A stretch of DNA of 51,692 nucleotides from Candidatus Woesearchaeota archaeon (lineage in GTDB: Archaea; Nanobdellota; Nanobdellia; SCGC-AAA011-G17; GW2011-AR17). The first letter of the stretch is position 1; every line of letters begins with the position of its first letter. The notes under the pieces are model-generated. The model searched no databases. It was not told where the DNA came from and was given only the letters and a program-made list of their open reading frames with translations. The stretch covers positions 1 to 51,692 of the forward strand of contig JAFCFS010000004.1 of NCBI GenBank assembly GCA_017608525.1. The letters run 5' to 3'. A program made the position numbers and the translations under genes. Of the stretch, positions 1 to 51,692 are shown one piece after another.

Positions 1-336
1 CCAGATTAATTTGCCTAGTGCCGTGGCAGTTAAAACATCAAGGTAGTTATCACCATTAAAATCTGCTGTCTTGGTAATGAAGGTTTGATTGACAATAACT
101 CCTGAAGCAATTACATGCGGAATAAATGTTGTATTATCGCCACTATTTTCAAACAACATCAATTTGCTTGGACCTGTTTGCTTAAATTCATAGCCTGGTA
201 AATTTAGAATTTTCAACAAATAGTAGATTACCCCACCACTTGTCGCTATAACTGCATCCTTTCCATTTTTTCCATCAAAGTCTACTATTTCTATTCCCAT
301 AGCATCAGGTGTATAGCCTTCACCTCCAGCAATCAT
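1..336 (-). CDS. FG-GAP/VCBS-repeat surface protein, partial (runs off the window start)
   Basis: An open frame not in the ORF track runs off the edge. Its ATG at 336-334 overlaps the TGA of the upstream 891-aa gene (ATGA). My translation is MIAGGEGYTPDAMGIEIVDFDGKNGKDAVIATSGG...TADFNGDNYLDVLTAT, which contains two FG-GAP-like DxDGxxxxD/Dxxxxxxxx units. Confidence 0.5.
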   Translation of the reverse strand, partial: MIAGGEGYTPDAMGIEIVDFDGKNGKDAVIATSGGVIYYLLKILNLPGYEFKQTGPSKLMLFENSGDNTTFIPHVIASGVIVNQTFITKTADFNGDNYLDVLTATALGKLIW

Positions 337-3008
337 TGTTTCATTGTTTGGGTCCATTTTGTCCAATTTCCCCTTAGCTCACATTTTTCAGGATAAAGTT
401 CTGTCAAATTAAATGTAAAACTTATTGTGTGATATGTTTGATTCCAATTGTTTTCTGGAGTAATTATTTCAAGTAGAGGATTTTCGTAATCATAAAGCCC
501 AAAATCAACAAATGCATTTGTCCCATTAAGAAGTCCATTATTTGGGACAATCCTTAATGTATAATTTCCAAATTCTAGTCCATAAATATTCCATAAATAA
601 GAAGTAGAAGTGGTTGTTGCAATATAACTCCAATTTCCGTTTTTCTTTTTATAATCAAGTCTATAAGAGATTTGACGATTGCTACTTTGCTTCTTCCAAG
701 TTATACTTAGATAACGCCCTGAGTATACAGTATTGTTTAATGGATGTGTTATATTAACCAAACCACATTCATTCTTTCCAATAAACTCTTTTGTTATATT
801 CTCCTGATAAAAATTCCCTTCGCTACTCCAAACTTTTGTTTCATTGAAAATTTGAAACTCGTTTATTGCTATGCTATAATAGTTTTGATCTTCTGAATAA
901 TTCAATCCTCCCTCTTGAAATACTCTCCAATATCTTGCTTTTACGTATATGTTTTCTTCTACATCCGGGACACAATTTTGGCAATATGTTGAATTTATGT
1001 CTAATTGAGTTACATTTCTCCAAGAATAATTAACCCAATTAATTCCATCGTTTGAATATTGCAGTGTCCTATTTTTGCTTCTACTACCATAATACCACAC
1101 AATAACAATTTTTGAAACGTTAATTTCCTCACCCAAATCGATTTCAAGCCATTGATCTATAGAGTCTGTCCTATTCGATACCCATGTTGTTTCCAAGTCA
1201 TTATCTGCCACTAAAGAAGGATAATTGTTTTCATAATAGCTACTAGAATATGTATCCTTATCCAAAGCAACATTTAAGTATGAAAAATTTATTGGTTTGC
1301 AAAAACTTAAATTGCTGTTTCCAGAAACTCCTCCTCCATAAAAATCGTTTAACCAAGCAAGACCACAACTTTTATTTCTTAAAATAAGGTCGTATTTATT
1401 TTTAAAAGTATTATTTGTTAATGTGACATTGATTAAAAAATCGCTTGCATTGATATACATTCCACCAATATTAAAATTCGAGATTATATTATTTACAATT
1501 GAGATATTTTCTAGATTTTTTGACGACTCAAGTAATATTCCAATTCTCCCATTGTTATTACCATATAAAAAATTGTTTTTTACTACACTTCTCTCGCTAT
1601 TCCTCAAATTTATAGCTATTCCAGATGTGATGTTGCAATTTTCTATTTTCAAACCTGAATAATTGCCGTAAATTGATGTTGTGTTTTCACTTCCAATAAA
1701 AACGCTTCCGCTGCAATTAATTGTTTGGTTTGCATTCCTCAAAACAAGTCCGTAATCACCGAAGAAATAGTATTTTGCCAGTTTTTGATTTTTATAAATT
1801 TCCTCTATCTTTTTTTCAGGTAAGGTTATATTGTAAACAAAAAGGTTATCTATTACACCTTTAAACCAAAGTGTTTTATTTATTGGGTCCCCACCGATGT
1901 AGAAATTTTCATCAACACCAAGAAGGGATGAATTTGTGGAATTTTTAAATACTCCATTTACATATATAGAAAAAGAGGTTGAATTATGGGAACAAACGAT
2001 ATGAATCCATGTATTTGTTTTAACATCAGAACATGAAGAATTTCCTAAAGGAGAAACGCAACAGCTTTCATTGTTTGTTGCATTGAATACCAAATAATAA
2101 CCATAGCCAGATGCATTTTTCTGCTGAACAATAATCGAAGAATTTTTATTTTTTATGTAAACCCATCCGCCAAATGAAAAATTTAACGAATTCGACAAAC
2201 TAGAAATAGATGACAAGTTAATAAATTCGTTGCCGTTAAATTCTAACCCATAGCCAAATTTTCCTTGAGTCCAACTAGGAGAAAATGTTCCATTTCCCAA
2301 TCCTAAAGTCCCGTTGTTCTTGTTTATACTTAAATCTTCAGTAATATTTCCAGAACCTTCATCAAAATCAAGACCCAATTCAAGCCCACTTTGGTTATAT
2401 TTAGCAATAGAATACCAAGATTCGATTTTTGCGTGTACATAAGGGTCGGAAATTACACAATAGTTTTGCGTCCCATTTACATCAAAAAGACAAGAGGTTA
2501 ATGTTTCGTAAGTGTTTCCTCCTATCTTATAAGCTGAGAAATGTGGTGCGTAGAATGAGACAAAGTTTTTCCCTAACTTAATGTTCTTTATTTCTTTCCA
2601 CCCTTTGCAAAAAAATTTATTCTCGTCAAATTCTTCATCGCTACAAAAATAAATTCTTGGAATGGCTGCAATCCCCTCATAAAAAACTCTAATCAATCCC
2701 TTAACATGTTTATTTCTTTCTTTTACATAAATTAAATTTCCTTCTTTCTTGACATACCCGACATTTTGTGGATTTTTAATTTGGAGTTCAATATTCCCAC
2801 CTTTGAGCTTGATTTCTCCTTTTTCAAATTTAACATCGAAACCTTCCACTTTTTTTTCAATTGCTAAAGAAATACATTCCTCACATTGTTTTGTTAAAAT
2901 TTTTTCCTCTCCATAAAAGAAATTTTGAAATTGATTTAATTGGTTTTCCATATAGAAGAAAGATGTTACAAATATAAGCAATACAAATAATAAACCTCCC
3001 TTTTTCAT
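333..3008 (-). CDS. Large secreted/surface glycoprotein: signal/anchor, LamG (concanavalin-like), parallel beta-helix repeats, F5/8 type C (discoidin) domain, FN3-like C-terminus
   Basis: The N-terminus is hydrophobic (LLFVLLIFVTSFF). A LamG-like block runs LDFDEGSGN...VIDNLFVYN. PbH1-like repeats include IENCNITSGIAINL and ISIVNNIISNF. The discoidin-like block is DNDLETTWVS...WLEIDLGEEINVSKIVIVW...YWRVF. I counted about 45 N-x-S/T sequons by eye. Confidence 0.7.
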   Translation of the reverse strand: MKKGGLLFVLLIFVTSFFYMENQLNQFQNFFYGEEKILTKQCEECISLAIEKKVEGFDVKFEKGEIKLKGGNIELQIKNPQNVGYVKKEGNLIYVKERNKHVKGLIRVFYEGIAAIPRIYFCSDEEFDENKFFCKGWKEIKNIKLGKNFVSFYAPHFSAYKIGGNTYETLTSCLFDVNGTQNYCVISDPYVHAKIESWYSIAKYNQSGLELGLDFDEGSGNITEDLSINKNNGTLGLGNGTFSPSWTQGKFGYGLEFNGNEFINLSSISSLSNSLNFSFGGWVYIKNKNSSIIVQQKNASGYGYYLVFNATNNESCCVSPLGNSSCSDVKTNTWIHIVCSHNSTSFSIYVNGVFKNSTNSSLLGVDENFYIGGDPINKTLWFKGVIDNLFVYNITLPEKKIEEIYKNQKLAKYYFFGDYGLVLRNANQTINCSGSVFIGSENTTSIYGNYSGLKIENCNITSGIAINLRNSERSVVKNNFLYGNNNGRIGILLESSKNLENISIVNNIISNFNIGGMYINASDFLINVTLTNNTFKNKYDLILRNKSCGLAWLNDFYGGGVSGNSNLSFCKPINFSYLNVALDKDTYSSSYYENNYPSLVADNDLETTWVSNRTDSIDQWLEIDLGEEINVSKIVIVWYYGSRSKNRTLQYSNDGINWVNYSWRNVTQLDINSTYCQNCVPDVEENIYVKARYWRVFQEGGLNYSEDQNYYSIAINEFQIFNETKVWSSEGNFYQENITKEFIGKNECGLVNITHPLNNTVYSGRYLSITWKKQSSNRQISYRLDYKKKNGNWSYIATTTSTSYLWNIYGLEFGNYTLRIVPNNGLLNGTNAFVDFGLYDYENPLLEIITPENNWNQTYHTISFTFNLTELYPEKCELRGNWTKWTQTMKQ

Positions 3009-3104
3009 AAAAATTTAAAATCTTTTTGTATATTTATAATTTTTCAGTTATCCTTTACTTTTTTCGCAAATTTTAAAAGTTATTCATGAGAGAGTAGTAT
3101 TGCA

Positions 3105-3488
3105 ATGGAAAAAATAAGTGCTGAAAAAGCGCCTAAAGCAATTGGACCATACTCCCAGGCAATCAAATCTGGAAACTACATTTTTTTATCGGGTCAGATA
3201 CCAATTAATCCGGAAACTGGTAAAATAGTGAATGGTGGAATAAAAGAGCAAACCGAAATTGTAATTAGGAATATAATTGAAATCTTAAAGGCAGCAGGTT
3301 CAAATATTGAGGATGTTGTTAAAGTTAATGTTTATTTAGCAAGCATGGAAGATTTTGAAGAAATGAATTCTGTTTATGCTAAATATTTTTTAAATAGGCC
3401 GGCGAGAAGCACTATAGAAGTAGGAAAACTGCCAAAAGGTGTGAAAATTGAAATTGATGTAATTGCGGAGGTGAAAAAAGATGGTTAG
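3105..3488 (+). CDS. ridA: RidA/YjgF/TdcF-family reactive enamine/imine deaminase
   Basis: The protein is 127 aa. The N-terminus [25 protein letters not shown] and the C-terminus [23 protein letters not shown] are typical of the family. Confidence 0.85.
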
Positions 3489-4647
3489 TTATAATGAACA
3501 AAGAAAAAGAGCTGTTCATGAAAGAATTGGAAATGGTTACGATGATATTTTGGAAATGATTGCTAAATATATCGATAAAGAAATTGTGCCTGGTGAAAAA
3601 GAAAGGGACGAGAAGAAAATATTTCCTAGAGATAAATTGGAGGAGTTAGCAAATTTGGGTTATATTTCAATTCCTTTCCCATCAAAATACGGGGGAAGTG
3701 ATTTGCCATTTTTAGTTTACACGGTGTTTATAGAAATGCTATGCGAAGCTTCTGCAAGTTTGGGGATTACTGTTGCAATACACGGAACAGTTTGTGATGG
3801 GATAGAAAAATTTGCAAGCAATGAATTAAAAGGTAAATATTTAAGCGACCTAGTAAAAGGAAAAAAATTAGCAGCTTTTGCACTAACCGAGCCTGATTCT
3901 GGTAGCGACGCTGGAAGTCTAAAAACAAGTGCAGTTCTAAAAGGAGATCATTATGTATTAAATGGCAGAAAAATGTTTATAACAAATGCAGGAGAGGCAG
4001 ACATTTATTTTGTTATGGCGAGAACATCAAAGGGAATAAGCTCCTTTATAGTCGAAAAAGATTTTGAAGGTTTTGAAGTTGGCCAGTTGCTTGAGAAAAT
4101 GGGTATTAGGGCTTCAAAAACCGGAGAACTAATTTTTAACGATTGTAAAGTTCCAAAAGAAAATTTAGTTGGAAGTGAAGGAAAGGGGTTGAAGTATGCT
4201 TTAACAATGCTGAATAGCGGAAGGATTACTGTTGGTGCATACTCCCTTGGAATTGCACAGGCTGCATACGAAAAATCTTTAAGGTACAGCAAAGAAAGAA
4301 AACAATTTGGTGATTACTTGGCCAATTATCAACTTATTAGAGAAAAATTAGCCAATATGTCAATCAAAATAAGTGCAGCAAGGCAACTTGTTTATCATGC
4401 AGCTAACTTAAAAGATAAAGGACTCAATTTTGAGAAAGAGGCGGCACAGGCCAAACTTTTTGCATCAGAGGAAGCCGTTAAAATTTGTCTGGATGCAATT
4501 CAAATACACGGCGGGATGGGTTATATGGTTGATACAGAAGTTGAAAGATTGCTTAGGGATGCAAAAATGGCAACGATTGGTGAAGGAGCAACTGAAATCC
4601 TTTTAGATAAAGTAATTGCCCCAAGGTGTTTGAAGGAGGTAAAATGA
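3481..4647 (+). CDS. Acyl-CoA dehydrogenase (short-chain/butyryl-CoA dehydrogenase-like)
   Basis: The protein is 388 aa. ACAD motifs are [19 protein letters not shown] and [22 protein letters not shown]...GEGATEI. It overlaps ridA by 8 nt. Confidence 0.85.
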
Positions 4648-5846
4648 AGAAAAAAGATTACGGATTAATTACAAAGCTTTTGCATTTGCCAAAGAAGAAA
4701 AATCCAGAGAATTCGCACACAATTCCTATATTTCAAACTTCAACATTTACATATGATAGCGTTGATGACGGAGCAAAAAAGATTAGTGGTGAAAAAGAAG
4801 GTTATGTTTATACAAGAATAGGAAACCCTACTAGAAAAATTCTTGAAGAAAAACTTGCGTTGCTGGAGCATGGAGAAGATGCTATAGTCTTTGCTTCAGG
4901 CATGGCAGCAATTTCAACAGTTATAGTTACATTTGCCAAAAGTGGAGACCATATAATATGCGGGAGGACACTTTACGGATGTACAGATAGTTTGTTTTCT
5001 AAACAGCTTAAAAACTTAGGTATGGAGATTAGTTTTGTTGATTTAAGAGATGCATCAAATCTTGAAAAATACATAAGGGAAAATACTAAAATTGTGTATT
5101 TTGAAACACCTGCAAATCCAACAATGGAAATAGTTGACATAAAAAAAGTTTCAAAACTAGCAAAAAAGTACAATCTCAAAATTATAGTTGATAATACATT
5201 TGCAACTCCATATAATCAATTGCCAATTACCCTTGGAGTAGATATAGTTGTTCATAGTCTAACCAAATATATAAATGGTCATGGTGATGTTATTGCAGGA
5301 GCAGCGATTGGTAAAAAAGAAGACATAGAAAAAGTTAGGGAAAAGCTAATAGACTTTGGAGGAATTTTAGGGCCAGAAGATTGTTATAGGGTAATAAGGG
5401 GGCTTGCTACTTTTGTTTTAAGGATGGAAAGGCACAATGAAAATGCAATGAAGCTTGCTAAATTCTTGGAAAGGCACGAAAAAGTAAAGAAGGTTTATTA
5501 TCCAGGATTAAAGAGCTTTCCACAACACAAGCTGGCGAAAAAACAAATGAAAACGCCTTATGGAAGAGGATTTGGAGGAATGCTCAGTTTTGAATTATAT
5601 GGAGGGTTTGGAAAAGGAAAAAAATTTATGAATTATCTTGCTCGAAATTCCTTTATAAAATTGGCTGTAAGTTTGGGTTGTACAGACACATTGGTGCAGC
5701 ATCCAGCATCTATGACTCATGCAAAAATACCAAAGAAAGATAAACTTGCTAAAGGAATAACAGATAGCTTAATTAGAGTATCTGTTGGAATTGAGGATTA
5801 CAGAGATATAGAGGAAGAATTTAGAAAAGTACTAGATTATGTGTGA
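4644..5846 (+). CDS. Cys/Met-metabolism PLP enzyme, methionine gamma-lyase-like
   Basis: Motifs are PIFQTSTF, YTRIGNPT, VDNTFATP and the PLP-lysine motif SLTKYINGHGDVIAG. The preferred start is ATG 4644, behind GGAGGT and overlapping the ACAD stop (ATGA). The ORF track starts at GTG 4626. Confidence 0.75.
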   Translation: MKKKDYGLITKLLHLPKKKNPENSHTIPIFQTSTFTYDSVDDGAKKISGEKEGYVYTRIGNPTRKILEEKLALLEHGEDAIVFASGMAAISTVIVTFAKSGDHIICGRTLYGCTDSLFSKQLKNLGMEISFVDLRDASNLEKYIRENTKIVYFETPANPTMEIVDIKKVSKLAKKYNLKIIVDNTFATPYNQLPITLGVDIVVHSLTKYINGHGDVIAGAAIGKKEDIEKVREKLIDFGGILGPEDCYRVIRGLATFVLRMERHNENAMKLAKFLERHEKVKKVYYPGLKSFPQHKLAKKQMKTPYGRGFGGMLSFELYGGFGKGKKFMNYLARNSFIKLAVSLGCTDTLVQHPASMTHAKIPKKDKLAKGITDSLIRVSVGIEDYRDIEEEFRKVLDYV

Positions 5847-5889
5847 GAAAATAAAAAATTTATAAACTTCTAAATTTAAACTTAATTTT

Positions 5890-6462
5890 ATGGAAGATAG
5901 CCTAAAAGAACTTTCTGAGGCTTTAAAAAAATTTAAAGAGTGTGTTATTCTGGCTACTGTCGAAGCTAAAAAATATGCAGAAACAAATATGAAAATAATA
6001 AAGCATTTAGTTGAGGACGAAAATATACCAGGTGTTTACGTTACGCTAAATAAACCATATGCTACAATTAAAGAAGAACTCAAAAAAAATGGAATAGACC
6101 CAAATATGATAATTTTTATTGATGCTGTGACTAAGGTTGCTGGTGGAGAAATTAAAAAAGAAGAAAATTGTTTATTTATAGGTAATCCGGAAAATTTAAG
6201 TGATATCTCAGTTGCAATGGACCAAGCAGTTACAGCTTTGCCTGGCGAAAAAAAATTTGTTTTTTTTGATTCTTTAAGTACCTTGTTAGTTTACAACAAA
6301 CCGCAAACAGTTGCAAAATTTATTCATTTTCTAGCTAGCAAAATGAGGGTTTGGAAAGTTAAAGGCATAATAATATCTTTACAAAAAGAGGAAGATAAAG
6401 AATTAATAGACTTTCTTTCTCAGATTTGTGATTTAACAATAGAACTGGGGGTGAATGAATGA
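5890..6462 (+). CDS. Hypothetical protein, possibly a degenerate KaiC/RecA-like fold without a Walker A motif
   Basis: The protein is 190 aa. The alternating beta/alpha pattern and the FFDSLSTLL segment resemble the Walker-B region of archaeal KaiC-like proteins. No GxxxxGK[ST] is present. The family assignment is weak. Confidence 0.4.
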   Translation: MEDSLKELSEALKKFKECVILATVEAKKYAETNMKIIKHLVEDENIPGVYVTLNKPYATIKEELKKNGIDPNMIIFIDAVTKVAGGEIKKEENCLFIGNPENLSDISVAMDQAVTALPGEKKFVFFDSLSTLLVYNKPQTVAKFIHFLASKMRVWKVKGIIISLQKEEDKELIDFLSQICDLTIELGVNE

Positions 6463-6890
6463 AATTAATTTTAAAAGAAATCTTCAGTACTATGGGTATT
6501 CTTCTAGGGCTGTATTTAATAGTGAAATTTGCAGGCAATGTCGAATTTGCAGTTGGTCTAATTTCTATATCTTTCGGTATATTAGCTGTTATATGGACAG
6601 CGAGGGCAAGAAAGGCCTTATCGAAAGGTTCAACATTAAAATCGTATACTACCCATTTCCTGTTCAGCTTATTATTTATATTAATTTTTTCTGTTCTCTC
6701 TCTTGTGGAAAATCTTTTTTACTCAACGAAAATTATTGGTTTCGCTAAGTATCTTTTCATAACTATCGCATATATCTTGTTTGTTTTTACATCTTATAAA
6801 ATCCTTCATTTAAGTAAAGAATTTGGTTTTGAAATAGAAGCAAAAAAAATAAAAAAATTAATTGAAAAGAAGAAAAAGCTAAGAAAATAG
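6459..6890 (+). CDS. Small integral membrane protein (about 4 TM segments)
   Basis: The protein is 143 aa with four hydrophobic stretches and a K-rich tail. Its ATG overlaps the upstream stop (ATGA). Confidence 0.55.
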   Translation: MKLILKEIFSTMGILLGLYLIVKFAGNVEFAVGLISISFGILAVIWTARARKALSKGSTLKSYTTHFLFSLLFILIFSVLSLVENLFYSTKIIGFAKYLFITIAYILFVFTSYKILHLSKEFGFEIEAKKIKKLIEKKKKLRK

Positions 6891-7595
6891 ATTTTTTATG
6901 ATTTCAATTGTATAAATTATTATGGCTTTTGTTTGCTCTTTTGTTGGCTTAAATGGTACTTTCTTTTTGTGAACAGAGCTTATTCTTACTTGGTTTATTA
7001 AATGAATCTGCTGTGTTATTGCAGGGTCGATATTAACATTTAATTCGGAAAGTTTTGCAACAATTTTTCCTAAGCCTATTCCTGGATTTTTTTCTAAATA
7101 ATCAACACCAGTTAAATCGTAATATTTTTTATGAAGTGCAATTTCTAGTAATCTTCCACATAATATAATAGCACTTCTGTAGCAACCATTTTGGTAACAT
7201 TTTTTTAACTCTTCTATGTCTAAACTAATTTCTTCTTTTATTTCTTGTGGAACTGGTGGTATAGCTATTTTGAGCTCTTCTTCATTTTTTGGGATAAAAA
7301 GCTTTAATAAATCCAAAATTTTGAGCATTTCATCGATTTTTCCTTCCTTATAAAATCTGTTTAAATCTTTAACTAATTCATTTACCTTTTCTTTTTCTTT
7401 GATGGTAATTTTCCAAATCCCGTCGTTAATGGCTTTTATGCTAGAGTAAATTAATCTTTTACAGACTTCTTTTCTCTGACTTTCAAAATTTAAACTAATT
7501 CCACTCCTAATTTCTTCATTTATTTTAATTCCCCTCTCTTTAGCATCCTTCAATGTTTTTTCCAACCTATCAATCGAATTTTCTAAATTAAACAT
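6879..7595 (-). CDS. Hypothetical protein with a DUF4145-like C-terminal domain
   Basis: The protein is 238 aa. The C-terminal segment CYQNGCYRSAIILCGRLLEIALHKKY...INQVRISSVHKK resembles DUF4145 as I remember it. Confidence 0.45.
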   Translation of the reverse strand: MFNLENSIDRLEKTLKDAKERGIKINEEIRSGISLNFESQRKEVCKRLIYSSIKAINDGIWKITIKEKEKVNELVKDLNRFYKEGKIDEMLKILDLLKLFIPKNEEELKIAIPPVPQEIKEEISLDIEELKKCYQNGCYRSAIILCGRLLEIALHKKYYDLTGVDYLEKNPGIGLGKIVAKLSELNVNIDPAITQQIHLINQVRISSVHKKKVPFKPTKEQTKAIIIYTIEIIKNLFS

Positions 7596-7639
7596 AAATT
7601 AAATATATGTGATTGTATTTTTATAGTTTGTGAAGAAAC

Positions 7640-8977
7640 ATGAAAATTGAAATATGTACAATTGGTGGCTATAGCGAAGTTGGAAAAAATATGACAGCGA
7701 TCAAAATAGATAATGATGTTGTAATTTTAGATATGGGTTTTTATATGCCTAAGGTTGTTTCTTTAAGTGAGGAAGAAACTGCTGTAAGTGAATTTTCCAG
7801 GGACGAGCTTATAGGTATTGGCGCAGCACCGGACGATAGTGTAATTTCTGAATGGGAGGGCTGTGTTAGAGCAATAATTTTAAGTCATGCACACCTCGAT
7901 CATATAGGTGCAGTTCCTTACCTTGCTTCAAAATACAGGTGTCCAATTTTTGCTACACCGTACACTATAGGAGTACTTAAGAGTTTATTTTTTGATGAAG
8001 GAATTAAAATAAGAAACCATTTAAAACAGATAAATCCAAATTCGAGAATAAGAATAAGCAATAATATAGTTTTGGAGTTTATTAATATAACACACTCTAC
8101 TTTGCAAACGGTTGTTATAGCACTCCATACTAAAATTGGGTCTATAATTTACGCAAATGATTACAAATTTGACAACCACCCAATAGTTGGTAAAAGACCC
8201 AACTATAAAAGACTTGGAGAGATTTCTAAAAGAGGCGTGATTGCTTTAATAACAGACTCTTTGTATTCCGATAAAAGAATGAAAACTCCTTCGGAAAAAG
8301 TTGCTAGGGAAATGCTGAAAGATGTCATGCTTGGAACCAACAATACTGGAAAAGCTGTTTTTGTTACAACATTTGCCTCCCATATTGCAAGGCTAAAGTC
8401 TATTGTAGATTTTGCAAAGATGATGAATAGAAAGATTGTATTTCTTGGAAGGAGTTTGGGTAAGTACACAAATGTTGCACAAAAACTAAATCTCATCTCA
8501 TTCGGGAGAGAAGTGGAAATTTATTCAGGAAGAAGAAAAGTTGATGAAAAATTAAAAGATATAAACAGAAACAGGGAAAAATATGTTGTTGTTTGTACAG
8601 GAAACCAAGGAGAACCAAATTCGACATTGTGCAGAGTTGCCTATAACGAGACTCCATTTAAATTTGGAATAGAGGATCAGGTAATTTTTTCATGCAAAAC
8701 AATACCAGACCCTGTAAATACAGCAAATAGGGCAATGCTTGAAGATAAGCTTGAAAAACAAAATGTAAGGATATTTAAAGATATACATGTTAGTGGACAT
8801 GCGGCAAGGGAAGATCATAGGGATTTTATTCATTTGCTCAAACCACAACACATAATTCCTGCTCATGGTGATGTGACAAAGCTCACTGCAATGGCTGAAC
8901 TTGCAACTGAACTCGGTTATGTTCTTGGAGAAACAGTACATATAACAAGGGATGGCCAAAAAATGGAAATTATTTGA
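7640..8977 (+). CDS. rnj: Archaeal RNase J-like beta-CASP metallo-beta-lactamase ribonuclease
   Basis: The protein is 445 aa. It has the MBL motif ILSHAHLDHIGAVPYL, and the C-terminal HVSGHAAREDH and PAHGD are typical of beta-CASP motifs. Confidence 0.7.
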   Translation: MKIEICTIGGYSEVGKNMTAIKIDNDVVILDMGFYMPKVVSLSEEETAVSEFSRDELIGIGAAPDDSVISEWEGCVRAIILSHAHLDHIGAVPYLASKYRCPIFATPYTIGVLKSLFFDEGIKIRNHLKQINPNSRIRISNNIVLEFINITHSTLQTVVIALHTKIGSIIYANDYKFDNHPIVGKRPNYKRLGEISKRGVIALITDSLYSDKRMKTPSEKVAREMLKDVMLGTNNTGKAVFVTTFASHIARLKSIVDFAKMMNRKIVFLGRSLGKYTNVAQKLNLISFGREVEIYSGRRKVDEKLKDINRNREKYVVVCTGNQGEPNSTLCRVAYNETPFKFGIEDQVIFSCKTIPDPVNTANRAMLEDKLEKQNVRIFKDIHVSGHAAREDHRDFIHLLKPQHIIPAHGDVTKLTAMAELATELGYVLGETVHITRDGQKMEII

Positions 8978-9848
8978 AAATTTTTTTATCCAACTCAATT
9001 CTTTTATGCTTTCTTCCAAATTTCTCAATCTTAACAAACCCTTTTTCTTCTAGATTTCTAAGTATTCTTATCATGCTTGTTTTTGGTATTAAGAGCTCTT
9101 TACATAACTTTGCCTGAGAAACGGAACCTTTTTTAATTAAATACTGTATAATTTTTTTCTCTCTTTCATTTAATGCAGAAATCATAGCTTTTAATTTGCT
9201 TTTTTTAACCCTTCTTCTTTCATAAAAAACAAAAACTAAAAACAATACAGTAGCTATAAAAATTATAATTTTGGTATGTGTTGAATAAATTTTTTTGTTT
9301 AAAATGATTTCGACATTTTCGTACAATTTTCCATGCTCGACCACTATTTGGGTAAATCCTGCCTTATTGCCACGTGTTGCAAAAATTTTACATTTTCCGA
9401 CAGGAACAAATTCAGCAGAGAAAAATCCAACATTGTCAGTTTCTACGGGATAGAGAATTTCTTTTCTACATTCAAACTTTAATTTTGCTCCTTTAATAAG
9501 GTTATCGAATTCGTCTTTAACAAAACCTTCTATTGTTGCTGTCCTCATCAAATAAACATCTTTTTTAACATTGTCATTTACATCGAGTTCGAATTTTTCA
9601 TAATAATCGTTTCCTTCTGTTTCAGGATAATTAATCATTATTTCGATTTGATGCTTCCCTTCCAAACTTAGATTTAATTTTCCGTTTTTAATCACATATT
9701 TTTCAGCATAGCCGTCTATTTTTACATTTGCTAAGACATCACTAATAAGGGAATTATTTATAGAATCCCTTAATTCTAAAATTGCATTAAAAGCATAGGT
9801 GTAAGGAAGAAGTAAAATTAGAAATAAAAAAAGAAAAAAATTTTTCAT
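8970..9848 (-). CDS. Membrane-anchored winged-helix transcription regulator with an extracytoplasmic carboxypeptidase-regulatory-like beta-sandwich
   Basis: The signal/anchor is MKNFFLFLFLILLL. A CarboxypepD_reg-like block is TIEGFVKDEFDNLIKGAKL...GKCKIFA. The TM segment is IIIFIATVLFLVFVFY. The C-terminal wHTH is EREKKIIQYLIKKGSVSQAKLCKELLIPKTSMIRILRNLEEKGFV. ATG 9848 overlaps the upstream stop (ATGA). Confidence 0.6.
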   Translation of the reverse strand: MKNFFLFLFLILLLPYTYAFNAILELRDSINNSLISDVLANVKIDGYAEKYVIKNGKLNLSLEGKHQIEIMINYPETEGNDYYEKFELDVNDNVKKDVYLMRTATIEGFVKDEFDNLIKGAKLKFECRKEILYPVETDNVGFFSAEFVPVGKCKIFATRGNKAGFTQIVVEHGKLYENVEIILNKKIYSTHTKIIIFIATVLFLVFVFYERRRVKKSKLKAMISALNEREKKIIQYLIKKGSVSQAKLCKELLIPKTSMIRILRNLEEKGFVKIEKFGRKHKRIELDKKIFK

Positions 9849-12025
9849 TCTCCAAATCCGAAAAGTTTTTTGAGCCACATTAAAATCTTTTTCAGTAAGC
9901 CATAGGTGCTAATACACTTTCCATCGCCGCATTCATTGCTTAAACATTCCCAATTGTTCTGACATTCACTACCTTCTTCTTTTTGAGGTTTAAAGCTGCC
10001 GTCAATATCACAGTACATTGGGGTTTCTTTTATTTTCTCTTCCGTGGCAACTTCTTTACAAACTTTCTCTCCAGTTTCCGTAATATAACATTCTATTTTC
10101 GCAGCTGGTTTCATTTTTATCCTTGTTCCATAAGGCAGGCACTGACCATCACGCCTACATCCTTGGCAGAATATTTTTCCAATTTCGTATTCTTTTGGAG
10201 TTTCTATCCCTGTTGCCCTTTCAATTATTTCTCTTTTTTCAGCAAAATATGGAGCACACTCTTTTAATGCTTCTTTTTTAACTTCTGGGTAATCATTCAA
10301 CAACCTCACAGTACAACTTACTGCTGTTCCTAGGCTTTTGCTCCATTCTTCACATATAAGCTCTCCTTTCCTTCCAAGCTCTTTGATTTCTTCTTCGCTA
10401 AGCCTCCTTTTTATGACTTTACCGATACAATCTAAAAATTCCTTTGCTTTTCTTTGAGGCTCTGGGATTTTTATTTCCGTCTTTTCTACTCTCTTTCTTT
10501 CTACTTCTCTAAGACGTCCTCTTACATAGATGCAGTTTTTAATTTCTGCACTGCGTTCTGGATAATTTTCTGCCAAGCAAGAAAGTATATATTTCACTGA
10601 ACTTGCATATTCACCTTTTGCTTGTTCTTTTTTAAACTCTTCTGGCATTTTTCTATTACACTCTTCCAAAATATCCTCTGCTCTGCGAAGTTCACTTTCT
10701 CCATAATATTTTTCAATTATTGGTGCTACACAATCTTCAATTATGTAATCTGCATCTGCTTCTGTTATTACAGCTGCAACTGTTCTTCTAACAGGGCAAG
10801 GGATTCCACATTTTATGTTGTAAATTCTTTCATCAATAACTTCTTCTTCTTTAAGTTCTTCTATGCATTTCTCAAAGGTTTCTTTTGGTACACAATTAGC
10901 TTCTCTACATTTTTGATAGATTTCATAACATCCTTCTTCTTCAAAAGCTTCTCTTATTTTGGCATGTTCTTTAGGAGTTAATGTTTCCGCAATTGTCCAT
11001 GTTCCTATTGAATAGTCTAACACAGTATACCCTAACCTTTTCAACACTGCAACTTCACATTTTATCCTTTCAAGCTCACATCTTTCCCACGCACTTGTTG
11101 GTCTTTTAATTGGTTTTAAAGGTGGTATTTCTTCAACTTTTTCAATTGGTCTAACTGTTTCCACTCCTAAAACTTTAAAATAAAATTCTTTGTTGCTTGC
11201 TATAACTTCCCTTGTTGCAGATTCCACAACGTTAACTAGTATTCTTACAGGTGAAATTTCTGGAGCTGTAGTTTCAGCTTCCCAATAGCCTGTTTCTTCA
11301 TTGAATTTAACAGTAAAAACAATTGGTATTCTGTTTCCAGAAAAATCCCATGCACCGAATTCTACAGAATAGCCTTCTTCTGGTGTTGCTGCTATTGTAG
11401 GTCCTTTGTGATCAACTACTTTTGCATAAACTTTAACTTTTTCTCCAGGTTCGTAATACGGTTTATCTGTCCACACATCTGCAATGTACACTTCTTTTGT
11501 TATTCCACATGGTACACAACTTCCTCCACAGTCAACTCCTTCTTCATCTCCGTCCAATATTGCATTGTAACAATGTTCTGGGTATGCTGTTTCTTCTTGT
11601 TCTTGCATTTCTTCCTCAACTGGTTGCATGGTATAAGTTTGAAACGTTGTCGTATAATGCCTAGTTGAGTAATATGGATCCCATGTAATTGCGTCTACTA
11701 AAATTCTTACATTTTCTAATTCTGGTGCTTTAGCTCTGCCTACATAATACTTGCCTTCTTCGTCGTACTTCATGTCTGTAAAAGGAATTAGTTCCTTCCA
11801 TTCTCCTTCTACATTAGTAAATGTAAATGCAACACGACTTTTACCAGGAGTTGCTATAAACGGCGTACTATCTGGATTGATAACTTTTGCATAAACAGTT
11901 ACTTCTTCCCCTACTTCATATTTTGGTTTGTCAGTCCAAACTTTTGTAATTGTTATATTCTCTGCCGACACTAATGTAGTTGCTAGAAAAATCATAATAA
12001 AAATTCCTAAAAGCAATTTTTTCAC
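9845..12025 (-). CDS. Secreted Cys-rich protein with a duplicated N-terminal beta-sandwich-like domain
   Basis: The signal peptide is MKKLLLGIFIMIFLATTLVSA. Two homologous blocks are VWTDKPKYEVGEEVTVYAKV...PELENVRILV and VWTDKPYYEPGEKVKVYAKV...PEISPVRILV. They are separated by DGDEEGVDCGGSCVPC. The C-terminal half has many Cys residues. Confidence 0.65.
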   Translation of the reverse strand: MKKLLLGIFIMIFLATTLVSAENITITKVWTDKPKYEVGEEVTVYAKVINPDSTPFIATPGKSRVAFTFTNVEGEWKELIPFTDMKYDEEGKYYVGRAKAPELENVRILVDAITWDPYYSTRHYTTTFQTYTMQPVEEEMQEQEETAYPEHCYNAILDGDEEGVDCGGSCVPCGITKEVYIADVWTDKPYYEPGEKVKVYAKVVDHKGPTIAATPEEGYSVEFGAWDFSGNRIPIVFTVKFNEETGYWEAETTAPEISPVRILVNVVESATREVIASNKEFYFKVLGVETVRPIEKVEEIPPLKPIKRPTSAWERCELERIKCEVAVLKRLGYTVLDYSIGTWTIAETLTPKEHAKIREAFEEEGCYEIYQKCREANCVPKETFEKCIEELKEEEVIDERIYNIKCGIPCPVRRTVAAVITEADADYIIEDCVAPIIEKYYGESELRRAEDILEECNRKMPEEFKKEQAKGEYASSVKYILSCLAENYPERSAEIKNCIYVRGRLREVERKRVEKTEIKIPEPQRKAKEFLDCIGKVIKRRLSEEEIKELGRKGELICEEWSKSLGTAVSCTVRLLNDYPEVKKEALKECAPYFAEKREIIERATGIETPKEYEIGKIFCQGCRRDGQCLPYGTRIKMKPAAKIECYITETGEKVCKEVATEEKIKETPMYCDIDGSFKPQKEEGSECQNNWECLSNECGDGKCISTYGLLKKILMWLKKLFGFGE

Positions 12026-12159
12026 GTTTTCACCTCCTTTTCCTATATTTCTTATATTTCCAAAGTAGATTAGATACTATAAATATTTTTTCTGGACCAA
12101 AATGGACCCAAAACATTAAACCAAATTTTTATAAACAAAAACTAGATTAATCTTTTAGT

Positions 12160-13392
12160 ATGAAATTCGCGCACTTAGCAGATTGCCATATAGGTGGTTG
12201 GCCAGACCCAAAGCTTAAAGAATTAAGTATAAAGGCTTTCGAAAAAGCTATTGATATATGTATAAAAGAAAAGACAGCATTTATTTTGATCTCAGGCGAT
12301 TTATTTAATACAGCAATCCCCTCAATAGATTTAATTAGAGAAACAGCTAAAATTCTAAATAGGGCAAGAGAAAAAGATATAACAATTTACATCATACCTG
12401 GGAGCCACGATTTTTCACCTTCAGGAAAAACTATGCTGGATGTTTTTGAAAAAGCTGGTTTATGTATTAATGCATTCAAATTGGAAAACGACAAATTAAA
12501 ATTGATAGAGGACAAAACAGGAGTTAAAATAACAGGCATTTATGGGAGGAGAGGAGGTTTAGAAGTTAAAGATTATGAAAGAATCGATATGAGTGAGGTA
12601 GAAAAAGAAAGCGGCTTTAAAATCTTTATGCTTCATTCAGCTGTAGGAATTGATAAAGAAACAATGGAGAATGAATTTGCTGAGCGAGAAAAAAGAATAG
12701 CCGAACTTCTTCCAAAAAATTTTAATTACTATGCAGCAGGCCATTTGCACAAGGTCATTAAAAAAGAATTTGGAAACGGACTTCTTGTGTATCCAGGACC
12801 ATTGTTTCCTAATAATTTTAAAGAGCTGGAAGAGATTAAAAATGGGGGCTTTTTTTTGCTTAATTTTAAAGATAACAAGCTATATCCTGAATATATTCCT
12901 ATTAAAATTAAAGATGTGGTAAGCTTTAAGATAGATGCTAATTCAAAAACACCAAGGGATGTAGAGGAGGAATTATTAAAAATGTTTGAAGAGGCCGATT
13001 TAAAAGACAAGATAGTTACCATTAGGATAGAAGGCGAGCTTATAAGTGGAAAGCCGTCCGATATAAATTTTAGGGATATATTTAGTAAATTCAAGGATGC
13101 ATATTTTATAATGAAAAATACAGCAAAGCTAACAACAAAAGAATTGTCAAAAATAAAAAAGAAAGAATACTCGACTGCAAAAGATATTGAGGATTCTCTA
13201 ATAAAAGATTATATAAAAAAGGCTGAGGGGTTTGAAAGTTATAAGAAAATTGAACTCATAAGGGCATTGATGCAGGGCTTTAATATGGAAAAAGCCGAAG
13301 GAGAATTGAAGAAGGATTTTGAAAGAAGGATATATGAAACAATTGAAAAAATCGTACCTGAAATTTTAAAAAATGATACTGAAGAGCATTGA
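12160..13392 (+). CDS. mre11: Mre11 DNA double-strand-break repair nuclease
   Basis: Calcineurin-like phosphoesterase motifs are present: HLADCHIG, SGDLFN, PGSHD, MLHS and AGHLH. Confidence 0.85.
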   Translation: MKFAHLADCHIGGWPDPKLKELSIKAFEKAIDICIKEKTAFILISGDLFNTAIPSIDLIRETAKILNRAREKDITIYIIPGSHDFSPSGKTMLDVFEKAGLCINAFKLENDKLKLIEDKTGVKITGIYGRRGGLEVKDYERIDMSEVEKESGFKIFMLHSAVGIDKETMENEFAEREKRIAELLPKNFNYYAAGHLHKVIKKEFGNGLLVYPGPLFPNNFKELEEIKNGGFFLLNFKDNKLYPEYIPIKIKDVVSFKIDANSKTPRDVEEELLKMFEEADLKDKIVTIRIEGELISGKPSDINFRDIFSKFKDAYFIMKNTAKLTTKELSKIKKKEYSTAKDIEDSLIKDYIKKAEGFESYKKIELIRALMQGFNMEKAEGELKKDFERRIYETIEKIVPEILKNDTEEH

Positions 13393-15427
13393 ATTGGAAA
13401 ACATAAGAAGTTACCTCAAAGAAAAAATAAATTTCCCAAGAGGCACATTGCTGTTGTCTGGAGATGTTGGTAGTGGTAAATCGACGATACTTTTGGCCAT
13501 TGATTTTGCTTTGTTTGGAATAAGAAAGGGAGATTTGTCAGGAGCCTCACTTTTAAGAAATGATAAGAATAGGGGCTCTGTTGAGTTAAAATTTGTTGTT
13601 GACGGTAAGGAAATTACTGTTAAGAGAACATTGAAAAGAACAAAATCTGGAGTATCCCAAGATCATGGTTATATAATTATTGATGGTTTTAAAAAAGAAT
13701 GTACACCTATAGAACTAAAACAAAAAATCATAGAACTTTTGAATTACCCTAAAGAATCGCTAACACAAAGCAAATATCTCATTTTTAGATATACAGTTTA
13801 TACACCACAAGAGGAAATGAAACAAATACTTCTCGGGTCTAGAGATGTAAGATTAAATACGTTAAGAAAAGTCTTTGGTATAGATAAATACAAAAGAATT
13901 GTGGAAAATTGTGGCTCATTTCTTCAAGCTTTGAAATTGAAAAAAAACGAGCTTGAATTGGAGATTAAAGACTTAGACGAAAAAACAAAGGAGAAAGAGA
14001 GCTATGAGAAAGAGCTTAAAGAATTAGAGATAAAATACAAAGAAATTGTTACAAAACTCAATCTTGAATTAAAAAACCTAGAAAGCCTAGAAAAAAAATT
14101 TGAAGAAGCACAAAAAAAGGTAGAGGAGATAAAAATATTAAGAACGAAATTCGAAAGTAAAGAAAATTTATTGGATTCAAAAAGGAAAGAATTACAAAGG
14201 TGCAGAACAACTAAAGAAAAATTAGAAAATGAAGTAAGTGAATTGCTGAAATTAAAAGTTAAAGATGCTGAAAAAATAAAGAAAAAAATTGAAGAAAAGA
14301 AAAACCTTCTCAAAGATCTAAATGAAAAAAAGGTTAAACTTCATAAAGCAATTGGTGAAGTTAATTCAAAAATAGATTATTCGACAAAACTTATTGGAAA
14401 AATAAAGAAGATGGATGTTTGTCCGACATGCCATCAAAAAGTAAGCGAAGAACATAAAAGAAAGATAGCAGAAGAAGAGGAAAAGAAAATTATGGAGCAG
14501 AGGGAAAAATTAAAACTGATAGAGAAAGAAATGAAAGAAATGGCTGATGAAATTTCAAAAATTGAAGAAGAGCTAGTACATTTAGACATTGAAAAAGTTG
14601 ATGCTGAAAGAATTAAAGCTAAATTGGAAGAATTGGAATTAAAGGAAAAACATATTGAAGACCTTATTAAAGAAGAAAAAAGGATAAAAGAAGAAATTGC
14701 CGAATTAAACAAAGAAAGGATTGCATTGCTTAAAAAACTAGAAACGAAAGAAGAGGCAGAAAATGAATACACAGAAATAAAAAAGAAGGTCGATGCGAAA
14801 AAGGAAGTCGTATTGGATATGAGGAATGAAAAATATAGGTATGAGTACAGTATTAAAGAAATAAAGGAAAAGATTAAAAAGTTACAGATAGAAATCGAGG
14901 AAAAAATAGCGATAAAAAGAAAGGTTAATGAAATTTCCGAGTTTTATCATTGGCTTGAGAAGCATTTTATTAAATTGATGGAAGAGATAGAAAAGAATGT
15001 TATGCTGAAAGTTCATGAAGATTTTAATGCTCTCTTTGAGAAATGGTTTAACATGCTTATAGAAAATGAGAATCTTGAAATATCCCTTGATGAGGAATTT
15101 ACTCCAAAAATAATACAAAATGGGTATGATATTGAGTACAATTTTCTTTCAGGAGGTGAAAAAACAGCAGCTGCTCTCGCCTATAGGTTAGCTTTAAACC
15201 AGGTAATAAACAATTTGATGAGTGGGATAAAAACAAACGATATTTTAATTCTTGATGAACCAACAGACGGGTTTAGCTCTGAGCAATTGGACAGGATGAA
15301 AATGGTTTTGGATGAGCTTAAAATTGCCCAAATAATTCTTGTAAGTCACGAAACAAAAATTGAAAGTTTTGTTGATAACATAATAAGATTTAAAAAAGAG
15401 GAAAATGTCAGTAAGGTTTTTTATTAA
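13373..15427 (+). CDS. rad50: Rad50 ATPase (short form, 684 aa)
   Basis: The Walker A motif is GDVGSGKSTIL. A long K/E-rich coiled coil carries a CPTC zinc hook. The signature motif is LSGGEKTAAALAYRLAL and Walker B is ILILDEPTDG. It overlaps mre11 by 20 nt. Confidence 0.9.
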   Translation: MILKSIELENIRSYLKEKINFPRGTLLLSGDVGSGKSTILLAIDFALFGIRKGDLSGASLLRNDKNRGSVELKFVVDGKEITVKRTLKRTKSGVSQDHGYIIIDGFKKECTPIELKQKIIELLNYPKESLTQSKYLIFRYTVYTPQEEMKQILLGSRDVRLNTLRKVFGIDKYKRIVENCGSFLQALKLKKNELELEIKDLDEKTKEKESYEKELKELEIKYKEIVTKLNLELKNLESLEKKFEEAQKKVEEIKILRTKFESKENLLDSKRKELQRCRTTKEKLENEVSELLKLKVKDAEKIKKKIEEKKNLLKDLNEKKVKLHKAIGEVNSKIDYSTKLIGKIKKMDVCPTCHQKVSEEHKRKIAEEEEKKIMEQREKLKLIEKEMKEMADEISKIEEELVHLDIEKVDAERIKAKLEELELKEKHIEDLIKEEKRIKEEIAELNKERIALLKKLETKEEAENEYTEIKKKVDAKKEVVLDMRNEKYRYEYSIKEIKEKIKKLQIEIEEKIAIKRKVNEISEFYHWLEKHFIKLMEEIEKNVMLKVHEDFNALFEKWFNMLIENENLEISLDEEFTPKIIQNGYDIEYNFLSGGEKTAAALAYRLALNQVINNLMSGIKTNDILILDEPTDGFSSEQLDRMKMVLDELKIAQIILVSHETKIESFVDNIIRFKKEENVSKVFY

Positions 15428-15501
15428 GGGGCTGTGGTCTAACTTGGTTATGACTCGAGCTTCGGGAGCTCGCAATCGGGGTTCAAATCCTCGCAGCCCC
15501 A
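15428..15501 (+). tRNA. tRNA-Pro (anticodon CGG)
   Basis: A hand-folded cloverleaf gives acceptor GGGGCTG/CAGCCCC, anticodon arm CGAGC-TTCGGGA-GCTCG and T arm CGGGG-TTCAAAT-CCTCG, 74 nt in all. No CCA is encoded. It starts at the base after the rad50 stop codon. Confidence 0.85.
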
Positions 15502-15502
15502 T

Positions 15503-15578
15503 GGGACCGTAGTATAGCCTGGACTAGTATTCCACCCTGGGGCGGTGGCGATCGTGGGTTCAAATCCCACCGGTCCCA
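15503..15578 (+). tRNA. tRNA-Pro (anticodon GGG)
   Basis: The fold gives acceptor GGGACCG/CGGTCCC, anticodon arm CCACC-CTGGGGC-GGTGG and T arm GTGGG-TTCAAAT-CCCAC, 76 nt in all. It lies 1 nt after the preceding tRNA. Confidence 0.85.
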
Positions 15579-15621
15579 TCTTTCGAAAGAGTTAAATAGT
15601 TCTAAATTTTCTATTTTGAAT

Positions 15622-17031
15622 ATGAAATTATTTAAATGTATGCTAATTTTGTTACTACTTTTTTTCTGTTTTGCTTCTGCTAGGGGTGCTGAATTTTATA
15701 TTGTTGAAACACCAATAATTGATAATGTTAAACCAGGAGATTTTGCTAAATTTAACCTAACAATTGTCAACAATCAATCTTTCTCAGATACTTTTATAGC
15801 AGAAATTAATCCGTTGTATATTTTTCCTTTTGACGAGAATATAGCTGATATAAGAGCAACTCCAAAAGAAATTTATGTTGGTGCTGGAAAAACTGCAACA
15901 ATAGGTGTTGAGGTTAAATTGGGAAGAAAAGTTGAAACAAAAAAATTTTACTCTACTCATAGACAAGCATTCTCCATAAAGTCAAAAAGAACAGGCGAAG
16001 CAATAAATCATCAGTTTACAATAAGAGCACTTTCTCCTGATGAAATTATAAGTATTAATATCAAGAAAGACCTCGGAAAAGTAAGCCCTGGAGAGAATTT
16101 GATGGTTGAATTTGCCTTGCTAAACAATTTAAATACACATATAAGTAATATAGAATTGCTAATTGATAGCGAATTATTCAAGGAGAAGAAAGTAATACAC
16201 CTTTTCCCATTCCAAGAAAGAAAAGAAAGTTTTTCCTTTCCTATAAAGGATGCGAAGCCTGGAGAATACCAGCTTAGTGTTAGAGCATTTGTTGATGGTG
16301 AATTAAGTGGTAAGGCAACTAGCAAATTTTACGTTACAAGTCAAGCTCGCATAGTGGAGAGTATAGAAATCAAACAAAGTTTTTTCAAAAAGGAATTGGT
16401 ATTGAAAAGAACAAACATAGGAAACCAAATAGCGCAGAGTGAATACAAAATGAACTTTTCTTTTTTTGAAAAAATGTTCACAAAATCTAATGTCGAACCA
16501 AAAGTTAAAGACAACGAATTAACTTATGTTTTTGTAATAAATCCAGGAGAAACATTTATATTGCATGTGAAAACAGACTTTAGGCCAATTTTGTACATTA
16601 TAATGTTGGCTATTATTGCAACGATAACATTTTATTTCATAATAACTCATAAAGTAAGAATAAGTAAAGAGTTAATTAAAATAAGGAAAACAGGAGATAA
16701 AATCGAATTTAAAATTTTATTGTTTATTAAAAATAATACTAGGTCTTCAATCAAAAACATTCAGTTAACAGAATTTGTTCCGAATTACGTTAAAGTTGTT
16801 TCATTTGAAACATTAAAACCAATCCAAACAGAGAAGGGAAAAAATTTAACTAGGATGATTTGGAACATAGGGGAATTGGTTAAAGGGGAAGAGAGGATAA
16901 TTTCTTATAAAGGAGAAATAGAAACTAAGTTTATAGGGAGATTATCACTTCCACAAGCTACTTTAAAATATAAAAATATTAGAAATAAAGTATGTCACAT
17001 AAAATCAAATAGGGTAGTAATCCCTGTTTAA
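15622..17031 (+). CDS. Surface/membrane protein with an N-terminal signal, an S-layer/CARDB-like region, one TM segment and a DUF11-like C-terminal domain
   Basis: The signal is MKLFKCMLILLLLFFCFASA. The TM segment is ILYIIMLAIIATITFYFII. The C-terminal segment LTEFVPNYVKVV...MIWNIGELVKGEERIISYKGEI resembles the conserved-repeat (DUF11) pattern. I prefer ATG 15622 to the TTG at 15616. Confidence 0.5.
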   Translation: MKLFKCMLILLLLFFCFASARGAEFYIVETPIIDNVKPGDFAKFNLTIVNNQSFSDTFIAEINPLYIFPFDENIADIRATPKEIYVGAGKTATIGVEVKLGRKVETKKFYSTHRQAFSIKSKRTGEAINHQFTIRALSPDEIISINIKKDLGKVSPGENLMVEFALLNNLNTHISNIELLIDSELFKEKKVIHLFPFQERKESFSFPIKDAKPGEYQLSVRAFVDGELSGKATSKFYVTSQARIVESIEIKQSFFKKELVLKRTNIGNQIAQSEYKMNFSFFEKMFTKSNVEPKVKDNELTYVFVINPGETFILHVKTDFRPILYIIMLAIIATITFYFIITHKVRISKELIKIRKTGDKIEFKILLFIKNNTRSSIKNIQLTEFVPNYVKVVSFETLKPIQTEKGKNLTRMIWNIGELVKGEERIISYKGEIETKFIGRLSLPQATLKYKNIRNKVCHIKSNRVVIPV

Positions 17032-17053
17032 TTTGTAGAAAAAGAGAGAAAAA

Positions 17054-17061
17054 TTTAAATA
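17054..17061 (+). promoter_or_regulatory. Candidate TATA box (TTTAAATA) with a purine-rich BRE-like stretch upstream; putative rRNA operon promoter
   Basis: AGAGAAAAATTTAAATATT lies about 90 nt upstream of the 16S processing stem and fits the archaeal BRE/TATA consensus. No experimental support is available. Confidence 0.35.
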
Positions 17062-17179
17062 TTGGTTATTAATATACTCTTTAACTGAGCACTCATAGTG
17101 CTCACAATGAGTACTTAAATTAAATTTAAGTATGATTAAAGGCCATAGCCACTACCATATTAGTCTTGCGGTCCCAATA

Positions 17180-18658
<1,479 letters not shown>

Positions 18659-18698
18659 AATTTTTTTATGTAAGTGGCTATGGCTTAATTTTTTTTAT

Positions 18699-18804
18699 GG
18701 GCCCGTAGCTCAGCCTGGTAGAGCATCGCCCTTGCAAGGCGGAGGCCTCGGGTTCAAAAATAAGTTTAGCGTTGCTAAACTTATTGAACGTCCCGACGGG
18801 TCCA
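18699..18804 (+). tRNA. tRNA-Ala (anticodon UGC) with a 32-nt intron in the T-loop
   Basis: The acceptor GGGCCCG/CGGGTCC includes G3:U70. The anticodon arm is TCGCC-CTTGCAA-GGCGG. The T stem TCGGG/CCCGA is separated by 39 nt instead of 7. The total is 106 nt = 74 + 32. Confidence 0.85.
18759..18790 (+). other. Predicted non-canonical tRNA intron (T-loop position) in tRNA-Ala
   Basis: The segment AATAAGTTTAGCGTTGCTAAACTTATTGAACG carries a 10-12 bp hairpin (TAAGTTTAGC/GCTAAACTTA). The flanking GTTCAA/TTGAAC pairing with a 3-nt AAA bulge suggests a relaxed bulge-helix-bulge. I chose boundaries that restore a TTCAAAT loop; they could shift by 1-2 nt. Confidence 0.6.
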
Positions 18805-18914
18805 TTTATGTTAAATTAAAAAACTCAAAGAATAGCTGCGGCTCTCTAAATGAATATTTGAGGGCTAAGGATACTCATGTTTATCATGAGTATCGTGCAT
18901 AGGCCATAGTTGAA

Positions 18915-21858
<2,944 letters not shown>

Positions 21859-21877
21859 TTCAACTATGGCCTATGCA

Positions 21878-21885
21878 TTTTTTTT
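21878..21885 (+). terminator. Oligo-T tract (T8) immediately after the 23S processing stem; candidate archaeal terminator
   Basis: The sequence is GCATTTTTTTTC. Archaeal RNA polymerase terminates at oligo-T. Confidence 0.35.
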
Positions 21886-21894
21886 CAATGCGAG

Positions 21895-22071
21895 GTGATC
21901 AAAGTGACACACTGCAACAGATGTGGAAATGATTTCAATAACATATTTAGAGGAGTTCATTGGTGCCCTTATTGTGGAAAACAATTTGTATTTGATGAAA
22001 ATTTATTAAAGGAGGAAAATGAAAAGAAAGAAAATTCTAATTCTGGGAGCAGCAGGAAGAGACTTTCATAA
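21895..22071 (+). CDS. Possible small zinc-ribbon protein (58 aa, GTG start)
   Basis: My translation is VIKVTHCNRCGNDFNNIFRGVHWCPYCGKQFVFDENLLKEE..., with CxxC-13-CxxC. It is below the ORF-track size cut-off. It has a non-ATG start and overlaps the next gene by 53 nt in another frame, so the call is weak. Confidence 0.25.
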   Translation: MIKVTHCNRCGNDFNNIFRGVHWCPYCGKQFVFDENLLKEENEKKENSNSGSSRKRLS

Positions 22072-23335
22072 CTTTAATGTTTTATACAGGGATAAAATAG
22101 AGTATGAGGTCATCGGTTTTACAGCAACCCAAATACCTAATATAGTTGGAAGAAAATATCCTTCTGTTTTAGCAGGTAAATACTATAAAAAAGGAATTAA
22201 AATATACCCAGAAGAAAAATTGGAAAAACTCATTAAAAAATTACATGTAGACGAAGTTGTGTTTTCTTATTCAGATGTAAGTCACGAGTATGTTATGCAT
22301 CTAGCATCCTTAGTAAATGCAGCTGGAGCTGATTTCAAGCTTATATCTCCTGAAAAAACAATGCTTAAATCTACCAAACCTGTAATTTCTATTTGTGCTG
22401 TGAGAACAGGTTGTGGAAAAAGTCAAACAACAAGAAGATTATGTGAAATCATAAAATCGTATGGATTTAAAGTTGTTGTTGTTAGGCATCCAATGCCATA
22501 TGGAAATCTAGAAAAACAAATATGCCAGAGGTTTCAACATTTTGGAGATTTTAAAAAACATAAATGTACTATAGAGGAACTGGAAGAGTATTCACACCTT
22601 GTTGAAAAAGGAATAGTTGTTTACGCTGGTGTAGATTATCAAAAAATACTTTCCTCAGTTGAAAAAGAAGCTGATGTAATAATATGGGATGGTGGAAATA
22701 ACGATACACCTTTCTTCAAACCCAATTTAGAAATCGTTGTTGCAGACCCGCATAGAGTTGGTCACGAATTAAAATATTATCCTGGAGAGGTAAATCTTAG
22801 AAGAGCAGATATTGTTATAATCAATAAGGTCAATACAGCTGACAAAAATAATATTCAAAAACTTAAAGAAAATATTAAGAGAGTTAATAAAAAAGCAAAG
22901 ATAATTGAGGCAGATTCAGAAATAATATTGAAAAAAAACAAGATAAAAGGTAAAAAAGTATTAGTGATAGAGGATGGGCCAACACTAACACATGGTGAAA
23001 TGAGTTATGGTGCAGGTTATGTTGCAGCAAAAAAATATGGATGGAAAATAGTAAATGCAAAAAAATATGCAGTTGGCAGTATTAAAGAAACTTACAAAAA
23101 ATATCCGCATTTAAAGGATGTTTTGCCTGCTCTTGGTTATGGAGAAAAACAAATAAAAGAATTGGAAAAAACAGTAAACAGAGTTGATTGTGATTTTATT
23201 GTATCAGCAACACCTGTTAACCTTAGCCTTATAATCAAAACAAAAAAGCCAATAATACAGGTAAAATACGAATTAAAGGAGAAAAATAGAATTCTTGAAA
23301 AAATTGTAGAAAAATTTTTAAGAAAATACGTTTAA
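22019..23335 (+). CDS. COG2403-type P-loop protein (cyclic 2,3-diphosphoglycerate synthetase-related family)
   Basis: The N-terminus ILILGAAGRDFHNFNV and the motifs SYSDVSHEYVMHLAS, AVRTGCGKSQTT (P-loop), RHPMPYG and IIWDGGNND match my memory of this family. AAGGAGG lies upstream of the ATG. Confidence 0.6.
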   Translation: MKRKKILILGAAGRDFHNFNVLYRDKIEYEVIGFTATQIPNIVGRKYPSVLAGKYYKKGIKIYPEEKLEKLIKKLHVDEVVFSYSDVSHEYVMHLASLVNAAGADFKLISPEKTMLKSTKPVISICAVRTGCGKSQTTRRLCEIIKSYGFKVVVVRHPMPYGNLEKQICQRFQHFGDFKKHKCTIEELEEYSHLVEKGIVVYAGVDYQKILSSVEKEADVIIWDGGNNDTPFFKPNLEIVVADPHRVGHELKYYPGEVNLRRADIVIINKVNTADKNNIQKLKENIKRVNKKAKIIEADSEIILKKNKIKGKKVLVIEDGPTLTHGEMSYGAGYVAAKKYGWKIVNAKKYAVGSIKETYKKYPHLKDVLPALGYGEKQIKELEKTVNRVDCDFIVSATPVNLSLIIKTKKPIIQVKYELKEKNRILEKIVEKFLRKYV

Positions 23336-23344
23336 TTGATTTCC

Positions 23345-23674
23345 ATGGAAAATTTCTTTCAAAAGGAAGTTGATAAATATATAAAACAATTTGAAGAAGG
23401 GTACTGGAGTCCTTTATCAATCTTGGCAGCTTTGACAGAAGAGGTTGGTGAGTTGGCAAGAGAGATAAATCATTTATTCGGCGAGAAAAGAAAAAAGAGA
23501 AGTTCTAAAAAATCAATTAAAAATTTGGAAATCGAATTAGGGGATTTGCTTTTTACCTTGTGTTGTATAGCGAACAAATATGGTATAGATTTGGAAAAGG
23601 CATTGAAAAAAACAATTGAAAAATATAATAAAAGAGATATAAACAGGTGGAAGAGAAAATCAGATTTAAAGTGA
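23345..23674 (+). CDS. MazG-like nucleotide pyrophosphohydrolase (single domain)
   Basis: The EEVGELAREI ... ELGDLLFTLCCIANKYGIDLEKAL ... KYNKR pattern is the all-alpha NTP-PPase EExxE/ExxD type. I prefer ATG 23345 to 23336. Confidence 0.7.
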   Translation: MENFFQKEVDKYIKQFEEGYWSPLSILAALTEEVGELAREINHLFGEKRKKRSSKKSIKNLEIELGDLLFTLCCIANKYGIDLEKALKKTIEKYNKRDINRWKRKSDLK

Positions 23675-24478
23675 TGAAAATTTTTCTATTATTTCAATAT
23701 TTGTTTTAATAAGTTGTTCCTCTTTCCAAAATCTGAAAGGATATTTTGATTTAAATGGTGGTACCTCTATTGCCAAATTTTTAATCCCGCATTTTTGGGC
23801 ATAATTGATTAGTGTTTTCTTTCCCAAAAGCCAAATTTGGAAGAATCCATCATTTACTTTTTCAAGCCCTAAAATAAATGGTAACTGATCAATTTTAAAC
23901 CTTCCTTTTTTCATTACCTTTCTCAATGGTTTATCTATTTTCTTAATTTTATCTTTTTCCATTGCACTCACAAAAATATAATTGCATAGTGAACTATTAT
24001 GAAAGTCTATGACACAACTTATTGAAAGATTGTCCTTAATGAGATCTTCTAGAGCTTTAACCTCTTTAGGAGGGTTTTCTTCACCAAAAAAGGAATAAGG
24101 TTTTTTGGCTATTGTCGTGTATTCTGGAAAAGTTAGCGAAACATAAACGAAATAGGGAAATTCATTTCCTTTTTCATTCTTTAAAATATTTAGGGAATTA
24201 ATATTTGAACAAAAGTTTGCAACATCTACAACAGGAATTATTATTGCATCTTTATTGCCATGTTCTGCATATTCAAGCAATGTTCTATAAGTACCATATA
24301 ACTCATTTGCATGCTGGCAGGAGGTAAGCAACAACTTTGGTTTTTTTCCTTTAATAAATCCGTATATAGGTCCAAATTCTGTCTTGCATAATTCAAAAAT
24401 AGTTCCAACTCTCTTTTTCTCCAGCCTACTCAATTTTTCCAAAACTTTATTTTCATAGATTGAGTACATTTTATTCAT
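23666..24478 (-). CDS. M14/AstE-AspA-like zinc hydrolase fold protein (putative deacylase/carboxypeptidase)
   Basis: The protein is 270 aa. It has an HxxE motif in LTSCQHANELYG, a second His in VIDFHNS and a Glu in LAIEVP, in the order expected for the family. The assignment rests on motifs only. Confidence 0.45.
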   Translation of the reverse strand: MNKMYSIYENKVLEKLSRLEKKRVGTIFELCKTEFGPIYGFIKGKKPKLLLTSCQHANELYGTYRTLLEYAEHGNKDAIIIPVVDVANFCSNINSLNILKNEKGNEFPYFVYVSLTFPEYTTIAKKPYSFFGEENPPKEVKALEDLIKDNLSISCVIDFHNSSLCNYIFVSAMEKDKIKKIDKPLRKVMKKGRFKIDQLPFILGLEKVNDGFFQIWLLGKKTLINYAQKCGIKNLAIEVPPFKSKYPFRFWKEEQLIKTNIEIIEKFSSL

Positions 24479-24923
24479 ATGGAATAATTCTTATTTCAGC
24501 GAATTTTGAAATTTCGCTTTCCATATTCTTTGGCAATGGGTAGGCACATACAAAAATCAAAGAATCGAATTTACCTTTCCTTTTTTCCTTGTTTAGGTAT
24601 TTAAGCAAGCTGCATATGTTCTTCTTTTTTTCTTCCATAATTGGCTCACTTAATCTATACCAACAACTACTTTTTATGTCAAAGGCGTATTTTTTTCCAT
24701 CTTTCTCTGCCAGTATATCAATTTCTTTTTTTCCAAACTTTGTATCCATTGCAATTATACTATAACCTTCTGAAATTAAAGTATATGCAACAAGCAATTC
24801 ATATTGGAATCCTTGTTGTTCTCCTTTGCTTCCATTCTTTGCTCTATCTATAACTTTTTCAGATCCTGCAATTTTATCAAGACCTGAAGATTCGATGTGA
24901 TTTAATATTTCTTCGAGTTTCAT
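24471..24923 (-). CDS. PD-(D/E)xK nuclease, Hjc/restriction-endonuclease-like
   Basis: The protein is 150 aa. The segment KGEQQGFQYELLVAYTLISEGYSII...KKEIDILAEKDGKKYAFDIKSS has E...D...DxK spacing like archaeal Holliday junction resolvase Hjc. Confidence 0.5.
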   Translation of the reverse strand: MKLEEILNHIESSGLDKIAGSEKVIDRAKNGSKGEQQGFQYELLVAYTLISEGYSIIAMDTKFGKKEIDILAEKDGKKYAFDIKSSCWYRLSEPIMEEKKKNICSLLKYLNKEKRKGKFDSLIFVCAYPLPKNMESEISKFAEIRIIPYE

Positions 24924-25294
24924 TTTACAATCCTAAGGGGATGGTACCAAAATTCACATGGTGCGCTTGCTTCATTTTCCTCTTCAACTTTTTCTAAACC
25001 ATTTATGCTGAATCCTATTTTATATTTTTCCATTTTTTCTTCATATTTTATGAATTCATTCTCTCTGTTGAATCCAATGGCTCTTCTTTTTGTTTTTGGT
25101 ATAGGCGATTTTGGAATCGATAATTTAATAAATCCTAGATCTCCTAGATCTAAAACAATTTCTGGCTTATTTTCTTTGCCTAAATCGCGATTGAAACCTA
25201 TTCCACAGTAGACTTTTAATTTCGATTCCAAAGTTGGGTTAAAATATTGACTTACCATTTTAACCACATCTTTGTTACTAATTAGTAGTGACAA
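24920..25294 (-). CDS. Hypothetical protein (124 aa)
   Basis: I recognise no motif. It overlaps the downstream nuclease gene by 4 nt. Confidence 0.4.
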   Translation of the reverse strand: MSLLISNKDVVKMVSQYFNPTLESKLKVYCGIGFNRDLGKENKPEIVLDLGDLGFIKLSIPKSPIPKTKRRAIGFNRENEFIKYEEKMEKYKIGFSINGLEKVEEENEASAPCEFWYHPLRIVK

Positions 25295-25323
25295 CTTATA
25301 TATAAATCTTTCGGTTTAAAAAT

Positions 25324-26616
25324 TTAAGGATATTTTCTCAACATCGTCCTTGGAAATGGTATTGCATCTTTTATATTATCCAGTTTGCATATCCATGAAA
25401 CTACCCTTTCTACACCCATTCCGAATCCAGAATGTGGTACACTACCATATCTTCTTAAATCTAAATACCATTCATAGTTTTTAATATCTTCACCGCTCTC
25501 TTTTAACCTTTTAATTAACTTATTTATGTCTGTTTCTCTTTCCGAACTTCCAATTATTTCGCCATACCCTTCAGGAGCAATAATGTCACAGCAAAGAACA
25601 ACTTTTGGATTATTTGGGTCTTCTTTCATATAAAATGCTTTTACTTCCTTTGGATATTTTGTTACGATGAGGGGCTTTTCATAATGCTTCATTAATGTAT
25701 CCTCTTCAATAGTTCTCAAATCCTTTCCCCACTTAATTTTAATTCCGTCTTTTTCAAGTATTTTAAGTGCCTCATCGTATGTTATCCTTGGGAATGGTGG
25801 TTTAATCTTCTTTAGCGTCTCAATATCTCTACCTAGAAACTTTAGCTCTTTTTCATTTTTTTCAGCAACCCTTTGGCATATATGCGATATTAGACCTTCC
25901 ATGAATTTTAGCAAACCTTCAAAATCCAACCAAGCAGCCTCACCTTCCAAATGCCAGTATTCAGCAAGATGCCTTGATGTTTTACTCTTTTCAGCCCTGA
26001 AGGATGGTGTTAGAGACCATACCTTTTCTAAAGAGAAAATTAGGGCCTCTAAATAAAGTTGGGCAGATTGGGATAAATATGCTATATCATTGAAATACTT
26101 AAGCTGAAAAAGGGTAGAGCCTCCTTCACAAGCGGTTGACGTTATTATTGGAGGTGTTACCTCATGCCAACCATTCATTTTAAAAAATTCTCTGCTTGCA
26201 TCAAGGATAGTTTCTTTTACTTTCATAACAGCTGTAAGTTTCCTGCTCCTCAACCATAAATGCCTCTTCTCAAGCAGAAATTCAGGACTATAATCTTTTG
26301 TTATTGGAAATGGTTGAGCAAGATTTACAATGTTCAATTCTTCAACCTCAATTTCATAACCTCCTGTCGCCCTTTTGTCTTTTTTAATATTCCCACTTAT
26401 TTCTAAAGAAGATTCTATTGTTACTTTTTCCGCCTTTTCCCAAACGTCCTTATTCACCTTTTCTTTTTTCACAACGCATTGAATTATGTTTGTCGAGTCT
26501 CTAAGTATTATAAAAATATTGTTCTTCCCTTTTCTTTCCCTATAAACCCATCCTCTTATGTTGAATTTTCCTTTGCCAGCATCCATAGCTTCTTGAATCG
26601 ATACGAAATTTTTCAT
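25324..26616 (-). CDS. asnS: Asparaginyl-tRNA synthetase
   Basis: The protein is 430 aa. Class IIb motifs are YLSQSAQLYLE, SFRAEKSKTSRHLAEYWHLEGEAAW and YGSVPHSGFGMGVERVVSW...IPFPRT. This is very close to archaeal AsnRS as I remember it for Pyrococcus. Confidence 0.88.
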   Translation of the reverse strand: MKNFVSIQEAMDAGKGKFNIRGWVYRERKGKNNIFIILRDSTNIIQCVVKKEKVNKDVWEKAEKVTIESSLEISGNIKKDKRATGGYEIEVEELNIVNLAQPFPITKDYSPEFLLEKRHLWLRSRKLTAVMKVKETILDASREFFKMNGWHEVTPPIITSTACEGGSTLFQLKYFNDIAYLSQSAQLYLEALIFSLEKVWSLTPSFRAEKSKTSRHLAEYWHLEGEAAWLDFEGLLKFMEGLISHICQRVAEKNEKELKFLGRDIETLKKIKPPFPRITYDEALKILEKDGIKIKWGKDLRTIEEDTLMKHYEKPLIVTKYPKEVKAFYMKEDPNNPKVVLCCDIIAPEGYGEIIGSSERETDINKLIKRLKESGEDIKNYEWYLDLRRYGSVPHSGFGMGVERVVSWICKLDNIKDAIPFPRTMLRKYP

Positions 26617-26620
26617 CGTC

Positions 26621-27178
26621 TCACCTCATTTTGAATTTCATTTGTAAAACAAGATCGTTGAGTTTATTTAGGTTCCATTTTATACTGTCAAATTTTTTTC
26701 TAAGCTCACCAGTTGTAAAACAAAACTTTAAAAATTCACCATAAAGATTTTCAACGAAATTTTTTATCTTAACAACATCTTCATATCTATTATTTATTGC
26801 ACAATTTACTGCTTCTCTAACAAGTTCTCCAATAAAATCGCATAAGCCCAATAAATATTCTTCAGTTCCTACCTCTATTTCTTTTCTTGTCGGAATTTTG
26901 TTGTTGAGTTTAAATTCATAAAAAAACATTGCTTCGGCATATTCCTGAAATGCAATTTTTGATTCCTTATCTAAATTTTCATCTTTTAACTTTTTGATTT
27001 TCTTTTTTATCTTTGTTATATATTTTTTCGCTTCTTTAATTTTGTTTCTATGGAGAAAATTTATTATAATTTTCGAAAGCTTTACAATTTCTTTTCCAAT
27101 TTTTGTTGCCTTTTCTCTTCTGCTTTCTATTTCATTTAAGTCCTTTTCAATTTCTTCGAATTCTTTCTTAAAAAACAT
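26621..27178 (-). CDS. Translin-family protein (archaeal COG2178-like)
   Basis: The protein is 185 aa and all-helical. The segment EEYLLGLCDFIGELVREA resembles the translin-family signature. Confidence 0.5.
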   Translation of the reverse strand: MFFKKEFEEIEKDLNEIESRREKATKIGKEIVKLSKIIINFLHRNKIKEAKKYITKIKKKIKKLKDENLDKESKIAFQEYAEAMFFYEFKLNNKIPTRKEIEVGTEEYLLGLCDFIGELVREAVNCAINNRYEDVVKIKNFVENLYGEFLKFCFTTGELRKKFDSIKWNLNKLNDLVLQMKFKMR

Positions 27179-27261
27179 CTTTTTTTAAAGAATTTTTTCC
27201 TTCTTATAAGATTATCGATGAAAACAATAAATTTAAAAATTGAATCCAGTTTAATCTTTTC

Positions 27262-28002
27262 ATGCTAAAAGCAGACTTCCATATTCATACAAATTTTATT
27301 CAAAAATATGAAGGAAAGTATACACCCAAGGAATTGATTGATAAAGCAAAGGAACTTGGTTTCGATGTTATAGCCATTACAGAACATTATAGACCAGATT
27401 ATAAATTAAAAGAATACATGGAAAATCCTTTGAAAACTTATTATCATATCAAAAAGTATGCAGATAAGAAGGGGATTTTAGTTTTACCAGGTGCCGAAAT
27501 TTTAATAGAAGGAAAAGAAGTATTACTGCTCAATATACTTGAAGATGTAAGAAAATATAGGACGTTTCAGGATTTGAGAAAACTAAAAAAGAAAAATAAA
27601 AATGTACTTATTGTTGCCCCGCATCCTTTCTTCAAAGATAAAGTTTGTATTGGAAAAGAATTGGAAAAGAATATCGACGTTTTTGATGCAATCGAATATT
27701 GTCATTTTTACACAAGATTTTTTAATTTTAATAAAAAGGCTGTTAAAATAGCAAAAAAATACTCAAAGACCCTCCTTGGTACATCAGATGCGCACATGTT
27801 TTTACAGCTTAACCATACATATACATTAATTGATTCAAAAAAAGACATAAATTCCATTATAAAAGCTATAAAAGAAAATAGAGTATCATTAGTAAGTAAA
27901 CCACTACCTCTAAAATATTTTATAATTATACTATTTCGTTTATTTAGAGGACGTTTTCTTGGAACAATGAGAAAATTTAAATCTTTTTTAAATATTTCTT
28001 AA
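27262..28002 (+). CDS. PHP-domain metal-dependent phosphoesterase
   Basis: The motifs are KADFHIHTNF, IAITEHY, GAEI and GTSDAH, in PHP order. Confidence 0.65.
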   Translation: MLKADFHIHTNFIQKYEGKYTPKELIDKAKELGFDVIAITEHYRPDYKLKEYMENPLKTYYHIKKYADKKGILVLPGAEILIEGKEVLLLNILEDVRKYRTFQDLRKLKKKNKNVLIVAPHPFFKDKVCIGKELEKNIDVFDAIEYCHFYTRFFNFNKKAVKIAKKYSKTLLGTSDAHMFLQLNHTYTLIDSKKDINSIIKAIKENRVSLVSKPLPLKYFIIILFRLFRGRFLGTMRKFKSFLNIS

Positions 28003-29827
28003 GTATTTCAGCAACTTTTTTCCCACTAACCTTTCCTCTGTATTTTTTCATCACTTCCCCCATCAAAGCATTAAAACTTAGATTTGGATATTTTTCCACA
28101 ATATTTTTTATATCTTTCTCAAGTTTCTCTTCAGAAATTTTGAATTCTTCCAAATTTATTTCTTCTCTATTGGCTACTTTTAGCATTAGTTCAGTAATAG
28201 CATCTTTTGGCAAAATTTTATTATTAATATAGGAAAGGACTTTTTTAATGTCCTTCTTTTTTATATTTTCAATGTTTGCATTGTATCTTTTTTTAATTTC
28301 TTTTGGAACATTCAATATCGAATTGGCTATGAAATTAGAATCTAAATTTTTAAATTCCTTAACAAGTTCTTCAAAAAATTCTGAATCTTCCTTTGCCACC
28401 TGAAGTGAATATTCGGGACTTAAGCCATATTCTTTTTCGAATCTGATGGCCTTCTCACTTATTAATTCAGGAATTCTAATTTTCTTTAAAATTTTATCCG
28501 TTATAATAATAAGTTCTACATCAGTTTCTGGATAAAGTCTATTTGCACCCGGCAATGGCCTTGCATACCTTGTGTATATGTTTTGATGATCAGGGACTCT
28601 TGTCTCTTCAGGTATCCCATTTAAAGAATATTTAATCCTTTTAACAACAGCATTTATTGCATTCTTCGCTATAAATTCTTTTTCTGCAACGATGAAAATT
28701 AAATCTTCCTCCGCTGCATTAAATATTTTTTCTAAATTCTTGAATTCCTCAACCAACTTATATTTTTCTAAATTCTCGTCTGAATGTATTATTCCATTTG
28801 CGCCATAAGCCATAGCGTATTCTGCTAACTCTTTCCCAAATGTTTTTCCAGGACACAATTCCTTTTTCGCCAAACCACTAAATCCTCTTGCAACAGCAGC
28901 AAATACCTTTCCTCCTTTATTAACGATTTTAGAAATTACAGCAGATTTGGTATTTTTAAATACATAGGTAACTTCCTTAATTTCAGTTTCTATCCTTTTT
29001 AATTTTCTTACATTTTTCAACTCGTCTCTTATTTTGAGCAAGTTTACATGTCTTAAAGTTTCATTCTCAATGAGTTTATGAAGTGTCCTTAAATCTTGCC
29101 ATCCCTTGATCTCTATTCTTGGGCCACCTTTAATACTTATATTTATGTCCTGCCTTATTGTTCCTATTCCTCTTTTAACCGACGGAAAACTTCTAAAAAT
29201 CATCCCGATCTTTTCTGCAACCTCTTTTGCATGCAACGGATCCTTAATATCTGCTTCTGTTCCTAATTCGAGTAAAGGAATTCCTTGTCTGCTTAAGGAG
29301 TAATATACTTTGTTACCTTCACGTTTCTCTATCTTGCATGCATCTTCTTCTAAATTTAATTGTGACAACCTTACAACTCCCCTTGATGTTTCTATAAAAG
29401 AATCTTTACTCCCCAACCCAACAACCATGGTTCTCTGAAAACCACTGCATGCACTTCCATCAGCTACAGTTTTTCTCATTACTTGAATAGCATCTGGAAT
29501 ATCCATTTTTAATAACAATGCCAAAGCAAGCGCAGTCTCTAATGCATCTTTATTCACTCTATGAGGTGGTTCAGAATCCATATCCACTAAACAAAACTCA
29601 CCTTCGTAACCATGATAAATAAATATTCTATTCCTTAATTGTTCATAGGCAGCAGCAACATCAATTTCTCCAGATTCACCAGCAACGGCCCGCAATTTTC
29701 TTTTAAACTCCAACATTAATTTTTCTTCTTTGTTCTCAGTAGAGCATTCACAAAATAGTTTCCTCCCACTTAATTCTTGATGAAGTTCTAGGCCGCATTT
29801 GAATCCTATTTTTTTATAATCTATCAT
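27977..29827 (-). CDS. gatE: Glu-tRNA(Gln) amidotransferase subunit E
   Basis: The protein is 616 aa. It has the N-terminal GFKCGLELHQEL and a GatB/E core followed by the tail domain. It sits directly downstream of gatD. Confidence 0.9.
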   Translation of the reverse strand: MIDYKKIGFKCGLELHQELSGRKLFCECSTENKEEKLMLEFKRKLRAVAGESGEIDVAAAYEQLRNRIFIYHGYEGEFCLVDMDSEPPHRVNKDALETALALALLLKMDIPDAIQVMRKTVADGSACSGFQRTMVVGLGSKDSFIETSRGVVRLSQLNLEEDACKIEKREGNKVYYSLSRQGIPLLELGTEADIKDPLHAKEVAEKIGMIFRSFPSVKRGIGTIRQDINISIKGGPRIEIKGWQDLRTLHKLIENETLRHVNLLKIRDELKNVRKLKRIETEIKEVTYVFKNTKSAVISKIVNKGGKVFAAVARGFSGLAKKELCPGKTFGKELAEYAMAYGANGIIHSDENLEKYKLVEEFKNLEKIFNAAEEDLIFIVAEKEFIAKNAINAVVKRIKYSLNGIPEETRVPDHQNIYTRYARPLPGANRLYPETDVELIIITDKILKKIRIPELISEKAIRFEKEYGLSPEYSLQVAKEDSEFFEELVKEFKNLDSNFIANSILNVPKEIKKRYNANIENIKKKDIKKVLSYINNKILPKDAITELMLKVANREEINLEEFKISEEKLEKDIKNIVEKYPNLSFNALMGEVMKKYRGKVSGKKVAEILKKYLKKI

Positions 29828-31155
29828 TAAGAAAGCTCACCTCTTATATCCTTTTGAAATATTTCTATTGCTTTCTTTTTTGGGAAATTGCTTAGAGCCC
29901 ATGCCAGTTTTATAAAAGCTGTTTCAGGAGTCATATCTAGATAATCACCAATTATCCCAATTTTTTTCATTTTTCTTTGGTTCTCATACACATTTAAATT
30001 AAGCCTTCCATAGATTGTTTGCGGGGCTAGAACTATTACTGTTTTTTTTGATAGCTCTTTCAAAAAATCAAATATTTTCGCATTTTCTTTTGTATATTTA
30101 TCTATTTTAGTCGTTGGCAAATTCCCAAGACCGGTTGCTTCGATAACAAGCCCATCGTATTTTTTGTAGGGGTAAAATTGTTCAACATACATATTGGTGT
30201 GGGCCTTTACAATCCCAACTTTAATTTTTTCATTAAACAGCATCAATTTCAATTTTTTATTCGGGTCTTTTTTATTATATTTGTTGTTAATAATTTTGAC
30301 CTTTCCATCAGGATATGAAACCTCTGCAAATGGTTCACAATTTATTGATTTAAATGCATCTCTCCTACTTGTGTGCATTTTTCTCGACCTGCACCCCGGT
30401 AAAATATAACATTTGTCATCACTTATTGTTGCATGCATACATATTGCTACATCTGCAAAATCTTTTACTTTTGAAATAAAATGGCACGCACATATTAAAT
30501 TCATTGCAGCATCTGAACTCCCTCTGTCCGAACTTCTTTGGGAACCAACAAGCAAAACAGGAACATTGAGTCCGTCGAGAATAAAAGAGAGGGCAGCTGA
30601 AGTATAATGCATTGTGTCTGTTCCATGCGTAATTATGATTCCGTCAACATTTCCATTGTCTAATTCCTTCTTTATCTCTTTGGCAATTATGTTATAATGC
30701 TCAAATCTCATATCTTGGGACCACATATTGCTAATGAATTTTGATTTAATGTTTACTATGTTGCACAACTCTGGGAACATCTCGATTATTTCTTCAGGCT
30801 TAAATTTAGCAACAACACCTCCTGTTTCATAGCTTACTTTAGAAGCCAAAGTTCCACCAGTATGAAGAATCATAACAGTTGGAAGATCGCTTTTGTAAAC
30901 TATTTTTTTTAACTCTCTTTTTTTCTTTTCAAACTTTTTTATTATCTTTATTCCTTTAACTTTCTTTTTTAGAATTCCGATATTATACCCAGAGTCAAGT
31001 TTGATTAAAATTATCTCTTTTTTTGGAGACGGGACAAATCGCCCTACATATTTTTTTTCTTTAGTAACAAGCTCGATAACGTCTCCGAAATTTGGCTTCA
31101 CCATTATTAGATTAAATTTTTTTCTTATATATAAAAATATGTCTTTTTTCTTCAA
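29827..31155 (-). CDS. gatD: Glu-tRNA(Gln) amidotransferase subunit D
   Basis: The asparaginase-type motifs are ILHTGGTLAS and ITHGTDTM. It is archaea-specific and is paired with gatE. The start may be the internal ATG at 31104. Confidence 0.9.
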   Translation of the reverse strand: MKKKDIFLYIRKKFNLIMVKPNFGDVIELVTKEKKYVGRFVPSPKKEIILIKLDSGYNIGILKKKVKGIKIIKKFEKKKRELKKIVYKSDLPTVMILHTGGTLASKVSYETGGVVAKFKPEEIIEMFPELCNIVNIKSKFISNMWSQDMRFEHYNIIAKEIKKELDNGNVDGIIITHGTDTMHYTSAALSFILDGLNVPVLLVGSQRSSDRGSSDAAMNLICACHFISKVKDFADVAICMHATISDDKCYILPGCRSRKMHTSRRDAFKSINCEPFAEVSYPDGKVKIINNKYNKKDPNKKLKLMLFNEKIKVGIVKAHTNMYVEQFYPYKKYDGLVIEATGLGNLPTTKIDKYTKENAKIFDFLKELSKKTVIVLAPQTIYGRLNLNVYENQRKMKKIGIIGDYLDMTPETAFIKLAWALSNFPKKKAIEIFQKDIRGELS

Positions 31156-31440
31156 GAAGTTTATTGGTTGTTCGTATAAAATATTTTTTTTCCAAATTAT
31201 ATGAAAAAGAAAATTTCTTATTCGAAAATGAGAAAGATTGAAAACGTAAAATTTATATACTTCTTGATATTAATTTTATTCAGAATTATAATTTTTTAAT
31301 TGCTCGGTATCGAATTCTCCCAGTTGAGTGTATGTTTCTTAATTCTAAACAATTATCTTTTTCTGATGTATAGAAATAGAGTGTCAAAACCTGTTAATAA
31401 ATTTTACGGTTTTGGCACAAAAAAGAAGGAGGTAAAAGAA

Positions 31441-32520
31441 ATGGACTTTATCGTGAAAGACGCAATTGAAAAACAAAAAGACTACGAAAAAGAAAACGAA
31501 GGACTCAAAGTGGGTTGCGCAAACATAAAAGTGATTGGTGTCGGTGGTGCAGGGACTAATGCAACAAATTGGTTGTATAAAAAAGGAGTACAGGGAGCTG
31601 AAGTTATAAGTGTCAATACAGATAAGCAACACTTAGACACAGTAGAATCGGACATGAAGATCTTGATTGGTAAGGAATTAACAAAGGGCTTAGGTTGCGG
31701 AGGATATCCCGAAAAAGGTAGAGAAGCTGCTAAAGAAAACATAAACGAACTAAGAAATTTGGTCAAAGATACGGACATGGTCTTTGTTACAGCTGGACTG
31801 GGTGGGGGGACTGGAACTGGTGCAGCACCTATAATTGCTCAGCTAGCAAAAGAAGCAGGCGCTATTGTTATTGGATGCGTTACTATGCCATTTGATATAG
31901 AAAGAGCAAGAATAGATAAGGCTGAATTCGGTTTACAACAGCTTAGAGAAGTTTCGGACACAGTTATTGTCATCGATAATAACAGACTTGTTCAAATAGC
32001 AGGCAACTTGCCGATACAACAGGCCTTTGCTGTTGCTAATGAATTAATAGCAACAATGATAAAGGGGATTGTTGAAATTATAGCGGTTCCTAGCTTAGTA
32101 AATTTAGATTATGCAGACGTTAAAGCAATAATGTCTAATGGAGGAGTTTCTGTCATTGGTGTTGGGGAAAGTGACACTGAAAATAGGGTTGACGAAGCAG
32201 TTAAAAGGGCACTTACTAACCCATTGCTAGATGTAAGTTACGAAGGAGCAAATGGTGCATTAATCCACATAACAGGCGGACCAGATTTAACATTAGATGA
32301 AGTAAATAAAGTTGGAGAAATGGTTACAGAAGCTTTAGACCCAGATGCAAATGTAATCTGGGGTGCAAGGATAAGCAACGATATGGCAGGAAAACTTAGG
32401 GTGATGACTATTATAACAGGAGTTAATTCACCGTATGTTTTAGGAAAATCTATGTCCAGAGATATGGGAAAAGAAACGGCAAAGGTAAGTGAAGAATTAG
32501 GAATCGATTTAATTACTTAA
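31441..32520 (+). CDS. ftsZ: Cell division protein FtsZ
   Basis: The motifs are [13 protein letters not shown], the tubulin signature [15 protein letters not shown] and NLDYADV. The start is ATG 31441, behind AAGGAGGT. The ORF-track start at 31300 adds an implausible leader. Confidence 0.9.
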
Positions 32521-32555
32521 TTTTTTATTTTTTATTTTAAATTTCATGCTTTAAA

Positions 32556-32672
32556 GGGATCAAGAACAGCCGGGTGGAGGAGGTTGCAAGCAAGTTCACC
32601 TCCCTTGGGTGGAAGAAAACCTTCCCCCCCTCCAGCGTCATAGGCCAACACCTTTTTGGTGTTGGCCTTTTC
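32556..32672 (+). ncRNA. Unassigned GC-rich structured RNA candidate (about 100-115 nt)
   Basis: It is an island of about 60% GC in AT-rich intergenic DNA. Local helices include GGAGGT/ACCTCC, GGAAG/CTTCC and a 10-bp hairpin GGCCAACACC-TTTTT-GGTGTTGGCC followed by TTTTCTTC. A TTTTAAAT box lies about 25 nt upstream. It is not a tRNA, a 5S rRNA or an obvious C/D sRNA. I infer the strand only from the T-tract. Confidence 0.4.
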
Positions 32673-32735
32673 TTCTAACATCTTTTTTCTTTCAAACACA
32701 AAAGTTATATATTAATAAGTGATGAATTTTTTAGA

Positions 32736-33458
32736 ATGTACACTTTCAGATATCTTCCCTTAGAAAAAAGGATTTACTCATCATTTCAAAATAATTATCT
32801 TTCGAGTTTGGAAAAAGGATTTATCCCTGAATATTCAAAAATTTCTAGAAACATAGAAATTTCTTATGAAAAATGTGATAAGAAAGAGTACGAAAGTTCG
32901 AATTTCATAACACAACACGAGGAAAGCATCCATCATACATTTTTGCTTCCTTCATATGTGCTAAAACAATTCATTGGTAAAACAGAAAAAATTGAACATT
33001 ATGTTAAGAGAACATTCAGATTACTTATGGGGTTTGAGTTTCCAAAGAATATCATAATCAAGATTTGTTCAAAAGAAGAATTGAAATCTATATTTGAAAA
33101 AATTTCGAATGAGAAGTGGAGTGAAGGCATTTTAGGTTTTTCCATCAATAATCAAATACTAAATAAAATCTATATCATGGAAAATGATTTAGATAAGAAA
33201 CTTGAAGAAGCTAAGGCTTTTGCTTTTGAATTAGCTTGGGCAAGAATAATTGTGGAGCATGATATAGCATTTCTTAGCAAAGCAATTAAATTGTTCCCAA
33301 ACCCAGCAAAAAATGGAATTCATGATTCTGCTTTCGAATTTGTATTGGAAAAAATTAAGAAAGGAAAAAAACCAATGGAGATATACGAGGAGCTTGTAAG
33401 AAATGGAATAACTTTAGCGGATATTCTTGGATTTAAAAACTATAAAACTATACACTAA
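32736..33458 (+). CDS. Hypothetical protein (240 aa)
   Basis: The ORF has genome-typical composition and a TATA-like TTATATATT about 25 nt upstream. I recognise no motif. Confidence 0.45.
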   Translation: MYTFRYLPLEKRIYSSFQNNYLSSLEKGFIPEYSKISRNIEISYEKCDKKEYESSNFITQHEESIHHTFLLPSYVLKQFIGKTEKIEHYVKRTFRLLMGFEFPKNIIIKICSKEELKSIFEKISNEKWSEGILGFSINNQILNKIYIMENDLDKKLEEAKAFAFELAWARIIVEHDIAFLSKAIKLFPNPAKNGIHDSAFEFVLEKIKKGKKPMEIYEELVRNGITLADILGFKNYKTIH

Positions 33459-33461
33459 AAT

Positions 33462-33998
33462 TTAAGGCCTGTTTCCCCAAGAATCTATGTAAGTTAATGT
33501 TTCTATCTCCCTCCTTTTCATCTTGGTTATTTTTCTTTCAGCAGAATAACCCAATGTTATTATAGCTTCAGGCCTAACATCATCTGGAATGTTTAAAATT
33601 ATTCTTACTTCTTCCTCATCAAATGCACCAACCCAACAAGTGTCTAAACCAAGCTCTTTTGCCATCAGTAAAATATACGCCCCAAATATTGCACAATTTT
33701 GTATGCTATATAAATTTCTTCCTCTCTCACCGTATATTGCTTCAACATCACCTATTTTGTTGCATATAACTATATGTACTGGAGCAGTAGCCATCCACAT
33801 CTGCCCAAATGCTGCTTCTGCCAATTTTTCTCTCTTTTCTTTGTCAAAAACAACAACAAACCTCCAATTTTGAACATTTCCAGAAGATGGCGCATGTTTT
33901 GCTATAGCTAGTATTTCACCAACAACCTCTAATGGAACCTTCTTGTTTTGGTATCTTCTTATAGATCTTCTTTCTTTAATTGCATCAACCAGTTCCAT
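33462..33998 (-). CDS. Nitroreductase-family flavoprotein
   Basis: The motifs are AIKERRSIRRY, APSSGNVQNWRF and the length (178 aa). Confidence 0.8.
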   Translation of the reverse strand: MELVDAIKERRSIRRYQNKKVPLEVVGEILAIAKHAPSSGNVQNWRFVVVFDKEKREKLAEAAFGQMWMATAPVHIVICNKIGDVEAIYGERGRNLYSIQNCAIFGAYILLMAKELGLDTCWVGAFDEEEVRIILNIPDDVRPEAIITLGYSAERKITKMKRREIETLTYIDSWGNRP

Positions 33999-34035
33999 AA
34001 AAAAATTTAAAAGAATATGATATTTATAATTTTCT

Positions 34036-35955
34036 ATGGATTATATTAAGCTAGCTGAGTTATACGAAAAATTAGAAAGTACAACAAAAAGGTTGGAGAA
34101 AACTTATCTTCTATCAAAATTTTTAGAGAAAACAAAAAAAGAAGTACTCGATTATGTTATTTATTTGTTGCAAGGAAGGGTTTTTCCGCCGTGGGATGAA
34201 AGAGTTATAGGTTTTAGTTCTCAATTGATGCTTAGGGCAATCAGCAAAAGTACAGGAATAAGCATCAGAAAGGTTGAAGATTTATGGAGGAGAATTGGAG
34301 ACTTGGGAAACGTTGCTGAAAATTTGATAGGAAAGAAGAAGCAATCTACTTTATTTACAAAACACGTTACTGTTAAGAAAGTAGTTGATAACATAAGAAA
34401 ATTGGCTGAAATAACTGGTGTTGGAACAGTTGACAAAAAAATAAGTTTGGTTTCTGAATTGCTTACGTCTGCTAAGCCATTAGAGGCAAAATTTATTGTT
34501 AGAACTGTTCTTGAAGATCTAAGGACAGGTGTTGGCGAGGGAACTTTAAGAGATGCAATAGCATGGGCATTCTTACCAAAAATCATCGGAATTTTTTACC
34601 AATGTAATGAGTGCAAAGAATTTGTTCCGGCAGTTAAAAAATGTTTAAACTGCAATTCACAGATAGAATTAAATTTTAAAAAAGAAGTTGAAAAAAAATT
34701 TAAGGGTCTCAAAATACTAAAAGTTAAAAAAATCTCGGACTTGAAAAATTTGAAGAAATACGATCTTATTATTTGTAAAGATGAAAGGCTTGCTAGAGAT
34801 GTATATAACTACATAATTGAAGAACTGCAACATGCATATGATTTAACAACAGACTTTGGTGTTGTTGCTATAAAATTGATTGAAAAGGGATTAGAAGGCC
34901 TGAAAGAAATTTCTCTTGTCCCGGGAAAGCCAATAAAAGTTATGCTATACCAAAAAGCAGAGGACATAAAGGATGGATTTGAAACAGTTGGAAAGCCAGC
35001 AGCACTCGAATTTAAATACGATGGTTTTAGATTGGAGCTACATAGAAAAGGAGAAAAAATATGGTTGTTTACAAGAAGGCTTGAGGATGTTACAAAACAA
35101 TTTCCGGATGTTGTGAGCTATATTAAAAAAGCAATAAAGTCAAAAGATTTTATTTTAGATTGTGAAACCATAGGAATTGATCCGAAAACAGGGAGATGGC
35201 TTCCATTCCAGAATATATCACAAAGAATTAAAAGAAAATACGATATTCAAAAGATGGTAAAGGAAATTCCAGTAATGGTGAATATCTTCGATGCGATGGA
35301 GGTGGATGGAAAAAATTTACTTAACGTTCCATTTAAAGAAAGAAGAAAAATTCTGGAAAAGATTGTTAAACCGATAAAAGATAAAATTGGCTTAGCAGAA
35401 CAAATAATTACTTCAAGTGAAAAAGAGGCAAAAAAGTTTTTCCAAAAGGCACTTTCTTTAGGAAATGAAGGAATAATGATGAAAAATCTGAATGCAATTT
35501 ATAAGCCAGGAAGCAGAGTCGGATACGGGGTTAAAGTAAAGCCTGTTTTGGAAAGTTTAGATTTAGTAATTACGGGAGCAGAGTGGGGAAGAGGAAAGAG
35601 GGCTACTTGGCTCAGCAGTTTTGTTTTGGCCTGCAGAGATGAAGAAGGAAATCTTTTGGAGGTTGGGAAAGTAGGTACTGGGATAAAGGAAAAAGCTGAA
35701 GAGGGTGTAAGTTTTGAGCAGTTGACAAAAATACTAAAACCGCTTATAATTGGACAGAAAGGAAGAGAGGTTAGAGTTAAACCTGAAATTGTTGTTGAAG
35801 TAACGTATGGAGAAATTCAAAAAAGTCCAAGTTATTCTTCCGGCTATGCTTTAAGATTTCCAAGGGTTGTTAGGTTAAGAACAGACAGAACTGTTAATGA
35901 TATAACAACAATAGGAGAAATTCGCAATCTTTACAAAAAACAACACAAGAAATAA
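34036..35955 (+). CDS. lig: ATP-dependent DNA ligase with a roughly 70-aa Zn-ribbon-containing insertion
   Basis: Ligase motifs are the adenylation motif EFKYDGFRLELH, then FILDCETIG, GIMMKNL and GYGVKVKP. The insertion is YQCNECKEFVPAVKKCLNCNS... It lies between the DNA-binding domain (GVGEGTLRDAIAWAF) and the conserved AYDLTTDFG. Confidence 0.9.
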   Translation: MDYIKLAELYEKLESTTKRLEKTYLLSKFLEKTKKEVLDYVIYLLQGRVFPPWDERVIGFSSQLMLRAISKSTGISIRKVEDLWRRIGDLGNVAENLIGKKKQSTLFTKHVTVKKVVDNIRKLAEITGVGTVDKKISLVSELLTSAKPLEAKFIVRTVLEDLRTGVGEGTLRDAIAWAFLPKIIGIFYQCNECKEFVPAVKKCLNCNSQIELNFKKEVEKKFKGLKILKVKKISDLKNLKKYDLIICKDERLARDVYNYIIEELQHAYDLTTDFGVVAIKLIEKGLEGLKEISLVPGKPIKVMLYQKAEDIKDGFETVGKPAALEFKYDGFRLELHRKGEKIWLFTRRLEDVTKQFPDVVSYIKKAIKSKDFILDCETIGIDPKTGRWLPFQNISQRIKRKYDIQKMVKEIPVMVNIFDAMEVDGKNLLNVPFKERRKILEKIVKPIKDKIGLAEQIITSSEKEAKKFFQKALSLGNEGIMMKNLNAIYKPGSRVGYGVKVKPVLESLDLVITGAEWGRGKRATWLSSFVLACRDEEGNLLEVGKVGTGIKEKAEEGVSFEQLTKILKPLIIGQKGREVRVKPEIVVEVTYGEIQKSPSYSSGYALRFPRVVRLRTDRTVNDITTIGEIRNLYKKQHKK

Positions 35956-35977
35956 TCTAATTCTAAAAAATAAAAAG

Positions 35978-36100
35978 TCCCCGCGGCCGGATTCGAACCA
36001 GCGACCTTCCGGGTCCAGCTGTCCATTTGTCATTCACAGCTGGTTGCTTGGTCCAAATGGAATCTACAGCCGGATGCTCTAACCACTGAGCTACGCGGGG
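35978..36100 (-). tRNA. tRNA-Tyr (anticodon GUA) with a 50-nt anticodon-loop intron
   Basis: The acceptor CCCCGCG/CGCGGGG has C1:G72, the archaeal Tyr identity pair. The anticodon stem TCCGG/CCGGA is separated by 57 nt that start with CTGTAGA. The T arm is GCTGG-TTCGAAT-CCGGC. The total is 123 nt = 73 + 50. Confidence 0.85.
36014..36063 (-). other. Predicted intron of tRNA-Tyr (position 37/38, or 38/39)
   Basis: The segment is ATTCCATTTGGACCAAGCAACCAGCTGTGAATGACAAATGGACAGCTGGA. Two interleaved 8-bp complementarities are TCCATTTG/CAAATGGA and CCAGCTGT/ACAGCTGG. Confidence 0.6.
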
Positions 36101-36145
36101 CACACTTTTAAGAGAATTTTTTTATTTTTAAGATTTACTTTTATT

Positions 36146-37111
36146 TTAAATAAGTTTACCTTTACAAATTAATACACAATCTTCAAGATTTTGCTTTCTT
36201 TTTGCTATATAATTTTCCATTTCAATATAGGTATTCTTTGAATCAATAAAACATCCCTCGCCGCATACTTCGTTTAACCTACCAATTACATTCTTTGTTG
36301 CATAAAAATTATCATTTCCATTTACATTAGCAGCATTAACCACACAATGTTTGGCCATATAAAAATTGCCATCTCCTTCAATTTCCTCAATTGTTACTGC
36401 CAAATTCTCTGCCATTGTAAAGTTATAATTCCCACCAAGCTTTTTTCCTACTACAATTCCTTTATTAAGTAAAACACCAAGCTCAAAAGAATTGATGTAA
36501 TCTGAAATCAAGAAGGCATTTTTCGAATATGCTAAAAAACATTTTCCTTCTAAAAATTTTACATCTATGAAACAATTCTCTGTTGCAGCAAAATTAGATT
36601 CTCCACTAATCTTTTCGCAACTAACAATAATATTTTTTGATCCCCAAAATAAGTTAGAACCACAAAATTCGTCTGCTAAAAAAACCACTGCATCATTACA
36701 TTTTAAGGAGATTCCAAAACCATCAATTTCTATCTTTCCAAACTTCCTTAAGTCAAAAAATCTGTATCCATTTTCATAACAAACTTTTAATAAAGAAGAT
36801 ATTGCAAGACCAATATCATAGTTAGTAATACTATATTCTTTTCTTTTTGAGAAATTGATATACTCCTCTATAATTTTAGGTGTAATCTTTTTGTTTCTTA
36901 GAAACTTTGTGTACTCTTCAATATAATTTTCAAATCTTTTTAAATTCGGAAACAATTTGTTTTTTTCTATTCTATTTTTTTCAAAAAATCCGATAATTTC
37001 ATCAATACAGCCCTGTTCTGTTTCGACAATTATTGGTTTTTTCTCTAGAGAGGGCTTTTCAACATTTTTAAAAATTTTTTCCAGCGTTATTTTTTCTTCT
37101 TCCTCTGGCAT
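36146..37111 (-). CDS. Hypothetical protein: N-terminal alpha domain plus about 8 tandem 19-residue beta-solenoid-like repeats
   Basis: Repeats with G-x-x-N-F-x(4)-N periodicity are GSNLFWGSKN, GESNFAATEN, GGNYNFTMAEN, GDGNFYMAKH, GNDNFYATKN and GEGCFIDSKN. It lies downstream of kal on the same strand. The start is uncertain (37111 or 37141). Confidence 0.5.
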   Translation of the reverse strand: MPEEEEKITLEKIFKNVEKPSLEKKPIIVETEQGCIDEIIGFFEKNRIEKNKLFPNLKRFENYIEEYTKFLRNKKITPKIIEEYINFSKRKEYSITNYDIGLAISSLLKVCYENGYRFFDLRKFGKIEIDGFGISLKCNDAVVFLADEFCGSNLFWGSKNIIVSCEKISGESNFAATENCFIDVKFLEGKCFLAYSKNAFLISDYINSFELGVLLNKGIVVGKKLGGNYNFTMAENLAVTIEEIEGDGNFYMAKHCVVNAANVNGNDNFYATKNVIGRLNEVCGEGCFIDSKNTYIEMENYIAKRKQNLEDCVLICKGKLI

Positions 37112-37491
37112 TCTTTTGGAGTAACACAGACTCCTTCGCACTTTGCAACGAGAACTTTTTTTTCAAGGGCATCAAATGCAGATGGTTGATTCGGTATTTT
37201 TGCATTTGTTATGATTTTATACACTTCAAATTCCATATGTCTTGATGTATTCCCTACTTTAGTAATTCTTCCATAAACTTCCAAATAATCACCACCATAA
37301 ACAGGCTTTAAGTATTCTGTTTTTCTAGCCCTAAAAAGTCCTTCATCTCCATCATACTCTATCAAAAGTCTTGTTGCAGCATCGCCTATCAACTGATCTA
37401 TTCTACTTCCATCAACTAAATTTCCAGCGTAATGTGCTTCGTTAAATGCAATCCTTTGAACAAGCAAAAGCTTAAGTTTTTTCTTTCCCAT
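37087..37491 (-). CDS. kal: Hotdog-fold protein, probable 3-aminobutyryl-CoA ammonia-lyase
   Basis: It is about 134 aa from ATG 37491. The segment AHYAGNLVDGSRIDQLIGDAATRLLIEYDGDEGLF...YLKPVYGGDYLEVYGRITKVGNTS matches my memory of Kal and a hotdog fold. It lies immediately downstream of kce. Confidence 0.65.
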   Translation of the reverse strand: MGKKKLKLLLVQRIAFNEAHYAGNLVDGSRIDQLIGDAATRLLIEYDGDEGLFRARKTEYLKPVYGGDYLEVYGRITKVGNTSRHMEFEVYKIITNAKIPNQPSAFDALEKKVLVAKCEGVCVTPKECQRKKKK

Positions 37492-38308
37492 TTTCCAACC
37501 CCATGATTTTTCTTGCTTCATCCGGTGTTGCAACCTCTCTTCCATATTCTTTTGCTAGTCTAAAAATTCTTTTAACAAGTTCGTAACTTCCTTTTGCCAA
37601 TCTTCCTTTTGAATAATAAATATTATCTTCTAATCCAGTTCTTACGTGCCCTCCCATTATCAATGCACCAATATTTATTTTTAATTGATTTTTTCCAATT
37701 CCACTTGCAGTCCAGACAGAATTTTTCGGAAGTAAATCAACTATATGTATAAGTTGTTTTAAAGAAGCAGGCATGCCACCAAAAACTCCGAAGACGAGAT
37801 TATATAAGTAGGGCTTCTTGACCAATTTTTTCTTTATTAAATATTTCGATTGCTCTATCCCAGATGTATCAAAAATTTCAAATTCAGCTTTAACACCTTC
37901 CTTTTTCATTATTTTTGCAAATTCCACCATTGTTTCCAAATCATTAACAAATATTTCTTCCCCAAAATTCATTGTTCCTATATCAAGAGTTGCTATTTCG
38001 GGCTTTAGATAAACTGGTTGGATTCTTTCTTCAATAGACATTCCTATTGCTCCTCCTGTTGAAACATTAATTATTGGTTTTTCTTTGCAGACAGAATTTA
38101 TTGCACTTATTGCTTCTTTGAAAATTTCTATGTCTTGTGTTGGTTCTCCATTATCTTTTCTTACATGCAAATGAATTACTGATGCACCATTTTCCACACA
38201 CTTTTTTGCTTCATTTGCTATTTCTTCAATAGTGTACGGAATATATTTTGTTTGTTCTTTGAAAATTTCAGCTCCACAAATTGCCGCAGTTATAATTAAT
38301 TTTTCCAT
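37472..38308 (-). CDS. kce: 3-keto-5-aminohexanoate cleavage enzyme (BKACE/DUF849 family)
   Basis: The protein is 278 aa. It has the N-terminal LIITAAICGAE and the HLH zinc motif in VIHLHVRKDNGEPT, a TIM-barrel length and the family-typical GHVRTGLEDN. Confidence 0.85.
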   Translation of the reverse strand: MEKLIITAAICGAEIFKEQTKYIPYTIEEIANEAKKCVENGASVIHLHVRKDNGEPTQDIEIFKEAISAINSVCKEKPIINVSTGGAIGMSIEERIQPVYLKPEIATLDIGTMNFGEEIFVNDLETMVEFAKIMKKEGVKAEFEIFDTSGIEQSKYLIKKKLVKKPYLYNLVFGVFGGMPASLKQLIHIVDLLPKNSVWTASGIGKNQLKINIGALIMGGHVRTGLEDNIYYSKGRLAKGSYELVKRIFRLAKEYGREVATPDEARKIMGLENGKEKT

Positions 38309-38343
38309 GCCACATAATTATCTTGGAAAATGATTTATAAATT

Positions 38344-39249
38344 TTACTTAGAAACCTTCATTTCGTATTTTATAACAAAATAGTTTGAAAGTAAAATTAG
38401 AATTCCACCAATTATTATGTTTGTGGTTAAAGGTTGATTTAGGAAAAATGCAGCAATTAATGATGCACACACAGGTTCAAGCAATAAAATAATTCCACTT
38501 GTTGAAGCAGAAACGTTTTCTAGACCTTTATAAAGGCATAGATAAGGAATTAGGCTGGATACGATGGCATAAATAACCAAATAAAACCAAATGTTCCCGT
38601 AAAAAAAATTGAAAGTTAAATTTGTTTTAAAAGCAGAACGAGTTAAAAGATAGAAGATTAATATGAAACTGCAGTTAAAAAAGCAATAAAAAAATGTTGT
38701 TAATATAGGAGGGTGTTTTTCTAATCCATTTAATCTACCATAAAGAAGCCAAGCTCCCATAGCCATTGCACCTATAAGCGAAATAGATAATCCTAAGAGA
38801 TTAAACTTTTTTAAATTTGTTGGCCCTACCAAAATAGTTGCGCCTAACAAAACAATAAAGATAGAAAAAATTTTTGTTTTTGTTACACTCTGTTTAAGCA
38901 CAGCCTTTTCTAATAAAATTGCCCACAAAGGCTGTGTGTAAATAAGAAGAATAACTATTGCAATAGGAATTCCTAACTCTATTGGGATAAGCATTGCTAG
39001 CCTTACGATGCCTCCAAATAAACTCAAGAATAAAAAATATAGCAGCATCCTTTTAGAAAATCTAATTCTCTCTTTTATAATTAAAATTATTGTGTAAGGG
39101 AGAAGAAGAATAGTCGCTATGATTAATGGAAAGATTGCTACTCCATAAGCAGATAAACCTTTGTCCATCAAGAATTTTCCACCAGTTGTGAGTGTTCCAA
39201 AGAGGATTCCTGTTAAGATTACGTAAAAATAATGAATTTTTTTCATCAC
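38344..39249 (-). CDS. DMT-superfamily (EamA-like) transporter, about 10 TM segments
   Basis: The protein is 301 aa and very hydrophobic, with a two-fold internal repeat architecture typical of EamA. Confidence 0.7.
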   Translation of the reverse strand: MMKKIHYFYVILTGILFGTLTTGGKFLMDKGLSAYGVAIFPLIIATILLLPYTIILIIKERIRFSKRMLLYFLFLSLFGGIVRLAMLIPIELGIPIAIVILLIYTQPLWAILLEKAVLKQSVTKTKIFSIFIVLLGATILVGPTNLKKFNLLGLSISLIGAMAMGAWLLYGRLNGLEKHPPILTTFFYCFFNCSFILIFYLLTRSAFKTNLTFNFFYGNIWFYLVIYAIVSSLIPYLCLYKGLENVSASTSGIILLLEPVCASLIAAFFLNQPLTTNIIIGGILILLSNYFVIKYEMKVSK

Positions 39250-39306
39250 TAAGTAATTTTCTCAGAAAGTTTTTTAAAATTTCGAATTTCTCTAAATTTT
39301 AGAAAA

Positions 39307-40317
39307 ATGAAGTATGGTTGCCATAGAGTAATAAAACCAAAAGGAGTTTTTCCTCAAGCTGCTTATAAACTTGATAATACACCAAAAGCTTACGATGATG
39401 AAATTCTTATCCAAGTTGAAACCTTGAATATAGATTCGGCAAGTTTTAAGCAAATTAAAGATGAAGTTGGGGAGAAAGGTATAGCAAAAAGAATCATGGA
39501 AATTGTTGAAGAAAGAGGAAAAATGCACAACCCAGTAACGAATTCTGGAGGAATGCTAATTGGGAAAATAAAAGAAATTGGAAAAAGTTTAGAAGGAAAA
39601 ATAGATGCAAAGGTTGGTGATAGGATCGCTACATTAGTATCTTTGACTCTTACACCATTAAAATTGTACAGAATTAAAAAAATTAAAGGTGAGCAGATTG
39701 ATGTCGATGCATATGCCATATTATTTGAGAGTAGCATATTTGCAAAACTTCCTGAAGACATTGATGCTAAAGTTGCATTGGCTGCTTTAGATGTGGCAGG
39801 TGCAGCGCCTTTAGTTGGAAAGCTTGTTAAAGAAGGAGATACAGTTTTGATTTTAGGTGCCGGAAAATCAGGAATGCTGTGTACATATGAAGCCAGAAAA
39901 AGAACAAAGAATGGAAAGGTAATTGTTATGACAAGATCTAAAAAAAGTGCTGGTAGGATTAAATCTTTGGGTTATGCTGATTATGTTTTCAGAGCTGATG
40001 CAACAAATCCTTTAGAAGTTTTAGATAAAATTGAAAAAGTAACAAAAGGTGAATTATGCGATGTTGTTATAAATGCCGTTAATGCCTCTAATACAGAAAT
40101 GGCGAGTATAGTTTCGGCAAAGGATGGAGGAAAGATATGCTTTTTTTCAATGGCAACAAGCTTTCAAAAAGCAGCATTAGGGGCTGAAGGAATAGGAAAG
40201 GATGTTTATATGTTGATTGGTAATGGTTATTCAAAGGGGCATGCCGAGTATACATTAAATATACTAAGGGAAAGCAAACCATTAATGAAAGTTTTTAAGA
40301 AACTATACGGAAATTAA
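39307..40317 (+). CDS. kdd: L-erythro-3,5-diaminohexanoate dehydrogenase
   Basis: The N-terminus is GCHRVIKPKGVFPQAAYKLDN and the Rossmann motif is ILGAGKSGML. The protein is 336 aa and sits next to kamA. Confidence 0.8.
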   Translation: MKYGCHRVIKPKGVFPQAAYKLDNTPKAYDDEILIQVETLNIDSASFKQIKDEVGEKGIAKRIMEIVEERGKMHNPVTNSGGMLIGKIKEIGKSLEGKIDAKVGDRIATLVSLTLTPLKLYRIKKIKGEQIDVDAYAILFESSIFAKLPEDIDAKVALAALDVAGAAPLVGKLVKEGDTVLILGAGKSGMLCTYEARKRTKNGKVIVMTRSKKSAGRIKSLGYADYVFRADATNPLEVLDKIEKVTKGELCDVVINAVNASNTEMASIVSAKDGGKICFFSMATSFQKAALGAEGIGKDVYMLIGNGYSKGHAEYTLNILRESKPLMKVFKKLYGN

Positions 40318-40325
40318 TTTTAAAT

Positions 40326-41507
40326 TTGTTGAAAGAGGTGGTTTTATTGAGACCTTGGAAAGAATGGGGAGTGACTAGAAAAGAATGGAATAGTTGGAAA
40401 TGGCAAATTGAAAATAGAATAACATCACTTGAAAAATTGGAGCAGCATGTTAATTTAACAGAAAACGAGAAAATTGGTGTTAGTGAAGTTTTAAAAAAAT
40501 TCAGGATGGCGATTACCCCATATTACGCTTCTCTTATTGACCCCTATGATGAAAATTGTCCAATAAGGCTACAGGCAATTCCAAGGAAAGAAGAAACGCT
40601 GATTTCTAAATTTGATTTGAAGGACCCCTTAGGAGAGGTTAGAGACTCAAAAAACGAATGCATAGTGCATAGGTATCCTGATAGAGTTTTGTTTTTAGTA
40701 ACCGATAAATGTGGCATGTATTGCAGACATTGTACTAGGAGAAGGATGGTTGGACAAACAGACGCCCATAAAAGTGAGAAAGCAATAAAAGAAGGAATAA
40801 AATACATTAAAAGGAATGAAAAAATAAAAGATGTTCTGATTTCTGGTGGAGACCCTTTTGTGATGGAAAATGATGAACTGGAGGAAATAATCGAGGATGT
40901 TTATAAAATACCACATGTAGAAATAATAAGGGTGGGCACAAGAACTCCAGTCACATTACCACAAAGAATTACAAGAAAATTGACTAGGATGTTAAGAAAA
41001 TATCATCCCCTATATGTGAATACGCATTTCAACCATCCGAAAGAATTTACCCCTGATTCAGAAAGGGCTGTTAAAAGGTTAGTCGATGCTGGCATACCAG
41101 TTGGAAATCAAACTGTTCTTTTAAGAAGGGTGAACGATTGTAAAAATGTAATGAGAGAATTGGTTTATAAATTAATCAAAAATAGAATTAGGCCCTATTA
41201 TATATATCAATGCGATTTATCAGAGGGGATAGAGCATTTCAGAACCAAAGTTGACGTAGGGATAGAAATAATTGAATCACTGAGAGGACATATTTCAGGC
41301 TTGGCTATTCCAACTTATGTTATAGATGCTCCAGGTGGCGGTGGAAAAATACCAATAACGCCAAATTATCTGCTTACTAAAAAAGATGGCAAAGTTATAA
41401 TAAGAAACTATAAGTGGGAAATTGCTGAATATCCTGAACCAAATTACGAAAAACTTAAATGTAATTGCGAATTCTGCAGAAAAGAGAATGCTGAAGAAGA
41501 GAATTGA
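40326..41507 (+). CDS. kamA: Lysine 2,3-aminomutase (radical SAM, PLP)
   Basis: The motifs are WNSWKWQIENRI, CGMYCRHCTRRR (CxxxCxxC), SGGDP, YIYQCDLSEGIEHFRT, VIDAPGGGGK (PLP Lys) and the C-terminal CNCEFC zinc motif. There is no ATG at the N-terminus, so the start is probably TTG/GTG between 40326 and 40347. Confidence 0.9.
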   Translation: MLKEVVLLRPWKEWGVTRKEWNSWKWQIENRITSLEKLEQHVNLTENEKIGVSEVLKKFRMAITPYYASLIDPYDENCPIRLQAIPRKEETLISKFDLKDPLGEVRDSKNECIVHRYPDRVLFLVTDKCGMYCRHCTRRRMVGQTDAHKSEKAIKEGIKYIKRNEKIKDVLISGGDPFVMENDELEEIIEDVYKIPHVEIIRVGTRTPVTLPQRITRKLTRMLRKYHPLYVNTHFNHPKEFTPDSERAVKRLVDAGIPVGNQTVLLRRVNDCKNVMRELVYKLIKNRIRPYYIYQCDLSEGIEHFRTKVDVGIEIIESLRGHISGLAIPTYVIDAPGGGGKIPITPNYLLTKKDGKVIIRNYKWEIAEYPEPNYEKLKCNCEFCRKENAEEEN

Positions 41508-42462
41508 CAAACACAAAATAATTTCTTTTATAGGTATTGCTAAAAATGTTGGGAAAACTACCGCACTATCCAGCTTTCTCAAAAATTATAAAAATCTTGG
41601 TGTAACGACAATTGGGATAGATGGGGATGAAATATGCTCTTTAACTGGAAAGGAAAAACAAACAATTTATCTTCCTGCAGGCACATTTTTTACCACAACA
41701 GATGTAGAAGTAAGAAAAAGAGATATTTCAGTTAAAATAGTTGAAAACACAGATATAATCACACCATATGGTAATATTATAATAGCAAAAACTGAAATAC
41801 CGGACTATGCTCAAATTTATGGCTGTGGTTCAATAGCAGATACGGAAAAAGTGATTTTTAAAATGATTTCTCGCGGAGCAAAAAAGGTACTTATAGACGG
41901 GAGTTTTAATAGAGTATCCCATACAAAAATTTCAGCAGGAACAATTTTGGTGGCAGGCGTGATAGAAGGAAAAGATTACGAGTACGCAATAAATGAAACA
42001 AAAAAAATGGTGGAATTCATGGGTTTTAAAAAATCAAATTTAAGGCCGAAAAAAACACCCTGCATATACAAAAATGGAAAAGAAATAGGTTTAGGAATAG
42101 ACTCTATACTTGGAAAAGAAGATAAAGTTATTGAGAAATTAGATAACGTAACAACACACGTCGTTTTTTCAGGAGCATTTACTTCGAATACTTTAAAAAA
42201 ATTTATTAAATTTGGATTCGATTTTAAGAAAATTAAAATTGTGTTAAATAATTGTTGCGATTGTCTTTTAAGCTATAAAGAATATCGATTGCTAAAAGAG
42301 CTAGGAGGCAAAATTGAGGTGCTAAACAAAACAGATATCTGCGGCATCGCTGTTAACTCATTTTCTTTTTCAAATTATATCAACCCAAAGAAAATATTTA
42401 AAATGTTTAAAAAAGAATTTCCTTCCATATATGTTTTTGATGTCATGTTAAAATGTTCATAG
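41488..42462 (+). CDS. P-loop protein; candidate small subunit of a lysine 5,6-aminomutase reactivase (KamB-like)
   Basis: It has a Walker-A-like IGIAKNVGKTTAL near the N-terminus. It lies between kamA and a MutS-like ATPase, as in bacterial lysine-fermentation clusters as I remember them. I prefer start ATG 41488, which overlaps kamA by 20 nt. Confidence 0.5.
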   Translation: MLKKRIDKHKIISFIGIAKNVGKTTALSSFLKNYKNLGVTTIGIDGDEICSLTGKEKQTIYLPAGTFFTTTDVEVRKRDISVKIVENTDIITPYGNIIIAKTEIPDYAQIYGCGSIADTEKVIFKMISRGAKKVLIDGSFNRVSHTKISAGTILVAGVIEGKDYEYAINETKKMVEFMGFKKSNLRPKKTPCIYKNGKEIGLGIDSILGKEDKVIEKLDNVTTHVVFSGAFTSNTLKKFIKFGFDFKKIKIVLNNCCDCLLSYKEYRLLKELGGKIEVLNKTDICGIAVNSFSFSNYINPKKIFKMFKKEFPSIYVFDVMLKCS

Positions 42463-44018
42463 ACGATAACACAGAAAAGGCATTGGGTTTGGATAAGGTA
42501 TGGAAATCCTTGCCAATTTCTGGACAGTTGGGTAGAGAGTATTTGGAAAATTTGGAATACAAAAAAGAAAAGAAAAGGCTTAATTTGGAATATTCTGAAC
42601 TTTCGAAAATGATTAATGTACTTAAAAAAGAGGAGGCAAAAATACTATGCACAAAGCAATTATTAAAAAATTTGAAAACACTCAAGAATACATTTACAAA
42701 ATTGAGAAATGACGAAGTGCTGGATGAAATTGATGTGTTTGAATTGAAATACTTTTTATACCATTATAATAAAATAGCAGAACTTTGGCATTTTAAAATG
42801 ATTAAAAACTTATGGAAAATTTTAGATCCGAAAAATCTCCAAACTTACGATTTTTATATATATGATGAGTATTCAAAGAAAATTAGTAGAATAAGGAAAC
42901 GTATACTGAATCTTAAAAAATTGAGAGAGAAAATTGTGAAAAAAATATGTAAAGAAATTGGTATCGAAGCAAGCGAAAAAATTGTTGTTGATAAAGAAGA
43001 AAAAAAATTAATTAGAAAATTATTAGCTAATAAAAATTTCAAAAAAGATAAAGAAACATTTTCCAGCATTGTTTTTTCAGTTAAAAATGAAGAAATTGAT
43101 GAAGTGGATAGAGAGATTGAGATGCTTATTCTCGAGAAAAATAAAGAGAAGGAAGTAGTATTAAAGAACCTCTCAGAGAAAATTAAAAAGCACTTTAAAG
43201 AAATTATGGCAGCTTATGAAAAATTGAAAAAATTAGATTTTATGATAGCAAAAGCAACTTTTTGTTTAGAAAATCAACTAAAAAAGCCGAAGATAACAAA
43301 CAAAGAAAGATTGGTAATTAAAAAAGGTACACATATCTTTTTAAAAAACGAGCTTTCAAAATTGGGTTTAAATTATACCCCAATAGATATAGAAATTAAT
43401 AAGAATATATGCGTCATTTACGGTTCTAATATGTCTGGGAAAACACAAGCTTTAAGAACAATTGGATTTATCGTTGGGCTTGCGCAGGCAGGATTTTTTG
43501 TACCTGCTGAAATATTTGAATTTAAACCCTTTGACTTTATTTTGTTTAGCATAGGCGAAAATCTTGATGAAATAGGTTATAGTACTTTTGCACAAGAAAT
43601 TTTAAGAATAAATTCTGTTTTTAAAAGGAAAAAAGAATTTGGCTTGGCTTTAATTGATGAGATAGCAAGAGGAACAAATCATTTTGAAGCTCAAGCTTTA
43701 TCACTTGCGCTTATTGACGAATTTAAAAATTTGAATTCTTTTGTTCTTATGACAACACATCTTCCTGGCTTGTTAAATCTAAAAAATGTGGAATACTATA
43801 AAACAGGTGGTTTGATTAAAGAAAAAATTGAAAAACTAAAAAAACTAAGATTGGAAAACAAAATGGAAAATCTAAAATTAATAAATAATTTAATGAACTA
43901 TAGATTGGAAAAGGAAGGTGATTTTACTTTCGACGCAATTAATGTTGCTCTGCTTTTGGGGGTGGATAAAAAAATAATAGAGAAAGCTAAAAATTATATG
44001 AAAAATGAGAATAGATAG
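42453..44018 (+). CDS. MutS domain V-only ATPase; candidate lysine 5,6-aminomutase reactivase ATPase (KamC-like)
   Basis: The motifs are the MutS-type Walker A GSNMSGKTQALRTIG and the Walker B LIDEIARGTNHFEAQALSLAL, followed by TTH. The N-terminal half is a coiled coil with no mismatch-binding domain. Confidence 0.6.
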   Translation: MFIDDNTEKALGLDKVWKSLPISGQLGREYLENLEYKKEKKRLNLEYSELSKMINVLKKEEAKILCTKQLLKNLKTLKNTFTKLRNDEVLDEIDVFELKYFLYHYNKIAELWHFKMIKNLWKILDPKNLQTYDFYIYDEYSKKISRIRKRILNLKKLREKIVKKICKEIGIEASEKIVVDKEEKKLIRKLLANKNFKKDKETFSSIVFSVKNEEIDEVDREIEMLILEKNKEKEVVLKNLSEKIKKHFKEIMAAYEKLKKLDFMIAKATFCLENQLKKPKITNKERLVIKKGTHIFLKNELSKLGLNYTPIDIEINKNICVIYGSNMSGKTQALRTIGFIVGLAQAGFFVPAEIFEFKPFDFILFSIGENLDEIGYSTFAQEILRINSVFKRKKEFGLALIDEIARGTNHFEAQALSLALIDEFKNLNSFVLMTTHLPGLLNLKNVEYYKTGGLIKEKIEKLKKLRLENKMENLKLINNLMNYRLEKEGDFTFDAINVALLLGVDKKIIEKAKNYMKNENR

Positions 44019-45558
44019 AAAAAAAGTTGAAGCATGCAGAAAAGAAGCAAAAAAAATTGCGCTTAAACTAAAGGAGTTCATAGATCTTCATTCAACAACA
44101 ACAATAGAGAGGAGTATTGTTAGACTTTTTGGTGTTGATGGCGTAGATAAAAATGGGATTCCTTTGCCAAATGTTGTTGTTGATCATGTTAAATCTTTTG
44201 GAGGGCTTGCTAGAGGTGTTTCTTATTGGTTAGGAAATGCCTCTATAGCGCTGAATAAAAATCCACAGGAAATAGCTGAATTGATTGCAGAGAAAAAAAT
44301 AAACCTATCAAAATTGAAAAAGAACGATGATGAAGAAATTAAAAAAGTTATAGACAGATGGGCTGATGATGCTATTAAAAGAATAGTGAAAGTAAGGAAG
44401 GAGAGAGAAAGATTAATAAAGAAATTGGGCGAGGGAGAGAAACCTTTGCTTTACGCCATAGTTGCAACAGGAAATATTTATCATGATATAATTCAGGCAA
44501 AATCAGCTGTTAAAAATGGAGCTGATATAATTGCAGTGATTAGGAGTACAGCACAAAGTTTGTTGGATTATGTTCCTTACGGTGCGACAACAGAAGGTTA
44601 TGGTGGGACATATGCTACTCAAGAAAATTTCAGAATAATGAGGAAAGCATTGGATGAAGTTGGAGAAGAAGTTGGAAGATACATAAGGCTTGTTAACTAT
44701 GCATCTGGGTTATGTATGCCTGAAATTTCTGTAATGGGAGCTTTTGAAAGACTTGATATTATGTTAAATGACTCTATGTACGGAATTCTATTTAGGGACA
44801 TAAACATGAAGAGAACCTTCACTGATCAGCATTTTTCTAGAATAGTAAATGCTGTAGGAGGCATTATAATAAACACTGGGGAGGATAATTATTTGACAAC
44901 ATCAGATGCCATAGAACATGCGCACACAGTTTTAACATCTCAATTTATAAATGAACAACTTGCTTTACTCTCCCTACTTCCGAAAAAACAAATAGGTTTG
45001 GGGCATGCTTTTGAAATTAATCCGGACATAAAAAATGGTTTGCTTTACGAAATAGCTCACGCACTTTTAGTTAGGGAAATATTTAAAGAAGAACCAATAA
45101 AATATATGCCACCAACAAGATTTATGACAGGGAATATTTTTAAGGGCCATGCGATGGATACAATGTTTAATCTAGTTTCAGTTTTAACAAGACAGCACAT
45201 TCATTTAGTCGGAATTTTGACAGAAGCAATACACACACCTTTTATGCAAGACAGGCATATTTCTTTGGAAACTGCAAAATATGTGATGAATAATGCAAGA
45301 GATTTAGCAAAGGAAATAGAATTTAAGAAAAACGGTTTTATAGAAAGAAGGGCCAACAAAGTTTTGGACGAAGCATATAGATTATTGAGAAAAATAAGTA
45401 AAGTTGGATTAATGAGGGCCATAGAAGCAGGAATATTTGCAAACATTGCTAGACCAATTGATGGAGGGAAAGGCCTAGATGGGGTTTTTGTAAAAGATCA
45501 AGATTATTACAATCCATTTTTAAAAAAATTTGAGAAGGCAATGAAAAATGAAATTTGA
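44005..45558 (+). CDS. kamD: Beta-lysine (D-lysine) 5,6-aminomutase alpha subunit
   Basis: The protein is 517 aa with a TIM-barrel-sized subunit. It lies directly upstream of, and overlaps, the B12-binding beta subunit. Its sequence is consistent with KamD as I remember it. Confidence 0.8.
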   Translation: MRIDRKKVEACRKEAKKIALKLKEFIDLHSTTTIERSIVRLFGVDGVDKNGIPLPNVVVDHVKSFGGLARGVSYWLGNASIALNKNPQEIAELIAEKKINLSKLKKNDDEEIKKVIDRWADDAIKRIVKVRKERERLIKKLGEGEKPLLYAIVATGNIYHDIIQAKSAVKNGADIIAVIRSTAQSLLDYVPYGATTEGYGGTYATQENFRIMRKALDEVGEEVGRYIRLVNYASGLCMPEISVMGAFERLDIMLNDSMYGILFRDINMKRTFTDQHFSRIVNAVGGIIINTGEDNYLTTSDAIEHAHTVLTSQFINEQLALLSLLPKKQIGLGHAFEINPDIKNGLLYEIAHALLVREIFKEEPIKYMPPTRFMTGNIFKGHAMDTMFNLVSVLTRQHIHLVGILTEAIHTPFMQDRHISLETAKYVMNNARDLAKEIEFKKNGFIERRANKVLDEAYRLLRKISKVGLMRAIEAGIFANIARPIDGGKGLDGVFVKDQDYYNPFLKKFEKAMKNEI

Positions 45559-46291
45559 TTTGAAAAAAATAAAGTCTTATGGAGATTGCTATGATGGATC
45601 TGTTCAGCTTAGTTTTACATTGCCAATAAAATGTTCAGGAAAAGCAAAAGAAGCTGCTAAAAAATACGTTGAAAAAATGGGTTTCAAAGATGTTATGGTG
45701 CATTATATGAAAGATATTGGTGAGAATTTTACTTTTTTCATTGTTTACGGTAAAGCGCAACATACAATAGATGTTACAAAAATTAAAGTTGAAGAAGCTA
45801 AATTCAAAAAAATGGATATGTATAAGATTGATGATTTAATAAAGAAAAAAATTGGAAGGAAGCTTGTGGTTGTTGGGGCATGTATTGAAAGTGATGCTCA
45901 CTCTATTGGGATAGATGCAATTATGAATATGAAAGGTTTTCACGGTAATTATGGTCTGGAAAGGTACAAATGGATAAAAGCATACAACATGGGTGCTCAA
46001 GTTCCGTGTGTTGAACTAGTTAAAAAAATAAGAGAGGTTAATGCAGATATAGTTCTTGTTTCCCAGGTTGTTACACAAAGAAACATTCATATAAAAAATT
46101 TAACAAAGCTCGTCGAATTGCTTGAAGCTGAAAATTTGAGAGATAAAATAATTTTGATATGTGGAGGGCCAAGGATAACACACAAACTTGCATTAGAATT
46201 AGGATACGATGCTGGATTTGGACCCGGTACTGTAGCAAGTGACGTTGCCTCTTTCTTTGTGCAGAAGTTTATTGAAAAACATGAGTTGTAG
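45548..46291 (+). CDS. kamE: Beta-lysine (D-lysine) 5,6-aminomutase beta subunit (B12- and PLP-binding)
   Basis: The DxHxxG cobalamin motif is ESDAHSIG. A Lys lies exactly 11 residues after the His (HSIGIDAIMNMK), matching the His133/Lys144 spacing of characterised KamE. Confidence 0.88.
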   Translation: MKFDLKKIKSYGDCYDGSVQLSFTLPIKCSGKAKEAAKKYVEKMGFKDVMVHYMKDIGENFTFFIVYGKAQHTIDVTKIKVEEAKFKKMDMYKIDDLIKKKIGRKLVVVGACIESDAHSIGIDAIMNMKGFHGNYGLERYKWIKAYNMGAQVPCVELVKKIREVNADIVLVSQVVTQRNIHIKNLTKLVELLEAENLRDKIILICGGPRITHKLALELGYDAGFGPGTVASDVASFFVQKFIEKHEL

Positions 46292-46330
46292 GAAAAAATA
46301 TTTAAATTTCCTTTAAATTTCTTTTTTTTG

Positions 46331-48124
46331 ATGTTGAAGGAATTAATTAAGGAAACAAAAGAGGAATTGCTAAACGAGCTTGTTAAAATAGATGAAAATA
46401 TAACTAAAATTTTAAGAGACTCACCTAACACAGAATCTGCTAGAAATTCTTTGATTGAATACCTGAAGAAATTAGAAGAGGATTATTTTGGAGACAAAAC
46501 AAATAAAGCTCATATACTGGAGAGAATGAATGCTAAAGAATGCATAAAAGTGTTGAGGAATATTATAAGGAGAGAAAATGAATTACTAACCGGGTTTTCA
46601 GCACTTGAGAAATTGATAAAGCTATTTAAAGGTAAAGGCTTAGAGGAAGTAAGTAAAGGATTTATTTGCGAATTTATTTTTCTTTTTAAAGGTATTAATT
46701 GCAATTCAGGAATTTTTATTTATGGTGAACAGAATTTTAATGAGGAAGGAAGAAAAGCAGCCATTAAGAGATCTCAAGCTCTTGATAAATATTCAAGTTT
46801 AATAACAAAATACTTCAAAAGGTATAAAACTGGATGCGATCCCGATATTGTAAGAAAAACAAATGAACTGAAAAAAGAAATTCTTCAATTTTTTGGTGGC
46901 AAAGAAGAGGATTGGTTGGATTATAAATGGCATATGAAAAATATTATTATGGATTTAGATACACTTTCATCGCTTATTAAATTAGAAAAGGATGAAATTG
47001 AGAGTTTAAAATATGCTCAAGAAAACAACATTCCATTCCAAATTACACCACACTATCTTTCTCTGTTTAACAAAAACGGAAGATGTGATTATGATAGGGT
47101 TCTTAGGGCACAAGTAATCCCAAGTCTATATTATTGTAAAAATGTTGTAAAGAATAGAGAAGAAAAAATTTCTATGGATTTTATGGGTGAGCATTCTACA
47201 AGCCCTATTGATTGCATAACAAGAAGATACCCACAAATACTTATCCTAAAACCTTATGATGCTTGTCCCCAAATATGTGTATATTGCCAGAGAAATTGGG
47301 AAGTAAAAAGCATAAAATCGGCAAGAATAACAAAGAAGAAAGTAGAAAAAGCTATTTCATGGATTAAGGAGAATAAAAACATTACCGAGGTTCTTGTTAC
47401 TGGAGGGGATCCATTTTCCTTAAGTAACGAATATATCGATTGGTTAATGGGGGAATTGGCAAAAATAGAACATGTTGAAAGAATTAGAATTGGAACAAGA
47501 ACATTGGTAACTCTTCCGTATAGGATTAATGAAGGCATGATTAAGATATTGAAGAAATATCATAAGCTAGGAAAAAGGGAAGTTTGTATTGTAACGCATT
47601 TCGAACATCCGATAGAAATTTGCCCACCTGTATTGGAAGCGATAAAAAAGATTAAAGAACTTGGAATCTCTATATATAACCAACAAGTTTTTACATATTA
47701 CAATAGTAGAAAATTTGAAACATGCTTTTTGAGAAGAACTTTAAAACTTTATGGCATAGATCCATATTACGCATTTAATACAAAAGGAAAAGAAGAAACT
47801 ATGGACTTTAGAGTTCCAATTGCGAGAATAGAACAAGAAAGAAAAGAGGAAGCTAGACTTTTGCCAGGAGTAGTGAGAACTGATGAACCTGTTTTTAATG
47901 TCCCTAAGCTTGGAAAATCCCATTTGAGGGCTTGGCAAGATCACGAAGTAATAATGATACTCGCTGATGGAAAAAGAGTTTACAGATTCCTACCTTGGGA
48001 ATCAAAATTTGCTATTGTCGATGATTATTTATATACTGATGTTTCAATTTATGATTACTTAAAAAGGTTAGATAGAGATGGGGAAAATATTGAAGATTAT
48101 AAATCGATATGGTACTATTTCTAA
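46331..48124 (+). CDS. KamA-family radical SAM aminomutase paralogue with a roughly 175-aa N-terminal extension; glutamate 2,3-aminomutase-like substrate residues
   Basis: The motifs are CPQICVYC (CxxxCxxC), TGGDP and IGTRT. When aligned to the neighbouring KamA, QCDLS becomes NTKGK (Asp to Lys) and VIDAPGGGGK becomes VFNVPKLGK (Asp to Asn, with the PLP Lys kept). The C-terminal CxCxxC motif is absent. Confidence 0.6.
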   Translation: MLKELIKETKEELLNELVKIDENITKILRDSPNTESARNSLIEYLKKLEEDYFGDKTNKAHILERMNAKECIKVLRNIIRRENELLTGFSALEKLIKLFKGKGLEEVSKGFICEFIFLFKGINCNSGIFIYGEQNFNEEGRKAAIKRSQALDKYSSLITKYFKRYKTGCDPDIVRKTNELKKEILQFFGGKEEDWLDYKWHMKNIIMDLDTLSSLIKLEKDEIESLKYAQENNIPFQITPHYLSLFNKNGRCDYDRVLRAQVIPSLYYCKNVVKNREEKISMDFMGEHSTSPIDCITRRYPQILILKPYDACPQICVYCQRNWEVKSIKSARITKKKVEKAISWIKENKNITEVLVTGGDPFSLSNEYIDWLMGELAKIEHVERIRIGTRTLVTLPYRINEGMIKILKKYHKLGKREVCIVTHFEHPIEICPPVLEAIKKIKELGISIYNQQVFTYYNSRKFETCFLRRTLKLYGIDPYYAFNTKGKEETMDFRVPIARIEQERKEEARLLPGVVRTDEPVFNVPKLGKSHLRAWQDHEVIMILADGKRVYRFLPWESKFAIVDDYLYTDVSIYDYLKRLDRDGENIEDYKSIWYYF

Positions 48125-48173
48125 ATCTTTATCTAAATTCAAAAATTTTATAAATTGGATATAAGTTCATATT

Positions 48174-49403
48174 TTGGAAATGAAGAAAACAGTGGAGGAT
48201 TTTATAAAACAGGCAGAAAGATACGGTGCTAAAAATTATGCCCCTTTGCCTGTTGTTTTGACAAAAGGTGATGGAATTTATTTGTACGATATTAATGGTA
48301 AAAAATATTTCGATATGTTGAGCGCTTATTCTGCAGTCAACCAGGGTCACAACAATAAAAAGCTGATAAAAGCAGCAATAAAGCAACTCAAAAGGTTGTA
48401 TCTTACGTCAAGAGCATTTCATAACGATAAAATGGGAGATTTTTTACAAAAAATTGCAGAAATAACAGGATACGAAAAAGTAATCCCAATGAACACAGGT
48501 GCGGAAGGTGTTGAAACAGCAATAAAAATAATGAGAAAATACGCATATGAGAAAAAGGGAATTAAAAAGGATTGTGGGGAAATAATAGTAGCAGAAAATA
48601 ATTTTCATGGGAGAACTACAACAATTGTCGGTTTTTCAACAGACAAAACAACAAAGGAAGGATTTGGTCCCTATACCCCAGGATTTAAAATAATAAAATA
48701 TAACGATATTGGAGAACTGGAAAAAGCAATTAATGAAAATACTATTGGATATTTAGTTGAACCAATTCAGGGGGAAGCTGGAGTGATAATACCTGATGAT
48801 GATTATTTCAGGAAAGTTAGGGAAATATGTGATAAATACGGAATTCTTCTTGCATTTGATGAAATTCAAACAGGCTTAGGCAGAACTGGAAAATTGTTTT
48901 GTTTCCAGCATTATGGAATCAAACCAGATATTTTAATTTTAGGTAAAGCATTGAGCGGAGGACTTTACCCTATTTCATGTGTAGCTACTTCTGCAGAAAT
49001 CATGAATGTTTTGACACCAGGAACGCATGGAAGTACATTTGGTGGTAATCCATTAGCAAGTGCTATTGGAATCGCATCTTTAGAGTACATAATAAAAAAC
49101 AAACTCCCTGAAAATGCAGAAAAGCTTGGAAAGTATTTTATTGAAAAATTAAAAAAGGAAATTATGGACGATGATATAAAAGAAATAAGAGGAAAAGGTC
49201 TATTAATTGCTGTGGAAATGAAAAAACCTGTAGCAAGGAAAGTTTGCATTGAATTGATGAGGGTTGGAATTCTTGCTAAAGACACACATGAAAAAACAAT
49301 AAGATTTGCTCCTCCTTTGATAATAAAGAAAAAACAAATAGATAAAGCAGTTATGAAAATCAAAAAAGGATTTGAGAATTTTAGAAAATGTTCTTGTACA
49401 TAG
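48174..49403 (+). CDS. rocD: Ornithine aminotransferase (class III PLP aminotransferase)
   Basis: The motifs are NYAPLPVVLTKGDGIYLYD, LSAYSAVNQGH, DEIQTGLGRTG and GKALSGG (PLP Lys). Confidence 0.85.
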   Translation: MEMKKTVEDFIKQAERYGAKNYAPLPVVLTKGDGIYLYDINGKKYFDMLSAYSAVNQGHNNKKLIKAAIKQLKRLYLTSRAFHNDKMGDFLQKIAEITGYEKVIPMNTGAEGVETAIKIMRKYAYEKKGIKKDCGEIIVAENNFHGRTTTIVGFSTDKTTKEGFGPYTPGFKIIKYNDIGELEKAINENTIGYLVEPIQGEAGVIIPDDDYFRKVREICDKYGILLAFDEIQTGLGRTGKLFCFQHYGIKPDILILGKALSGGLYPISCVATSAEIMNVLTPGTHGSTFGGNPLASAIGIASLEYIIKNKLPENAEKLGKYFIEKLKKEIMDDDIKEIRGKGLLIAVEMKKPVARKVCIELMRVGILAKDTHEKTIRFAPPLIIKKKQIDKAVMKIKKGFENFRKCSCT

Positions 49404-49621
49404 TGAGAAAGAAAAAGGAAAAAATTAAAAATGGGGTTTATAGGGTAGAGTACTTTCTATCAAAAGAAAAATTGACACAAAAACAAATTGATTTTTATGA
49501 AGCTACGAAAAATTGCAAAATAGTACAGGAGATTAAATTGCCCAATAAAAAACCGGTTGGAAAAAAGTTGGAATTAATACTTAAAGATCCTTTATTTGAG
49601 GACATACCATACTCATATTAA
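49388..49621 (+). CDS. Small hypothetical protein (77 aa)
   Basis: This ORF fills the rocD-rocA gap and overlaps the rocD end by 16 nt. It is K-rich with no recognisable motif, so it may not be real. Confidence 0.3.
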   Translation: MFLYIVRKKKEKIKNGVYRVEYFLSKEKLTQKQIDFYEATKNCKIVQEIKLPNKKPVGKKLELILKDPLFEDIPYSY

Positions 49622-49637
49622 TATTGGAGGTGTTGAG

Positions 49638-51230
49638 ATGAGAGGCTATTACAAATTCAAAAATGAACCCCTTCCGGATTTTACAAACAAGAATGAAAGA
49701 AAGAAAATGAAAAAAGCAATTGAGAAAGTTAGAAAAGAATTTGGAACACTATACTCAATAGTAATCGGCGGCATACCTTTCGAGAGTGACAAAACTTTTT
49801 ATTCGATAAATCCAAACAAACCTTCAGAAATTATAGGCGAATTTTTTGTGGCAAACAAAGATCATATAGATACTGCAGTTGATGTTGCAAAGGATGCATT
49901 AAAAAAATGGAGAAATAAGAGTTTGGAAGAGAGAGCAGAGCACTTATTTAGACTTGCGAAAGTTTTGAAAAAGAAGAAATACGAAATCTCTGCATTAATG
50001 GTTTTGGAGGTTGGGAAGAACTGGTTGGAAGCAGTAGCTGACATAAATGAACTAATCGATTTTTGCAATTTTTACGGAAAGGAAGCTGTAAGACTAAGCA
50101 AAACAAAGCCAAGGGATATGGAAACAGAAGAAATCGATTTTAGATATGAGCCAATAGGCGTTGGGGCCATAATTGCTCCTTGGAATTTTCCTTCTGCAAT
50201 TCTTGGAGGGATGACAACAGCAGCAATAGTTATGGGAAATGCTGTTTTGATGAAACCGGCAAGTGACGCGCCAGCTACTGCATATGCTTTTTTCAAGGCC
50301 CTAAATGAAGCAGGCATACCCCTCGGAGTTGTTAACTATATCACGGGAAGTGGTGGAATAACAGGAAATGCAATACTTGAGCATGATGAAATAAAATTTA
50401 TCGCATTCACTGGATCAAGAGACGTTGGTAAAAAAATTTATGAAAAAATAGCAAAGCCGGGAAAAAGGCACTTTAAAGTTGTTCCACTTTTGGAAATGGG
50501 TGGTAAGGACGGAATTATTGTTGCCGAAGATGCTGATCTAAATTTAGCATTAGAAGAAGTAATAAAATCAGCTTTTGGATATCAGGGACAAAAATGTTCG
50601 GCTTGCTCAAGATTAATTGTAGAGAAAAGCGTATACGACAAATTTTTAGAAATGCTTGTTGATGCAACAAAGAAAATCAAAGTAGGTCCTGTAGAATTTT
50701 ACGAAAATTATATGGGTGCTGTAATAAATAAAAAGGCTGAAGAAAAAATTCTGAGATACATTGAGATTGGGAAGAAAGAAGGCAAATTATTGACAGGAGG
50801 AAAAAAGGTTAAAGATTTGGAAGGCTATGTAATAGAGCCGACAATATTTGCGGATGTTGATCCAGATGCAAGAATAGCACAAGAAGAGATATTTGGGCCT
50901 GTTCTGGCAGTGATAAAAGCTGAAAACTTTGAAGATGCTATAAGAATAATGAACAATACCGAATATGGTTTAACAGCTTCAGTCTTTACAACAGACAAGA
51001 AAAAGATAGAAAAAGCTGCAAATGAAATAGATGTAGGAAACTTATACTTCAATAGAAAATGTACAGGGGCATTGGTTTATTACCATCCGTTTGGTGGGAG
51101 AAACATGTCTGGAATTTATAAAAAGGCAGGAGGATTTGATACATTAGTCAATTTTTCAGCACCAAAATCGATAGGAATTAGGAAAGGAACATACAAGAAT
51201 TCAGAAAAACAGAGAAACATTTATAAATAA
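49638..51230 (+). CDS. rocA: 1-pyrroline-5-carboxylate (glutamate-5-semialdehyde) dehydrogenase
   Basis: It has the RocA-like N-terminus FKNEPLPDFTN and the ALDH motifs APWNFP, LEMGGKD (catalytic Glu), GQKCSACSR (catalytic Cys) and EEIFGPV. The start is ATG 49638, behind GGAGGTG. Confidence 0.85.
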   Translation: MRGYYKFKNEPLPDFTNKNERKKMKKAIEKVRKEFGTLYSIVIGGIPFESDKTFYSINPNKPSEIIGEFFVANKDHIDTAVDVAKDALKKWRNKSLEERAEHLFRLAKVLKKKKYEISALMVLEVGKNWLEAVADINELIDFCNFYGKEAVRLSKTKPRDMETEEIDFRYEPIGVGAIIAPWNFPSAILGGMTTAAIVMGNAVLMKPASDAPATAYAFFKALNEAGIPLGVVNYITGSGGITGNAILEHDEIKFIAFTGSRDVGKKIYEKIAKPGKRHFKVVPLLEMGGKDGIIVAEDADLNLALEEVIKSAFGYQGQKCSACSRLIVEKSVYDKFLEMLVDATKKIKVGPVEFYENYMGAVINKKAEEKILRYIEIGKKEGKLLTGGKKVKDLEGYVIEPTIFADVDPDARIAQEEIFGPVLAVIKAENFEDAIRIMNNTEYGLTASVFTTDKKKIEKAANEIDVGNLYFNRKCTGALVYYHPFGGRNMSGIYKKAGGFDTLVNFSAPKSIGIRKGTYKNSEKQRNIYK

Positions 51231-51285
51231 TAGCATTTTCCTTATTAAAAATTAAATTTTATATTTTTAACAGGGGGAATTTGCT

Positions 51286-51692
51286 ATGGCAAAACAAAAA
51301 CCGCATTTGAATATCGTATTTGTAGGACATGTAGATCACGGAAAATCGACAACAATAGGTAGGCTTTTATACGACACCGGTGGAATAGACGAGCAAACAA
51401 TGAAGAAACTACAGGAAAAAGCACAGGAAGTAGGTAAGGTTGGTTTCGAATTTGCTTTTGTTATGGACAATCTAAGAGAAGAAAGAGAGAGAGGACTAAC
51501 AATTGATTTGTCACATAAAAAATTTATAACCAATAACTATGAGTATACAATAATAGATGCCCCGGGACATCAAGATTTTATTAAGAACATGATTACCGGA
51601 GCTGCACAAGCAGACATAGCATTTTTAGTGGTTGCAGCAACAGAAGGTGTAATGGCCCAAACAAAAGAGCACCTGATTTTATGTAAAACATT
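51286..51692 (+). CDS. tuf: Translation elongation factor EF-1 alpha, N-terminal part (runs off the window end)
   Basis: My translation is [29 protein letters not shown]...[20 protein letters not shown]. The G1 and G3 motifs are of the archaeal EF-1alpha type. Confidence 0.95.

Follow-up and report, generated by a model that had tools for sequence, protein, structure and literature searches.

A bacterial-type lysine degradation gene cluster in a likely DPANN archaeon

Bacterial lysine fermentation is reportedly encoded by the cluster kal-kce-kdd-kamA-kamB-kamC-kamD-kamE, which Kreimeyer et al. (J Biol Chem 282:7191) are said to have described in 2007 in Fusobacterium nucleatum and Clostridium sticklandii. 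In methanogens, AblA/AblB constitutes the N-epsilon-acetyl-beta-lysine osmolyte system, whose lysine 2,3-aminomutase belongs to TIGR03820, the same equivalog family as the KamA described below. The degradation pathway is also known in Asgard archaea: the order kce-kdd-kamA-X-kamB-kamD-kamE is found in Promethearchaeota GCA_048940925.1 (L165) and Hodarchaeota GCA_048886165.1 (L166), where all five proteins scanned (Kce, Kdd, KamA and KamB of L165, KamB of L166) pass the equivalog cut-offs, and KamD and KamE are identified by Pfam matches, KamD also by GenBank names. A first-pass annotation of the DNA analysed here had taken the full fermentative route to be new to archaea; the Asgard genomes, with kce-kdd-kamA-kamB-kamDE, remove that part of the claim, and what stands is a separate KamD lineage and an apparent DPANN host. 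The host is the unusual part, and in the literature we found no report of a lysine degradation gene set in a DPANN or Woesearchaeota-like lineage.

The window, i.e. the whole stretch of DNA analysed (51,692 nt), was searched with NCBIfam and Pfam HMM profiles, which reveal two divergent operons at 37.1-46.3 kb, eamA-kce-kal on the minus strand and kdd-kamA-kamB-kamC-kamD-kamE on the plus strand. The cluster and its surroundings comprise the following features.

3481..4647, plus strand: acyl-CoA dehydrogenase (ACAD), Bcd/AcrC-like (NF042972, 395 bits, below the cut-off of 640)
34036..35955, plus strand: ATP-dependent DNA ligase (TIGR00574), host marker in the left archaeal flank
35978..36100, minus strand: intron-bearing archaeal tRNA (Rfam tRNA, 59.4 bits), between the ligase gene and the cluster
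36146..37141, minus strand: 331-aa ORF with GxxNF-like repeats, no family assignment
37087..37545, minus strand: kal, 3-aminobutyryl-CoA ammonia-lyase, hotdog fold (NF052388, Lys_ferment_KAL)
37472..38308, minus strand: kce, 3-keto-5-aminohexanoate cleavage enzyme, BKACE (NF052387)
38344..39249, minus strand: EamA/DMT-family transporter (Pfam EamA, E 2e-29), first gene of the minus-strand operon
39250..39306, no strand: AT-rich, divergent eamA/kdd intergenic region of 57 bp
39307..40317, plus strand: kdd, L-erythro-3,5-diaminohexanoate dehydrogenase (NF052381)
40326..41507, plus strand: kamA, lysine 2,3-aminomutase, radical SAM/PLP (TIGR03820)
41488..42462, plus strand: kamB, lysine 5,6-aminomutase reactivase subunit (NF052386)
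42453..44018, plus strand: kamC, MutS-like reactivase ATPase (NF052383)
44005..45558, plus strand: kamD, lysine 5,6-aminomutase alpha subunit (NF052384)
45548..46291, plus strand: kamE, lysine 5,6-aminomutase beta subunit, AdoCbl- and PLP-binding (NF052385)
46328..48124, plus strand: KamA-family radical SAM paralogue, 598 aa (TIGR00238 subfamily, 318 bits)
48174..49403, plus strand: rocD-like ornithine--oxo-acid transaminase (TIGR01885, 534.5 bits; cut-off 378.4)
49596..51230, plus strand: L-glutamate gamma-semialdehyde (P5C) dehydrogenase (NF002852, 673.4 bits; cut-off 648)
51286..51692, plus strand: 5' part of archaeal EF-1alpha, right flank, extending past the window end

All eight enzymes score at or near the NCBIfam equivalog cut-offs; six pass them, KamB is marginal and Kal falls below. 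Every gene named in the first-pass annotation is recovered in its place by the ORFs and the NCBIfam HMMs, and the motifs it had read were borne out against solved structures. KamA (555.7 bits; cut-off 525.4) matches 2A5H at E 6e-145 and keeps CGMYCRHC (CxxxCxxC), CNCEFC and the PLP lysine in PGGGGK (K337 equivalent), together with the equivalents of Arg134, Asp293 and Asp330. KamE (384.4 bits; cut-off 280) retains DAHSIG and the lysine 11 residues past the histidine relative to 9Q1A, 8T0V and 1XRS, and the same structures are matched by KamD (860.5 bits; cut-off 600) at E 1e-206 to 1e-216. For Kdd (240 bits; cut-off 200), the counterpart is 7DL3, a solved 3,5-diaminohexanoate dehydrogenase (E 1e-92). 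Kce is barely over its cut-off (384.1 bits against 382) and matches 2Y7D at E 3e-69, with the HLH zinc site and the EDN glutamate both kept. The hotdog protein assigned earlier to the kal position agrees with its model at 130.8 bits and E 3e-38, under the cut-off of 160, has a Pfam 4HBT match, and finds its closest solved structure in beta-alanyl-CoA:ammonia lyase 4MTU (E 3e-19). KamC (402 bits; cut-off 300) has a Pfam MutS_V match and carries the P-loop GSNMSGKT in its sequence, and KamB (206.7 bits, E 4e-61) is just short of its cut-off of 210 and 40% identical to KamB of the metagenomic cluster L002, itself over the cut-off at 247 bits. This KamBC reactivase was not named in the first-pass annotation.

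KamDE shares the B12/PLP aminomutase superfamily with D-ornithine 4,5-aminomutase OraSE (3KOW, E 6e-31 and 2e-25), and a grouping with OraSE had been raised earlier as a possible refutation. KamDE groups with lysine 5,6-aminomutase: the lysine models give 860 and 384 bits, in contrast to 146 (KamD) and 132 bits with the OraE model, far below its cut-off of 800, and the OraSE assignment was rejected.

Neighbouring genes from kamA to kamE overlap by 10-20 nt, which indicates one operon. The kamB ORF opens at 41422 and homologues fit the ATG at 41488; translation of kal probably begins at an internal methionine codon, at position 37521 or 37491. The promoters of both operons presumably lie in the 57-bp intergenic region, in which no Rfam riboswitch was detected at the gathering threshold. 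The order of the plus-strand genes is that of the bacterial clusters Haloplasma L012 and Inordinaticella L017. The family TIGR03820, named lys_2_3_AblA, covers both catabolism and beta-lysine osmolyte synthesis of the AblA/AblB type, but kdd and kamBCDE, the consumers of beta-lysine, flank kamA in tight translational packing, and no GNAT/AblB acetyltransferase is present within or near the cluster; that kamA serves osmolyte synthesis instead of catabolism is scarcely credible.

The 331-aa ORF overlaps the kal 3' end, recurs as a gene call on the independent contig L001, and may be co-transcribed with kal. It has no NCBIfam match and only a weak, sub-cut-off DUF3737 match in the NCBIfam and Pfam scan, and was rejected as a pathway enzyme. 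The EamA gene, an addition to the earlier gene list, scores 86.7 bits with TIGR00950, below the cut-off.

The proposed catabolic route starts with KamA, which would convert L-lysine to beta-lysine by radical SAM/PLP chemistry. Adenosylcobalamin- and PLP-dependent KamDE, kept active by KamBC as a putative ATP-dependent reactivase, would then form 3,5-diaminohexanoate through migration of the terminal amino group. Kdd is predicted to oxidize and deaminate 3,5-diaminohexanoate to 3-keto-5-aminohexanoate, which Kce would combine with acetyl-CoA to yield acetoacetate and 3-aminobutyryl-CoA, and Kal would release ammonia from the latter to form crotonyl-CoA. The EamA-family transporter probably carries substrate or product, by import of the one or export of the other. 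Activity in vivo, the direction of flux and the purpose, energy by substrate-level phosphorylation, are proposed from sequence.

Directly 3' of kamE and on the same strand lies the KamA paralogue, which reaches no equivalog cut-off and has lysine at the Asp293 equivalent. The ACAD that had been noted earlier is present 32 kb from the cluster, inside a RidA-ACAD-methionine gamma-lyase operon; it might act as a crotonyl-CoA reductase, with a putative link to the lysine route. Together, the cluster, the ornithine-to-glutamate genes and this distant operon point to an amino-acid-fermenting lifestyle. As had been claimed, no CoA-transferase, Etf or cobalamin gene is found among the ORFs scanned; in the 51.7 kb these ORFs include no acetoacetate CoA-transferase, thiolase, crotonase, EtfAB, acetate/butyrate kinase, ACD, cobalamin transporter or adenosyltransferase. 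The acetoacetate and crotonyl-CoA end steps that would close the pathway, and a B12 supply, are presumed to be encoded elsewhere in the genome; cofactor synthesis is seldom complete in Woesearchaeota (PMC8421398).

The lack of CoA-transferase, thiolase and Etf from the window, and the transporter embedded in the cluster, would also suit a real archaeal cluster that serves something other than classical butyrate/acetate fermentation, namely a truncated ammonia-releasing route or the use of host-derived lysine or beta-lysine. Acetoacetate or crotonyl-CoA would then feed other needs, or the source would be, for example, methanogen N-epsilon-acetyl-beta-lysine pools, with acetyl-CoA from elsewhere. 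DPANN archaea as a rule have a reduced metabolism and in many cases depend on a host (PMC6349945), and an association of Woesearchaeota with methanogens has been proposed (PMC5994134). Against this, the presence of kamA makes alpha-lysine the entry substrate, no deacetylase is seen, an ACAD lies on the same contig, and the visible genome amounts to 51.7 kb only. Furthermore, L002, the closest cluster, adjoins thiolase and 3-hydroxyacyl-CoA dehydrogenase genes, which suggests that the route in this clade is coupled to acetyl-CoA regeneration. We regard such a non-classical role as unlikely, though it carries the most weight among the alternatives.

The archaeal context described in the first-pass annotation was verified: the window contains archaeal 16S (17180-18656) and 23S rRNA genes, gatD, gatE, the intron-bearing tRNA and EF-1alpha, whose residues 1-135 match TIGR00483 and NF008969 (E 1e-62 to 1e-64). 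The tRNA match spans 123 nt against a 71-position model, which implies an intron; the anticodon reads GUA (Tyr), and ARAGORN in bacterial mode does not detect this tRNA. The DPANN nature of the host had escaped notice. The named matches of GatE (top ~90 listed) are Woesearchaeota, Nanoarchaeota, Nanoarchaeia, DPANN or unclassified 'archaeon', with identities of 49-60%, the next named group (Asgard, Helarchaeota) reaching only 44-45%; those of the DNA ligase (all 120 listed) are Nanoarchaeota, Woesearchaeota or unclassified 'archaeon' only, at 55-60%. Judged by the submitters' names for MAG proteins matching these two markers, the host is a Woesearchaeota/Nanoarchaeota-like DPANN archaeon. Such names might mislead, marker identities are only 55-62%, and the contig holds more catabolism than is typical of DPANN. 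Nevertheless, two independent markers agree, the GatE/PHP convergent overlap is common to the window and Woesearchaeota MAG GCA_016211095.1, and the low GC and a large Laminin_G and F5/8-type-C surface protein suit DPANN. Moreover, a subset of Woesearchaeota, subgroup J, is known to have gained bacterial Rnf and Bcd/EtfAB (PMC8421398). A host outside DPANN is thus distinctly improbable.

Bacterial-type gene order and content could also result from an assembly or binning artefact, in which archaeal DNA and a piece of a bacterial lysine-fermentation locus were merged in silico. The junction at 35.9-36.2 kb, named earlier together with 51.2 kb as a place to check contig integrity, is spanned by JGI contig Ga0366835_1013475, which is 99.9% identical to window 28157-39594, with a few SNPs and indels, and covers GatE-GatD-FtsZ-ligase-tRNA-kal-kce-eamA-kdd. 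A further contig, Ga0366835_1066380, corresponds to window 42734-46763 apart from a single 27-nt indel; no independent assembly was found for 39.6-42.7 kb or for 46.8-51.7 kb, the latter holding the rocA/EF-1alpha junction. Codon usage is uniform: RSCU of the cluster correlates with that of the archaeal host genes at r = 0.967, compared with 0.956 between two halves of the host genes, -0.49 to 0.67 for bacterial kamD and 0.78 for kamD of L084 (bacterial gene context). GC3 is 0.24 in the cluster against 0.27 in host genes, GC is level along the window at ~0.31, and archaeal genes bound the cluster on both sides, with DNA ligase and the intron-bearing tRNA to the left and EF-1alpha to the right. 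As far as testable, the contig is not chimeric.

The possibility of bacterial donors, raised earlier, was followed with KamD. In an unrooted NJ tree, the window KamD forms a clade with P0001, P0002 and P0004 (70/70 bootstraps), whose sisters are two Thermotogae MAGs with moderate support (55/70), and an Asgard clade of 42 members leaves it out. This position in a small clade of its own, beside Thermotogae and outside the Asgard clade, suggests an old, bacterial-type acquisition separate from the Asgard one, presumably from a bacterial donor. The Thermotogae sisters could also hint at an artefact, but genome and metagenome scans yielded no bacterial KamD more than 64% identical, and no bacterial genome stands out as the source of a chimera; we consider such an artefact very improbable. 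In the protein search, KamD of at least 65% identity came only from P0002, P0004 and P0006/P0007 (65%), the last pair falling in the Petrotoga/Marinitoga part of the tree. All eight enzymes are closest to L002, which indicates that the genes of the cluster travelled together, by transfer or by descent. The bacterial-type lysine to crotonyl-CoA route, as first proposed, is encoded in a genuinely archaeal contig, and we hold it probable that a DPANN (Woesearchaeota/Nanoarchaeota) archaeon acquired this degradation cluster horizontally and that it is fully adapted to the host genome.

The closest cluster, L002 (ZHAN22-2 scaffold_3200, ENA ERZ23498665; metagenomic), is identical to the window by 61% in kce, 62% in kal, 66% in kdd, 63% in kamA, 40% in kamB, 41% in kamC, 67% in kamD and 68% in kamE. 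It shares the kdd-kamABCDE operon and adjacent kce and kal; unlike in the window, kce-kal is on the strand of the kam operon, from which aminotransferase, thiolase and 3-hydroxyacyl-CoA dehydrogenase genes part it, and there is no EamA gene. The Asgard clusters resemble the window in archaeal host, in the possession of Kce, Kdd, KamA, KamB, KamD and KamE, and in nearby ornithine/arginine catabolic genes. They differ in a 588-687-aa non-MutS protein in the place of kamC, no adjoining kal, a KamD of mostly 525-529 aa (517 aa in the window) in a separate clade, and 50-62% protein identity (KamB, 27%). In contrast to AblA/AblB, the window is without the AblB acetyltransferase and places kamA among beta-lysine-consuming enzymes. 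The bacterial clusters (Haloplasma L012, Inordinaticella L017 and L084) have the same eight enzymes, kdd-kamABCDE order and tight packing, and the solved bacterial enzymes have identical catalytic residues. The window departs from them in low identity to the sampled bacteria (only 50-62%; KamB/KamC, 23-28%), in the absence of an adjoining butyrate or acetoacetate module, in the inversion of kce and kal, which here follow an EamA transporter gene in a divergent operon, and in its apparent DPANN archaeal host.

The lysine degradation genes lie at positions 36146-46291, where 10 ORFs form two divergent groups that face outward from a shared spacer. Neighbouring genes from kamA through kamE overlap by 10-20 nt. 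The cluster includes the KamBC reactivase and a transporter, neither of which was named in the first-pass annotation.

Features of the lysine cluster
38344-39249, minus strand: EamA/DMT transporter gene, first in minus-strand transcription order
37472-38308, minus strand: kce, after the EamA/DMT gene
37087-37545, minus strand: kal, overlapping kce
36146-37141, minus strand: gene of a 331-aa protein, last of the minus-strand group
39250-39306: spacer of 57 bp, AT-rich, between the divergent groups
39307-40317, plus strand: kdd, first of the plus-strand group
40326-41507, plus strand: kamA
41488-42462, plus strand: kamB, between kamA and kamC
42453-44018, plus strand: kamC
44005-45558, plus strand: kamD
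45548-46291, plus strand: kamE

We also note an overlap between the gene of the 331-aa protein (36146-37141, minus strand) and the 3' end of kal. This gene is kept in L001, an independent contig carrying part of the window. The protein contains repeated GxxNF-like motifs and has a weak, sub-threshold match to DUF3737; its gene may be a putative member of the operon.

The enzymes were called with NCBIfam equivalog models, which have curated bit-score cut-offs. All eight pathway enzymes were matched by such models, with the scores of KamB and Kal falling below the cut-off.

Equivalog model matches of the pathway enzymes
KamA, TIGR03820: 555.7 bits versus a cut-off of 525.4
KamB: 206.7 bits versus a cut-off of 210, marginal
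KamC: 402 bits versus a cut-off of 300
KamD, NF052384: 860.5 bits versus a cut-off of 600
KamE, NF052385: 384.4 bits versus a cut-off of 280
Kdd, NF052381: 240 bits versus a cut-off of 200
Kce, NF052387: 384.1 bits versus a cut-off of 382, barely over
Kal, NF052388: E 3e-38, 130.8 bits versus a cut-off of 160

The window KamB occupies the same position as KamB of L002 (a metagenomic contig, ZHAN22-2 scaffold_3200, and the nearest relative of the cluster) and shares 40% identity with it; the L002 protein passes the cut-off. Kal of L002, at 130.1 bits, scores at the same level as Kal of the window. The closest solved relative of Kal is beta-alanyl-CoA:ammonia lyase (4MTU), which belongs to the same reaction class. 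For Kce, the other BKACE equivalog models score far under their cut-offs, and Kdd matches the solved structure 7DL3 with E 1e-92.

The Asp293/Asp330 pair of lysine 2,3-aminomutase binds the epsilon-amino group of lysine. Three features read from the sequence at the outset, the radical SAM motif CxxxCxxC, the lysine that binds PLP and the C-terminal motif CxCxxC, hold in an alignment of the window KamA to 2A5H, in which the equivalents of Arg134, Asp293 and Asp330 are kept as well. The DAHSIG motif, of the base-off/His-on DxHxxG form, and the PLP lysine proposed for KamE likewise hold in comparison with 9Q1A, 8T0V and 1XRS, and the zinc site claimed for Kce is confirmed by His-x-His and Glu ligands kept relative to 2Y7D. 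The candidate identity of KamDE as ornithine aminomutase was rejected, as the OraE model yields 146 and 132 bits versus a cut-off of 800. KamD matches the lysine 5,6-aminomutase structures 8T0V, 9Q1A and 1XRS with E ~1e-216 and the ornithine aminomutase structure with only E 6e-31. KamDE is therefore predicted to be the alpha and beta subunits of lysine 5,6-aminomutase, distinct from ornithine aminomutase. At the level of sequence, these comparisons demonstrate the identities of the pathway genes, with kal as a probable assignment.

The lysine pathway is reportedly established through the work of Kreimeyer et al. in 2007 and of Chang and Frey in 2000. In the route proposed here, KamA would convert L-lysine to L-beta-lysine, and KamDE, with its activity maintained by KamBC and ATP, would convert beta-lysine to 3,5-diaminohexanoate. 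Kdd would then yield 3-keto-5-aminohexanoate, NH3 and NADH; Kce would combine 3-keto-5-aminohexanoate with acetyl-CoA to give acetoacetate and 3-aminobutyryl-CoA; and Kal would release NH3 from 3-aminobutyryl-CoA to form crotonyl-CoA. We infer that there is flux through this route, what that flux is for, and that the transporter takes part. Closure of the cycle would require activation and thiolysis of acetoacetate and an outlet for crotonyl-CoA. The first-pass annotation had described the window as lacking CoA-transferase, Etf and cobalamin genes, and a scan of the ORFs of the 51.7 kb agrees. Among the scanned ORFs of the 51.7-kb window, no butyryl-CoA:acetoacetate CoA-transferase, thiolase, EtfAB or ATP-yielding step was found, and no riboswitch was found in the window. 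The sole end-step candidate in the window is a Bcd-like acyl-CoA dehydrogenase (ACAD) at 3481-4647, 32 kb from the cluster.

A tight operon at 3105-5846 on the plus strand consists of RidA, an acyl-CoA dehydrogenase (AcrC/Bcd-like) and methionine gamma-lyase. This RidA-ACAD-methionine gamma-lyase operon adds to the amino-acid catabolism encoded on the DPANN contig.

The surroundings of the cluster are as follows.

Features flanking the cluster
17180-18656: 16S rRNA gene
35978-36100: intron-bearing tRNA, in the upstream flank
46328-48124, plus strand: KamA-family paralogue of 598 aa, directly after kamE
48174-49403, plus strand: ornithine aminotransferase, after the 598-aa paralogue
49596-51230, plus strand: P5C dehydrogenase, after ornithine aminotransferase
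51286-51692, plus strand: archaeal EF-1alpha, first 135 codons, running off the window end

The truncated EF-1alpha accounts for the tuf gene that had been placed beside the cluster; another candidate for tuf, at 25324-26616, is AsnRS instead. Upstream of the cluster, genes were found for ATP-dependent DNA ligase, nitroreductase, FtsZ, GatD/GatE, a PHP protein, translin and AsnRS, along with an archaeal 16S-23S rRNA operon, two tRNA-Pro genes, Rad50/Mre11 and RNase J. In the 16S-23S spacer, a 58-nt tRNA match (18699-18756, plus strand; 37.5 bits, full model span) is without an ARAGORN call and possibly represents a spacer tRNA of unusual or degenerate form. The window also encodes, on the minus strand, an 891-aa protein with Laminin_G_3 and F5/8-type-C domains (333-3008) and a 726-aa protein with no clear family match (9845-12025); both look like the large surface proteins often reported from DPANN genomes.

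The 598-aa paralogue has an N-terminal extension of ~190 aa, reaches only the subfamily model and no equivalog, and carries a lysine in place of the Asp293 equivalent (QCDLS to FNTKG). A glutamate 2,3-aminomutase signature was considered for it and rejected: the Asp293 to Lys change is clear, and the Asp330/Lys337 region aligns ambiguously, so no substrate is assigned. The paralogue is a putative aminomutase that may act on an acidic or other non-lysine substrate.

The host was assigned by similarity ranking of two markers, GatE and DNA ligase. The named best matches of GatE are only Candidatus Woesearchaeota, Nanoarchaeota, DPANN or unclassified 'archaeon' (49-60% identity), and the first Asgard matches reach only 44-45%. 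DNA ligase, encoded by the protein gene adjoining the cluster, has named best matches in Nanoarchaeota, Woesearchaeota, Nanoarchaeia and unclassified 'archaeon' at 55-60%. The convergent overlap of the GatE and PHP genes is common to the window and the Woesearchaeota MAG GCA_016211095.1. On the basis of these rankings and the shared microsynteny, the host is predicted to belong to the Woesearchaeota/Nanoarchaeota radiation of the DPANN archaea and to be without a close sequenced relative. The closest DNA ligase relative (L168, 68% aa identity) shares the intron-bearing tRNA, with 77.5% nt identity between L168 5352-5489 and window 35972-36101; in L168, two additional ORFs separate the ligase from the tRNA, an HNH/LAGLIDADG gene follows the tRNA, and the contig stops ~1 kb past it. 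The neighbourhood of the intron-bearing tRNA is variable.

A chimeric contig, in which bacterial and archaeal DNA had been joined during assembly, is very unlikely. The JGI 3300033150 contig Ga0366835_1013475 (11.4 kb), which was assembled independently, equals window 28157-39594 at 99.9% with few SNPs and indels, and therefore GatE, GatD, FtsZ, ligase and tRNA are physically joined to kal, kce, eamA and the start of kdd. A second fragment, Ga0366835_1066380, matches window 42734-46763. No independent assembly support was found for 39.6-42.7 kb and 46.8-51.7 kb, and an exact-protein look-up of RocA returned no match, so the right junction is without independent support. GC is flat at ~0.31 throughout the cluster. 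The correlation of relative synonymous codon usage (RSCU) between the nine cluster genes and eight archaeal housekeeping genes is r = 0.967, versus r = 0.956 between one half of the housekeeping set and the other. The r values for bacterial kamD genes range from -0.49 to 0.67, and that for kamD of L084, which stands in a bacterial gene context, is 0.78.

The origin of the cluster was traced with a neighbour-joining tree of KamD (145 sequences, 70 bootstraps). The window KamD forms a clade with three protein-search matches, P0001 (a 99% twin), P0002 (72%) and P0004 (67%), in 70 of the 70 bootstraps; two Thermotogae MAGs from anaerobic digesters are the sisters of this clade in 55 of 70. The Asgard KamD clade, with 42 sequences, leaves out the window clade. 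All eight enzymes find their best match in one contig, L002 (ERZ23498665), and the cluster therefore has a single history. Identity to L002 is 61-68% for six enzymes and 40-41% for KamB and KamC, the latter two reaching 23-28% elsewhere; L002 additionally holds thiolase and 3-hydroxyacyl-CoA dehydrogenase genes. A KamD search of genome contigs gave at least 80 loci, which are bacterial and of at most 62% identity among the matches listed. In metagenome contigs, all KamD matches were of at most 64% identity, and no additional member of the window clade was found. The second-closest KamD (72% identity) is on a very short Logan contig of SRR32194795 (L169, 2.2 kb), where a MazE/PemK toxin-antitoxin pair, not kamC, lies upstream. 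The cluster branches deeply and its codon usage is completely ameliorated, both of which indicate an old acquisition. The KamD tree suggests two or more gains of the pathway by archaea, one of them in Asgard and another in the window clade. A tRNA-targeted integration island was also considered; no tRNA-derived direct (att-like) repeat was found in 35.9-51.7 kb, which leaves this idea unsupported.

DPANN archaea are usually described with minimal catabolism, i.e., sugars, nucleosides, some fatty acids and protein depolymerisation; a DPANN review leaves lysine unmentioned and lists as inferred substrates only sugars, fatty acids, nucleosides, polymers, glycerol and PHB (PMC6349945). The main texts of two large Woesearchaeota genome surveys make no mention of lysine catabolism (PMC8421398, PMC5994134), and that of Imachi et al. 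2020 makes no mention of lysine (PMC7015854). No DPANN was present among the named KamD matches in the best 120 listed. Within a limited coverage of the literature, no description of a lysine-fermenting DPANN archaeon was found, and an earlier report may exist.

According to Huang et al., some Woesearchaeota (subgroup J) acquired bacterial Rnf and Bcd/EtfAB, and cofactor pathways such as that of cobalamin are seldom complete in Woesearchaeota (PMC8421398). By analogy with these findings, a fermentative, B12-scavenging lifestyle is plausible for the host. A complete, well-adapted route from lysine to crotonyl-CoA would give at least one DPANN lineage a defined energy substrate, and would fit the idea of Woesearchaeota gaining bacterial fermentation modules (Rnf, Bcd/EtfAB) and becoming less host-dependent (PMC8421398). 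That the host, of a Woesearchaeota-like lineage, is the first lysine-fermenting DPANN archaeon, with a bacterial pathway and KamBC gained independently of Asgard and serving as its main energy source, is a tentative and, taken as a whole, rather unlikely proposal. If true, the host would live freely as a fermenter or as a symbiont fed with the lysine or beta-lysine of its partner, e.g., a methanogen with abundant beta-lysine osmolyte; external cobalamin would be needed under both readings. Anoxia, lysine and cobalamin are suggested as enrichment conditions. The chemistry of lysine fermentation is textbook knowledge, and hence the cluster is of value for ecology and evolution, not for mechanism; its relevance is to DPANN physiology and cultivation strategy, the mechanism being unsurprising.

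Comparison with known systems places the cluster as follows. The AblA/AblB osmolyte system requires the beta-lysine N-acetyltransferase AblB adjoining the aminomutase, and no acetyltransferase domain was found in the scanned ORFs of at least 140 aa in 36-51 kb. The premise of the first-pass annotation that the full route was not known in archaea is outdated, since Asgard MAGs carry lysine clusters according to database annotations and HMM scans. Many of the best 120 KamD matches are GenBank-annotated lysine 5,6-aminomutases from Promethearchaeota, Lokiarchaeota and Hodarchaeota MAGs, and the gene order kce-kdd-kamA-X-kamB-kamD-kamE is present in both L165 (Promethearchaeota, GCA_048940925.1) and L166 (Hodarchaeota, GCA_048886165.1). 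Five Asgard proteins were scanned (Kce, Kdd, KamA and KamB of L165, KamB of L166), and all score above their equivalog cut-offs; KamD and KamE of the two loci were called from Pfam matches and, for KamD only, GenBank names. In contrast to the window, a non-MutS protein of 588-687 aa takes the place of KamC in the Asgard clusters, and kal is not adjoining. The MutS-like KamC ATPase is missing from L165 and L166, and the 588-687-aa protein may be an alternative reactivase partner. The slot between kamA and kamB holds a TPR-containing protein in L165 (7037-8803) and a protein without a family match in L166 (5914-7977). The common bacterial order kal-kce-kdd-kamABCDE is kept in the window, except that kce and kal are inverted behind the transporter. 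The chemistry, the cluster type and the archaeal (Asgard) precedent are already known; the DPANN host appears to be new.

Follow-up and report, generated by a model that had tools for sequence, protein, structure and literature searches.

The window, a 51,692-nucleotide stretch of contig JAFCFS010000004.1 from a Candidatus Woesearchaeota archaeon, encodes a long-form KamA-family radical SAM/PLP aminomutase that is probably an active glutamate 2,3-aminomutase. Judged by its substrate residues, it would make beta-glutamate, most likely as a compatible solute under salt or cation stress. By sequence comparison, the protein is no oddity and belongs to a widespread, conserved long-form family. Its adjacency to rocD and rocA is a local arrangement of one archaeal lineage and not a conserved operon. 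The gene and the parts of its product are:

46331..48124, plus strand: long-form KamA-family radical SAM/PLP aminomutase, predicted L-glutamate 2,3-aminomutase (ORF list; TIGR00238; homologues 57-66% identical over the full length)
46331..46732, plus strand: family-specific, all-helical N-terminal domain, residues ~1-135 (alignments; AlphaFold pLDDT mostly > 90)
46751..46912, plus strand: helical segment common to bacterial glutamate 2,3-aminomutase (Eam)-type enzymes and not found in lysine 2,3-aminomutase (LAM), residues 142-195 (TIGR04368 and hhalign)
46913..47827, plus strand: KamA catalytic core, residues 196-500, with WxDxxW, CPQICVYC, R322, TGGDP, K486 and the invariant K488 (phmmer; Foldseek to 2A5H)
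47828..48121, plus strand: C-terminal region, residues 501-598, with N524, the predicted PLP Lys530 and a Cys-free, family-specific tail ending in WYYF (MAFFT motif alignment; invariant columns)

The aminomutase ORF as listed (46328..48124, plus strand) gives 598 amino acids from TTG 46328, or 597 from ATG 46331, the start used in the gene call on the independent contig L087. Exact look-ups found no record of either the aminomutase or the RocA sequence of the window. Translation and a 22-member alignment bear out the cofactor motifs named in an earlier sequence-only reading: CPQICVYC spans residues 313-320 (nt 47264-47287), TGGDP residues 358-362, and the putative PLP lysine, assigned by motif alignment, is K530 (nt 47915-47917). 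Translation also places R322, K486 (nt 47783-47785), K488 and N524 (nt 47897-47899). The catalytic apparatus is complete and invariant in the 22 aligned members (C313, C317, C320, R322, GGD, H424, N451/Q452, K488, N524 and K530), as is the whole of TGGDP. Of 82 loci, 72 show the complete signature C-C-C-R-K-K-N-K, and position 486 differs by subgroup (K, Q or M).

The protein carries ~175-195 extra residues at its N-terminus. WLDYKW, the WxDxxW region, begins at residue 196 and is preceded by 195 residues, compared with ~20 in KamA; ~140 of these are unique relative to Eam. The final cysteine is residue 466, so the protein lacks the C-terminal CxCxxC motif, whereas the KamA encoded nearby has CNCEFC. 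Both the long extension (about 175 residues ahead of W-x-D-x-x-W) and the loss of the zinc motif had been claimed before, and both hold. Position 3 of the TIGR04368 profile matches residue 142, and hhalign alignments start at residue 142 against the Eam-type profile and at residue 182 against the LAM-type profile. The core superimposes on 2A5H (Foldseek E 1.6e-18, rmsd 2.9 Å over 318 columns). The N-terminal domain has seven invariant residues (R39, C72, E83, S91, F112, E115 and G122), but Foldseek finds no fold relative for it in the PDB (best E ~1, generic helical bundles) and no Pfam family was found. As a guess, this domain might replace the Zn-mediated subunit contact that is absent from the long-form family, or it might be regulatory.

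The protein passes the KamA family model TIGR00238 (318.2 bits, cut-off 199.2) and falls below the curated models for the bacterial Eam equivalog (TIGR04368; 249.1 bits, cut-off 650) and for LAM (TIGR03820; 203.3 bits, cut-off 525). TIGR04368 does recognise a true Eam-type control, P0189 (693 bits), and the genuine KamA encoded 6 kb upstream passes TIGR03820 (555.7 bits, cut-off 525.4). The ~600-aa proteins form one clade (100/100 NJ bootstrap), and bacterial Eam-type enzymes are their closest relatives. The proposal that this is an Eam-like KamA aminomutase agrees with the hhalign scores (529 against the Eam-type profile, 422 against the LAM-type profile) and with the Lys/Asn pair, yet the protein lies in a separate clade and below TIGR04368.

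Among archaea and bacteria, at least 596 species genomes carry a long-form gene, and the range of identity given above spans both domains. The family includes methanogens (Methanocella, Methanoperedens, Methanolinea and Methanosarcinales) as well as small DPANN genomes. NCBIfam has no model for these ~600-aa proteins, and the homologues bear no more specific name than "KamA family radical SAM protein" or "lysine 2,3-aminomutase". The extended N-terminal domain had been thought undescribed; this did not hold up, as the architecture is that of a very large conserved family and a methanogen enzyme has been published. Going by its title, the 2022 paper (Biochemistry 61:1077-1090) concerns a methanogen glutamate 2,3-aminomutase that produces an osmolyte and differs from the bacterial enzyme. 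An osmolyte role would not obviously call for 57-66% identity between archaea and bacteria or for retention in small DPANN genomes, and this degree of conservation speaks against that role.

The substrate residues were assigned by alignment to LAM. D293 of 2A5H pairs gap-free with K486 in the phmmer alignment, and K486 also occupies this position in hhalign against both the LAM-type and Eam-type profiles. The equivalence of D330 and N524 comes from the motif V-[FI]-[DN]-[AV]-P...GK in a MAFFT alignment of 66 sequences, and the spacing agrees (38 residues between K486 and N524, 37 between D293 and D330 in LAM). None of the HMM, phmmer and hhalign local alignments extends past residue 500, and AlphaFold models loop 509-536 with low confidence (pLDDT < 50); therefore, the predicted placement of N524 at the Asp330 position is supported by the motif and not by structure. 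Eam-type proteins likewise carry Lys at the D293 position and Asn at the D330 position in the motif alignment. Thus, of the two swaps that had been proposed, Asp to Lys at 486 is seen without gaps and Asp to Asn at 524 by motif only. Reading this pair as the mark of a glutamate 2,3-aminomutase is also sound, as the SFLD paper defines these enzymes by the same signature.

In the proposed reaction, a [4Fe-4S] cluster on C313/C317/C320 would cleave SAM, giving a 5'-deoxyadenosyl radical. The substrate would be held as an aldimine on PLP, which would rest on K530, and its amino group would move from C2 to C3. R322 may bind the alpha-carboxylate, while K486 (with the invariant K488) and N524, in the places of the two LAM aspartates, may bind the gamma-carboxylate, so L-glutamate would be converted to beta-glutamate. 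The solute role that we propose for the product would follow that in methanococci.

It is unlikely that the long-form family has a substrate other than, or in addition to, free L-glutamate, such as a different acidic amino acid or one in bound form, with the N-terminal domain recruiting a partner. Proven Eam-type enzymes share the Lys/Asn pair and the CQR motif, a methanogen enzyme distinct from the bacterial one appears in the literature at least by title, and there is no conserved partner gene in 80 loci. Such a substrate would nonetheless be consistent with the family's standing as a separate clade that reaches none of the curated equivalog cut-offs, with the invariant polar residues and Cys72 of an N-terminal domain that has no known fold relative, with the unusually high sequence conservation across domains of life, and with the K/Q/M variation at position 486.

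Eam of the Clostridioides difficile type is the nearest conventional relative by phmmer and hhalign. It shares with the window protein the replacement of the two LAM aspartates by Lys and Asn, a Gln after the third cluster Cys (CQR) and a ~55-residue helical segment ahead of the core. The window protein differs in belonging to a separate clade (249 against 650 bits), in its ~140 further N-terminal residues, in its distinct Cys-free C-terminal domain and in having one residue fewer between the Asn and the PLP Lys. LAM (KamA/AblA of C. subterminale, 2A5H; TIGR03820) has the same fold and cofactor motifs, but its Asp293 and Asp330 are Lys and Asn in the window protein, which lacks the CxCxxC zinc site and carries the long extension.

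The methanogen enzyme reportedly has a ~160-aa N-terminal extension and glutamate-type substrate residues and makes the osmolyte beta-glutamate. The characterised Methanococcus enzyme is MmarC7_1783 of M. maripaludis C7, with MJ0634 as a further reference protein. The window protein fits the reported description, with 195 residues ahead of WxDxxW and glutamate-type substrate residues. It and the methanogen enzyme are archaeal KamA-family radical SAM/PLP proteins of evidently the same long architecture, likened by title and reported description and not by sequence; the window gene differs in sitting among amino-acid catabolic genes. No Methanococcales protein appeared among the listed homologues of the window protein or of an AT-rich divergent member (P0133), among the 80 loci or in the cluster look-ups, and a text search for the two locus tags also returned none.

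The aminomutase gene lies between a lysine-fermentation cluster and two genes of ornithine metabolism:

37087..46291, strand not specified: lysine-fermentation cluster (context), with a hotdog/4HBT protein, kce (BKACE), an EamA-type transporter, kdd, kamA, an ORF without family, a MutS-like ATPase, kamD and kamE
48180..49403, plus strand: rocD, ornithine--oxo-acid aminotransferase (TIGR01885, Aminotran_3; ORF listed from TTG 48174)
49638..51230, plus strand: rocA/pruA, L-glutamate gamma-semialdehyde (P5C) dehydrogenase (NF002852, Aldedh; ORF listed from TTG 49596)

The identities given earlier to rocD and rocA are secure, both products passing curated models (RocD, 534.5 bits at TIGR01885, cut-off 378.4; RocA, 673.4 bits at NF002852, cut-off 648). 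The true starts are likely ATG 48180 for rocD and ATG 49638 for rocA, the latter with GGAGGTG 8 nt ahead of it. With these starts, the spacers are 39 bp on the kamE side of the aminomutase gene, 55 bp between this gene and rocD, and 234 bp before rocA. TATA-like AT-rich boxes precede the aminomutase gene and rocD. RocD and RocA together would convert ornithine (from arginine) to glutamate and could supply the aminomutase, and the three genes may be co-regulated. As in the Bacillus subtilis roc genes, the pair would yield glutamate; pairing with an aminomutase is found only in the window lineage, and no rocF, rocE or roc regulator lies within the window. In an Rfam scan, the only hits in the window were rRNA and tRNA, with no regulatory RNA near the aminomutase gene. 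No salt-related gene adjoins it in the window, where its neighbours (lysine fermentation, rocD, rocA) are catabolic. This catabolic setting, the 249 against 650 bits at the Eam equivalog and the motif-based assignment of N524 are observations that count against the proposed function.

The kamE-aminomutase junction is seen in two assemblies. An assembly chimera at this point was rejected because the JGI contig L087 is colinear across it; L087 has a 27-bp duplication at the 5' end of the aminomutase gene. The 99.7%-identical strain L002 lacks the lysine cluster upstream; there, homology breaks at codon 22 of the aminomutase ORF, rocD is retained downstream and an arginine deiminase lies 4 kb upstream. 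The suggested ~15-kb beta-amino-acid island is not supported: its kamE-aminomutase junction is real, but it is absent from L002.

The genome scan gave at least 599 stretches, from which 80 aminomutase loci were kept with flanks of up to 10 kb. Neither rocD nor rocA occurs within 10 kb of the aminomutase gene in any of the 80 genome loci or in five further contigs of the closest relatives (0/85), L002 being the sole exception. The three-enzyme module from ornithine to beta-glutamate that had been envisaged is therefore lineage-specific at best. There is close to an even chance that the three genes came together through accidental rearrangement and are transcribed and used independently. The missing linkage in all other loci examined, the breakpoint at the gene's 5' end in L002 and the duplication there in L087, the 234-bp spacer and the separate TATA-like boxes all suit such an origin. 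On the other hand, the three genes share one strand, a short spacer of 55 bp separates the aminomutase gene from rocD, these two genes stay together in the rearranged L002, and the product of RocD and RocA is the predicted aminomutase substrate.

Neighbourhoods elsewhere point to salt stress. An MscS gene adjoins the long-form gene in six loci from three phyla, and in three Methanoperedens loci the MscS-ablA-ablB osmolyte operon, which is known to be salt-induced, lies directly upstream. A TrkH is found near the gene in Methanocella, a Na+/H+ exchanger in one further locus (L065) and in the closest archaeal relatives, and ClC is also among the neighbours. In all three Lentisphaerota loci, nhaA-I riboswitches lie upstream on the same strand; riboswitches of this class respond to Li+ or Na+ and regulate genes for cation and osmotic stress. 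Clustering of 710 neighbour ORFs from 81 loci found no conserved partner gene beyond single lineages.

The window's own genes invite a catabolic reading, in which glutamate from RocD and RocA enters a fermentation branch whose first step is its conversion to beta-glutamate. The aminomutase gene sits on one strand between a complete lysine-fermentation cluster and rocD/rocA. Further genes of the window encode an acyl-CoA dehydrogenase and a methionine gamma-lyase-type enzyme, which suggests that the organism ferments amino acids. The branch would parallel the adjacent beta-lysine route, from beta-amino acid to beta-keto acid and on to thiolytic or BKACE-type cleavage, and the arginine deiminase of L002 would fit it. 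In a Syntrophales subgroup, furthermore, a 2,4-diaminopentanoate-dehydrogenase-like gene and a TRAP permease gene lie ahead of the homologue. This subgroup has Q486 and not K486, however, so another substrate is possible there. Near the gene, the window encodes neither a dehydrogenase nor a transaminase for beta-glutamate, nor a second BKACE; the rocD/rocA linkage recurs in none of the 85 other loci, and the most informative contexts elsewhere are the ion channels, osmolyte genes and cation riboswitches. We thus consider catabolic use quite unlikely. That the archaeal enzyme is specifically the entry to an arginine/ornithine-fed beta-glutamate fermentation and not an osmolyte enzyme, with a related branch in the Q486 Syntrophales, seems very improbable.

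The finding opens no new mechanism. The long-form type was described in 2022. Its main value is in annotation, as thousands of ~600-aa archaeal and bacterial proteins still bear generic names. Read as beta-glutamate synthases, a reading that their salt-related neighbourhoods and riboswitches support, the long-form proteins would mark many uncultured lineages, DPANN archaea among them, as capable of beta-glutamate osmoadaptation. The window gene suggests that an amino-acid-fermenting archaeon can shunt arginine-derived glutamate into a metabolically inert solute.

The window is archaeal, with 16S and 23S rRNA genes of archaeal type (17180-21867), an intron-bearing tRNA of 123 nt (35978-36100), genes for GatD/GatE, Mre11/Rad50, an ATP-dependent DNA ligase and EF-1alpha, and a GC content of about 31%. 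The long-form KamA-family gene and the motifs of its product are as follows.

46328-48124, + strand: aminomutase ORF, 598 aa (ORF list)
residues 313-320: CPQICVYC (codon translation)
from residue 196: WLDYKW (codon translation)
R322, K486, K488, N524 and K530: residues confirmed by single-codon translation

The start codon ATG 46331 is also used in the gene call on an independent JGI contig (L087). The last cysteine is residue 466, so the protein lacks the C-terminal CxCxxC motif; in the genuine KamA, encoded 6 kb upstream, this motif reads CNCEFC. The facts that the sequence-only reading listed for the aminomutase, rocD and rocA all proved correct by ORF list, codon translation and NCBIfam models.

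The solved structure of lysine 2,3-aminomutase (LAM, PDB 2A5H) aligns to residues 192-500 and is gap-free around Asp293, which corresponds to K486. Profile comparison with hhalign gives the same equivalence against both LAM-type sequences and those of bacterial glutamate 2,3-aminomutase (Eam). All local alignments to LAM and Eam stop at residue 500, and the match of Asp330 to N524 is therefore based on the motif V-[FI]-[DN]-[AV]-P...G-K in a 66-sequence MAFFT alignment and on the spacing between the two substrate positions (38 residues in the aminomutase, 37 in LAM). The AlphaFold model has a mean pLDDT of 81.9 and is unreliable precisely in the loop around N524 (residues 509-536). The mark of glutamate 2,3-aminomutases named in the sequence-only reading was verified: a Lys/Asn pair replaces the lysine-binding aspartates throughout these enzymes (SFLD paper). 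All of the best conventional matches of the aminomutase show CQR following the third cluster cysteine, Lys in the Asp293 column and Asn in the Asp330 column; P0189, one of these, clears the cut-off of the Eam equivalog TIGR04368 with 693 bits.

The aminomutase itself matches the KamA family at the level of TIGR00238 (318 bits, cut-off 199), yet it falls far under every function-level NCBIfam model: Eam (249 bits, cut-off 650), LAM (203, 525), arginine aminomutase (148, 600) and EpmB (128, 369). As a profile, the long-form family is nearer to Eam-type sequences (score 529, alignment from residue 142) than to LAM-type sequences (422, from residue 182). Assignment as a glutamate 2,3-aminomutase is supported at the level of "works like", given the Lys/Asn pair and the nearer profile, but not as a member of the Clostridioides difficile-type equivalog.

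A methanogen glutamate 2,3-aminomutase is the subject of a 2022 paper by Tunckanat et al., cited in three reference lists; according to one citing text, archaea have the enzyme to produce beta-glutamate as an osmolyte. A library of 1.84 billion proteins contained no family other than the long-form one that joins a KamA core to an N-terminal extension of about 160 residues. The enzyme of that study is reportedly MmarC7_1783, a putative radical SAM aminomutase with an extension of this size whose substrate residues pointed to glutamate; when expressed in a methanogen, it is said to have yielded beta-glutamate. Compared by description rather than by sequence, it fits the long-form family, and because the library holds no second such combination, the characterised enzyme very probably falls within this clade. 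The window protein is best filed in this long-form, methanogen-type family.

The family is large. Among 5.8 billion proteins, 120 full-length matches (596-637 aa) share 57-66% identity with the aminomutase. Their archaeal sources are Methanocella and DPANN lineages (Diapherotrites/Iainarchaeum, Micrarchaeota, Woesearchaeota and Nanoarchaeota), the others Syntrophales, KSB1, Wallbacteria and Chitinispirillaceae, and they are named solely "KamA family radical SAM protein" or "lysine 2,3-aminomutase". At least 596 genomes, scanned at one per species, contain a relative; among them are genomes of Methanoperedens, Methanolinea, Bacteroidales, Fibrobacter, Lentisphaerota, Gemmatimonadales and Zixibacteria. 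Full-length relatives form a separate block (36-58% identity, 380-775 bits) in a library clustered at 50% identity; beneath it, conventional KamA proteins match residues ~190-500 only, at about 130-190 bits. A neighbour-joining tree unites the long-form proteins and a sister group of 700-830 aa in one clade (100/100 bootstraps). The N-terminal extension and a C-terminal tail ending in WYYF are kept across the family alignment. The extension had been taken for an undescribed architecture; conserved as it is, it is a hallmark of a very large family and no peculiarity of the window gene.

Sister-group proteins P0239 and P0250 (706-830 aa) combine the long-form terminal hallmarks (...EDxxEYxSIW.Y) with large core insertions, CxxLCxSCQR and Lys/Asn at the substrate positions; P0239, the member scanned, scores 137 bits, below the KamA family cut-off of 199. 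Eleven other full-length relatives (P0140, P0141, P0142, P0144, P0147, P0174, P0179, P0180, P0199, P0205 and P0210) have lost CxxxCxxC and kept the N-terminal domain and C-terminal tail, and at least the first four have also lost the PLP lysine. Some such relatives are fused to long low-complexity N-terminal regions. They are probably non-catalytic paralogues.

Judging from where the profile alignments start, the extension has about 55 residues in helices shared with Eam and about 140 that are unique. AlphaFold confidently predicts residues 1-135 to be a bundle of helices, whether they are modelled within the full-length protein or in isolation. Neither a Pfam family nor a solved structure matches this part (best Foldseek E ~1). 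R39, C72, E83, S91, F112, E115 and G122 are invariant in the family alignment, which suggests a specific surface. Cys72 (46541-46543; NAKECIRVLKN) is present in 22 of 22 aligned members, in a domain with no recognisable cofactor motif. Our guess is that the domain takes over the subunit contact that zinc mediates in LAM, or that it is regulatory.

The aminomutase was also proposed to be appended to a lysine cluster, forming a beta-amino-acid island of about 15 kb.

37087-46291: complete bacterial-style lysine-fermentation cluster (kce/BKACE, a hotdog protein at the kal position, kdd, kamA, a MutS-like ATPase, kamD/kamE)

Such a cluster seems unusual in an archaeon. Between kamA and the gene for the MutS-like ATPase lies a 346-aa ORF (41422-42462, overlapping the kamA end by 86 nt as listed) that matches no Pfam family; it may encode an uncharacterised protein accessory to the lysine 5,6-aminomutase system. 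L087 is colinear with window 42734-46763 (99.3%), including the kamE/aminomutase junction. In L002, an ENA contig from a near-identical strain, homology begins only at window 46392 (codon 22), the ORF starts 21 codons short, and the genes upstream, in place of kamDE, are those for a PEP-hydrolase-like protein, LarA and arginine deiminase. The adjacency is therefore real in two assemblies, yet unstable. L087 has a 27-bp tandem duplication at the aminomutase 5' end (KELIKETKE twice), a structural hot spot among these strains (window 46331-46392, L002 9926-10001, L087 3598-3680).

Of the two genes downstream, rocD scores above the cut-off of the ornithine aminotransferase equivalog, and rocA above that of the model for L-glutamate gamma-semialdehyde dehydrogenase (NCBIfam). 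Their chemistry is coherent with the aminomutase, since the product of RocD and RocA is its predicted substrate. Probable starts are ATG 48180 and ATG 49638, with spacers of 55 and 234 bp; the longer one, before rocA, speaks against a tight operon. In tblastn searches of 80 genome loci with flanks up to 10 kb, window RocA, KamD, KamE and Kdd had no match, and RocD matched a single distant class-III aminotransferase (31% identical). Neither rocD nor rocA occurs in the Methanocella locus or on the contigs of the nearest relatives (61-65% identity); only L002, 99.7% identical over 2.4 kb, keeps rocD downstream. The three-gene chain is confined to this lineage, and the proposed dedicated pathway from ornithine to beta-glutamate has no comparative support.

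The signature C313-C317-C320-R322-K486-K488-N524-K530 is complete in 72 of 82 loci. A Syntrophales/Deltaproteobacteria subgroup carries Q486 (L010, L012, L015, L036, L046, L047, L059, L064) or M486 (L028, L029). Directly upstream of the long-form gene, six of the eight Q486 loci have a gene resembling that for 2,4-diaminopentanoate dehydrogenase, with a fused TRAP permease before it in five; where these six extend downstream, most carry an M16 peptidase-like gene on that side. This subgroup may have another substrate or a catabolic use.

Clustering the neighbours of the compared loci revealed no gene common to the whole family; recurrent, lineage-specific neighbours are mostly ion- or osmolyte-linked. 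An MscS channel gene directly adjoins the long-form gene in six loci (Methanoperedens, Micrarchaeota, Bacteroidota). In three Methanoperedens loci (L031, L049, L051), the long-form gene directly follows MscS-ablA-ablB, the salt-induced N-epsilon-acetyl-beta-lysine operon, which would place genes for two different beta-amino-acid osmolytes side by side. TrkH adjoins the gene in two Methanocella genomes. In a Lentisphaerota locus (L065) its neighbour is a Na+/H+ exchanger, and the closest archaeal relatives, of which one is from a Tara Oceans sample, have such an exchanger two genes upstream. A ClC-type channel cluster, called from the GSGGSAGREGP motif alone, occurs nearby in five loci. In a Bacillota locus (L081), the long-form gene is followed by another KamA-type gene, whose product has 623 aa.

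When 45 bacterial loci were scanned with Rfam, nhaA-I RNAs turned up solely in the three from Lentisphaerota. These RNAs are Li+ riboswitches, with Na+-sensing variants, that control genes for cation transport and osmotic stress.

L041 2285-2334: nhaA-I candidate
L043 9569-9617 and 13175-13225: nhaA-I candidates
L065 3151-3212, 4247-4309 and 7833-7897: nhaA-I candidates

In each locus, one copy shares the strand of the aminomutase gene and lies 250-430 bp ahead of it, preceding a small membrane-protein ORF that itself comes before that gene. This ORF is intact in L041 and L043 (~110 aa, conserved, LRLYWMLFGN...GPATMDD) and reduced to a truncated 62-aa frame in L065. The three L065 copies lie within 5 kb, one ahead of a second small-protein copy.

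Taken together, the ion- and osmolyte-linked neighbours and the riboswitches favour a salt-stress function, which would fit beta-glutamate as a compatible solute. What remains of interest is how poorly this large long-form family is annotated, and its unexplained N-terminal domain.
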